Assembly (NCBI GenBank): GCA_964016885.1
Contig: OZ024740.1
Span: 98,766,001 to 98,830,000, forward strand
Direction: 5' to 3'
Source of the DNA: Eledone cirrhosa
Taxonomy: Eukaryota
DNA: 64,000 nucleotides
Position 1 is the stretch's first letter. Every line of letters begins with the position of its first letter. The position numbers and the translations under genes are program-made. The notes under the pieces were generated by a model. It did no database searches. It was not told the origin of the DNA and saw only the letters and a list, made by a program, of their open reading frames with translations. Shown here piece after piece: positions 1 through 64,000 of this stretch.

Positions 1-1478
1 ACCATGCCAGCTTGGCGAACTTCATCAACAATAACACTTTTAATCAGGGAAGAATTGGCCATAATGACAAGATTAAATGTTGTCTTTGAAATCAGAGTCA
101 AAGAGCTACCACGACCTTTACTGCCTGCGGCATGTGCTTTCTTACTCTGTTTGATCACCTCTTCCAGATGATCTTTTAGGAGGATGTCATACTTACTGAG
201 AAGCAAAACAAGTTCTAAAAAGGTGCCGTGATCAAGAATAGGATAATTTTTTCTTTGCTCAGGCTTTTCTCTTTAGCAAATTCCCTTTCTTTTACAAGTT
301 TGCGTTTGCGATACTGAGCACCAGATGGTCGTTTACTATCTGCCATGCTAAAAAAAATAATAGTTTAGTGCAATATGATATACTAAAAAATAACATGTCC
401 TTATTCCTATCCTCATCCCTAAAAGAATTATTTATATCTGAAAAAAAGAATTATTTTTTAACAAATGATTATTAAGCTATATTAATTTAAATTATATTAT
501 TTTATATATATTAAATAAAAATTTCAATATGGTAAATTATAATACAAAAAATATAGTACATGAACTTTTAAAAGTTCATTTCACATATCAATACATTTAT
601 AGAAAATTGCCATTGTAGTGAATGAGCCATAACATCCAATATAGTATATTAGCCAGTATAGAAAATGCGTGGTTTTGGTTATTTTACTATCTTGTTTGAC
701 TCCAAATTAGAAATAGTATCAAAAGGCTTTAGGCTGCGTTAAACGTTAATTGTATTGGAACAACAATATCTAGTCAAAGTATTTTTGAACATATATTTAT
801 TGTATGAACGTATTCGCCAAGTGTGATTACAGATGTCATCAAAGAAATACATATTTGTGTGGTAAAGTTTATAAGGTGTAAGCGTAGGATACAAGATTAC
901 ATTAGTTAGTTGTTGACAGTTTGTAGACGTAGTATTTTCTGTATGAATGTTACATAGAGATTTGTTGGGTTATAGTCGAAACAAAGTCGTTCGGTGAGGA
1001 CAACAGATTATCCCGTGTTCTCGTTTGAGAACTATCTGTTGAACGAAATACGTGTTGGGAACGACTAATATGTGTGTCTTCCAGTGTTAAGACTTTCTGT
1101 TGCACTGAAGATCCGCGCCTGGTCGCGATTGGTCAGTTTGTCAGTAAGGTCAATCAGTGTGAAAATCAGCAGCAACCAATATTCCGAGAATTCGCAAGTA
1201 GTCAGTTTCTACGAATTCGAAGGAGAATTTATGTACGCTACCTTTTTCCGAGAATTCGAAAGCATCAGTTTCTACGAATTCGAGGGGGAATTTATGTACG
1301 CTACACATTAAAACAAAATAAGTTATTATTGTAATTTTTAATAAAAATAACTATTGTAAATAACTTTTTAATAATTATTATATCATAACACGTTTTTCAT
1401 TTGTAGTATTTTTTTGCGCCCTCTAAATCCTGCGCCTTAGGCAAGCGCCTAGTTCGCCTAACAATAGCGCCCGGCCCT
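1..1478 (-). mobile_element. hAT DNA transposon, 5' part (internally deleted; continues beyond window start)
   Basis: Minus strand from ATG at 346 reads MADSKRPSGAQYRKRK, then after a frameshift LDHGTFLELVLLLSKYDILLKDHL...KGRGSSLTLISKTTFN...IVDEVRQAGM (DUF4371/ZMYM-type hAT transposase). GC-rich terminus AGGGCCGGGCGCT at 1466-1478 resembles hAT TIRs. Confidence 0.75.
1185..1303. repeat. 63-bp tandem duplication inside the hAT subterminal region
   Basis: ccgagaattcg.aag...tcagtttctacgaattcga.gg.gaatttatgtacgctac occurs twice (about 1185 and 1248). Confidence 0.9.
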
Positions 1479-1479
1479 A

Positions 1480-1660
1480 CCAATGACCATGCTACACAAC
1501 ATAGTACTAACATTCTTCGGCATGCAGGCAGGCCGGCCAAACTGCAAGCTGCAGTGACAGTGACCAAATATTGTTAAAAACTTTCGCAGCAGCACTGGCC
1601 CCCTGGCACACCGCCGTTCTGGCATTTGCCCGGTTGCTCGATAGGCCAATCCGTCAGTGA
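1480..1660. mobile_element. end of a second, non-autonomous hAT-like element interrupted by the first
   Basis: ggcatttgcccggttgctcgataggccaatccgtcagtg resembles hAT subterminal/TIR sequence and is GC-rich relative to its flanks. Confidence 0.45.
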
Positions 1661-1690
1661 GCATCAGTGACATGTATATATATATATATA

Positions 1691-4270
1691 TATCATCATC
1701 ATCATCATCATCATCATCATTTTACGTCCGCTCTTCCCTGCTTGCAAGGGTGGGAAGGGTCCGATTAAGCACCGCCTCCCTATTCGTCACGGTCCTTTGT
1801 CATCTCCTCCATGAGCATCAGCGAGCCGAGGTCAGCTCTCACCACCTCCACCAATGATTTCCGTGGTTTTCATCTACTGCATCTTCCTTCTAATGGAATT
1901 TCTTGGCACTTCTTTACCCAGCAGTCATCCTCCATGCACATCACCTGTCCTTACCAACGCAGCCTTCTCTCCCACACACTACAGCCTGTCCCTCTTATAC
2001 GTCTCAACTCGTCTATTCTTGGTCGCACATTGACATCACACATCCAATGGAGCGTGCTTGCTTCATTTTTCTCCAGCCGTCACATGCAGCATTGCGCATT
2101 TCACACAGGTATCATATAACCAGACTTTCATTCGTGGGGAGAAACATTTGTTTGTCAACAGAGGAAGCAGCTCCCTAAACTTCTTCCAACCCGTCCTTAT
2201 TCTAGACACTATGGCCTCAGAGCACCCTCCCTCTCTTGATAAGTTGATCACCTAGGTACCGGAAGCTATTAACTACCTCTATAGATCCTACTTGCATTTG
2301 ACAAATGTACCTATCACTGCGATGTCTACTGTCAAATTTCCCTGAACATCTACTGCATATGTAGTTTTCCCTACCTGTTAGTTTGCCTGCTATCCCACTA
2401 CATCTCTTGTGTACCCAAGATCTGCATTGTGTACATTTTATAGAATTTATGCCAACTTCTTTTCTACATATCGAACACGGCCATATCCCTGATGGAATCG
2501 GAGTGTTGCTCTCTTTGCTACTTATTAACACTTTAGTCTTAGCTAGGTTCACTCTCAATCCCCTTGATTACAACTGCTGTTTCCATAGCCAGAATTTATT
2601 CTCTAGCACCTCTACTGATTCTGCTATAGGTATCAGATCGCCAGCATAGAGAGGTTCCCATTGGTAGCCAGTCTTAAACTCCTCTGTTCTGGCTTGGAGG
2701 ACTATAATGAACAAGAAGGGCTGAGGACCGAACCCTGATGTACTCCTTCGCGTATCTGGAATTCCTCACTAAACTCCATTCCTACTCTCACTTTACTGAC
2801 AGCACCCCTGTATATAGCTTGCACTGTCCTCTAAGCCATTCCTCAACACCTAGTTTCCTTAGGGACCACCAGATGAATTATAGTTGCTTATTCTTCTCTT
2901 AGAACCTCTCTTGTAGTTGTCTCACTAAGAAGAGGGCACTTGTACTTTTCCCATGCACAAAACAAAACTGCATCTCATCTAATTTGACACTTTCTCTAAT
3001 TAGTTGCGCTAGTATTCTTTCTGCCACTTTCATAACCTGATGCATCAGTTTTATGCCCAGTTATATTTGCACCTCTCCAGTGCATCTCCTTTACCTTTGT
3101 AGCAATTTATAAGAATACTCCTGCACCAGTCTTTGCATATGACTCTGCCATATATAGCTTGATTGATGATGCGTACAACCAGTTTAGTTCTTATTTCTTC
3201 TGATACCTTCAGCATCTCAGCAACTATCTCTGATTGTCCAGCGGCTTTACCACTTTTCATTTACTTAATTGCCTCTTTGACACTATAGTTATCAATCTCA
3301 ATAGCTGGTCCCTCTGTCGGGTCTACTAGTGGTAGTTTCTCTCTCTCCCATTTGTTCTCAACATTCATCAGTTTCTCATAATGACATTTCCATGCCTCTT
3401 TTTTCTGAACATCAGTTACACTAAATGTACCAGCATCATTTCGGACACACTTATCTCCAACAACATCCTGATTTACACTAACACACTGCCTTGCAATGCA
3501 GAACCCTTCATGTCTCTGGTCTTCTCATCGCAGAACATTGCCAGACCTTCTACTCTCAGCTTTCCTGTGTGCTAAGTATACTTGATGACTAGCCTCTCTT
3601 TTAGTGGCTCTGATTCCTACTCTACTCCCACCATTTTCCCAAGCGTTCCATGCTAGTCTTTTATCTTTAATGGCTCTATCTACCATGCTATTTCACCACC
3701 ATATCACGCTCTTTCTGGTTGGAGCTCTGCTCCAGCCACAAGTTTCTTCAGTAACCTGCAGTAAGTTGTCACGTACGGAATTGCAGTTATCATCAATATC
3801 ATACGATTCTAAATCGTCTTCTTTTTCGTCATACACATCTTGAAGGGCTTTCCTAAATTTATATTTTAGTGAAAGGTCTTTTAGCTTCCAGATTTCTTTT
3901 TCCAACCTTCATTTTCCACACCTTCCTGTGTATCTCATTTTCTCTCTTGCTTATTGAGATGACAATAACGACTAACCTATGTTGAGAGGTACATTCTTTC
4001 CCGGGTTTATGCCTTAGTATTTGACACCATCTGTCTGTCTCGTTGCCTAACAAGAAGTCAATCCGGCTTATGTGCTCGCCTGATTGATAGGTTATTAGGT
4101 GGTTGGTAGGTTTCTTGAAGTTAGTGTTGCAAATGGTTAGTTCACTTGCATCACTTCTTCGTTTCTTGAGCCATAACCATGACCACTATGTACACTAGTG
4201 TAGCCATCCTGGAGCTATCCAACATGACCATTGAAGTCCTCTGCTAGTATAACTAGGTCTATGTTCTCTG
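1691..4270 (-). mobile_element. RTE-clade LINE, decayed (APE endonuclease remnant, RT, (GAT)n tail)
   Basis: Broken ORFs: MKSGKAAGQSEIVAEMLK..DWCRSILINCYKGKGDALE, RVNLAKTKVL..IEVVNSFRYLGD, GGCSEAIVSRIRTGWKKFRELLPLL. (CAT)n at 1692-1720 is the 3' tail on the minus strand. Confidence 0.9.
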
Positions 4271-4286
4271 TCATTGTGGTTGTCTC

Positions 4287-4289
<3 letters not shown>

Positions 4290-4362
<73 letters not shown>
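4290..4362. repeat. (TA)n microsatellite
   Basis: Read directly; many similar (TA)n tracts occur across the window. Confidence 0.95.
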
Positions 4363-4366
<4 letters not shown>

Positions 4367-5256
4367 AGGATTTGGATCGATATGCACTGATTTTTAAATT
4401 TACTCATCAAATTCTTTTGGAGCATATGCAAAGGCGTAATTGTAATACAATATCCCAGCCAGTGTCTATAGCTATGAAAACAATCTAATTATTGTATTGA
4501 TGGATCAACATATGAAAAAGTACTGACATTTTCAGCAATTGAAACAACTAGTATCCTGTTAGTTTAGCACACAAAAATCTGTTGTACAACAAAAACCAAC
4601 ATCTAAGCTGGTACATCACTTTTTCAAATCCCATGGAGAATCTGCTGGTCATTAATTAATAATAAATCCATAATCAACAACTTCCAGATGAAGGGATTGT
4701 CATCAGCTAGTAGTCCTATGAAGGATTTTTGAAAATCGACCTTACTACTAAATTTTCATGTTGGTGGATGACTTTTGCAGTTTTGTAGTGACATCAGATA
4801 TATAGAGTAATGCTTATAAAGATAGAAGAAGAATTGATCATAGTACTCTACTGGTATTTTATTTATCAACCTTGAAAGGATGAAAGGCAAAGTTTACCCC
4901 AGCAATTTCTAAACACTCAGAACAGGAATGAATCCTGCAAAGCATTGTATCTGAGGGTCTAAACATTTTGCCAATTTGCTGCCATTGTAAAACCTTAGGG
5001 AATTTACAAACCCATCAATTGCAGAGGATTTGGAGTCAATTGCAGGTCAGTATTGACTCAGTTTATCTATCATCGAAGGCTCTCCAGCCATGACACTTGC
5101 AGATATTGTAAATATTTAACCATAGAAAGTTTAAATTAATTTACAAGCATTAATTGCTGATGGTCAGAATTTAATGCTGTATTTCACATCAATATAGTTA
5201 TTTAACCCTTGTCTGCAATGATTGGCGTAATATATGATCAAATAATTTCCATCCCA

Positions 5257-5449
5257 CATAATTGTTTCTACTTTTGGCACAAGGCCAGCAATTACCCAGT
5301 GCATTACTGGTACTTTATTTTATCGACCCCGTAAGGATGAAAGGCAAAGTTAACCTCGGCGGGATTTGAACTCAGAATGGCAAGGGCCGTAACTCTATAC
5401 GTCAAAGCATGGCGTCCGACCCTCTACCGATACTGCCAATCCACTGCCA
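5257..5449 (-). mobile_element. tRNA-derived SINE (octopus OK-like), full length with TSD
   Basis: Minus strand has A box TGGCAGTATCGG, B box GTTCAAATCC and core GCCTTTCATCCTTACGGGGTCGATAAA; flanked by the direct repeat ttccatcccacataatt. Confidence 0.85.
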
Positions 5450-7147
5450 TTCCATCCCACATAATTCTGTCATTTTAGATATAAACAATATGCCCTTATT
5501 TATTCATAAACTACACAGTAATGTGCATGATTTAAAGGATGATTTTGGTGTTATTTCTAAATGACCACGTAAAATAAAGCACCTTTCTTCACTTCATCTC
5601 AGCATCTCAACAAAAATTCAATTGACAATAATTCTATAATTCCTTTGCTGGCACATACCATTGAGCATTAGAAATAAATCCTTGACTAAGAATTGGGAGC
5701 CTTTATAGCAGAACTAATGTTTTTTCTTTCTGATTTTAAACTTTGATGGAGGTTAATTTTACCTTTTATCCATTGAAAGTTTATAAAACTAACTGCCAGT
5801 TAAACCTGGCGATAATTCAATAGATTATGCCATCTCTTTAAAGAAAAATTTAGCCCTGTAATTAGTCAAAAGAAATTGATTTCCCCTTCCCTCTAATATC
5901 ATAATTTTATTTTATTTCATTTAATCTCCAAGTTACACCTTTCTTTTTTATATATTTGCCAAGACAAAGAGAGAGAAAATGAAATGGTGTGGAATCCCAT
6001 TTTCTATTGATTTATGTGAAAATGTCTGAGAAATCTGGCTAGTAATACTTGCAAATCTTAGAATTATGGGCATATCTGAAGTACATCCTCAAATAATTAA
6101 TGGCGCAATATTTTTTTTGTATATGCATGATTTTTTATATATAGGCTTTTTTTTATGGGGAACTAATACAGTCTTCGTTTTAAAGAAGCCACAATTAGTG
6201 GTCCTGGTTCAATCCCATTTAATGAAACCTTTGGAAAGTATTTTCAATAATAGCTTTGGATTGAGTAATACCTTATGAGAGGAATTTAGTAGATGAAAAC
6301 TGTATGAGTGCTTGTCATTTCTATATATGTATGTAAATAGATATCTTTCAGAATATACCCAATGATGCTATTATTTGTCAATTGTGGTAAAATATACCCA
6401 CTGATGCTATTATTTGTCAATTGTGGTGAAAAAAAAAAAAAGAATAAGATATACTCTAATACCTGTTTTTTTTCATATAAAATGCCAATAAATTGTTGGT
6501 TACGACAAATACGGAGTATTTACTTGGTTATGCAAACTGCTTAAACTAGCAGCCAAATCCCCTTCTAAGTACACCCTCCTACTGGTTTACGTTTTAAAGT
6601 CCTGCATCAAATGAAACTGCATTAACAAGACATTCTTGAAAAGTATAAAACAGCACAAGAAAAGTACAAGACAGCATCACATTAAATATTAGACTTTAGT
6701 CAAATATTGCAATTTTTTTGTAATGGTTTTTCCACTAATAAAGATAACAAACCTATCTTTAGACATTTTCTGTGAAATCATTACAGGATATTGAAAGTAA
6801 ACCTTGGTGCTGCATGACTGGACGGTTAAGAAGTTTTATCTCACTATATAGCACCTTTGGCAAGTGTCATTTACATATACTTAGTTTAAGAGTGTTTGGA
6901 AACTTATTAAATGCACTGTACTGCAACATTGTCACACACTGTGCCATGCTGAGAATTATATTTAGGGTCAATGTGACTGTGGAATGCTCAGCCACTTACA
7001 CATTAATTACACTAATAGACCATTGCATTGATCACATATCTGAAAAACACATCACCAAAACTGATGTACATCAATTTACTTTAGCAAACTTTTATCTGTC
7101 TTAGAACTTTCCTTACCGTATTTCTCATGAGAGACACTGCTTAAGAT

Positions 7148-7500
7148 GATGATGATCATCATCATCACTATTTTACGTCCATTTTGCACATTAGCATGGG
7201 TTAGACGAGTTGTCCTGTTGTGGGCAATGCTAGGTCAAGTGACCATGTCTTGTTCATACAGAACTGATTTTGGCTTGGTTTCTACAGCTGGATGCCCTAT
7301 CTAATGCCAACCTTAATTAGAGTGAGTACCAGGAGGTTTTTGCTGTGAAGCCTACATAGCCACTTTACAGTGTGTACTGGGTTCTTTTTGTTGTGACACC
7401 TACACAACCAGTTTACAGTATGGGCTGGGTGCTTTTTGTTGTGACACCTACATGTGGGATGGTGGGATGGTGACATACTGTATACATGTGCTTCAGCTTT
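7148..7500 (-). mobile_element. RTE LINE 3' UTR fragment
   Basis: tttacgtcca..gcatgggttagacg..tttctacagctggatgccc is shared with the RTE 3' ends at 11330 and 59690-59850; (CAT)n tail. Confidence 0.7.
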
Positions 7501-7912
7501 GGCCTGTGCCTGATATACAAATAATGTAAGCACTTGGAAGGATTTAGTAATACCTTTCTCATTATTCAACTAGTGTTTCGAACATATCTTAATAAACGTT
7601 CTTACATGAAATCATGAGGGAAGGTGTTTTAAGATAAATTTAAAACACTTTAAAAGAAACTGTTTTGTAACAGAACCAAAAGCAGTTTCTGGTGGTTTGC
7701 TTTCAAAAGTGTATTGTAATGGCAGAAAAAACGATTAAATATCTTTGATTATAAGTTTGTTCGATTAGAGCTGACATATGGCTAAACAGAAATAACATAT
7801 TAAATGGTTTGTTGAGTTACCATATTATCACCGTAACGTCATGTTTTCCCTTTGTATGCTATCAGGTATATCAAAGAAAACAATTCATCATTGTTATACA
7901 TTACAATAAGAG

Positions 7913-8171
7913 TTTAACCCTTTTTTTAACCATATTTCTAAGGAAAGACACAAACTATGATTTTTAAGTAATTTTTTTAAAAATGAGCAATATGGAAGGA
8001 TTTAATAATATAACCTTCTCATTATTAAGCTTGTGTTTGGGACATAACTTAAATGTCCTTACAAAAAATTCTCATGGAATGCATTTAGATAAATATAATG
8101 ACTTTAAAATGAATAGTTTTTCATTGTAGATCCAATATAAGTTTCAGGTGGGTCGGTGTTAACGGGGTTAA
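7913..8171. mobile_element. piggyBac-like MITE (TTAA-CCC...GGG-TTAA)
   Basis: ttaaccctttt at the left end and aacggggttaa at the right; diverged relatives at about 7510-7720 and 24765-24990. Confidence 0.5.
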
Positions 8172-8918
8172 ATGTATATTTCTAATTAGCAATGTTTTGA
8201 TTAATTTGTGCTGATGCTTTTAATTAACTGTGTATAAAGTAGTATATCACTCAAACTATCATTAAACAAATACTCTCACACAAGATTTTGTAACTGAGCC
8301 AAAACAGATTTGTAGTCAAGGAATTTGAGATATTTAAATAGTAATTATTCAATTCAAATCATTGAGAGTTTCCAAGTCAACAAACAAATGTTGGTCTTGC
8401 ATACAATAACACCAACAAAAGCTGCAGCAGCAGCAACATCATCATTGTTCTCATGTTACGTATAGTTTTCCATGTTGGCATGTATCAGATGGGACTTTTG
8501 GGGTTGTGTTTTACTGTTGGATACACTTCCTTGTGGCAATCCTTTTAATTGTCTCTTACAATATGTAGGGATAGGATATACTAATTCTAGAAATCAGTAT
8601 AGACACAACCTAGATAGATTTGTAAATGTATACAAGTGGGTGTATAGTAGTTCAAGAATTGGGGACATTCACACAGATATTTGTAAATTTGGGGTGTCGC
8701 TTTTTATGGAATTGTTAATTCATTCTAAGAGGCTTTTGAATTTATATATTAACATCGTGTTATGATTTAGCAGGTAATATCTAGATATGTCTATGCAGGG
8801 TTGCTCACTCCTTTGCAGACATTTGCATGAATTTAGTAAAAGACATTTAAGTCATCAAAGAACAGCTTTATCTTAGAAACAATTTACATCCATAGTCATG
8901 ATACTCATCTTAATGTAT

Positions 8919-9940
8919 CTACTCAATGAATCCTCTGTTAGCATTAATGACTGTTTCAATAGGAAGTCTGAGATATCAACATGTCTGAATCCGATTATCT
9001 TTAACTCTTTTGGATATCCTGCTAGTTATGGTGGGCTTCAGAGATGTTATAGTGTTAAGAGGGCATTATTTGACTTCCCTCTTGATTATGCCCTGTACAT
9101 AGTAGTCAGAATTTAAGTCTGGAAAGCTAGGAGGTCATGTGGTTGCGGTGAAGTAATCGTAGAGATTGTAACTCATCCATTCTTTGGTTTGCTTGGCATT
9201 ATGAGATGTCACAGAGTCTTGTTGGTAGGTGTGCAGTTTTCCTTATCTTTCTATCCAAAGCCTCACAACACACTCCCAAACCTCCTTATAGTCAGCAGGG
9301 CTGACTCTTCAGCACTTAGGAAAGAAGTAAGGAGCCATGACATTTCCCTCGTTGCTTATTACTCCCAGAACTATCACGCTGAATGCCTTGTGAGCATGAG
9401 AGTTAGAATGTCATTAGGGCCTATGGATAACCATTTATCATTCCTTTAGTTGACTTTTGGGTCCCGATTAAAGTTTTTTTCCATCAGAAAAAAACGAAAC
9501 AAAGCATTCCAGGCTTTTGAAGTTTCAACTTGCTTAACAAGCACTTTGCATAAATCAGACGGTTATCTTTTGCCTTTACAGACAAGAATTGGCTTTTCTG
9601 CATCGCCTATGAATTGTATCAAAAACCATGCTCAATTCTTTTGACAGTGTGCCTTGAAACCTTGAGCTCCTTAGTAATGGCACTAATTGACATTCTGGAG
9701 TCATATCAATAATTTACTGCATCAGTCTTACAGATTTGTGTGTTTCTATGGTATTAGGACTCCAAGAAAGTCTCTTATATTTGGTTACAGTTGTAGAATT
9801 CCCATCAGTAGCTTCCAGCTCTTTGCAAACTTTGACAGTAAACAACTGTACAAATTTCAGGAAGCGAGCAATCTCTAAATCACTTTACTCTTCCTTTAAG
9901 ACAATGGTTACAACATGCTTTTTAATTTGCTGAGTTATCT
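8919..9940 (-). pseudogene. Tc1/mariner DD37D (maT-like) transposase pseudogene
   Basis: Manual translation across frameshifts gives FFSDGKNFNRDPKVN*RNDKWL, YQQDSVTSHNAKQTKEWM, *PPSFPDLNSDYYVQGII and ANRGFIE*. Second-to-third Asp spacing is 36, consistent with 37 if one codon was lost. Confidence 0.75.
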
Positions 9941-10273
9941 GAAATGAAATGATAGTCAGAATAAGTTATAAAAAAGTTAATGCTATTAAATGATGTCATC
10001 AAAGAGCTGAGCAGCCCTATAGTGTCTAAACTACTGGATACATTGTTGTTAAAATTTGGCATCATTACAGGAAACACTTTAATATTCAATGTGATGCAGT
10101 CAGTGCTGTTTTATACTCATCTAGAATGTCTTGGTAATGCATTTTCATGTTGTTAATTTTGTAGACAGAGAATTTAAAACTCTTACATATAAAGACAATT
10201 TAATTGTTGTTTAATTGGGGGATCTAGGACCCCATTATTCAATGTAGTGTGCATCCATTTTGAAAGCAATGAA

Positions 10274-10592
10274 GGCACATGGCTTAGTGGTTAGAGCATT
10301 GGCCTTGCAATCGAAAGGTTGTGAGTTCAATTCTCAGATCAGGTGATATGTTGTTTCCTTGAGCAAGACACTTTATTTCACATTGCTCCAGTTTACTCAG
10401 CTGTAGAAATGAGATGATAGGGACTGGTGTACCTATCATTCCACTGCAAAGTGGTCGTGGAGGTGCCACGGCAAAAAAGAACCCAGCACTCATTGTAAAT
10501 GAGGTTGGTGTTAGGAAGGGCATCCGGCTGTAGAAATCAAGCCAGAATCAGTTCCTGTCCCACCCTTGCAAGCAGGGAAAAGTGGACGTAAA

Positions 10593-10638
<46 letters not shown>
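10274..10638 (+). mobile_element. tRNA-derived SINE (octopus OR-like) with RTE-derived 3' tail
   Basis: A box TGGCTTAGTGG, B box GTTCAATTC, core tccttgagcaagacacttt, tail ggttggtgttaggaagggcatcc...ggacgtaaaa(tga)n matching the RTE 3' end at 59690-59850. Confidence 0.85.
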
Positions 10639-10640
<2 letters not shown>

Positions 10641-10852
10641 GTGGATGTGATTTGAGGTGGACGTGGCTGCTATTTCTGAAAGGTCAAGCATTTTCTAACT
10701 TTATTTGTATGTAATTTCAACAGGTCATAACTTCATAGCCCCTGAATTGCTGGAACATCTGAATGTATACTTAAATATTTTTTAATATAATCTCTGGAAT
10801 TACAGCCCTTGTAATATTCAATTTCGGAACAGGATTAATATATACAAATATG

Positions 10853-11055
10853 AATTGGCAGAATTGCTAGCAGAGGGCGAAAGAAAATCCTTGTAGTATT
10901 TGTTTCAATTCTTTATATTCTGAGTTCAATTCATGAAGAGTTCAACATTCTCTTTCATCTTTTCAAATTTGATAACAGGGAGTCAAGCACTTAGGTTGAT
11001 TTAAGTAACTTCCCTCTCCCTCAAAATTGCTCTACATGAATTAGAAACCGTTATT
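10853..11055 (+). mobile_element. old OK-like SINE
   Basis: tggcagaattgctagc..ttctgagttcaatt..ctttcatcttttc..gataa; a diverged version of the 5257 element. Confidence 0.6.
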
Positions 11056-11319
11056 TTATTGTTATCCTTATTATGATTTTAATTTTTTATCCTCACAATA
11101 TTTCTGGCCTGGTATCTATGTTAGAAATTATTTAATGTTTTATAGTTTTCTTTCAGATATTATGCTTGACAATCATTTGATCTAGGGTCCACCTTTATTG
11201 CATGACAACTTGATAAAGTATCTCCTACTATATACCCAAGCTGACAAATGCATTGTGACTGCATTTGGTATACAAAACTGTAAGAAAGGCTGCCATCTCT
11301 CTCTCTATATATATATATA

Positions 11320-12470
11320 TCATCATCATCATCATCATCACTGCTTAATGTCCATTTACCCATGCTAACATGGGTTAGACGAGTTATCCAATTGTGAGGC
11401 CAACCAGATCACACGACCATCTCTTACTCATACAGAACTGATTCTTGCTTGGCTTCTATGGCTGGATGCCATTTGAATGTCAACCACATTTACAGTGTAT
11501 AATGCGTGCTTTTTATCATGGCACTATAATGACCAATTTACAGTGTAAGCTGAGCATTTTTTGTCTTGGCACCTACATGACCACATTACAGTGTGGAATG
11601 GGGGCTGGGGTGGGGGAGGTCTAAGGGGATTCGAGAAGTAGATCTATGGTGGGGCATTTATATGATGAAGGGTAAGGTGTAGGGACATGGATGAAAGCTG
11701 GAGTGTTAGGATGTCGGAGGTGTATGGTAGGGGAAAGTTTTCCATACTAGATGTCTGCTTCGACCCGTGCACATGAGAAGGTGAGTCCTCTGTATTACTG
11801 CATATCACCAGAGATCTCGATCCTGTGTCATCACCTTTGAGAAGTGCATTTGTGCAACGTCAGCTTCTGTCACCTCATCCCAAGACTTCCTAGGTGTTTC
11901 CTATTCCATAGCTTCCATCGACTTTGAGTACTCTACACCTATTTATACACCTGTCATTCTTTATACTTATAACATGTCCATTGCAAAGCAGTCTCCTCTC
12001 TTGCACACTGTATCTGATCCCTCTTATACCCAGTTTCTATCTCATTTATGCTTTGCTGTTCGTATTCATGCATCATACAATCTGCACTTCATTTAGAGGG
12101 GAAATTATTTTATAGCTAGCAGTAGTAGTAGCTCCCTGAACTTTCTTCACCCCAATTTCACTCTGGCTACTGTACTTTCAGAACACCCACCTCCACTGCT
12201 AATTTGGTCACCGAGGTAAATGACGCTGTCAATTGATTCTATGGAACCTTCCAAGAATTTGATAGCACTTGTTGCCTGAGAGCATTTGTTGCTTACTTCT
12301 GTGCAACAGCCTCATATAAAACCTACATTCTTAGCTAACTTACCTGAGATCAGATTACAGAATGAGGGACCATGTCAAAAGATTTCTCTAGATCAACAAA
12401 TACCAAGTAGAGGGATTTGATTTTAGCTAAGTATTTCTCTTGTAGTTGTCTCACAAGGAAGAGGACATTC
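11320..12470 (-). mobile_element. RTE LINE 3' part, decayed and deleted
   Basis: Minus-strand FLVRQLQEKYLAKIKSLYLVFVDLEKSFDMVPHSVI (RT), plus 3' ORF and UTR homologous to 59015-59850; (CAT)n tail. Confidence 0.8.
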
Positions 12471-12485
12471 ATGGCATATATACTT

Positions 12486-12522
<37 letters not shown>

Positions 12523-13365
12523 AATATATATGTACATATGTGTGTCTGTGTGCTTGCCTCACCTCTGCCCTTCTCTTCTTTTTCTATGCTAGCATACCTT
12601 GGTTTCATTGTTTTAAACCAAATCAGCGCTTAATCAGAACTATTGTATTTTAGGAACTATATATTGCACCACATAATGTATTTCTGACATGGTTTCTACA
12701 GCTGGATGCCTTTTCTAACATTAACCACAGTTTTCAGGGTACTGGATATATTTTTTATGGTACCAGCACTAGAGAGTTTGTTGTCTCCTTAACATGACTA
12801 CAGAGACATCTCTACGCTAATTCATTTCATTTAATCCTCCTTCTATTAATACTTTTCTGTAGCATTCAATTTCTTTTTTTGAAAATCAATTTCAGTGCCT
12901 CCATCTGCTTGCCAAGCATTATACTTACCTAAGAAATAACTGATTGTTGCTACAAATAATCTCCTCCACCTTCACTTATGTTTTTCTGAGTTTACATGGG
13001 CAAGTACATCTTTGTATAAGGGATTAAGAAAATTTAGCTTCTATTCAAATATTTTTTATATCTCAAGGGATAAACAATTGTGGATCTGTATATCTGTATT
13101 CATGGGGAAATGATGGGGAAGACCAAAATATCAAAATAAAAAACGTAAAATAATATTCTCACAAATAACAACAATGACACACACTAAAAAAAAACAAAAA
13201 AAAAACACAAGAGATTTAAAAACATGATTTTATAGAATAATGCAATTATTCCCTCCAGTTAGAATGTGAAATTTATTTTGTTTGGCAAATATTCTGACAG
13301 AAATTAGCCATTTATATATGAATTTCAAATAGGCTCTCATGGAAAGTTACATACATATATAATAC

Positions 13366-13396
<31 letters not shown>

Positions 13397-13438
13397 CATG
13401 TGAGTCTGGGTGCATGTACATACACACTCACACTCACA

Positions 13439-13469
<31 letters not shown>

Positions 13470-13540
13470 TTAGAGATAAAGATTCCACCCACCAACAATT
13501 TTTCATATTATTTCAGTTTATATTCATAGTATTTTTGGTT

Positions 13541-13590
13541 ACTACTACTACTACTGCTGCTGCTACTACTACTACTACTACTACTACTAT

Positions 13591-13630
<40 letters not shown>
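13541..13630. repeat. (ACT)n microsatellite (another at about 14535-14645)
   Basis: Read directly. Confidence 0.95.
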
Positions 13631-13667
13631 GTAAAGATGATGCTAATACTGTGAATACTACTACCAT

Positions 13668-14460
13668 AATCATAATAATTGTTTCTACTTTTGGCACAAG
13701 GCCAGCAATTACCCAGTGTATTAATGGTAATCATAATAATTGTTTCTACTTTTGGCACAAGGCCAGCAATTACCCAGTGTATTACTGGTAATCATAATAA
13801 TTGTTTCTACTTTTGGCACAAGGCCAGCAATCAACCAGTATATTACTGGTACTTTATTTTATCGACCCTGTAAGGATGAAAGGCAAAGTTAACTGGTAAT
13901 CATAATAATGGTTTCTGATTTAGTCCAACAATCTTTGGGGAAAGTTGATTAAATAAACCTCAGTGATTTACTGGTACCTTATTTTATCGACACCAAAATG
14001 TTTTAAACTCAAAATGTAAAGAGATGTAACGATATGCCATATAATATGTTGTCTCATGCTCTACTGCCAATCCACTGCCCTTACCCTACATCTCATGATA
14101 ATAATTGTTTCTACTATTGGCACAAGGCCAGCAATTACCCAGTACATTACTGGTACTTTATTTTATCGACCCCATAAGGATGAAAGGCAAAGTTAACCTC
14201 GGCAGGATTTGAACTCAGAATGGCAAGGACCGTAACTCCATGTGTCAAAGCATGGCATCCGACCCTCTTCCGATACTGACAATTCACAGCCGAATCTTCA
14301 TAATAATAATGGTTTCTACTTCAGGCACAAGGCCAGTAATTTTGGGGGACAATTTTATTAAATCGACCCCACTACTTGACTGGTACTTTATTTCATGGAC
14401 CCCAGTAGGCTGTAAGGCGAAGTTGTCCTTGGGGGTTGAACTCTGAGCATAAAGAACCAG
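13668..14460 (-). mobile_element. cluster of OK-like SINEs, including a 60-bp x3 tandem amplification of the SINE 3' end
   Basis: taatcataataattgtttctacttttggcacaaggccagcaatt.ccagt.tatta.tgg repeats at 13668, 13728 and 13788; near-full copy at 14100-14290; older copies adjacent. Confidence 0.85.
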
Positions 14461-14588
14461 TAACAAAATACATTAAGTCATTTTATTGAATACTCTTATG
14501 AATTTGTTTACTATTACTACTGACACAACAACAGCTACTACTACTAATACTACTGCTGCTGCTACTACTACTACTACTACTACTACCT

Positions 14589-14632
<44 letters not shown>

Positions 14633-15075
14633 GTTATTACTACTACTGTGTTTTGATTATTAATTTATAGTTCTTAGTTGATATAAAAAGTATTATTGTA
14701 GAATAGGGAAATGTTCAAAGAGATAAACAAATCTAACGCAGTTAGGAAGCTTCTGTTGCTGCTTTGGTCTTTTTGTTATCTTTTGTATTGCCACAACATA
14801 TCATACACCTATATATACACATATAGCCACATATATACACATATACACACACACACATATACACATATGTATGCACATTTATAGACTTACACTCATACAC
14901 ACATACATACACACATATAGTCCAACCTTTGCTCGCAGGGAAAATAGACTTTAAATGATGATGATGATGATGATGATGATGATTATGATATGTATATATA
15001 CACACAAACACTCACATACACACATCCTCAAGCACAGAAACACATATATATATGGATATTTTCTATACAGAGTTA

Positions 15076-15114
<39 letters not shown>

Positions 15115-17119
15115 CACACATATAAGCACACACTCACATATACACCTACATAAAGATGCATACACAATTACACATTCGACACATATACAGGTATACATAC
15201 ACTTACACAAACACATACACAAACATGCATTTACAAAAACACACTCATGCAAATGCACACAGATACACACAAATTTAAAGATATTTGCACTCCTATACAT
15301 AACACAAACACACATACACACACCAAGAAACAAATTCATAAGGGAGTTGGGTAGGGTAGGCAGATGGTAGAATATTAAAAGTAATCAACAACAACAACAG
15401 CAACAACAATAACAGCAAGATGGAAAGAAGTAAGAACAATTATTCTTTTATAACTTCACTCTCCCTCTCTTTTTTCTTTCACTCTCTCTCTATCTATCTA
15501 TCCCTCTATCTATCTGTCTATTTGTTTGTCTCTATCTAACTAATGTTTCATGGAATATGCAAATACAGACATGATTTTAAATTTGTGTTTCTAATTAGCA
15601 AGATTTCTGACTCATTAGTTGCTGCTCATTTGGAACTGGCAGTGTAAAATGCCTATTAGCCAAACTATTTTGTGAACACGCACACATACACAGACATACA
15701 CACACAGGCATAAACACACACTGACAGACAGACATATACTTACAGGCAGCACACACAAAAACTTATACACACATTCATATATATAAACACATACAAACAC
15801 TTACACATATATTCTTATACATACATATATACACACAAACACTTACATATTTATTCATACACATATATAAACACACTCATACACATGCTCACAAACAGAC
15901 ACATACATTGGTACATACAAACATACTCACACATGTACACATATTCACAGACCCATACATATATATTTAACACACATACAGAGAGAGAGAGAGAGCAATG
16001 AAATCATATATGCATTGAAAATCATGGAATCAATTGAGGTGAGGTGAGATGAAATGAGATTACAAAGAAGACAATATATGAATCCAATGATATTTTCAAA
16101 GTTGCTGATAGATAAATACATTATAATTCTTGGAAATTATATGGAAATCAAAGAAAAAGTAGACATAAGAATAATATCAAAACAAATTAAGTGCTTGGGT
16201 AATCTATTGGCATAGTGACGGGTAAATGCGTGGTCTAGTGGTTAAGGTGTTAGACTTACGATCATAAGGTTGTGTGTTTCATTTCTGGATTGAGTGATAC
16301 ATTCTGTTCTTGAGCAAGATTCAATATGTTGCATCGCCAATGATAATAATCTTGTAAATCCTATGATTAAACCACTCAAAAAAATTCCAATATAATTCAA
16401 CCTCGTAAATACCAGTTAAACTTAAGATATGTGTGAGCTGTAAATTTTATATATATATACACACAAGTAATTAAATATATGAATGGAGTAACTGAACAGG
16501 AAGATAAATATCTTTGTTTATTAATCCAATATTTTTTCGTGTTTTTCTATGTGCAATTTGGCTCTTTATTTCTACTGTAACACTAGGTGTTCCTTTGATT
16601 AATTTACTGATTACCTACCAGTGTGTCAAATCTTTCTCTTTCTCTCACACACACTCTCTCCTCTTGTTTTGACAATACCCTATTTTTACTTCCCTCAATC
16701 CCACGATAACATTTGCACAATGTGTCTGCAATATATCCTCTCCTGTTACCAGTCAAAAGACACTCATCTGTTGTTGCATGTTTCTATGTTGTTATCTCAT
16801 ATACTGCTTCTCGGTAGTGTGTTCTAAGCTGTCATGTAGCCTAGGCTCAATATGCAATATCATTCATGTACACGAAATTGTATTGCCCAGGTGGTGGCTG
16901 AAGAGTAACATACATACTCTTGTTCATTTGTCTCACGTATTTTGTTTCTTTCGTATGCGACTTTGCTATATTATTATTAGCTATTATTAGCACATTATTA
17001 GCTATTTGAAAAGATGATGGATTTCGCAACTAACTGCACCAGGGTTCCTGGAATTCTGGGGCATGAGAGTGAGATCCATCATCTCGACAGTAGTCGACGA
17101 TTGATGATGATGATATATA

Positions 17120-17555
17120 TATCATCATCATCATCGTCGTTTTATGTCCATTTTTCCAGATACATACTACATATATGCTTCAGCTTTGGCCTGTGCCCAT
17201 GGGAAGTCTGGTCTTCTGTATTACTGCATACCGTCAGAGATCTCTGTCCTATGTCATCACCTTTGAGAGGGGCAATTGGGAAGGCCAGCTTTTATCACCT
17301 CATCTCAAGACTTCTTGGGTCTCCCCACTAAAAGGCTTCCATCAACTTTGAGTACTCTGCACCTTTTTATACAGCTGTCATCCTTCATATGCATCACATG
17401 TCCATACCAATGCAGTCACTTTTCCTGCACACTGCATTTGATTTATTTTATACCTTGTTTCTCAGTTGGTTTATCCTTTGCCGTTCACATATATTACTAT
17501 TACACATCCATCAGAGCATAAAGCATCCTTTCTTTCCAATCTAGGCAAGTCTTCT
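17120..17555 (-). mobile_element. RTE LINE 3' fragment
   Basis: Homologous to 11790-12030 (ctgtattactgcata..cagagatctc; ctttgagtactct.cacct). Confidence 0.7.
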
Positions 17556-17575
17556 GCATATATATATATATACAA

Positions 17576-17610
<35 letters not shown>

Positions 17611-17729
17611 TGGAAAAGAATAATAAACATATGAAGATGCACTTAAACTTATATCATATACTTGCAACGTTCACATTTCACAATGAAAAAGAAATCCATT
17701 CACACAAAAAAAAAAATGTATATATATAT

Positions 17730-18077
17730 ATGATAAAGAACACAAGAGCGTCTACAACATCAAAAGATTTTTATTGGCTTACAATGTTTCTTCCTTACGT
17801 AACCGTAGAGTTCGTCAGAGCTATAAAAGGGGTTTGATTGGTGTTATGGACTCTACCAACCAAACATTCAAGAACAAAGAGTAAAGAGCGTAAAGAGCAA
17901 AAGTAGGGGACGATAAGTCTAATTTTGGTGCGGGAGGGTGGGGTGTGGGTCCTTGTTTACTAGCTGCGGTCATATTCATTCCCGGGAGTCGAGTGGTTAG
18001 CTGAACCATAGATGGGGTGGCGTCGATAGTATGGTGCAGAGGGTGTGCAGAGGCTACACAAGCACAAAAGGCATACA
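17730..18077 (-). mobile_element. solo PLE 3' end (pLTR) between (TA)n tracts
   Basis: About 350 bp non-coding insert bounded by (TA)n; contains an HHR followed by AATAAA on the minus strand. Confidence 0.6.
17777..17822 (-). ncRNA. type I hammerhead ribozyme
   Basis: Minus strand: gct-CTGACGA-actctacg gtta cgtaaggaa-GAAAC att GTA-agc. Confidence 0.7.
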
Positions 18078-18154
18078 ATATATATATATATAACGGAGGA
18101 GAAAGTACATGAGGTAATTAGAAATGGAAAAAGAGTAATAATAATAATCTATAA

Positions 18155-18342
18155 TTAATTGTTTCTACTTTAGGCACAAGGCCAGCAATTACCCAGTGCA
18201 TTACTGGTACTTTATTTTATCGACCCCGTAAGGATGAAAGGCAAAGTCAACCTCGGCGGGATTTGAACTCAGATCGTAAAGGGACGTAACTATGCTGGAA
18301 AGCATGGCGTCCGACCCTCTACCGATACTGCCAATCCACCAC
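18155..18342 (-). mobile_element. OK-like SINE, full length
   Basis: Near-identical to 5257-5449; TSD-like taataat(c/g)tataat on both sides. Confidence 0.85.
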
Positions 18343-19624
18343 TAATAATGTATAATAAGGCATGGGGAAGATTACACTATAATAAGGTATAAAAGTAAGA
18401 ATAAGGTAAAATATAAAGGAGGATAAAAGTGGAAATAATAAAGATAAAAAATATATATGTAAAAAAATATATAGAGAATATATAAAGAAATATAAGCGAA
18501 TATTTGGAGGGGAAAACACAATGTAAAAAAACCGATTTTTTCAAATAAAAATAAAAATATTATAATTATGCGGGGAGAAAGCGGGATAGAGAAATATGAT
18601 GAAATGTGATTAGTTGAGAGAATATAAGATGATAATAGTTATGTCAAGTGTATATATATATAGTGTTTTTAAAGATATAACTACAATTTTAGAAATAGTC
18701 ATGATTTGAGTTTCGTATATATATATTTTTTCTCTCCCATGTATTTTTAAGCCAGGTTGAAATTATGTTATACACGTGTTGTTTTTTATCGATTATGTTT
18801 TTGCTAAAACAAGAGACGCAACTGGTTGTATTTTGTCACTTATGTCAAAGAACATACAAACCTTGACAAGGGATGTAACTCTGGTTTGGCTAAATATTAA
18901 AACCTCAGTGTATCATAAATTGAGTTTCAGTTTATACTTATGAAAACTCTTTTCTTGCTAACACATTTTTACTCCATTGTACATTAGCTGCATTGATAGA
19001 ATGGGAAAACATCGAAATTTGACAAAGTTTGTCCTCTGCAACTCACAATATGTTGGATAAGGAAAAACATTCTGGTGTACAAGTCCCTAATTTATTGATA
19101 GTAAACTGTCCTCCTTAGTTGGCTGTTTGACTAATTAAGTGTTCAAGGCAACTGTTATATCTTATAATATATATTAGATTCTCTGAGTTAAACGGAAATT
19201 AACTTTTAATTTTGAAATTAGGTCCCTGTTTGAAGTGAAATTCATGACATTCTAATTGACAGTTGCATACCCCCCACCCCACCACCCCGAGAGGTTCGTT
19301 CAATCTTTTGACTTCAGGCTCTTTAATTATGGTTTGCAGCTTTTTTTTTGTGATTTTGGAAGTTGTTTTTTTTTTTATATTTCCGTAAGAGGTTTTCATT
19401 TATTGTCCTTTAATAGAATAGAAAGCTTTAGTTGTAAGTGTGTGTAGATTTCTGTGTTCTTTTGATTAAAAGTTGAAACATGATATAGCATTTTTTATTT
19501 TTTCATTTTGTTTCTTAAAGGATATGGATATCAATCTATTTTGCTTTCTACTGGTGATAAATGCTGATGATATTTCCTCCTGATGAGTATACCCCCCCCC
19601 CCCCCCCCACACATACACACAAGA

Positions 19625-19750
19625 ACTTGTCTGATGACTATGATAAACAGGCGAAATTCCAGAGTAATGAATCTCACTAGCCTTAATATAAATGAATATT
19701 AAAACACTACTTTGGTATTGAGTTCTCCTTTCTCTAAGCCATCAACTACA
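19625..19750 (+). mobile_element. decayed HHR-bearing PLE 3' end (related copy at 45060-45180, minus strand)
   Basis: CTGATGActatgataaacaggcGAAAttccagagta; the 45.1-kb copy reads TTGATGActctgtgataaacaggtAAAgctacagtgta with a similar downstream tail (..gccatca). Confidence 0.5.
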
Positions 19751-19789
19751 CATACACACACCCATATATATATATATGTGTGTGTGTTT

Positions 19790-20105
19790 GTGTATATAAG
19801 CTGAGCAGGCTTGACAGCTCCATATGCAAATGAAGCTCGTCAGCCCATCTACATAGGCGAAAAAACTATATATTTTTACCTCTTTCAAATTCCAGCAGAG
19901 AGCAGGGCAAGCGAAGCACTGTCCTGATTATCGCCTGAGCCTGAAATGTATTATCAGTTGTCCACTGCTACTTCTGCTGGATCTGCTAGACCGCGCTAGG
20001 CATTTGCTTTTAAAGCTAAAAGCTTTCCAAATGTTTACTCATAAGGGATACAAAATGCACATACTTATATGTATACAGCTATGTCGGAGTGTAAAAGTTT
20101 AATGT
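19790..20105 (+). mobile_element. diverged monomer of the octamer+HHR (retrozyme-like) family
   Basis: Colinear blocks shared with the 45.3-46.6 kb unit: tatgcaaat..ct..tcagcc, aaa.tatata.ttt, CTGATTA..GAAA, tgctagac, catacttatat, gagtg.aaaa. Confidence 0.6.
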
Positions 20106-22559
20106 GTCTGTGTGTACCTATGTTTGTGTGAATCTTTACTTGTACTTCACAGAACATTTATATATACTTAAATAGGCAATATAGAGGAAGTGACAAATCT
20201 TTCAACCTGATTCATTTACTAAAGTAACAAAACTTCATTTATTCTGAATCATGCAGTGTCAATGGCATTGCTAATTAAAACTAGCCTGTTAAGTTTGTAC
20301 TATATGTAAATAAGCCTTCACCAAAATTAATATGTTAAAAACTTTATCACCTAGGAATAGGCAAGTACTCATTGACAACATGTAAAATTATTGCAATGCA
20401 TCTGCCATTGCTGCCCTGGCTATTGAAATAGCTATCATATTTTGGCAGCTACAATATTTACTTCGAGATTAAACGTATATTTATTATGCATAAATGTATT
20501 CTATATGATTTCATATGTCTTTATTCTTTTTCTAAATTCCAAGAGAATATATATATGCTAGTATAACACTTAAAATGTCTTGGAGTTTATAACCACCATT
20601 GTCTCCACAGGGCCTCACCACATATTTCAGATGCAAATTTTCACCTGTTCTTTTGCTAGTTTCAGTCAAAACCCTACAGAGCAATTACTCCTTCCTTTCA
20701 ACCTGTACTGGCATACGAAATACGTTTTTAGTTTTTTGCTTGGATAAAAGAAGAGTGCCCATGATTCATTCAAAGCACCCAAAAGTGCTAGAAAGAAGGA
20801 AGGCTAGAGACTTGGATTCTACTAAAGACATACATGAGCCAGAAGGTGGTGTTAAACCAGGTGACAGAATACTTCATCCACTAAAGTGGGATACAGCAGT
20901 GTTTGAACTCTGCATCTAAAGATCTTGAACAAAAAACACAAGGCCTCTCATCAGATGCTCTAACAAATCTGAAAATCTAATATGCTAGCGTAGAACTTTA
21001 TTTTATTTGCCTCCTTGGTGAGATTTGAACTCAGAACACAGAAAATTTCTGTGCTGAAATAAATGTCTCCAGCATGTGCTTATAGGAACATCTTTACATT
21101 CCAAAGAAAATTGGTTAAAAAAATAATTCAAAAACACTAAAATGACAAAAAGAAATTTAAGAAGTGTTTATAATTTTCCTTTGAAAGATAAAGTTTTATC
21201 ACAGCTTCATATTTTTCAAACATATTATAACTATTTTGGTCCTGAAAATATTGAGACAGAAACTGTTAAGAATAAAATGATATCTGAGATTCCATTCATA
21301 TACTTTCAAAGAATACATAAATATCAATAAAAGATAACAATTGCAGTCCCTTCATGCACTGCATTCTGATTGTTTTTCTTATTCTTATTTGAATTTTAGG
21401 CAAATGCTCATGCCTTCAGCACAGGGTAGTTATAATAATTGTGAAAATTGGAGGAAAAAAATAAAAGTTGGATGAAATTGAAAGAAAATTTAAGTGATGT
21501 CAATTTTTCAAGCAAATAACTTTTTCTTGTGATGTACGTGCTTGTGGATGTGAGAATACATACGTGTTTGTCTTTTAAATTTCTTTAATAATTATTGATT
21601 TTTGCACAGTCACACACACATATATCACACATTATACATATATTGAAAAAGAAAGAGAAATACACACATATATATTTATATATATGCATATAAGCATGAA
21701 GGTCTGTGCATGCAATTTTTCCTATTTTCTATATCACACAATTTATTCAATAGCAAATGTATTTCCAAAAGAACAAAGCTTCATTACTAGAATCTAGACA
21801 CCAACAGTTATATACAGTTATTATAGATTAAACTTTAGAAAGGTTTGTATATGTTCACTGTTCTGCTTACTGACAGAACTCTAAAAATACATATAAGAAT
21901 GTTATGTGTGTCAGTTTTTAATCATCATATAGATATAGTAAACGAGGAAAGGCCAATTGACTTTCATGTAAAGGGATATATCTTCCATAGAACCATGCAA
22001 ATACATACATATATACATACATACCTGAAGCCTGCTTCATCTAGTCAGATAATAACAACCTCAACATCATCTCAATCCCTCCAGCAATTTTACATCCTTC
22101 CATGTGCATGGAGTTGACTTTTCAATCCAACAGCGATTTACAAGATCTTTGACGCAAATAAAAGATGTATGCCAATGTATGTATTGGGTTTGTTGGATCA
22201 GGATGTGGAATTTTTTTATTGAGGAACGTTCATGTGGTGTTTTAACTCAAATCTTGTCTCATGAATTGTGTCAAAAATTGGACAGGTAGTCATATTTGGG
22301 GATGAAGGAAGATTTGTAACATAATATGCCAGTGCTACTGACTGTTCATGTATGTTCGTATGGTTTACAAAACTAGCTTTAGAGAGAAGGACACAGTGAA
22401 AAAAATTGTAAATCCAATATTCAACATTTTCAGACCATACCAACTCACCTGCTCTTAATGTTCCTTTTAGCTCTGCTTTTGCTCTTTTTGTTTCATCCAG
22501 TAATTGACATCATGATTTAATTATCTTTTCTCATGTATTACAGACAAGAGCTTATGCTG

Positions 22560-23640
22560 TGGTCTTTTTCATTGCACAAGCTCAGCATAAAAGTTTTCCT
22601 TTGGAGGCCTGGCATCATTCATGCAAAAACGATGCCTTACCAATTTCAACTGACTCTTATTGATCAGTGAACTGATTATAGAGCACCCCAATCTTTGTGA
22701 AACACCTGTATCAGGTTTGGTGTAATATTTCAAATATCTTGAAATTCTGCTGATGAGTCGTCCATGCATCACACCCATATAACAAAACTGTATGCATACA
22801 TGTCTCATACACAGTTTCTTTTGTCCTCAATGCTATGCCTCTCTCTAACCACACCCGTTTCATTAATTTTCCAAATGCAGCACTTGCCTTCTCTAGACAA
22901 AGATGTATTTCTGTATTTAAATTCCCCTCCCTTAACAGAATACTACCCAGAGACACAAAAGAATCCACCACCATCAGCCTAGTATCATTCACATATATAT
23001 TTATCACAACATAAGGTTTCCTGGTGCTGGAGTGTACACCACCCTGGTCTTAAGCTTACAGTGTGTCCAAAAAGAGCACATGCTTCAGAGAATGTATTCA
23101 TCGTGTACTGCATGTTTTCTTCAGAGTGTGCAACAAAGTCTGTATCATCAGCATACAAAGGTTCTTGAATTAACACATTGAACGTGTTATTATTAAATTA
23201 TCTTAAATCAAATAATTGCCCAGATGTTTAGAAATGCAGGTATATGCCTAAATTAGTGTTGTGAAATGCATAAGCAAGGAGAACAGCAAAGTATATTGCA
23301 AATAGTGTTGGAGCAGGAATATCTCTTTGATTAACACGATTGTTCACAGTAATTTGTCCTGAATACAACTCTGACCTTCATGTTTTGATGTAGTTGTTTG
23401 GCGATCTGCAAAAATTTCTGTGAAGAGCCTAATTTACGAAGAATGATCCATAAGCTTCTCTGTTGACTGTATCAAAAGCCTTCGTCAACTCAATAAAAAT
23501 TTGATACAGAAGTATATGAAGATAATATCCATCGTCCATCTTCCTGCTCTGAAACTAGATTGCGTTTCTGGAAGAATTAGTTGACATATTTTTTAACAAA
23601 TTGTTTGAGCAGCAACCAAAATATTATCCACAGGATGTCC
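22560..23640 (-). mobile_element. RTE-BovB-like LINE RT region, decayed
   Basis: LYADDTDFVAHSEENMQ, VVDSFVSLGSIL..EIHLCLEKASAAFGKL, LLYGCDAWT; upstream KAFDTVNRE. Confidence 0.85.
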
Positions 23641-24059
23641 AAGATCAATCTCCCTACCAGGCAAGCTTGGTGTATTTGCCAGTTTAGTCATTGACAGCCT
23701 GACCATACAACGCATTGTTACATGATACCTGTGGCGATTGAGAGTTATCTGATATAAACGTACATATTTCATACATACATACATGATGGCGGCAACTCGA
23801 TTTTGAGTAATGCAATTGCTTGATACATAAGCATGAGTATCACAGACGCGGCTTTTTAGTCCTGCTATGGTCAGCAATACCATGCATCACAAAAAAATTC
23901 ACATATGAGCAATGCCTGCGCTTGAAACTTTTTTTGCATGGGACAATCCCACTTTCTTAACATCAAATGCATTTGCCCCAAAAGAAGAACTGGTCTACAT
24001 TATTGGATGCAAACAAAGTCGCAGGTTTTATATTGGAGTGACCTTCTCCTAGAGAGATG

Positions 24060-24300
24060 CCTTAATAAAGACTAAAAGTTTCTCGCTCCACAAAAAATAA
24101 AAATTCCCCCCAAAAAGACTTTATTGGATGGCCGTTGACTCTTTTGAGTTTCTCCACCCTTTGACGGGTTTTGTTTTTCATATCGCAGTGTGTCCCAAAT
24201 CACCCTCCTCACCAAGCAAGTTTGGTGCGGCTGCCGGTTTAGTTGCCAACGACCATGCACAGATTGTACTTGGTTACATGTTACCAGTAGAGCTGAAGAG
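24060..24300 (-). mobile_element. dispersed repeat, probable 5' UTR of the RTE-BovB-like LINE (copy at 50835-50995, plus strand)
   Basis: gcttggtgaggagggtgattt.ggacac..aaaacaaaacc..caaagg..gagtcaa.ggccatc is present in both copies. Confidence 0.55.
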
Positions 24301-27300
24301 CAACCTGAAATACATCCATACATTCATACATACATAATGTAGTTGTTGTAAATCACATACTGGTACATGTCATGTAGGTTGCTAACATCAAATTCAAGCG
24401 TTATGTCTGGTAGTGTGAAATAGTTTATTTCATATCAATAATTGGTCCAACCCATGATAGCATGGAAAGTGGACTTAAAATGATTTAGTGGTGTTTACTT
24501 GTAATATAAGCTTCATCTAGTGGATAATCACACAATATTGACATCAGACATATTTAGTTTTCTGTTGAATCTTGAAAGTGTAACTTTCAAGATACTGGCT
24601 AGACCAGAGCTTTTCAAACTGTTCCTATTAGAAAATCTTTCTTTTAAATACAGTTTTTGTAAGATTTTAAATTTAGTTAATGACACAAAATTAATAAAGA
24701 GAAAAACAATTAAATATATTATCACTAGTCACATGTCTAAACATAAACAGATTAATCTGATCTTAAGCATTTTGTGACCATATTTCTAATGAAATACATT
24801 ATCTCTATGCTTTAAGCAATTATTAGAATAATAAAGAGTTTCTCCATTATGAAGCTTCTATTTGGAACACAAAATTAAATAGATTCTTATGTAAAATTTT
24901 GAGAGCAGATCTAAATTGATATAAAATACTTTAGAATAGATAGTTTTGTATCATATGATGATTAGTTGTCTTTGGAAGGTTGTTATCAAAATATATTTTT
25001 GATGATATTTTGATCATATATATTGATCATATTTTGTGACATACCCAGAGATTTAACAGTGACATATTAAAGTGCCATGACAAACATTTTGGAAACAGCT
25101 GGCCTAGACTGACCTTAACCTTTTTTCACACTCTTTTTCTTTCTGGCATTGGGATTATCAATATCACTATTTCTGTGAAAGCTTCCAATTGATGTTAAGA
25201 TCTATTGGATTGTTGTGTCAATAGGTATTTCCTGTATAATTCAGTCAATAATTTCCAATATTAGTACCAAGCCAAATCTGGTAATGAAACTGCATTATTT
25301 TAAGAAGAAAGCTGTTTGATCACTATACTCTTAGTAATAGCACTGTTGTACAATATATTCTTGTCAATACAAGGTATTTAAGCACTTATTGCTTAGAATA
25401 GAGGAGATGAGAGACTGTTGATGTGAAAGTTTTGGTTAAAAAACCAATTTCTCACGTTCAACTATTAAGTATGAATATTAGTCTTGGCTGAATTCTTTAC
25501 TTATATTAGCCAAAAACGTTGTTATTAAATCCAGCTGTCTCTTAGATCTTCAAAAATAAATTATTGGTTACTTTTCTGTTTCTTGCTGTTGTAGATTCTA
25601 GCAATAACTTCTAACTACTAGCTTTAATGTACATTTTTGTCACTTCCTTCTATGACATCCTTTGACAAGATTTTAATGTCGATTTTTGAAAAAAAAATCG
25701 ATTGATATTACAAGAGATCAAATGACAATTGCTATTTGAGACAGCCATTTTTTTAGGGGTGGGGGACAACAAAAGAGATCACATGTCAAGTCGGTTTAGC
25801 TGAGAAATGGTTTGAGTTTGGATATATTTCATCCCAATAGACTTCCTAGAGCTAATGGAAGTATTTTTCCTAGCTCCTTGATAGCATTAGTGTGGATATT
25901 GATTGCAAAATTCCACTTGATATAAAATGATTTTTGTGTAAATAGTTCAATCTGAATAACATTAAGTTGTTTCCCTTATATATGTCAAAGAATTATATGA
26001 TTGAGTAGGACCAGCAATAAGATAGAACATTTCAAATACACACTGTTACATCTGTATGAATGATGGTTGTAGTGTCATGTAGGAGCCTCTAAAAAGTCAC
26101 GTGATTGATTAGAAATAACTACTAAATCTGCCTCAAGGCAAACATTCAAATCTATAGAAAATATTCCAGTACTTACTATGGCATTTTTTTGTTTCATGTT
26201 TGCATTTAACATGAAAACGCCACATGTTAGAAATAGAGCCAAATTTCCTTCAAACAACACAATCCTGTCTTTAAAAAGGAAACATTATAGTTTGGATTCA
26301 CACATGAAGTGCTTTTCATAAAAATCTTCACAATCAGAGTTGATTGGAGACTGAAATACAACGATGGAACCATATGTATGTATATATGCCCATGCATACA
26401 TGCATGTTTATAAATACAACTGTATGTATATATGTATGTTTGTATGCATGCAAGTATACATGTATGCATGCATGTATGTATGTATGTATGCATGTATGCA
26501 TGCATGTATGTATGTATGTATGTATGAACATATGTATGTACATGTATGTATGTATGAACATATGTATGTACATGTCTGTGTGTATGTATGTTTAAAATTG
26601 CAAGTTATAACATTTGAGGATTTTATTTTATTACTTTGTATATTTCCTGACACTCAAAGATCAATGGGGATGTGGGGGGGGGGGGGGTCTAGCTGACTCA
26701 AATTTTGCAAAAGATGGACTCAAATAAAGATATTCAAATACTAGGTGGATATGTTAAATTGGCTGACAAATTACGTCATCCATTCAAATAGCCAATATCA
26801 TGATTTGAACTGGAATGTAAAGACCCACAATAAATATTACAACACATCTAAACATTACATCAGTTCACTACTCAGGACTAAACATTTATTAAGAAATTTC
26901 AGTTGGAAGAAAGGAAATATTGATCATGGCAATATTTGAACTCAGAATGCAAGGACTACACATGTACACAAGTTCAGGGAGCTTCTGCAATGTTTCAAGC
27001 TACAACAAATTTCAGTCAAGAGGTATTTGTTAACTCAAAGTTATTGTACAAGATTTTTCAAAGGTACCCAGCAGTGGGATTGAACCTGGAATGCCATGGT
27101 TCCAAAGCAAACCTTTTAACCATACAGCCCTACCTTCACCTAAAATCAGAAGTTTGTAAAAATTAGCAAAAAGAGATTGATAGAAGAATTAAGTTTGATA
27201 TTTTACCTATATTCATGTAACACATAGTAAATGTTCTTCAACATTTAAAGTCCTGTTAACATTTAAATATATAATTCCGCTATAGAATATTTCATCTTTT

Positions 27301-28204
27301 AATACCAGGGAGCTACATCTTGCTTATAAAATGTTCTCACACTCTACCAAGAACATTGTATCATGGCAGCAACATTAGGGAGGTAGCCATGTTGTTGACA
27401 CAATTCAAGATACCTCGCACTGATCTATTTCGCAAATTTTAAACAGCTGGATTCCCTTCTTCTCACTGATCTCTTTACAGGTGCATATTTTTGTGGCACC
27501 ATCCCATGGGAAGTGTCATTTATTGACTCAACAGAAGAGCCCTCCCTACTTTGCAGTAGGGTGGGGAGAGGTTATATATAAGAGTAATATATATCATATG
27601 TATATATATATATATATATGAAAATAGAGAAATTAAGGTAAGCAAAAAGCCTACAATGATTAGACATATAAGTGACTATAAACATCAAGATGAAACATTT
27701 TTAACGAAAGATATGGTATAAGTAATATTATCTTAATTCAATAAAATCAAGAAAAAATAATTAACCTGCAATTTGGGAAAACTACAAATACAGTATATAG
27801 TCTTAAAAGACTATTTCACGAGACATATATATACATATATATTGATGAGGTTATAGTTAGTATTAGCCATAAACCTATTTGCTCACAATTAAATAAACCT
27901 ATTTGCTTACACTCCATGAGATATGGTGTGAACGTGTGTTGAGCAAAACTGTTCTCAGAGTGCTAAGATATTGTATATTCATATTAAATATATATATAGG
28001 ATAAATGAATAAAATTCCCATAACTCCTTGTGGAGTCATAGAGTCACTGTCATACGGCATATCTAGGGCACTTTTAAGTATGGCAGAGTGCAATCGTTTC
28101 CAGGACTGAACACAGCTGATTTTTTCTATAGAGGAAGAGTCGGCCCCAGTACTGTTCTGTTATATTTTTATTGACCTACAAAGGATGATCGGCAAAGCTG
28201 ACAA

Positions 28205-30340
28205 CAGAGTATACACGTATATCGACGACGTGCTGGTAGCAAGTACTTCAGAGCAAGAACACGAGAAGCACTTAGATCTTCTCTTCCAACGTTTGGCCGA
28301 TTACGGTATTATCATCAACCCCAGCAAGTGCCTTCTCGACGTTCCTTCATTGTCATTTCTCGGGCACATCATTGATAAAGACGGCATTCGTCCACTTTCT
28401 AAGAAAGTAGAAGCTATCTGCAATTTTCCCGCACCTACATCACTTCGGAAACTGCGTGAATTCCTCGGTTTGGTGAATTTCTATAGGCGTTTCATCCCTC
28501 ATTGTGCCGACGCATCCAGCCTCCTCACGGACCTTCTTCGCAACCGGAGTCGAAAAAACGAAGACATCACTCTGAATGAGGAAGAACTAACATCTTTTAA
28601 CCGCCTGAAGGAAATGTTGGCAAACGCTTCCATGCTCGTTTTCTCCAGATCTGGCGCTCCTCTTTCGCTGCTAGTGGACGCATCATACACGGGGGTTGGA
28701 GGCATTTTACAACAATATGTCGACGGCGTTTGGGAACCCTTATCCTTCTTTTCTAAGCAGTTGCAACCTGCAGAAACCAAATACAGTACGTTTGGCCGCG
28801 AACTCTTGGCAACCTACCTTTCAGTTAAACATCTTCGTCACATGCTTGAAGGATCGGATTTGGTGATCTACACGGACCATAAACCACTAGTTTATGCGTT
28901 CCATACCAAACCTGATCGACATTCACCAAGAGAACTCCGCCACCTGGATTTTGTCTCTCAATATTCAACTGATATTCGGCATATCAAGGGATCCGACAAC
29001 GTAGCAGCCGACACCCTGTCCCAAATCCAGCTGAACACAATACATGTACATTCAGGCATCGACCTTCAACAGATCGCAGCTGACCAAGAGACTGACGAAG
29101 AGTTTATCAAGCTCTGAGATTCGCCATCCCTCAAGTTTCAGAAAGTTCCCATTCCTTTTTCTCCGGAACAAATTTGGTGCGACCTTTCTACCGGGCATGA
29201 ACGACCGTACGTACCACAGATGCATCGTCGGCAAGATTTTTCTGCTTTACACTGTTTGTCTCACCCGGGAATCCGGGCTACACAGAAACTCATCTCTGCT
29301 CGTTTTGTGTGGACTAACATTACCAAGGACGTGCGCGACTGTTCCAGAAGCTGCACTGCCTGCCAGAAGGCCAAAGTCCACAGACACATCAAAACGCCAC
29401 TCAGCACATTTGCGCCACCTGATGCACGTTTTCATCATGTGCATATCGAGATCGTCGGACTTCTACCACCATCACAGAACTGCGCACACATGCTCACCTG
29501 CATAGATCGATTTTCCCGTTGGCCTGAGGCTTTTCCCATAAGTGATACCTCAGCGGAAACAGTCGCTAAAACCTTGGTTTTATACTGGGTATCACGTAAT
29601 GGCGCCCCAGCGAAGATAACAACGGACAGAGGATGCCAATTTGACTCCCACCTCTTCAGAGAACTGACTCACTTGTTAGGATGTAAACACATCCGCACGA
29701 CAGCTTTATCACCCGCAAGCTAATGGTCTCGTGGAAAGATTCCATCGCCAATTGAAAGCTGCCATAAAAGCGTATCAAGACAAGACCCACTGGTTTGAAT
29801 ACCTGCCACTCATCCTTCTGGGCATTCGATCGACCGTTAAGGAAGAATTCGGACACACACCTGCAGAATTAGTGTACGGCACCACCCTGGTTCTACCTGG
29901 TCAGATGGTTGCTCCCATCTCTCCTCAGGACGTTCCAGACCCAGGATCATACGTACACCATCTTCGACAATATATGTCTCACATTGCTCCTGCAAGCACT
30001 CGTCAACAGAACACGGCCACACATGTACCTTCGGACATTAATGATTGGACATACGTTTTCGTTCGAAACGACACAATCTCAGCTCATCTTCGACCTCCAT
30101 ATTCTGGCCCTTACCGTGTTCTAAAAAAATATCCGAAATATTTTATTCTCGATCAAGATGGTAAACAGAATTCTGTCAGCGTGGACAGATTAAAAAAAGC
30201 CATCATGGATACAGTTACAGTCTCTACACCAGAAGCTCCAACAGATAGCTGTCCCAGCAAGCCACCTGTTTCATCTCCAGTCACGAGAAGTGGACGACGT
30301 GTCCATTGGCCCGCTAAGTTGGCACAATATGTGAATTACC
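28205..30340 (+). pseudogene. pol: Gypsy pol (RT, RNase H, integrase); stop at 29115 and frameshifts near 29230 and 29705
   Basis: YIDDVLVAS, FLGHIID, LREFLGLVNFYRRF, LVDASYTGVGGILQQ, YTDHKPL, SHPG..CTAC, ITTDRG, ERFHRQLK, PYSGPYRV. Confidence 0.92.
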
Positions 30341-30515
30341 GTGAACCTCAAGTGAGTTTCTTAATCATTCTTCTTGCAAAACATTTCCATTGTCCTTGTG
30401 TTTACTATTTCCAGTTTCAAATACAATGAACTTTCTGCTTGAACAATTGCAATTATTTAGTGACCATGTGCTCATGTCATTGTCACGAAGAACATTATTT
30501 ATTATAAACATTATG

Positions 30516-30698
30516 TGGATTGGCAGTATCGGTAGAGGGTCGGACGCCATGCTTTCCAGCATAGTTACGTCCCTTTACGGTCTGAGTTAAAATCCCGCCG
30601 AGGTTAACTTTGCCTTTCATTCTTACGGGGTCGATAAAATAAAGTACCATTAATGTACTGGGTAATTGATTGCCTTGTGTCAAAAGTAGAAACAATTA
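30516..30698 (+). mobile_element. OK-like SINE inserted in the Gypsy 3' region
   Basis: Reverse complement of the 18155-18342 copy. Confidence 0.85.
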
Positions 30699-31462
30699 TT
30701 TATAACAAACACTATCTAACAACAAACATTGTGTATAGCATTGTTTATAGCATTTTTTTTTCCTCGCTTGTTTTTCAAAATTTTTTTTTTTATTCTCCAT
30801 TTTCTGCAATATTAATTGTGTAATTGCCATAAATTTTATATACATACAAGGCGTGTACATATTCTGTTTTTCATGCACACTACACAAACACGTTTGTTTC
30901 ACCTTTTGTTCATACACTTAGCAATAGATATTTTGTCCCTCTAACACTACAAAATGTTTCTCTTTGATGATGCATTTCACAAATCGCATCCTCAAAACAC
31001 TGGCCTTCTTTTTTACGTACATATTAACTCAATAGCTCGAGAATGACTCGCTAGTTTTTACCACATGCATTCGTTCAAGTCATATGCTTTGGAGCAAACT
31101 GTTACTTTTAAGCAACATTATTACGGCCATTCATTTCACCCATTACGATTATTTTCACTGCCCTGTTAGACTTTTTGTCACGCAATTCACAGGCAGCACA
31201 ACCCAAATGCAAGAGGCTCATTCATCACGCCTGCATAAATCTGTAAATCTGGTCAAAGTCATTTTATAGTTTATTTTTTCTCTTCCTGACACACACATCT
31301 TGCCATATGATCTCTACAACGACTCTGTCCTATACTCGAGGATCACCAAAGTTCACAACGTGTTGGACACTCCTTGGACTATTGTCATGACAAATGCACC
31401 AATGACTCATTACTATACGATGTTTCGCTCTTTTGTTGTACAAAAGATCTGGCAGGGGCTAA

Positions 31463-31920
31463 TGTACAGCCACCGGAAATAACATGTCCTTACCAGTGAA
31501 ATAAACAACGCTATCTATCTGCTTATCTAGCTACCTACCTAGCTACCTCACCCCAGTAAAACAAACAAACCTTAGGCCACCAAAATAAAACGCCTACACA
31601 GCGGCTAAACATCACACGATTATTATTGTATAAATAGAGTGGTTCCAAGCACTTTCGCCAGTCGACCTTTGGCAGAGTCAACTAGCGTATCGTTGTTCCT
31701 CTCCTCTGCCACACTTGTCACTCACACACGCCTTGTACCTCTGTATCGTCGCTTCCTGTATGGAATAAATCGCTGAACGAAACTACATCTCTTACCTGCT
31801 CGTCCTTTCAATTTCTTCCCTCGTCTGTTCATCCTTACCGCATGCGATAACAGTCCTTTTAAGGGCTATTCTCAGATCCGATCAGAAGTAGTGACCAGAC
31901 CCACTAACCACGTCACTACA
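31463..31920 (+). repeat. putative Gypsy 3' LTR
   Basis: Starts TGTA after the purine tract and ends TACA; TATAAATAG at about 31629 and AATAAA at about 31764. Confidence 0.65.
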
Positions 31921-32744
31921 TGTATGAAAATAAATAAATAATATGATATTTCTGCTCTCTTCCCAATTGAGCACTGCTTTCGTTTTCGTTTTCACCCATA
32001 CAGATAATGCTACATATAAATATACATACAGACATACACACATACACAGACACACAGACACACACACATAAGACATGAACGAACACAGACAGTTGCATCT
32101 CATCAGTAGGCCAGTAGTGATACGTTGTTTCAGTGCTTTAAGATCGAAACAACTGGCTCTAGTGAACAAGAGGCAATAACAAATGTACCAAGAACAATGC
32201 AATGTTCTTAACTATTTGCAAATACAAGAAAATTTGTTACTAACTCATGAGGTGCAATTGAAAAGACATCAACGAGGACCAGCATATTGATTATTTAAGA
32301 AAAAGAACTAAAAGAGGTGTAAGAGATAAATAATATGCAAATGTTAATAAAATTACTTCCAGTTTATTTGCACATTAATTCCTAAAATGACTGGTACAGC
32401 AAGCAGAGAGGAAGAGACAGAGTAAGAGAAAAAAGAGAGACAAACATGTATGTGTGTGTGTAAATAAGACCATTGATTGCCATAACCCACAATCAAAACA
32501 TACATAATACACCTAAACCAACCAACCACTGACATGCATTTCCAAATTTACAAACCAATCATGAACTGCACCAACCATCAAATGAATAAGACATATGTTA
32601 TCAAGCTGTAACTCTTATATATTATTATTATCATCATCATTTTATGCCTGTTGTTTCTTCCGTATTTGCATGGCTTATATATATATAGTGAGAGAGAGGT
32701 CAGAATTATATCAATTTTAAGATATTGCAACTATTATTCAGCAG

Positions 32745-32892
32745 AATACTTGATTCTTGGGGTAGTAGAGTGTTAATGTAGTAGAGAGTCAGGGTCCGAT
32801 GTTGAGATTTTGCTATTTTGTTAGAAAATTCCAGACTGGAATTTGCTGTGTAAATAGCAAGAGCTCAGCCTTCCAGCCACGACTCTGTACTA
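32745..32892 (-). mobile_element. old copy of the half-hammerhead hairpin family
   Basis: Imperfect palindrome centred on aaattccag-a-ctggaattt; the flank ggggtagtagagtg is the complement of the cactctactaccc tail of the 42.9 and 44.9 kb copies. Confidence 0.55.
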
Positions 32893-33026
32893 TATATATA
32901 TGTTAACCTGTTTAGCTTGCTTCTTTTTTTTGGCTCCGGTGGATTATGGCTTCACGACCACCTCGAAGATTGCGTTTCGTTTTGTTTTTGGCCCGCGCTG
33001 AAATACGATCTCGCTGAAATTATATT

Positions 33027-33073
<47 letters not shown>

Positions 33074-33104
33074 TAAATCATGTCTTTAGAATCATCAGAT
33101 AAAA

Positions 33105-33350
33105 TATATACTATTTCTTCTTCTAATTAGCATAATTAACCATATAAAAATTCAATTATATCAAGCTATAAGAAGAAAGGCTCTTATAGAGAAATCTCCG
33201 ACAAATAACCGAACGTAGTCTCCTCGCGGCGGCCCCGATCGAGTATTTATCCAACATTTCGACAGCATGTAGAAACTGACCAAATATATCATCAACCATA
33301 CACAATTAGGTGTAAAATTAAACTTAGAAGAAATGCGTACCTACCGTAAT
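33105..33350 (+). repeat. unclassified ~250-bp dispersed repeat (copies at 49020-49230 minus and 56287-56550 plus)
   Basis: Shared blocks gctataaga..aaagg, tc.accatacacaattaggt..aaaa..aaa.ttagaa; each copy lies next to (TA)n. Confidence 0.75.
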
Positions 33351-33460
33351 TATATCTCTACTATGGTTTCTTCCTTATTTTTAAAACTAGATGTCTGATT
33401 TTGAGTTTGTCTCCTGATGAATCCTAACTCAGGACATTCCTATTATTTGGATGTGTAAAA

Positions 33461-33559
<99 letters not shown>

Positions 33560-33608
33560 TTAATGAAAAAGAACCAAAGGAACTATTATGACATTATAAC
33601 AAGTTTAT

Positions 33609-33654
33609 TGCCGACAGCCGTTTCGTCGACCATATGGTGGGTCTTTTCAAGGCA
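33609..33654 (-). ncRNA. hammerhead ribozyme, U3-A8 variant (stem II damaged)
   Basis: Minus strand: tgcc-TTGAAAA-gacccaccatatggtcgac-GAAAC ggct GTC-ggca-ataaa. Confidence 0.6.
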
Positions 33655-36366
33655 TATAACATGTGGTTGTAAGTTCATTATTTACATCAACGTATCATTT
33701 AAGACTAGCAGTTTGAAATTGTGGTATACATCAGCAGCCCCGCTTGTATATTTGGGGTCTATATTCTAAGGGGGCTCTTTTATATTAGTTGTCGGAATTG
33801 TAAAAGGGATGGGTTATGGGGAGTTAAGGGAATTTGAAAATGGCCTGAGAGTCAGGGATTGAAGGTTAAAAATTAGATAATTTATAATTTACGCAGTAAA
33901 AGTAAAAGACTTGGGATCTCGTAGAAGCACCTTAAAAAATCCCTCAATAAGTCCATAAAGCTTACAAGCCCCAATAAACTTAACAAACTAGAAGAGATTA
34001 AGAGACTAATAAAATAAAATAAAATAAAATAAAATAAAATAAAATAAAATAAAATAAAATAAAATAAAATAAAATAAAATTAAATTAAAAAATTAAAAAA
34101 TAAAGATATAAAGTTTCCCTAAAAAAATATAAAGTTTTCCAAGAAGTTCCCTCGAGAGATAAAAATTTCTTTCGAAAGAAAAAAACTTTCTTCCCCAGAG
34201 ATCTCGTTAAAAAATTTCAGAAAAAGTTTTGATAATCTCTACTAAGTTGAAAGAAACTAACCAATTAAAGATTAATTCAAAAAGCCTTCAATAAACCCCT
34301 CAGAAAAGGCCCCTTTAATATTTTTAATAGGAACCTCCTCCGAGAGACCCTTCGAAGAATTAAAATTTTAGAGAGCCTTTAAGGATATATATAAACGAAT
34401 TGAGGAAAATTATAAATTAAAAGTTAAAAATTACGGTATTTGGGATATCCGAGGAATTTTCAAAGGGCTGCTTCAACAGATACAACTTAGGTATAATAGA
34501 TGAAATAATTTAAGTAATTTAAGTAATTTGATTAGGGAGCAATTCAAAGGGCTTATCAAGTTGGGCAAGATTAAAGAAAATTATAAGTAAGAAAATACAT
34601 AAGCAAAAAGACAATAATTATAAAATGTATTTTTAAAAAACAATAATTATAAAATGTATTTTTAAGAAGGTATAAGGTAGCTTAGGTAATCTAATAATGT
34701 ACTATCAAAAAATTATTATAAAATTATCACAAAATTATTATAAAATTATTATAAAATTATTACAATATTATCAGAAAACTATTGATACAGGATTAAAAAA
34801 TTACTAAAAAATTATTGATACAGGATTAACATAGACATAATAATATATTCCTACCTAATTAACAAAAAATCAATAAACAATTAACGGTCAAGCAAAATTA
34901 GCTCAGGGATATCCCGCTCTCATGCACACATACAGCATCCCATATGATTAACAAAGACATAATGGTATACCCCTGCGTAATTAACAAACAATCAATTAAC
35001 AATTGATAGTCAAGAAAATGTACTCGGGGATATCCCACGCACGGATACTTTACACACATACAGCAGGATAAACAATACAGGTGACCTTGTGGGCGCGATA
35101 TCCATTATGCGTATGTAGTCATCTGCATAGCCCCAGGCACATTTGGTCTTGTTTAAAAGTTCAGAGTTCACGAATCAACTGGGATTCACTATCAGCTGCG
35201 TGGACTCTCTGGGAAATGTACCTGTGGATCAAATAGCTAGTGGTTGCTGGGTGTGGTCCGTTTGATCTTTTAGTTTCGGGGATTGCAGGCTGCCGGTTCT
35301 AAATTCAAGGTCTCGCTGCATAGGATGTATTGGCTTACATGCTATATTGGTAAAAAAAACCCAGTGTGGGTTTGACTGGGGTGGTATACTACGAACTCCA
35401 AGCACACACGCGACTGGTCAAATGCGAAGGGCTGTCCCCTCTTTGTTTGTTGTAGGGGTCGGTTCCAGCTTAGATGTTGGTCGTGTTATCCATATTGCGT
35501 CAGCCATGCATATACCAAGACAGGTCTGTATATATTTGTGGGTATGGTTCGGCGTCTACGCTATCCAAAGGGTCTCTCCTGTGTTATTTTCAAGTTTTGT
35601 CATCTCCCGGTTAAGACTGCGCATGCTTCGGTGAATCTTATGCATGGAATATTGGGGTATCATATTACACGGGGTGACTAGCAGAAAATATATATTCCAT
35701 GCTATCGCGCACGCGCTGGCCTGTGGCTACGACCGTGTCCAGTCTCGGGTAGTAGCAGACAGCAGGTAGACCAGCTAGACACACCCCTGCTCAAGGGGCA
35801 CAACCCCTAACTAATCGAGTGGTCAGACATCAAGGGAGTCAACTCTCCAAGTCCATTAAGTCAACCGTGGTAATATACAAAAAAATCACTATTAATAAAG
35901 AACTAACTCAACAAGAAGCACTATAATAAAGAAGAACTAACTCAACAAGAAGTGAGTGTGGGAGAATGGGTAGTGGCATCTATTTGGGCGGGGGTTTGTT
36001 AGGGGAGGAGGGGGGTTTGATTAGTTATAGGCAGGGAGCGGCCGCCATATTGGGTGTTCTGTTACTGTTTCCTTTGGCAAGTTCCCGTATTTGTTGACAT
36101 ACATCTCCGACGGCACCTCCCCAGATTAGTCAACGTGGGTCCAGGCACTCACAATGTCCCACACCGCAGGCATCATCTGCCCGCAGGGTGCCCAGCAACA
36201 AAGGTACCACCAATCCCAGGTTGGCAATAGGGACACAGGGTCGACTGTTCCTCACCATAGTCCCCATCGGCAATCGGGGAGCCGAGGCATCAATGCGGCC
36301 GGGGTTACTAAAGAGCACCCTGTTCGCCAGTGGGGCAGCCATGTGCGGGACAGGGTGGGGTCAGGG

Positions 36367-38930
36367 CTATGTGTCTGGTCTGAAGAAAAAGAAAGAGCTA
36401 AGTATAGTGTGGGGGCAGGACGAGAAGATTTCTAATCTCCTGTTGAGCAAGTTGAGTCCTGAGAACACTATGGCATGAGATTCAGTTAGGCACAGGATAC
36501 AAAACCTGCTCAACGAGCTATATGGAGGAGCTTTAGTAAGGCATCTCCAGCTTAGTGTGTAGGGGTTTTTTGTTTGTTTTAAGTTATGTATGTGCCCCGC
36601 TAACGACGTGGTATTTTTAAGCTTCTCATACCGGAAGCTATGCTGGTGGGCGTTGAATCTCGTCTTGAACTGGTTAGCGGTTGATCCCACATACGTCTTA
36701 GTATACGTGTCTGTGGTTACGTTACATGCATATACTACGTTCCTAATAAGGCAGTGTCCAGCTAGTGGGCATTTGCCCTTCCGTCTGCAATTATATTTTC
36801 TAATAGGGTCATGCTCCTCAATCAGGGATGCATGTCCCTCCAAGCGACCGCGGGGCTGCCTAGTGGGACCAGTTTTATTGCCTGTTATCCCCCTGGGTCT
36901 TTCACTCAGTGGGTTGGTCCCGTGTTGTCGTGTGTACTGGCGTGGTTCACTATTTCGGATGGCCTTAAGTCCCTCTTTAATCTTACTCTTATTGGTCTTA
37001 GCTATGTGTGAGGCCAGATTAGGGGTTGCTGAGTACGATAGTTTGATAGTATTCTTATTGATGACACTACCGTACCTACTACCTGGGGGGAAGTTCCTAT
37101 CTATTAAAGAGAAAAAAAGATTTGGGGAGGTCTGTAGTAACATTAGAGTTGAAGGGCGGGTTAAAGAAGGTAATATCACGTCTTCTATTCTTTCCACTGC
37201 GTTTCTTATCCCCTATGCTGCTTACCCTCCCTTCATCTATATTACTACGGGTTCTACCAGGTGTGGTTGCTGGGTTCCCAGTGGTATATGTTTTGGTCTC
37301 GAGTCTCCTAGGCCTCTGGCCCCCGTTTTCACTGTTGGACTTGCTTGGGGCGGCGTAGTGTCTGCATTGCTAGTGTTGTTGTTCTTAGCTAAATTCCTAT
37401 TGTCCCTATTCGTCTTTCTAACTCTCCCTCCATCTCCCATGGACATATTATGCGTGATTACAGTGCTGGGTTGGGGTGGTGAGGTGGTGCCGCTTGTCTC
37501 TACATAATGGAGTTTATCTTTGTGCCCTGACCCAGCTAGTGCATTATTGTAATACTCCGCGTTCGCTTCAAATGCGGTCACGCTGCTAGATAGTCCGCTA
37601 ATCCTACTAGACACTCCCTTAACTATTGCTTTGAGGACTGAGCCTGGGTGGTTGGAGTTGGCATTGACGTATGTCAGCCTCTCGTTAGGATTATGGTATG
37701 GTGCATATTCTAATTTATCTAGGTCTAGTGTGGCATCTAGAAAGTTGACTACCTTGCTATTTCTATCCATAGTTATTGATAGGTTAAAGTTCTTGAAGAA
37801 TTTATATAGGTCCTTTCTAGTTTGTGTCGTTTAAAGTCCACAGTAAGCAATGCGTCGTTACGGTATAACCCACCTCTGAGGTGTGGGAACTGCTCGTTGA
37901 GCTCCTTGAGCAAGTACAATCCGACGAGGTCTGTCACCTGTGCTGAGTCACAAGACACCATAGTGATGTCGAAGTTGTTACGAGTGTTCTTGCGCGTCCA
38001 CAATTCATCCTCAAATGTGATAATTGTTTTACGAGCGGCAAGGACTATGTCAGTCTGGGATCTAGTGCGTCCGCCCGTCCGCATTGCCATCATGAGCGCC
38101 TTATTCAGTAGTATGGGGGATATAGACGTAGAGTAGGAGTCTATATCGAACTGGATGAAACGTAGTGATTTGTGGTTGCTAATGCTTGAGAACCACTTTA
38201 TCACTTCTGCAGTGTTTCCCCATAGGTCCAGGCTAATCTTGTACTTAACTTTCGGTATGACTTCAACTAGTTTTTTTTTTATTTATTTACTTATAATCCC
38301 TATGTCAGATTTAGAGAGGCTAATGAGCCTGACAGAGGGGATACTTGCAAAGTCCTCCTTATGATCTTTCAATGTGAAACTTGGTTGTCGGGGTGTGTAA
38401 GGTTGTGTGCATTTCTCTAATCCTAGCTTCGTTACTATCACTTTAACCTCCCTGTTAATCTCATTTATGTTGGCTACAGTGTTTTTTTTATAGTTTTTAT
38501 GTAGCTCATTGTATATGAATCCGCGGTATTCTTCATAACTCAGGTTGTACATATTCCTAGCCTTGTCCGAGGGTACGAGTATACAGTTTCTGTCCTTAAA
38601 AGATTTAACTAGTGATTCTAACTTAATTTGGAAGCCGCTACGCTTACCGTTTTTCCTTTTATACCTAATAGACCGGACGAGAGACAATAGGTCACTCTCC
38701 AACTTATCGAGTAGAGGATTATGGGGCGGGCTCCTAAATGTCCTAAATCCATAATTATTATTCGATGGACTCTCTAGTGGGGCGCTACGGCGCCTATCGA
38801 AGTGGAATGTGCGCCATCTTATTCTCCTTACAAACGAGTTAACGCTGGCTATAAGCTGCTTTTCGTAAGTACCCCTTGGTGGTATGGGTATATTCTTAAG
38901 TGATAACGGAAGATGGTCCTTCGTCAGCAT
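36367..38930 (-). pseudogene. PLE RT + C-terminal GIY-YIG endonuclease, frameshifted
   Basis: SLKNIPIP..SFVRRIRWR, PSDKARNMY, TLKDHK..VRLI, QFDIDSY, FDITM..DSAQVTDLVG, GGLYRND (YRDD mutated), VNFLDATLDL, NCRRKGKCPL, VVYAC..YVGST..FKTRFNAH, CILCLTE. Confidence 0.92.
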
Positions 38931-38945
38931 ACTGTCAGTGTATTG

Positions 38946-39634
38946 AGAATACTATCGAACTATCGAACTCAACAACCCCTAATCTGGCCTCACACATAGC
39001 TAAGACCAATAAGAGTAAGATTAAAGAGGGACTTAAGGCCATCCGTAATAGTGAACCACGCCAGTACACACGACAACACGGGACCAACCCACTGAATGAA
39101 AGACCCAGGGGGATAACAGGCAATAGAACCGGTCCCACTAGGCAGCCCCGCGGCCGCTTGGAGGGACATGAACCCCTGATTGAGGAGCATGACCCTATTA
39201 GAAAGTGTAATTGCAGACGGAAGGGCAAATGCCCACTAGCTGGACACTGCCTTATTAGCAACGTAGTATATCCATGTAACGTAACCACAGACACGTATAC
39301 TAAGACGTATGTGGGATCAACCGCTAACCAGTTCAAGACGAGATTCAACGCCCACCAGCATAGCTTCCGGTATGAGAAGCTTAAAAATACCACGTCGTTA
39401 GCGGGGCACATACATAACTTAAAACAAACAAAAACCCCCTATACACTAAGCTAGAGATGCCTTACTAAAGCTCCTCCATATAGCTCGTTGAGGAGGTTTT
39501 GTATCCTGTGTCTAACTGAATCTCATGCCATAGTATTCTCAGGACTCAACTTGCTCAACTGGAGATCAGAAATCTTCTCGTCCTGCCCCCACACTATACT
39601 TAGCTCTTTCTTTTTCTTCAGACCAGACACATAG
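38946..39634 (+). pseudogene. inverted second copy of the PLE linker + GIY-YIG endonuclease
   Basis: CNCRRKGKCPLAGHCLISNVVYPC..YVGSTANQFKTRFNAH; premature TAG at 39452. Confidence 0.9.
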
Positions 39635-42542
39635 CCCTGACCCCACCCTGTCCAGCACATGGCTGCCCCACTGGCGAACAGGGTGCTCTTTAGTAACCCC
39701 GGCCGCATTGATGCCTCGGCTCCCCGATTGCCGATGGGGACTATGGTGAGGAACAGTCGACCCTGTGTCCCTATTGCCAACCTGGGATTGGTGGCAGCTT
39801 TGTTACTGGGCACCCTGCGGGCAGATGATGCCTGCGGTGTGGGACATTGTGAGTGCCTGGACCCACGTTGACTAATCGGGGGAGGTGCCGTTGGAGATGT
39901 ATGTCAACAAATACGGGAACTTGCCAACGGAAACAGTAACAGAACACCCAATATGGCGGCCGCTCCCTGCCTATAACTAATCAAACCCCCCTCCTCCCCT
40001 AATAAACCCCCGCCCAAATAAATGCCCCTACCCATTCTCCCCCACTCACTTCTTTTGAGTTAGTTCTTCTTTATTATAGTGCTTCTTGTTGAGTTAGTTC
40101 TTTATTAATAGTGATTTTTTTGTATATTACCACGGTTGACTTAATGGGCTTGGAGAGTTGACTCCCTTGTGTCTGACCACTCGATAAGTTAGGGGTTGTG
40201 CCCCTTGAGCAGGGGTGTCTCTAGCTGGTCTACCTGCTGTCTGCTACTACCCGAGACTGGACAGGGTCGTAGCCACAGGCCAGCGCGTGCGCGATAGCAT
40301 GGAATATATATTTTCTGCTAGTCACCCCGTGTAATATGATACCCCAATATTCCATGCATGAGATTCACCGAAGCATGCGCAGTCTTAACCGGGAGATGAC
40401 AAACGAACTTGAAAATAACACAGGAGAGACCCTTTGGATAGCGTAGACGCCGGACCATACCCACAAATATATACAGACCTGTCTTTGTATATGCATGGCT
40501 GACGCAATATGGATAACACGACCAACATCTAAGCTGGAACCGACCCCTACAACAAACAAAGAGGGGACAGCCCTTCGCATTTGACCAGTCGCGTGTGTGC
40601 TTTGAGTTCGTTGTATACCACCCCAGTCAAACCCACACTGGTTTTTTTTACCAATATAGCATGTAAACCAATACATCCTATGCAGCGAGACCTTGAATTT
40701 ACAACCGGCACCGTGCAATCTCCGAAACTAAAAGATCAAACGGACCACACCCAGCAACCACTAGCTATTTGATCCACAGGTACATTTCCCAGAGAGTCCA
40801 CGCAGCTGATAGTGAATCCCAGTTGATTCGTGAACTCTGAACTTTTAAACAAGACCAAATGTGCCTGGGGCTATGCAGATGACTACATACGCATAATGGA
40901 TATCGCGCCCACAAGGTCACCTGTATTGTTTATCCTGCTGTATGTGTGTAAAGTATCCGTGCGTGGGATATCCCTGAGTACATTTTCTTGACTATCAATT
41001 GTTAATTGATTGTTTGTTAATTACGCAGGGGTATACCATTATGTCTTTGTTAATCATATGGGATGCTGTATGTGTGCATGAGAGCGGGATATCCCTGAGC
41101 TAATTTTGCTTGACCGTTAATTGTTTATTGATTTTTTGTTAATTAGGTAGGAATATATTATTATGTCTATGTTAATCCTGTATCAATCATTTTTTAGTAA
41201 TTTTTTAATCCTGTATCAATAGTTTTCTGATAATATTGTAATAATTTTATAATAATTTTATAATAATTTTTTGATAGTACATTATTAGATTACCTAAGCT
41301 ACCTTATACCTTCTTAAAAATACATTTTATAATTATTGTTTTTTAAAAATACATTTATAATTATTGTCTTTTTGCTTATGTATTTTCTTACTTATAATTT
41401 ACTGATAATCCTATATCAATAGTTTTGTGATAATTTTGTAATCATTTTATAATAATTTTATAATAATTTTGTGATCATTTTATAATAATTTTTTGATAGT
41501 ACATTATTAGATTACTGAAGCTACCCTATACCTTCTTAATAATACATATTATAATTATTGTTTCTTAAAAATACATTTTATAATTATTGTTTTTTTAAAA
41601 TATATTTTATAATTATTGTCTTTTTGCTTATGTATTTTCTTACTTATAATTTTCTTTAATCTTGCCCAACTTGATAAGCTCTTTGAATTGCTCCCTAATC
41701 AAATTACTTAAATTACTTAAATTATTTTATCTATTATACCTAAGTTGTATCTGTTGAAGCAGCCCTTTGAAAATTCCTCGGATATCCCAAATACCGTAAT
41801 TTTTAACTTTTAATTTATAATTTTCCTCAATTCGTTTATATATATCGTTAAAGGCTCTCTAAAATGTTAATTCTTCGAAGGGTCTCTCGGAGGAGGTTCC
41901 TATTAAAAATATTAAAGGGGCCTTTTCTGAGGGGTTTATTGAAGGCTTTTTGAATTAACCTTTAATTGATTAGTTTCTTTCAACTTAGTAGAGATTATCA
42001 AAACTTCGTAAATTTTCTGAAATTTTTTAACGAGATCTCTGGGGAAGAAAGTTTTTTTCTTTCGGAAGAAATTTTTATCTCTCGAGGGAACTTCTTGGAA
42101 AACTTTATATTTTTTTAGGGAAACTTTATATCTTTAATTTTAAATTTTTTTATTTTATTTTATTTTATTTTATTTTATTTTATTTTATTAGTCTCTTAAT
42201 CTCTTCTAGTTTGTTAAGTTTATTGGGGCTTGTAAGCTTTATGCACTTATTGAGGGATTTTTTAAGGTGCTTCTACGAGATCCCAAGTCTTTTACTTTTA
42301 CTGCGTAAATTATAAATTATCTAATTTTTAACCTTCAATCCCTGACTCTCAGGGCATTTTCAAATTCTCTTAACTCCCCATAACCCATCCCTTTTACAAT
42401 TCCGACAACTAATATAAAAGAGCCCCCTTAGAATATAGACCCCAAATATACAAGCGGAGCTGCTGATGTATACCACAATTTCAAACTGCTAGTCTTAAGT
42501 GATACGTTGATGTAAATAATGAACTTACAATCACATGTTATA

Positions 42543-42589
42543 TGCCTTGAAAAGTCCCACCATATGGTCGGACGAAACGGCTGTCGGCA
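42543..42589 (+). ncRNA. type I minimal hammerhead ribozyme, U3-A8 variant
   Basis: tgcc-TTGAAAA-gtcc c accatatggt c ggac-GAAAC ggct GTC-ggca; all three stems pair; AATAAA follows immediately. Confidence 0.75.
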
Positions 42590-42742
42590 ATAAACTTGTT
42601 ATAATGTCATAATAGTTCCTTTGTTCTTTTTCATTAATATTTTTGCTCTGCTTATACGCATAGAGCTTAACTAGCTACCGTCGCATATTTGGTAAGTCAG
42701 ACGTGATCATCGCGATTCACATACGACCTACCATACATCTTG

Positions 42743-42865
<123 letters not shown>

Positions 42866-42872
42866 GGAGAGA

Positions 42873-43060
42873 GAAACGTATGATCCCGACGGCAGAGCTC
42901 AAGCCGTTTCGACGGCTATTTCGAGTCCAGAAACAGCCGCCGAAACGGCTTGATCTCTGCCGTCGGGGTAATAATTTTTCCTATTTCCCACTCTACTACC
43001 CTAAGTATTGAGTACTCTGGTGCGTTATGGTCCATCTGGTTCCTTACCACATTACCTTCG

Positions 43061-43062
<2 letters not shown>
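42873..43062 (+). mobile_element. half-hammerhead hairpin element (PLE 3'-end derivative)
   Basis: Palindrome 42873-42980 centred on gagtcca; the right arm has GAAACGGC..GCCGTC; unique tail runs into (TA)n. Confidence 0.7.
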
Positions 43063-43124
<62 letters not shown>

Positions 43125-43139
43125 ATATATATATATATG

Positions 43140-43330
43140 TGTAACCAAGGAGTTGTGGTAAAGATTCAGATAGAACATAACGCACCAAAGTACTCAATAC
43201 TTAGCGTAGTAGAGTGGATAATAGGAGAAAGTATGACCCCGACAGCAGAGTTCAAGCCATTTCGATGGCTATTTCTGGAAGAAGCCGTCAAAACGGCTTG
43301 AGCTCTGCCGTCAGGTCATAATTTCTCCTA
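43140..43330 (-). mobile_element. half-hammerhead hairpin element, opposite orientation
   Basis: Reverse complement of the 42873-43062 family; hairpin at 43221-43330. Confidence 0.7.
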
Positions 43331-44071
43331 TATATATATGTATATATACTCACAGAATAGAAATATAATTAGTACTGCTATTTTCAGCTGTTACATTTTC
43401 CGAAAGCATGTAGTTTGGCTATTACCAGTGATCATGAAAATGAGAAAATGCAAGAATTTAGACAGACTGATTGGCCAACCGATAGTGGCAATATTATTCA
43501 TATAGGAGTCGCCATCAACAGGATAACATCCATCTCTAATAATTGCAGATAAGAGAGCTTCTTTGCTTTCCCTTAAAATCTGCATTTGCATTCTCCTATA
43601 TCTGAAGGAAATATTTATTCTCACCTAGCTATAAATATATGCTTTATTTGAAAGAAATAGCTATTTCATTAGAAATGTTGTTTGTTCTTTGTGCATTTCT
43701 ATTATAAATGTTAAACCATTCATAAATCTCCAATTTACCATTGTTTCCACTTGATAGAAATATAATATTATTCTAGCTAATAATATACATACATATATGT
43801 CTGTCTGTGTTTTTACTTCAACAGAATAGATATTAAGTTAGAATTGCCATTTACTGTCAGAAAATAATTTCTCCAAAGCATGTCAGTTAGCCATTTATTT
43901 TGCAGCACACTCATTCATCACCACTCACATTCCGATGGTCATCATGCCTTTCTTATCTATGTAAAATCACTTATTGTTTTCTATTCAAAACATATTAACT
44001 AGATCTGTAATCCTAATCAAAATATTAACTAGATCTGTAATCCTAATCAAAATATTAGCTATAACTATAAT

Positions 44072-44260
44072 CATAATTGTTTCTACTTTTTGGCACAAGG
44101 CCAGCAATTACCCAGTACATTACTGGTACTTTATTTTATCGACCCCGTAAGAATGAAAGGCAAAGTTAACCTAGGCGGGATTTGAACTCAGATCGTAAAG
44201 GGACGTAACTCTTTGCGTCAAAGCATGGCGTTCGACCCTCTACTGATATTGCCAATCCAC
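44072..44260 (-). mobile_element. OK-like SINE
   Basis: Same sequence family as 5257 and 18155. Confidence 0.85.
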
Positions 44261-44790
44261 AATGATTGTGCGATTGATCCAACAATGTGTGAGTGCCTCT
44301 CAATGGTCATCAAGAAATCATATATCTACATTCCCATTCATGTACAGAAGAGTGGAACCAAAAGACCATCTACGTAATAGTAGTATGTTGCATACTGAAG
44401 GGTTGATTAGGAGAAATTATAGAGATGCTTGAGAGGAGACAAATAGATGTGTGTTGTGACCAAGAGGTGAAAGGGATGGGTGCCTCAGATGGACTTCCCA
44501 TTGGTAAGCAGCATAGATATCAACTTTTGTGGGTTGGGGGAAAATGGTAGGTTAGGAGTTGTAGGCAACTTACTAGGTAGAAGTCGATAAATAAGTTAAT
44601 CTAATTAGTAACAATGAAGTAAATGACAGAATTATCAAGCTGACAATATTTATAAGCAATAGAATGATAACAGTTATCTCTAACTTTGCATCACAACCAG
44701 GACTAAGTAGAGAACAAAAGGTACCAAATCTATAAATAACTCTAACAGGTGGCACTTCTAGTAACATGTAATTCACCAAATGGGTATATT

Positions 44791-44825
<35 letters not shown>

Positions 44826-44836
44826 TATACATACAC

Positions 44837-45038
44837 ATAGGAAAATGTTTGACTCCGACGGCAGAGCTCAAGCCGTTTCGACGGCTATTTCTGGACTCAG
44901 TCCAGAAATAGCCGTAGAAATGGCTTGAGCTCTGCTGTCGGGGTCAAACATTTTCCTATTACCCACTCTACTACCCTAAGTATAGAGTACTCTGGTTCGT
45001 TATGATCCACCTGGTTCCTTACCACACTTCCTTTGTTA
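44837..45038 (+). mobile_element. half-hammerhead hairpin element
   Basis: Near-perfect palindrome 44837-44959 centred on ggact-c-agtcc, then the same tail as 42980-43062 into (TA)n. Confidence 0.75.
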
Positions 45039-45220
45039 TATATATATATATATATATACATTTATGGGTGATGGCTGAGTATAAAGAGTACTCACTATTT
45101 TATTAAGACTAAATAGCAAGTCTTGTTACACTGTAGCTTTACCTGTTTATCACAGAGTCATCAAAGAAGAAATAAATTCCAATAACAGACACAGTATAAA
45201 TAAATAAATATTTATGCTTA

Positions 45221-45300
45221 TCATCATGGCGTTCTTGAATATTGCTTTGGTGCATTTTTCCAGTCCAAACTCCATCCCCACATGATTGATGAAAACTTTG
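45221..45300 (-). mobile_element. short RT fragment of an RLE-type (R4/Dong-like) non-LTR element
   Basis: KVFINHVGMEFGLEKCTK resembles the FSxDIGMEFGLDKC motif. Confidence 0.5.
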
Positions 45301-45530
45301 ATATATATGTATGTATATATATAAGTATGAATACGTACATACATATATGTATACAGACGTACAGTAGTATGTATATATATATAAATGCACACACATATAT
45401 ATATATATGTACGTATGGATTCACCGAACATTTATTATAATGCTCGGTGTGTTTGTAAACAAACATCCCGAATTAAGCCGTACAGTGTCTAGCAACCATC
45501 GTTGCTCATGTGTTCAACACTGACAAAGGA

Positions 45531-45573
45531 ACGCTGTACTAGTTTCAAGCTTATTAGCTATCGTCAGCAACGT
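45531..45573 (-). ncRNA. type I minimal hammerhead ribozyme
   Basis: Reverse complement of 46364-46406. Confidence 0.8.
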
Positions 45574-46281
45574 ATACCTTCCTGCCAGATGATTGAACGG
45601 CTGAAAGTATATACTTTCCTTAAGCGTATTAACGGCTGACCAGCCTAATTTGCATATCGAGTGAGTTAATCGGCCGGGCGCACCGAAAACGATAAACGGA
45701 AAAATGAAACGAAATTTCATTTCTCACTCTTAGTACGGCTGTTACTTAAATATAAGTATGTATACGTACATACATATATGTATACAGACGTACAGTAGTA
45801 TGTATATATATATACATACATGCACACATATATATGTACGTATGGATTCACCGAACATTTATTATAATGCTCGGTGTGTTTGTAAACAAACATCCCGAAT
45901 TAAGCCGTAAAGTGTCTAACAACCATCGATAGCTAATAAGCTTGAAACTAGTAGAGCGTTCATTTGTCAGTGTTGAACAAATGAGCAACGATGGTTGCTA
46001 GACACTGTACGGCTTAATTCGGGATGTTTGTTTACAAACACACCGAGCATTATAATAAATGTTCAGTGAATCCATACGTACATATATATATGTGTGCATG
46101 TATGTATTTATACATACTACTGTATATATATATATGTATATACATACTGTATATACATATATGTATGTACGGATACATACTTATATTTAAGTAACAGACG
46201 TACTAAGAGTGAAAAATGAAATTTCGTTTCATTTTTTCCGTTTATCGTTTTCGGTGCGCCCGGCCGATTAACTCACTCGAT

Positions 46282-46289
46282 ATGCAAAT
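46282..46289 (+). promoter_or_regulatory. octamer motif ATGCAAAT in the retrozyme-like unit
   Basis: Exact octamer 88 nt upstream of the HHR core; retained in the diverged copy (19824-19831). Function is inferred. Confidence 0.4.
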
Positions 46290-46363
46290 TAGGCTGCTCA
46301 GCCGTTAATATGCATAAGGAAAGTATATACTTTCAGACGTTCAATCATCTGGCAGGAAGGTAT

Positions 46364-46406
46364 ACGTTGCTGACGATAGCTAATAAGCTTGAAACTAGTA
46401 CAGCGT
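46364..46406 (+). ncRNA. type I minimal hammerhead ribozyme
   Basis: acgttg-CTGACGA-t agct aata agct t-GAAAC ta GTA-cagcgt; 6-bp stem I, palindromic ACTAGT stem III, GUA triplet. Confidence 0.8.
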
Positions 46407-46664
46407 TCCTTTGTCAGTGTTGAACAAAAGAGCAACGATGGTTGCTAAACACTGTTCGGCTTAATTCGGGTTGTTTGTTTTCAAACACACCGAGCATTAT
46501 AAAAAATGTTCGGTAAATCCATACGTACATATATATATATGTGTGTGCATGTATGTATATATATATACATATTACTGTACGTCTGTATACATATATGTAT
46601 TTACGTATACATACTTATATTTATTTATATATATATATTTATTTTCTATATATATATATTTATT

Positions 46665-46699
<35 letters not shown>

Positions 46700-46734
46700 T
46701 TCAAATCCACTTTCAATAAAACCACCAGGATTTT

Positions 46735-46790
46735 TCATCCTGATTACTGAAAGCAGATTTGTTTGCTTTCAAGAAACCACTGGTAAATGA
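46735..46790 (+). ncRNA. hammerhead ribozyme with a G8>U core change, in a ~130-bp insert between (TA)n tracts
   Basis: tcatc-CTGATTA-c tgaaagcaga tttg tttgctttca a-GAAA cca c tg GTA-aatga. Confidence 0.6.
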
Positions 46791-46975
46791 GATAATTATC
46801 TTATGTTCCTTATTACATAACTATATATATGTATATATGAATTATAGATAACCAGGAATCAGTCATGCATCACTTATTCCTCGTTGTCTATAATAATACA
46901 CTCTGCTCTGCGCGAAGATCGAGTGATCTAACGGCTTACCGACTCCGGGCGCATTTATTGCAACCATGCAACAAC

Positions 46976-47039
<64 letters not shown>

Positions 47040-47169
47040 GTAGGAGGTGAGTTTTATTGTAGTACAATAAAGCAATGCAGATATCGGATAAGAAGCACTC
47101 TACAGTTTGTAGGACTGGAGAGTATACATAATATATAAGAACAAAAGATGGTTAAAAGTGTTCCATGTA

Positions 47170-47236
47170 TTTTATTATGAGTATTTCAAAAACAAATATC
47201 ATCATGCAATAATATTTGTGTTTTCATCAGATAAAA
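47170..47236 (-). ncRNA. hammerhead ribozyme
   Basis: Mirror of 48431-48497, with stem III loop actc. Confidence 0.7.
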
Positions 47237-48430
47237 CAGGAAGACATGATATGAAGTTTAAAAAACACTTGTGGATAGTTCAGTTTTAAATCAACATATG
47301 AGAAGTAGTTTTAGATTGATGTGTGATATTGGGAAAAATATTTTATTTAGAGGGGGTGGGGGTGGACAGGATGAAAAAGAGGAGGAGATGAGAGTAAAAA
47401 CTGGAGAGGGAGGAGTATAATGAGGAAGGATGAGATAGGAGGAGAGATGGGTGATAGAGAGAGAGAGATAGCTTTTATAACTGAGAAAGATATATTGTTT
47501 TACATAGAGAGGTTGAAAACCGTTGGAAGGTAATGTATAAATTAGAAGAATTTGAAGATTAACGAAGAGAAAAATAATGTAAAGTTAAGGTTTGTATATT
47601 GAGGGGTTTGATAATATGTGCGATGAAAAAGAAAATGTTAATATGTATTGAGAATAATATTTAAGGGTTTAATAATATGTGCGATGTTAAGAGAATGTTG
47701 ATATGTATTATTAAAAGGAACAACAGGTTATTTAAGTAAGGAAATATTGTGAGATGAGCATGAATGAGTTAGATGAAAGGGAGAAAAGAATAATGAATTG
47801 AGGATGAATAATCTAACGTCAAACAAATGTATACTCTATATCACCTTGTAAAAATCCTACATTTTTTTGACGTTAGATTATTCATCCTCAATTCATTATT
47901 TTTTTCTCCCTTTCATCTAACTCATTCACGGTCATCTCACAATATTTCCTCACTTAAATAACCTGTTGTTCCTTTTAATAATACATATCAACATTCTCTT
48001 AACATCGCACATATTATTAAACCCTTAAATATTATTCTCAATACATATTAACATTTTCTTTTTCATCGCACATATTATCAAACCCCTCAATATACAAACC
48101 TTAACTTTACATTATTTTTCTCTTTGTTAATTTTCAAAGTCTTTTAATTTATACATTACCTTCCAACGGTTTTCAACCTCTCTATGTAAAACAATATATC
48201 GTTCTCAGTTATAAAAGCTATCTCTCTCTCCTCCTATCTCATCCTTCCTCATTATACTCCCCCTTCTCCACTTTTTACTCTCATCTCCTCCTCTTGTTCA
48301 TCCTTTCCACCCCCCTCTAAATAAAATATTTTTCCCAATATCACACATCAATCTAAAACTACTTCTCATATGTTGATTTAAAACTGAACTATCCACAAGT
48401 GTTTTTTAACCTTCATATCATGTCTTCCTG

Positions 48431-48497
48431 TTTTATCTGATGAAAACACAAATATTATTGCATGATGATATTTGTTTTTGAAATGTGCATAATAAAA
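48431..48497 (+). ncRNA. hammerhead ribozyme
   Basis: ttttat-CTGATGA-aaacacaaatattattgcatgatgatatttgttttt-GAAAT gtgc ATA-ataaaa. Confidence 0.72.
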
Positions 48498-49399
48498 TAC
48501 ATGGAACTCTTTTAACCATCTTTTGTTCTTATATATTATATATATATATATATATATTTTATCAGATGTATTTTATATATAAATATATATATTTTATTAG
48601 ATGATTCTATGTACATTACTCTGATTGTTGATTATTTAATTAATTAATTCGTCATCGAGCCGCATCGTGAATGGTTGCCCAAAACACATATATATATCTA
48701 TGGCTTTGTCTAGTTTATGTATATGTAAATCTGTATATTTGATAATCTCCCATATGGTTGAGATAACATTTAGGCAGTATTAGACTTCGCTTTCTAGCAA
48801 CCAGCCCACTCGCCGTAAGGCACTAATCACAAACTTTCTGACTTGACCACTAGCCACGCCACAGTTGTTAACTATTTTTTATTCGTTTCTGGCGTGGATC
48901 ATTTAAGAAAAATCTTTGTCCAATGGAGTTTGTTTCCTGATGATTTCGAAACTCGTGAATTTATCCTTGATCGGATATTTCCAAAAAGCGAATAAAATCT
49001 CATGGGGTAGGGACATGATTTTTGTATGCTTATATACATTTTCTTTTCTAACTTTGTTTTGTACCTAATTGTGTATGGTCGACGATATATCTAATCGATT
49101 TCCACGTGCTATTAGAAATATGGGTAAATATTCTATGGATGTTGATCGCGGATAGATAGCTATCGTTTATTTATCTATTGTTTCTTCAGAGGTGCCTTTT
49201 AATCTTATAGCCTTGTATAATTGATTTTTTGTATATATATATATGATGGCTGCCCTCTCGTTATCGAGTATGGCCATTGCACGAGAAAAAAAAATTAATA
49301 ACAATAATAATAATAACAACAATAATAAAACGACAACAACAACAATAATAATATATATATATACACACACACGCACACACATTAACATATCTATGCACA

Positions 49400-49590
49400 C
49401 ACACACGATAGCAATTAACAACGCTGCGATCGAATGTGGCATTTTAGCCCAGCGAATGATCTAAAATGTCTTGCACAGAGTCGGCAACCAAAACATTCAC
49501 TAGGAATAGCCCGCTGTGGTTGTAGTTCATGTACTTTTGCATGTCGCTTGAGCCCTCCTGCTGATTTACATTCTCTACCACATGCTTGGC
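49400..49590 (-). mobile_element. RTE-BovB-like LINE C-terminal C2H2 fingers / 3' end
   Basis: CQACGRECKSAGGLKRHAKVH..CRLCARHFRSFAGLKCHIRS, isolated between microsatellites. Confidence 0.55.
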
Positions 49591-49699
49591 ATACACACAC
49601 ACACACACACATATATATACATACTATATATGTAAATGCATCACAGTGGATGCGCAGAAAAAATTATTGTAGATGAAATAAGGAAAACTGAGGAGGAGA

Positions 49700-50720
49700 T
49701 GGGTGTACACTAGGTTTGTGTGTTAGTACAAAAAGGTTAAGTGACCTTTCAAACAGAGTTTTTAAGGTATTATTGATTTACTTTTGTTAAGAAGTGTTGT
49801 TCAAATTAGTTAAGATTCAGTGGAAGAGAAAGTTTTAATTCTCTTATGATAATAACTATTGTATTAGAGTGTCTGGCTTAGAAATTGTTTAAAAAACAGG
49901 GAAATCTATAGATTAAACTAGTAAGTTTTAGTTAAATTTTATTATTATTATGTTAAACTAGTGTGTGGTTAAGTTTCGGTGATAAACACAAATTTAATAT
50001 TTACTATAGTAGAATGATTGGGAACTTTCATGTGGGCAGGTAGAAAGAATCTCAGATTTTCTATTTAGGGTAACGAAGTCAGACTTTAAAATTGAGAGGC
50101 ATTCCATGCGGCAAAAATCACACTTTCGGATTCCAGGCTAGTATGACCAGGCAATTTTAAAAACTTTCCAATTAATAGAGTATTCTATATTGACCTCTTG
50201 CACATCCCATACATAAAGCGATAATGAGGTTGAGCTACTCATTCTTTTTTATTTCTAAAATAGTGACAATGCATTTGATATCTATATTTAAATCTATTTG
50301 AAATATCCCCAATATATTCCTTGCTATTAATAAGTGTAGATATAATACACTGATAAACTAAATTTTCAGTCAGACAATCACTGTCAAGCAGAGAGGTCAA
50401 AGGGTTTTTACAGTTAGAGTTTATGTTAGATTTTAGGTTATTGTTGGGCAAAGAACCTTGATGATGGAACAATATGTGGAAGTTACGATTATTGCTGCTG
50501 GGACGATCCCTTACTTCTATATTGCCTAGTATTATCTTTGGACATTAAATTATATTTTCCTATTTTCAAACTATTGTTAGACATTAAATAGTTTACTTGG
50601 TTGCAAGTAGTAGAGTAAGAAATTTTTGCAGTATTCTTATTAAGTATTGTATAGTAATGGTAGGTTAGAAGGAAGCTTTTCAGTAGTATAATAAAAATTA
50701 GTTCAGTAGTATACTAAAGA
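49700..50720 (-). mobile_element. decayed Hydra-type PLE endonuclease region and 3' UTR
   Basis: SNCKNP..DCLTENLVYQCII..EYIGDISNRFKYRYQMH (GIY-YIG). Confidence 0.75.
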
Positions 50721-50723
50721 TTA

Positions 50724-50790
<67 letters not shown>

Positions 50791-51330
50791 TATATATATA
50801 TACACATATATATGTATATATATATGAGTGTTGCTGGTAGCATATAACCTAGTACAACCTGTCAGCGACTAAACTGGAAACCCCACCAACTTCGCTTGGT
50901 GAGGAGGGTGATTTTGGACACCCTGCAGGACAAAACACAAAACCTGACAAAGGACAGAAGAGCTCATAAGAGTCAAAGGCCATCTAAAAATTATAATCCT
51001 GCTAAATCAATGGGTGGCAGTAGTTCCAGCTGCACGCATCGAAAGACTAGTGTAGTGGTTCTGAGAACAATGCAGCTTTGCAGATGATCAATGCTAATTG
51101 ATAATGGAAAGGTGGCCCCGCTCGAGTTAGAAGAGAACTATTGACCTTCAGGAGAAGCAGTGACCCTTGATTGCATTCAGCAACTGAAACAAATATGAAG
51201 TATATATAAATATATATGAAACACAAGTTTTTTATATTTTGAAGACCAAAACTATGCATATGAAAAATGTTAAACGATGATACTAATAAAATTAAACAAT
51301 GTTTCAAGCAAGCTACAAAACTCTGTTATA

Positions 51331-51372
<42 letters not shown>

Positions 51373-51378
<6 letters not shown>

Positions 51379-52178
51379 ATACTTTGGGAGGGTCGTGTTG
51401 CCAATAAGAAACGCACGCACCAGTTGTTTTCACTTCAATTTATTATAATAAATTTATAAATTTAGGAATTTATAAATTTCCGGGTGGGTGGTTGGTTCCA
51501 CAACCAGATGATTGTTTATATATTGTCAAAGTTATTTCGTCTCACATTCTGTGACCTCTTCAGTGACTGGGGATTATTTTCTTTGATTTTGTGCCTCTCC
51601 TTTGTTCTGTCCTACGCCATCTTGTTTTTGTGTGTGTTGTGTGCTTAGGTTGCGCATGTGTTACATCCGGGTCGCTGTGTGTGTTTATATGTGTTTATTT
51701 ATTTGTTTATTTACATGTTACTGGTTGGTTGTTTGTTCAATGTGCGTGTGTGTTTTCATTTTGTCCTTAATTGTAAGTTGTGATGTTGCTGTTCCATTCA
51801 TGTTGTCTATTTAATTTTGGTTGGAGTTCATTTATATTTATTGCCGCTGCGATTTGTCTAAACATTGCGTCTTTTCTGTGTGTAGATTCTATTTTTATTT
51901 CTATGTTCTCTAATTTACCCTTATGTTCTATTTTAGCATGTTGGTAGAGTAAAGATGATTCTTTACTATCTTGAAGTTCTCGGCAGTGTTCATTTATCCG
52001 TTCCCCTATACTACGAGCTGTCTCACCTATGTACACTGTATTCTTATCTATACATTGTCCTTCAGTACATCTTATGCTATATACTACATTTCTAGTTTTA
52101 CAGTTAATATGGGGGCTTAATTTACAGATTATAAATTTCTTATCTATACAGGGAGACCTCCCTGTATATATAAGAAAT
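51373..52178 (-). mobile_element. 5'-truncated PLE (Nematis-like): GIY-YIG, 3' UTR and HHR
   Basis: YIGETARSIGERINEH..LYQHAKIEH..RQIAAAINI..LNRQHEW; terminus gaccctcccaaagtataacaat runs into (TA)n. Confidence 0.85.
51525..51567 (-). ncRNA. hammerhead ribozyme (stem III imperfect)
   Basis: Minus strand: gtca-CTGAAGA-ggtcaca gaa tgtgagac-GAAA taa CTT-tgac. Confidence 0.65.
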
Positions 52179-52239
52179 GTATATATATATATAAGAAATG
52201 TATCTATATATATATAAATAAGAAATGTATATATATATT

Positions 52240-53515
52240 AACGTGACAGATTAAGGTTTAAGCAAAGAATCGCTGCTTTCACCCTTAACGGGATCTCCTG
52301 AAACTAAAAAAAAGAATCCATCTGTGAATGCAGAAGTATATATTTCGAAAAGCTATGCAACCAAAGGAACACAGGAAGACGCTATTTTGGTTCGTGAAGA
52401 CGTTCCCTTGCAATGAACAAAAAATAAGCGGAGATAATACGTCATTATGCGGAGCGAGAGAACAAATACACGCAAAAACAAACCAAGGTTATGGTATAAA
52501 TGGAATCATAGACTTATATTCTATTTAGGAAGCCGAATGAATCTCGGCTTCGGAGTTAAATATAATGTAAATAAATTAGTAGAACGAAAATGACAGAGGT
52601 TATTAAAATCATAAAAGTAACGATAACTAAATATATACATACACACATCTATATACACATGTACCCGCACACATACAAACTTATACACCAAATACACATA
52701 TAAAAATATATGTGTGTGTATATACATATAATTATATAAATATATATAAATATACGCAGATAACTACAAATGTAACTCACACACACACAAATATACCTAC
52801 AGGTAAATACACATATGTTCACCAAACGTACATATACGAAACCTCAATGTACACATATCCACACCTTACATGCGTGCAAACACGCATACATGCACAAACA
52901 CGAAATACACATAACCGTGTACACACATACCAGTAAAAATAATATATACGCCTATAACAAATACAAGCATATATACGTACGAGAAAGTATACGTACCAAC
53001 ACAAAACATACATATAAGGTATACTTACCTATACAAATAAGTAATGATATAAATATAAAATATACTTAGCTACCACATCAAGATGTAAATAATCCGCGTA
53101 TTGTTCGTATTATCCGTTAGGGTATAATGTGGGGCCGTAATACAGAAAAGTTTTATGCAATTTGTGTTTGCAAGCCGAAATTGCCTCAGATTTTTTTGCT
53201 TAAGATGCGATCATTGCGTAAAGTATTTCCAGGGCTTCATCGGCGCAAAGATCACATGGACTTTTATTTCAGTTATACGATCTAGCTTTAACTAGGATAA
53301 CCCAGTATAACCTATATTGGGTGTTATTGTCTTTTAGACTCCAGATATAAGCTGAAAGTGACATCATATTCCTTCTTAAAGGGTTAAGTAAAGAATGGGT
53401 GTGCATGTAAAGACGCTGCTTGAATCTATTGGTGGTTAACCCTATGTAGGCCCTACTAGACGTGGGTGTTTCGACCTTACATTTGTAGACAATGTTACTG
53501 GAGAGGCATTTCCCG
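52240..53515 (-). mobile_element. 5'-truncated Hydra-type PLE (GIY-YIG and 3' UTR)
   Basis: AGKCLSSNIVYKCKV..AYIGLTTNRFKQRLYMH..SLSAYIWSLKD..CDLCADE..ISACKH. The 3' extent is approximate. Confidence 0.8.
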
Positions 53516-53531
53516 GCTCTCATCAAGGAGA

Positions 53532-55185
53532 CTTAAAGATCTCCTTGATGAGAGCTCCATAGACCTCATGTACTCTCGTTACGTAGACGATTTCAATATA
53601 GTTATAAGAACATCCCCACAAGAGAGCACTAACAAATTTGATTTAGAACGTAGCACAATGGAAAGCATCCAGCAGCTAGCTAATTCCATACACCAGAGTA
53701 TAACTGTAACTATCGACTACCCTTCCAAACACCCTAACAATAGACTACCTGTATTAGACACGGAACTCTGGATTAACACTATACACGAGAGAGCCCAAAT
53801 TCTCCACTCACACTATGCTAAACCCATGGCCTCCAAATACCTGATACTCAAAAACTCAGCAATGTCCAGTAGTGCTAAGTTTAATATTCTGATCGCAGAC
53901 TTGGTACGAGTGATGAAGAACATGTCTCGCATGTGCGACCCAACAGAAATGGAAAGACACATCCAACACTTCATCAACCGCATGCAGTTCTCTGGCTACA
54001 ACCAAATAGACAGAATTAGAGTATACGAAGGAGCCACGGAGAAGTATAAGACCCTCATAGAACTGGACATGAAAGGAATTTGCCCATTATACAGGAGCAA
54101 ATCATGGAATAGCTTAGATAGGGCTGGACATAAGATAGGGAAGCCATCTCATGGTACGACAACGAGAGATATCAGAGTGTCATGTTTGTGGACGCTACCC
54201 CTGGAAGGAAATTAGCTAACCAGTGTAGAAAGGCCATGAGAAGGTCCCACTTAAAGATTAAGGTGGTAGAAAAGCCAGGAACCACCATAAAATCCCTGAT
54301 CAGCAAAACCTACCCTTACAGAGGGTACTTGCAGAAACATGACAACAACATACATAGGCGAGACAGTTCGTAGCATAGATGAAAGGATAGACTAACACTG
54401 GGGGGGAAATAAAAGGACGAAAAAACGGTTCAGTACTATACGAACATGCCAGACAACACAACGGTAACATAGAACACATAGAAATTAGAATAATATCTAA
54501 ACATAGAAATGACCCAGCAGATAGGCAAATCAGAGAGGCCAGTGAAATAGAACTTAGAAGGCCAAGGCTAAACAGAAAAAATGAATGCAATAACAACAAC
54601 ACCCAAACAAACAACACTGACCTAAGAGAAGTATAAATAAATAAATAAATATATAAATAAATAAATACATACACAAGCACAATAACAACAAACACATATA
54701 AACACACTAGTAAAGATAGAATACATTAACCAATACACAGTCACCCAATCACGAACACACATCAAACAAAACACTATACACACACGCAAAGAAGACAAAA
54801 AAAAATAATAATAAAATAAACAAATAAATAAATATATAAACAGACTAAATAATGATGGCGTAGAAAATACAATGTAACGAGAAGAAACAATAGCACCACT
54901 GACGATATTGCAGATGTGCAACGAAAGAACTTTGATAGACTATATATATGTGTTTGTGTCTATATTGTATCTGTATTTTTTGACCGTTGGTCAGTTAATG
55001 GCAACATTGAGGACCGAATAAATTAAACTAACCGATATAAAAGATACAGAAGCGAAAAGCGAAAACCAACCAAACAGTGAGTGTGTTCTGTTATTAATTC
55101 TGGCAATATTAAACAAATATGACCCTCCCAAAGTATAACAATATTTGTTTCGACACACGATTTCATATAAAAAAACCTCGCAAAA
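53532..55185 (+). mobile_element. 5'-truncated PLE (Nematis-like): RT C-terminal half, GIY-YIG, pLTR
   Basis: SRYVDD, RLPVLD, HYAKPMAS, MQFSGY, MFVDATPG, KVVEKPG, YIGET, RQIREA; frameshifts and a ~100-bp deletion near 54320 relative to the 60.4-60.8 kb copy. Confidence 0.9.
54891..54942 (+). ncRNA. hammerhead ribozyme
   Basis: cacca-CTGACGA-tattgca gatg tgcaac-GAAAG aa CTT-tgatag. Confidence 0.6.
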
Positions 55186-55195
55186 CTCTCTCTCC

Positions 55196-55249
<54 letters not shown>

Positions 55250-55252
<3 letters not shown>

Positions 55253-55390
55253 AATAACAGATTAAAGTTTGAGCAAATAATCGCTCCTTTCCCTTTAAGG
55301 GATCTTCCCGTTAAGGGTGAAAGCAGCGATTATTTTCTTAAACTTTAATCTGTTATTTTAATAAATATTTGCTCTATGGTTCTTATATAT
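55250..55390. repeat. 110-bp hairpin next to (TA)n; arm homologous to 52243-52295
   Basis: aaataacagattaaagttt..aataatcgct.cttt / gaaagcagcgattatt..aaactttaatctgttattt. Confidence 0.8.
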
Positions 55391-56012
55391 TTGATATATA
55401 GTTATCCTTATCGAGCCCTCTTTGGATTTTAGTCTTCGCATTTATTATTATTACTATATATATATAGATATATATAAGTTAAATCCCAGGGATAACCAGC
55501 ATATAAATTGTAAGTTGAACATTTTGCTCTCTTTTATAGCTCGATCTTTATTAATTGTTTGTAATGTTGTCTTTGCTTTCTATACTGATGGCCTCGTCAA
55601 GTGCTTCCAAGGTTTATTCTTTGATTATTTTCAATTTGTAAACATAACCATCGCACTCCTCAAAAATAAGGAATACTAGCTTAGCTCCCTTTCATTGTTA
55701 TGTGACACTGATAGTGGCAGTGACTACTCTAACAGCTATTCCACACCAAATACAGTGGGCTAGTGTTTGACCTATTCTGAGGAGGCTACCTCCCCACTGA
55801 TGAAGTTACTCTTAATCTGATTAATAATGTTTAAAAGCATTACCTAATTTCTGTGCACAGTAGTCAAACATGGACTGCTTCCCGCAGCCAGAGTAACAGA
55901 AACTAGTGCCTAGTCCGAGAACAGAGACTAAATTCTCTACCCACACGAAATCGTTTCTCTCACTATTAACGTATAAGTGTACACCCTCCTTTCCTTAGTT
56001 GGTATCCTAATG

Positions 56013-56193
56013 ATGCTGGTTTAATTAAAGCATTGAGTAAGTGAGAAAATGGTCGGAATATGACTTAATTTCAATATTATCGTGTATATATATTATTGTG
56101 TATATATTTATTTATTTATAGATAATATTATTGAAACTGAGTCATTGGAAGAACCGTTCTGTCACTCACTCAATGCTTTAATAAAGCCAGCAT
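56013..56193. repeat. 180-bp hairpin with a GAAAC-tga-GTC half-hammerhead in its arms
   Basis: atgctggttt.attaaagcattgagt.agtga..atgact.a.tttcaat / attgaaactgagtcat..tcactcactcaatgctttaataaagccagcat. Confidence 0.7.
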
Positions 56194-56592
56194 ATATATA
56201 TGCAAACATTCATACACACACATATATATATATACATATATAAATACTATAAAGTATGTCCATAGTATCATTTGATAATATATATATACACCATTTCCTC
56301 TCCCAATTAGCATAATCAACCACACAAAAAAAAACAAAACAATTAAACCAGGCTATAAGATTAAAAGGCACCTATGAAGAAATATTAAATAAATAAACGA
56401 CAGCGGTCTTCTTCGTGGTCACCGCTATAGAATAGTTACCCAACATTTCAATAGCACGTGGAAATCGATTAAATATACCGTCAACCATACACAATTAGGT
56501 ATAAAATTAAAGTTAGAAGAAAAAATGCATATACACATACCAGGATTACATATATATTACATATATATATATTACATATATATATATATATT

Positions 56593-56650
<58 letters not shown>

Positions 56651-57744
56651 CATATATATTACATATATATATATATATTTATACGTATGTGTGTACTGTA
56701 GAAGCATTTAATGTTAACGGCATTATTGCCAAGAGCTTGGAATGGTTCCAATTTTTATGTTTTCAATTTCATGTAGTTGTTAGTTTACATCTAAAAATAT
56801 TACCTTATTCCACTAGATAATAGTAGTTTTAGTTGGTTGCCACTACTCACTTGCATTCGTGTTTACCTTCAAATGTTTAGCTCCAGTAAAAATAATTCTT
56901 AGAATCAAATCAACACTCATTAATGATGCCAAAAATATAGCCAGCAGTGTTTTATGATATGACTAGAAATCATTATTATCTTGTAAAACGTTTTGGTGGT
57001 TTGTCCTTGTCATAGGAGTTTAATTCACTCATCAGGTACTTTGCAGATGTTAGAAAGATTGCCAGTGAGTGCCTGTTGAGAAATTGTATCTAGATTCGAT
57101 TACTGCAAGATTTAGCAAAGAGAAAAAAAAGGAAATATTAGTTCATCCAGTATATTTCAATCAACAAACATATACAAAGCTAGTAATAAGCACTTTCTAG
57201 ATTTAAAATCTATGTCCCTTTTAATAGGTTCAGACCAGATATGATATGAAGGCCTCTTCTGAAACTGCTTATTAATGTTTGTAATCAATGTTTGTTTAAT
57301 GTTTGACAACTTAAACATTTAGCCCAATCTCTCTCATTTACCTTCAGCAAGATGACTACACCCTCTTAAAATCATTGGGTAAATTGTCCCCTTATCTCTA
57401 CCTCCCTCAGTTTTTCCTGCATCATCTCTGTGGGGGATTATTACTACTTCACTGAGAAGGTCTTGAACCTATGCAGAAAACTTCCCATTAGTTTGAATGA
57501 GCTCCATTTGTGTGTACTTCTTTTCCATATATTATCTTCAGAACAATACTATTTCTGAATATTCATTTTTTTAAAAAGATTTTAAAGTAGAAAATAGAGA
57601 AAGGTTTCCTGCAATAATAGCAGACCAAGTAATAATGTGGGGACAATCCCTTTTGTTTTTCTGTATACAGAGAAATGGTGGAAAGAATGAATGAAATTTA
57701 TTATGATTTAAATTCTTGACACACACAAACCTATTCCAAAGCAG

Positions 57745-57980
57745 GTTACCAAATGACTAGGTTGTTGGTCTCACAATTGTAAGGCCAAAGATTCGAACCA
57801 TGAACAAAACAATGTATTGTTCCTTAAGCAAGATACATGATTCGCTGTTGTGTCAGTCAACTCAGCTAGATAAAGTGAGTACCAGCTGTAGCCGAGGGTT
57901 AACCTGCAATGAACTGGTGCACTCTCTTGTACTCTCAGAAACATAACATGCATCAAACTGGTATAAGCTCTGGCCTGATT
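57745..57980 (+). mobile_element. old tRNA-derived SINE (V/Meta-core-like)
   Basis: B-box-like gattcgaacc, tccttaagcaagatac, cagtcaactcagct..gagtacc, aactggtataagctctggcctgat. Confidence 0.55.
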
Positions 57981-58793
57981 ATAATTTGGTATGAGATAGA
58001 GTTAACTCTCACATACATATACATACACACAGGTGCATACAAAAATACACATGATTAAAATTTATGCTTCTAGATCAACTTTGCCTCCACAACACACTTA
58101 CTGAAATGCAAATAGATTCAAGCACAAATATGCAAAATCACGTACATACATACTTATTCACACTCCACATCTGCATACCAAATTAATCCATCTTACTAAC
58201 AGCTTTTCAAAACAAGAAATTGATTAACAAGAAGAAAACTTAAGATTGATATTCTAACACACAGATTGACCAAAACCGGAATAACACAATGATGACCACT
58301 ACATTTGATCTATCTGTATAGTCTGTTACCACACACTCCAAATAAAATATCTGAGTATTAATCTAAATAAATCTGCAAAATCAAATGTGTCATTGCAAGT
58401 TCATATCATTCTTGCTTCACAATAGAAGTATTGCTACTCACTGCACTCAAAGTATAGGGGCCGGTGAGTTAATTTAAAAAATTGTTCAATTGAAAATTTT
58501 GATGAATTAAAATTTCAATTTTGGTGCCGTACCATCTTCTGTTTCAGTTATGCCTTTTCATATTCCAGCTTTGCTTAATCAAATTGGGTCCCCCCATTTT
58601 GTAGAGTACAGATGTAGTTACATAAAAGTAAAATTCTTATTTTTATATATTTATACATTGATAAATATATTATGAAACACCTGCATCCACACAAACCTTT
58701 TGAAGAAGAAAACCTGCAAGAGAAAATATATATATATATCATCATAATCTTCATCCTCATCACTGTTTAACTTCCATCTTTTTACACTAGTTT

Positions 58794-58832
<39 letters not shown>

Positions 58833-59011
58833 ATACATGGGAAGGTCATATTGTTGTAATAATATTGCTTGAAATAATAACAGAACACACTCACTGTTTG
58901 GTTGGTTTTCGCTTCTGTATCTTTTATATCTCCATAGTTAATCTATTTGGCAATCAACGTTTATCATTGATTGACCAACGGTTAAAAATACAGATATAAA
59001 TTTATATATTC

Positions 59012-59850
59012 TCTCTAAAAATGAAAGGCAGGCTGTATGTTGCCTGCATACGAACAGCAATGTTACATGGCAGTGAGACCTGGGCATAGTGTGCAGAGGA
59101 TATACGCAGACTGGAGAGGAACGAAGCTTGCAAGCTCCGCTGGATGTCTAATAGTAATATACGTGAACGGCAAAGCATAAACGAACTAAGGGAGAAATTA
59201 GGAATAAGAGGGATCAGATGCTGTTTACTCGAGAGAAGGCTACGTTGGTACGGTCACGTGATGCGCATGAAAGACCACAGCTGCATAAAAAAGTGCAGGG
59301 CGATGAAAATAGACGGTAGCCACGGAGTAGGCAGACCCAGAAAAACCTGGGACGACTTGATCAATTCCGACCTCACACACTTACACCTCTCCAAGACAAT
59401 GACACTGGACCGAGATCTTTGGTGCTACACCGTAATACAGAAGACCCGCCTTGCCTAAGTACAAAGCGAAACCTACAGTCAGTAGGCACCTCTAACACAA
59501 ATACACCCCGGCCCACTACCCCCACCCCATCCACACCACCCCTTCCAATGTAAAGTTATGTTGGTACCACAACATCCAGTCCGAAATAAATGAGGTCGTT
59601 TAGGTGTCACGACAAAAAAACACACAGTCCACGCTGTAATGGGGCCGTGTAGGTAACGCGGTAAAAACCTCCCAGTCCACACTGTATACGTGGTTGGTGT
59701 TAGGAAGGGCATCCAGCCGTAGAAAACCCGCCAGACAGTTCTATACGAGCAAGACAATCAATCTTGCCTCAAGTGTGAACATTCCCGTCCAAAACCATGC
59801 TAGCGTGGAAGATGGACGTTAAACGATGATGATGGTGATGATGATGATGA
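59012..59850 (+). mobile_element. RTE LINE 3' end inserted in the PLE pLTR
   Basis: KMKGRLYVACIRTAMLHGSETW, RRLRWYGHVMRM..GRPRKTW; (GAT)n tail; sits in an internal (TA)n. Confidence 0.9.
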
Positions 59851-59854
59851 TATA

Positions 59855-59906
59855 TAGTCTATCAAAGTTCTTTCGTTGCACGTCTGCAACATCATCAGTG
59901 GTACTA
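59855..59906 (-). ncRNA. hammerhead ribozyme
   Basis: Minus strand: tacca-CTGATGA-tgttgca gacg tgcaac-GAAAG aa CTT-tgata. Confidence 0.65.
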
Positions 59907-60790
59907 TTATTATGTTCCCTCCTATTGTATTGTATTGTATTGTAATGTCTATGCCATTTTTATTTTATTTATATATTTACTCTTGCCTCCATCTCTGCAC
60001 ATGTGTTTGCGTGTGTGTATAATGTTTGGTGTGTGTGTTCGCGTTTGGGTGTATGTGTTTTGGTTTTTGTATTCTATCTTTGTTTACTAGTGTGTGTTTA
60101 TATGTGTTTGTTGTTATTTTACTTGTGTATATATTTATTTATTTATATTTCGCTTGAGTCAGTATTGTGTGTTTGGGTGTTGTTGTTATTTCATTCATTT
60201 TTTTCTGTTTAACTTCGGTCTTCTTATTTCTATCTCAGTTGCTTCTCTGATTTGCCTACCTGTAGAATCTATGTTTAGATATTATTTCAATTTCTATGTT
60301 GTCTATGTTACCGTCATGTCTTTGTCTGGCGTGTTCGTATAGTACTGAGCCGTTTTTTTGTCCTTTTAGTTCTCCCCAGAGTTAGTCTCTTGTTTCTCCA
60401 ATGCTTCGAGCTGTCTCACCTATGTATGTCGTTGTCATGTTTCTGCAAGTAACCTCTTTACATCCTATGCTATAGAATACAATTGTAGTTTTACAGTTTA
60501 TCTGGGGGTTCATTTTACAAATAACACATGTCTTATTAGTATAGTGGGTTTTCTTAAAGGGGTATGTTTTGCTGATCACGGATTTTATGGTAGTTCCTGG
60601 CTTTTCTACCACATTAATCTTTAAGTGGGTCTTTCTTAGGGCCCTTCTATATTGGTTAGCTAATTTCACCCCAGGGGTAGCATCCAGGAACATGACATTC
60701 TGGTATCTCTGGTTGTCATACCATGAAGTGGGTTTCCCTATCTTATGTTTAGTCCTATCTAGGCTATTCCATGATTTGTTCCTGAATAAT

Positions 60791-60840
60791 GGTACCACTG
60801 ATGATGTTGCAGATGTGCAACGAAAGAACTTTCATAGACT
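60791..60840 (+). ncRNA. hammerhead ribozyme at the inversion junction
   Basis: tacca-CTGATGA-tgttgca gatg tgcaac-GAAAG aa CTT-tcata. Confidence 0.6.
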
Positions 60841-61122
60841 ATATATATATATTTATATCTGTATTTTTAACCGTTGGTCAATCAATGATAAACGTTGATT
60901 GCCAAACAGATTAACTATGGAGATATAAAAGATACAGAAGCTAAAACCAACCAAACAGTGAGTGTGTTCTGTTATTATTTCTGGCAATATTATTACAACA
61001 ATATGACCCTCCCCAAGTATAACAATATTTGTTTGACACACGATTTCATATAAAAAACCTTGCAAAACAAATATATATATCATCATCATCATCGTTTAAC
61101 GTCTATCTTCCATGCTAGCATG

Positions 61123-61158
<36 letters not shown>

Positions 61159-63517
61159 TACATACTGCAGATAGCCCACCTTCCCATGTGCATGTGATGA
61201 TCAAATATCAGTCCATTCTGTAAGGTGGTCATGCTAGTGACATATCAAATAAGCACCCAGTTCAACCTGTCTGTTGTTCGTTTTGCTGCCATACTAAAAA
61301 GCACCCTGTCCACACTGTAAATGTGGTTGGCATTAGAAAGGGTATTCACCATTAGCCACAAACAGTGATGATGATGATGACATATATATATATAAACTCA
61401 CACACAAATATACATAGTTGATAGTATATATGCATATTCATGAATATACATATATTTCTGAGTTGGTATATTTTTATACATATTATGTAAGGATGTACAT
61501 GTGTGTGAAAATGTAGAGAAAGTGTTGGGTGTTTTATTGATTATATTAGACTAGAGTTAAGTTAAATTAATTCTATTTCTATTGGAACCAAATAAATATC
61601 TCCTGCCTGCAATATAGTTGTTTAAGTGACAGAATTTAAAACAAGACATGCTTGAAAACATTTCAACTCAATTAGAAATTTAAATTTTTCTATGAAATAC
61701 AAAATACATTTTGTGATGAATGGGATGCTGTGGAGCATAAGTAAAAATAAGTACATTGATATGTTATATGCATACAAATACATGTAGCAATCTTTCTCTA
61801 TCTCTCCCCTCTAAATACATACATACATATATATATATATGTATATATATATATATGTATTATATATATGTACATATATATGTTGTAATATATCATCATC
61901 ATCATTTAACATCTGTGTTTATATGTGTGTTTGTATATATAAAGAGAGAGATAGAGAGAAAGTGTGTGTGTGTGTGTGTGTGTTGAGGGGCTGAACTTGG
62001 AGAGTCATTTGTGTATTGGATGAAATACCTTGTGATATTTGTTCTGAGATCAAATCCAGCAAAGTTCACATTTATTTCACATCCTCTCCATTTATATATG
62101 AATGTATCTATTTGGCTATATGTATTTATACATATGTACCCTACATATATATATATGTATGCACATATATATATACATATACACACACATATATGTGTGT
62201 GTGTGTAGTTAGATTATAGTTATATTGTTATGGGTAGATGCATTTACATTTAGATTTATTTTGAGTGTATCTACATGAAAAGCCCACATCAATGTGAGTA
62301 ATGTGTTAATGTGAAGAATTTGGGTGTATGAATGTGTGTGTGTGTGCGTTTGTGTACGTGTGCGTGTTTGTTTGTGTTGCTGATTATAACATAACAAAGA
62401 GACAAATATATTTCTACATCTATAATAAAAATGGCTAAAAGTGATTTGCATTACAATCGATTTCATTGTTATAATTCCATATGGGAAAATGAAGTTTATG
62501 AATGCCATATGTAATTTATGACAATATAACTCTATATAAACTAAATTAAACATAACTTTTACAATAAAAGCTATTTAGGGATTTGATATCCTTTGGGAAA
62601 TTATGAAAAATATTGTGAATATAAATTGTGCCAACTATTGAGTATATTCAATGATCTAACGGTCAAATTCTTTTAATCACATGTATCTTAAATAGAAGCA
62701 TTTCATCCCCACCCATCTTCTGCTGTGATTTGCTTAACTGAATGATATGTTACTTGTTTTTACTATCCTTGTGGTTAACAGTATCGTTGTTAATGTTGAT
62801 GTAGTTTTATTGTTTGTATTGTTTCGCTTTTATATATTTTTTTGTTTTGTTTTGTCATTTGTTATTTTATTTCAATTGTATTTTTAAATCTGAAATCTAA
62901 ATCCTGTACATTATGAGAGAGAACAAAAGCAGAAACAGAGATTGAATACTTAAACGAAATGTGAGAAAGTTCTAAATAAATTTTAAACATTGATAATTAT
63001 GATTCAAAATCAAATTATGATGTATTATTCTATTTTCTTCTTGTTAATATTCATCAAGTTTGGTCAGTGCTAATAGATTATTAATATTCTATAGTTACAA
63101 ATTAACATGAACTTTCTTCCATGTTCCTTACTTAATAATAAATGCTTGTTTTATGGCTTTATGTAATAAATACACTAAACATGAAGGACTCATATGCTGT
63201 GAATAGATTCAATATAATATTCATTATTAATATTGACTGTTTTCCTCAAACTTTTGCTGACATTACAAGCTTTTCAAAACAATAATAATGTGGTGATATG
63301 TTTGCTTATATATAGATTTAATTAAGACTAATTAAAAAGTAGGTAGATGTAAACAACTCTAATATGTAAATAAGGGAGTGGAGGAATGTTAATGTGCAGA
63401 TTAGGCTAACGACAAGATGTAAAAGAAACGATAAAAAAAAGTGGAAATGAATTGGGTGCAGGATGTATTTGCAACGTGTTAATGTAGTTATATGGGAAAT
63501 ATATAAAAACGTGTATT

Positions 63518-63670
63518 TGTTTCTACTTTTGTCATGAGGTCAGCCATTTGAAAGGAGGGGAAAGTCACCTATATTGACTCCAGTGCATTACTGATACTTT
63601 AATTTGTCGACCCTGTAAGGCTGAAAGGCAAAGATATCCTCAGCAGAATTTGAACTCAGAAATTAGAGGG
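63518..63670 (-). mobile_element. old OK-like SINE
   Basis: tgtttctactttt..gtcgaccctgtaaggctgaaaggcaaag..tttgaactcagaa. Confidence 0.7.
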
Positions 63671-63794
63671 CCATTACAACATGTTGCATGGAAATCATCC
63701 ACACTTCCTTGTTTCTTGTTTTACACTGCATTTCGTTTTTACACAATCTCCAGCATTAAGAGACTGCTTCCAATTAAAGGAATCTTTATTATTT

Positions 63795-64000
63795 TTATAA
63801 CGGCCTTGCCTGTTTTCGCGCGTTCACCAAACTCCACAGTTGTGCCTAGCTCCATGCCTTTCCCTCCTTTTTCACTGGCACGCAGCTGGATAATGATAGC
63901 CTGGGCATTGGTGTTACCTTGAGGCTTGGACTCCGGATCTGTGAGCCACACAGATGTCGCTGTGGATCCACCGTGGACTTATTCGGCCTCCACCCACTCT
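63795..64000 (+). mobile_element. CRE-clade non-LTR retrotransposon fragment (continues past window end)
   Basis: Manual translation HSCA*LHAFPSFFTGTQLDNDSLGIGVTLRLGLRICEPHRCRCGSTVDLFGLHPL resembles the SGAWLxALP..LRLG..CxC..GxH zinc-knuckle region that precedes the RLE domain. Confidence 0.7.

Follow-up and report, generated by a model that had tools for sequence, protein, structure and literature searches.

The segment between positions 45303 and 46636 of a 64,000-nt stretch of Eledone cirrhosa DNA (the window) carries hammerhead ribozymes preceded by an octamer, which raises the question of what such a unit is and how it could be transcribed and copied. The initial annotation proposed a candidate retrozyme, and our analysis bears this out: a short non-coding tandem unit with a type I hammerhead occurs both as dispersed copies and as arrays with Penelope-type ends. 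Judged from these sequence traits, the unit is a non-autonomous non-LTR retrozyme.

Two-armed structure of the locus and its ribozymes

The locus consists of two arms placed head-to-head within a TA tract, with ~1.4 units on the minus strand and ~1.6 units on the plus strand. The unit is ~440 bp long (range 422-447 nt in its subfamily, A1), and the copies at the locus are 86-94% identical to one another. Alignment resolved one full and one truncated copy per arm, confirming the earlier description of a ~430-bp non-coding tandem unit in ~1.4 and ~1.6 copies on opposite strands. The longest ATG open reading frame in a dimer is 52 aa in A1 and 43 aa in the related family B, and the units are thus non-coding. 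The features of the locus are:

45303-45746, minus strand: full retrozyme unit of subfamily A1, left arm; 94% identical to the plus copy over 447 nt, tail-less 3′ end in the TA tract
45531-45573, minus strand: type I hammerhead, intact, left arm; predicted cleavage after 45537
45606-45656, minus strand: octamer block of the left arm, with TATGCAAATTAG at 45656-45645, TCAGC, and TATA at 45613; predicted start 45583
45747-45928, minus strand: 5′-truncated unit, left arm; unit positions 247-434, without promoter block and without ribozyme
45925-45930, no strand: head-to-head junction of two 5′-truncated ends; ATCGAT at 45925, 2-nt overlap
45927-46189, plus strand: 5′-truncated unit, right arm, from unit position 185; ribozyme without its 5′ core and with stem I changed
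46186-46243, plus strand: ~57-nt "tail" segment with a hairpin and a T6 run at 46232-46237; alternative 3′ end in many other insertions
46190-46636, plus strand: full retrozyme unit of subfamily A1, right arm; tail-less 3′ end near 46620 in the TA tract
46281-46292, plus strand: TATGCAAATTAG of the right arm, a word that recurs as the -77 element of U6, U6atac and RNase MRP genes; it also forms the 5′ arm of an RNA hairpin at 46281-46316
46298-46302, plus strand: TCAGC, 26 nt before the TATA box, in the place of TCAGT in U1/U2/RNase P promoters
46319-46334, plus strand: GAAAGTATATACTTTC palindrome with the TATA box (46324); putative transcription start at 46354
46364-46406, plus strand: type I hammerhead, intact, right arm; stem I extends over 46352-46414, predicted cleavage after 46400 (GUA)

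The octamer ATGCAAAT lies at 46282 (plus) and 45655 (minus), in both full units exactly 88 nt upstream of the CTGACGA of the core (46370 plus, 45567 minus), just as the initial annotation had reported. The palindrome that it had noted in each unit is present at 45603 and 46319, with the added meaning that it holds the TATA box. The placement of the unit between TA-rich tracts was accurate in that the arms sit in a TA tract, but some of the TA-rich sequence is internal to the unit; target-site duplications could not be made out within the TA tracts. The inversion had also been placed at ATCGAT inside the ribozyme core. One breakpoint, at unit position 185, does fall in the core, but the other, at 247, lies outside it, and a targeting of inversions to the ribozyme was rejected: of 48 family-A breakpoints, 5 fell in the hammerhead region, whose share of the length predicts 13%; this is a rough count in which some of the ends fall outside the query. 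Since the breakpoints show no preference for the ribozyme, the ATCGAT inversion point is incidental.

Both full units carry the core CTGACGA-stem II-GAAAC TA GTA with a 6-bp stem I. A hammerhead descriptor scanned over the whole window gave four matches, and only the two in the full units combine a compact canonical core with an octamer at most 140 nt upstream. Rfam returned no hammerhead at E≤1 from the whole window, its matches being mostly hairpin or miRNA chance matches; applied to 111 nt, it found Hammerhead_HH9 with 19.7 bits (E 0.006), whereas the gathering score is 52. Among 35 distinct cores (231 copies, from partly overlapping loci), nine of ten stem positions were paired in 83-100% of variants. 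The tenth is a U.U at the base of stem II, which may weaken cleavage and also occurs in the axolotl ribozyme HHR_Amex2. In ten variants hand-picked to span the subfamilies, 93% of cells were paired, 7 of 12 pairs had changes on both sides, and 20 cells were doubly changed compared to 7.3 after shuffling, a number reached in 0 of 500 shuffles by a control that ignores relatedness. The variants thereby support a ribozyme fold covarying across subfamilies, though the curated Rfam threshold is not reached.

The minimal hammerhead of Penelope-like elements (PLEs) is defined by the lack of helix III and a long helix II (PMC4209133). We rejected this class here, as helix III has 2 bp and helix II four positions; by the definitions of the same source, the ribozyme is a canonical metazoan type I hammerhead whose palindromic helix III is short and which should act best as a dimer. 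Of the "intact minimal type I" ribozyme first described, "type I" and, for the full units, "intact" therefore stand, whereas "minimal" gives way to "canonical". In a two-strand fold the dimer reached -16.6 kcal/mol, as opposed to -10.6 kcal/mol for a pair of monomers lacking stem III; we did not count this as support because an alternative duplex was lower still (-20.7). Eight of nine Xenopus retrozyme dimers failed to cleave in vitro (Li et al. 2026).

At least two consecutive intact ribozymes, the criterion of Li et al. (2026), are found in arrays of the family elsewhere in the genome and not at this locus, where each arm has a single intact ribozyme and the truncated copies lack the promoter block. 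The locus therefore cannot yield a doubly cut monomer, circles would come from the arrays, and this 1.4 + 1.6 insertion is likely a dead end.

A promoter-like block ahead of the ribozyme

The octamer had been taken for an snRNA-type promoter element, to be compared with the U1 and U2 genes of the species. The extended word TATGSWAATKAG was found at -76 to -78, together with TATA at -30, in all five distinct promoters of three U6, the U6atac and the RNase MRP genes; 14 weaker U6 matches without a U6-type promoter (likely pseudogenes) and five of the six U6atac loci were left out. The octamer was present in none of 12 U2 promoters, none of 8 U3 promoters and one of 12 U1 promoters, there at -399, and U1/U2 genes were thus discarded as its source. 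The word is therefore a promoter element as proposed, but one belonging to U6, U6atac and MRP. What U1 and U2 genes do have is TCAGT, at -56 to -58 in 8/8 of the promoters shown; RNase P has it at -66, and U3 promoters have TCATT in its place (read by eye). The TCAGC of the unit stands exactly 26 nt before its own TATA, and 6 of 10 family representatives have an exact TCAG at TATA-26/-27, compared to 6 of 273 TATA boxes in the window. Octamer and TCAG were together in no host gene examined (U1, U2, U3 and RNase P lack the octamer; U6, U6atac and MRP lack TCAG), and Rfam gave no match at 20 further octamer+TATA loci, hence no host RNA gene with a hybrid promoter among them. By its words, the octamer is part of a hybrid promoter-like block that joins the U6/U6atac/MRP octamer to a U1/U2-type TCAG and TATA.

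With a matrix built from the five U6/U6atac/MRP promoters, the unit ranked first of 127,952 window positions at 15.6 bits, within the leave-one-out range of the genes themselves (13.8-22.4 bits), although an unrelated window site scored nearly as high (15.4 bits). The unit departs from U6-type promoters in two respects. Its TATATAC at 46324 begins 42 nt after the octamer, a distance also found in A2 and B, compared to 46-48 in the host genes; and the distal element WTTAYYTCCCTT, present in 11 of 14 snRNA promoters at -258 to -289 and missing from U6atac, MRP and one U2 gene, is absent from A1 (best 6.8 bits compared to 17-22). Outside the TA-rich end, the 12-mer TATGCAAATTAG is the longest exact word common to A1 and family B. 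We take the extended octamer word to fit the consensus of POU-factor sites.

The same layout extends to more diverged families. A genome pattern of octamer plus TATA at U6 spacing gave 709 matches compared to 70 for the control. Among 49 octamer+TATA loci examined, 14 (11/29 and 3/20) had a hammerhead core 75-160 nt downstream, compared to 0.8% of random positions, and several further ones showed decayed cores by eye. Families C-G, defined from these loci (L146-L174, L223-L242), are 38-63% identical to A, B and one another over 140-150 nt. About seven diverged hammerhead families thus have octamer and TATA ahead of the ribozyme, in C-G by construction, since the search pattern demanded both. 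An imperfect TCAG is found in B, D, F and one copy of G. From octamer to TCAG the distance is 16 in families A, B, D, E and F but 21-22 in C and G, whereas that from TCAG to TATA remains near 26-27 throughout; for this reason TCAG and TATA look like a fixed core, to which the octamer would be an added activator site. The octamer-to-TATA spacing is 4-5 nt short of the host genes in A, B, D and E, and only C and G have 47-48.

Since the promoter words that precede the ribozyme are common to host snRNA genes, the unit likely transcribes itself, and we infer a working promoter starting near 46354 (TATA+30; C|A). Which polymerase would use it is bound up with T-runs that occupy corresponding positions where the tail ends, T6 in A1, T7 in A2 and T5 in B; in family C, T6-T8 directly follows the ribozyme. 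Runs of T5-T7 would stop Pol III before a full monomer, and thus before the next ribozyme, and Pol II is therefore favoured, from the T-runs and the TCAG word, as the probable, if by no means assured, polymerase. Pol III we hold to be rather unlikely, and transcription from the block by neither enzyme improbable.

Alternatively, Pol III could transcribe the same retrozyme in SINE-like fashion, using a U6-type promoter, with the T-run of the tail as terminator and full units made by read-through only. Among the genes examined, the octamer word occurs only in those of Pol III type, the spacing in families C and G is exactly that of U6 (47-48), the T5-T7 run keeps its place in A1, A2 and B, and schistosome hammerhead repeats are transcribed by Pol III (PMC6765202, PMC2220036). 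Yet termination at the T-run would leave the transcript without the promoter, of which ~25,000 copies exist, and in family C the T6-T8 run comes directly after the ribozyme; moreover, the octamer-TATA spacing of A, B, D and E is too short and TCAG is a mark of U1/U2-type genes. We regard this version as quite unlikely.

Distinctly improbable, in our estimate, is a retrozyme without a promoter, in which RNA structure or recognition by the reverse transcriptase (RT) would preserve the octamer, TCAG and TATA words and RNA would arise by read-through from host or PLE promoters. The octamer does form the 5′ arm of a conserved predicted RNA hairpin, and the conservation of the word may therefore owe something to RNA structure. 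In A1, A2 and B alike, both octamer and TATA fall within predicted hairpins, and a spacing unlike that of host genes and the missing distal element would also suit this explanation. Against it, the octamer arm of the hairpin is invariant while its 3′ arm varies (a C.U mismatch in A2 and B), octamer and TCAG match host promoter words, with TCAG at the host distance from TATA, and hammerhead cores follow octamer+TATA far above chance (the 14 of 49 loci compared to 0.8%). An intron reading, based on GTAAGT/GTGAGT in the tail and TTAG/G at the octamer and judged by eye, was rejected: relative to the branch-like word, the pyrimidine tract is on the wrong side.

Three observations concern the host genes themselves. 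The RNase P RNA gene (L124) has a U1/U2-type promoter, with TCAGT, a doubled distal element and no octamer, unlike U6/U6atac/MRP, and may be transcribed by Pol II. The U1, U2 and U3 genes (L031-L066, L215-L222) carry a TATA-like box at -30. A family-B retrozyme lies directly upstream of the first gene fetched from a U1 array (L053:1-613).

The genome-wide family and its probable Penelope-like partner

A check of copy number in the 3.0-Gb genome, as the initial annotation had suggested, found the family to be very abundant: the hammerhead pattern matched 40,326 times compared to 6 for a reversed control, and the octamer pattern TATGCAAATTAGNCTG 25,436 times compared to 3, both counts pooling A1, A2 and family B. 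A similarity search with the unit returned 2004 candidates, of which the best 40 scored 96-98% identity apart from the self hit. A2 is 82-89% and family B 62% identical to A1, and A1/A2 variants are present in contigs of sequencing runs X1, X2, X4, X5 and X6. These contigs gave no starts, ends or strand of a transcript, and the three runs of low depth were set aside as evidence for taxa or expression; of six runs listed as containing the sequence, none is recorded as RNA. Arrays include seven consecutive plus-strand A1 units (L138) and ~30 B units (L112-L113), with constant cut-to-cut lengths (422-426, 466, 484-502 and 461-467 nt). The fold of the unit had a z of -4.5 as a linear molecule and, with 25 shuffles each, -8 to -10 as circles.

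In 72 loci whose insertion anatomy was analysed, 3′ ends were fixed in (TA)n and 5′ ends scattered; 27 of the 72 were head-to-head and 50 had the tail. In 20 loci chosen for the absence of the exact octamer pattern, 5′ truncations showed no evident preference for the predicted start. PLE-type ends of this kind, together with one chimera between a Neptune-like PLE and the retrozyme (below), fit the earlier proposal of PLE-type mobilisation; the action of the enzyme is what such ends would imply.

The candidate partner is a TA-targeting PLE with 26,835 candidates in the genome and copies at 51300-55250 and 60380-60830 of the window. An intact copy (L206) has a 1273-aa frame with a C-terminal GIY-YIG preceded by CX5CXXC. 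We call it Neptune-like because of its domain order and the CX5CXXC before GIY-YIG, Pfam giving only a weak RVT_1 and one GIY-YIG. It bears a minimal hammerhead and a 3′ end that differ from those of the retrozyme, targets TA and may end in a tail of ~56 nt; the ends of retrozyme unit and Neptune share no detectable common sequence. PLE coding pieces occurred in 18 of 102 element loci, and in one of these the two elements are directly fused (L183/L243). In this locus (L243, G000:C2:177648357-177653385), the inverted arm is a Neptune 3′ end, and the forward arm joins Neptune nt 448-3243 to A2 position 119, followed by 2.8 tandem A2 units up to the fixed 3′ end of the family. Both ends are embedded in TA; the 3′ part that Neptune lacks was not found after the array. 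The simplest reading of this sequence is one integration during which the template changed from retrozyme RNA to PLE RNA, although an insertion plus a deletion could also explain it; it is a single locus of the 102, drawn from 40 selected for Neptune, and its units belong to A2, not A1. A Neptune-type PLE is likely, from these junctions and ends, to be the partner that copies the retrozyme. Decayed Penelope/Poseidon-type PLE copies in partial tandem, with RT and GIY-YIG frames, also occupy 35200-40750 of the window.

The initial annotation had allowed that the unit might be nothing but the pseudo-LTR (pLTR) of a coding PLE. Such a remnant would have been left by 5′ truncation. The insertion anatomy is fully PLE-like and vertebrate retrozymes derive from pLTRs (Li et al. 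2026). However, a PLE frame lies directly upstream on the same strand in only 1 of 102 loci, where the junction interrupts it, the tail is directly followed by the promoter block of the unit itself, arrays consist of 7 to ~30 pure units, and the Neptune-like element differs in its 3′ end and in having a minimal ribozyme. For the two PLE families to which the comparison extended, this reading is largely refuted, and we consider it very improbable overall, the small number of families leaving it some room. A plain satellite or foldback repeat spread at the DNA level with a fossil ribozyme would agree with the long arrays, the hairpin-rich sequence and the fact that no RNA was seen, but hardly deserves credence, given that fixed 3′ ends, scattered 5′ truncations, tails and TA targeting are marks of retrotransposition, that the ribozyme stems covary and that the copies are young, as the identity of the best 40 attests.

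A proposed cycle and its relation to known systems

We therefore return to the retrozyme with its own block and consider it reasonably likely that a protein-free element with a promoter-like block is transcribed from arrays, cut to probably circular RNA and copied into TA tracts by a Neptune-type PLE. In such a cycle, tandem arrays would be transcribed from the internal block, and successive ribozymes would cut after GUA, assisted by dimer formation, to release unit-length RNAs that begin at the position of 46401 and carry the promoter inside. A host ligase might close these into circles, by analogy to the retrozymes of PMC7229834. The Neptune-like enzyme would then cut a TA tract and copy the RNA from the fixed 3′ end on both strands, the ends being observed and the enzymology conjectural. 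Reverse transcription could proceed for more than one round of the unit and stop at random, and joining of the 5′ ends by microhomology would give the 1.4 + 1.6 head-to-head form.

Non-LTR retrozymes have been described in coral, mussel and axolotl (Cervera and de la Pena 2020, PMC7229834), and vertebrate ones have been linked to pLTRs (Li et al. 2026, bioRxiv 10.64898/2026.07.22.740005), with no mollusc among the classes given as sampled in the accessible text. The unit resembles the retrozymes of both studies as a low-GC non-coding tandem repeat with a canonical type I hammerhead that co-occurs with PLEs and exists as monomers, partial tandems and arrays. It differs in lying at or above the upper end of their size range (150-450 bp), and the accessible text of neither study describes an internal promoter, two-armed insertions or a chimera with a named partner PLE. 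RNA and circles were demonstrated in those systems, whereas the present family is known from DNA. In animals, transcription of retrozymes and the enzyme that copies them have been proposed rather than shown (PMC7229834; Li et al. 2026). The family described here supplies a promoter-like block with a predicted start, a predicted cut site, young arrays and a candidate 1273-aa partner, making each step testable.

Coats and colleagues are said to have reported the octamer in newt satellite 2 in 1994. This satellite is a hammerhead repeat with a Pol II snRNA promoter and unit-length transcripts (PMC2114352; PMC2220036, PMC6765202), and the unit shares with it the combination of a hammerhead repeat and internal snRNA-type promoter words, whose function is predicted here. 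Unlike in the newt, the block mixes a U6/U6atac/MRP octamer with a U1/U2 TCAG and a TATA and recurs in about seven families, and no homology is expected. The Pol III promoter of schistosome Sm-alpha is internal and of the tRNA type. Sm-alpha is alike in that a promoter precedes the hammerhead in tandem units, single copies being dead ends and the upstream unit transcribing the next one (PMC6765202, PMC2220036), but unlike its Pol III promoter, the block here has upstream-type snRNA words. In their 5′ truncation, partial tandems, inverted 5′-truncated arm, optional tail and (TA)n targets, the insertions match those of EN+ PLEs of the Neptune/Nematis type (Craig et al. 2021, PMC8557442), from which the unit differs by having no ORF, a canonical rather than a minimal ribozyme and a tail of 57-70 nt compared to 30-40 bp.

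The retrozyme class as such is thus already known, as is a hammerhead paired with an snRNA promoter. The giant squid genome paper counted 235 hammerhead hits without further study, the accessible text of PMC7229834 makes no mention of octopus, cephalopod or octamer, and a literature search, with most subscription journals outside its coverage, found no paper on cephalopod retrozymes or on a retrozyme with such a promoter; looking up the sequence itself also gave no result. More tentatively, the families may form a retrozyme clan with a mosaic snRNA promoter found in no host gene examined, in which promoter-bearing circles would serve one Neptune RT as templates, an invention parallel to newt satellite 2. 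If true, this would name a promoter, a ribozyme and an enzyme for reconstituting the retrozyme cycle. The ~25,000 copies of a POU-type octamer beside a TATA box could also affect host transcription.

Other repeats surround the locus in the window. A different short and very common element lies at 42980-43330 and 44837-45065; it forms head-to-head pairs, has (TA)n ends and a hammerhead-like 3′ half, and was present in 34 of 222 loci. A long inverted repeat at 47060-48600, with arms at 47123-47831 and 47858-48544 that are 94-97% identical, is probably another two-armed insertion. Frameshifted RT, RNase H and integrase frames at 28110-30429 presumably belong, from their motifs, to a Gypsy-type LTR retrotransposon.
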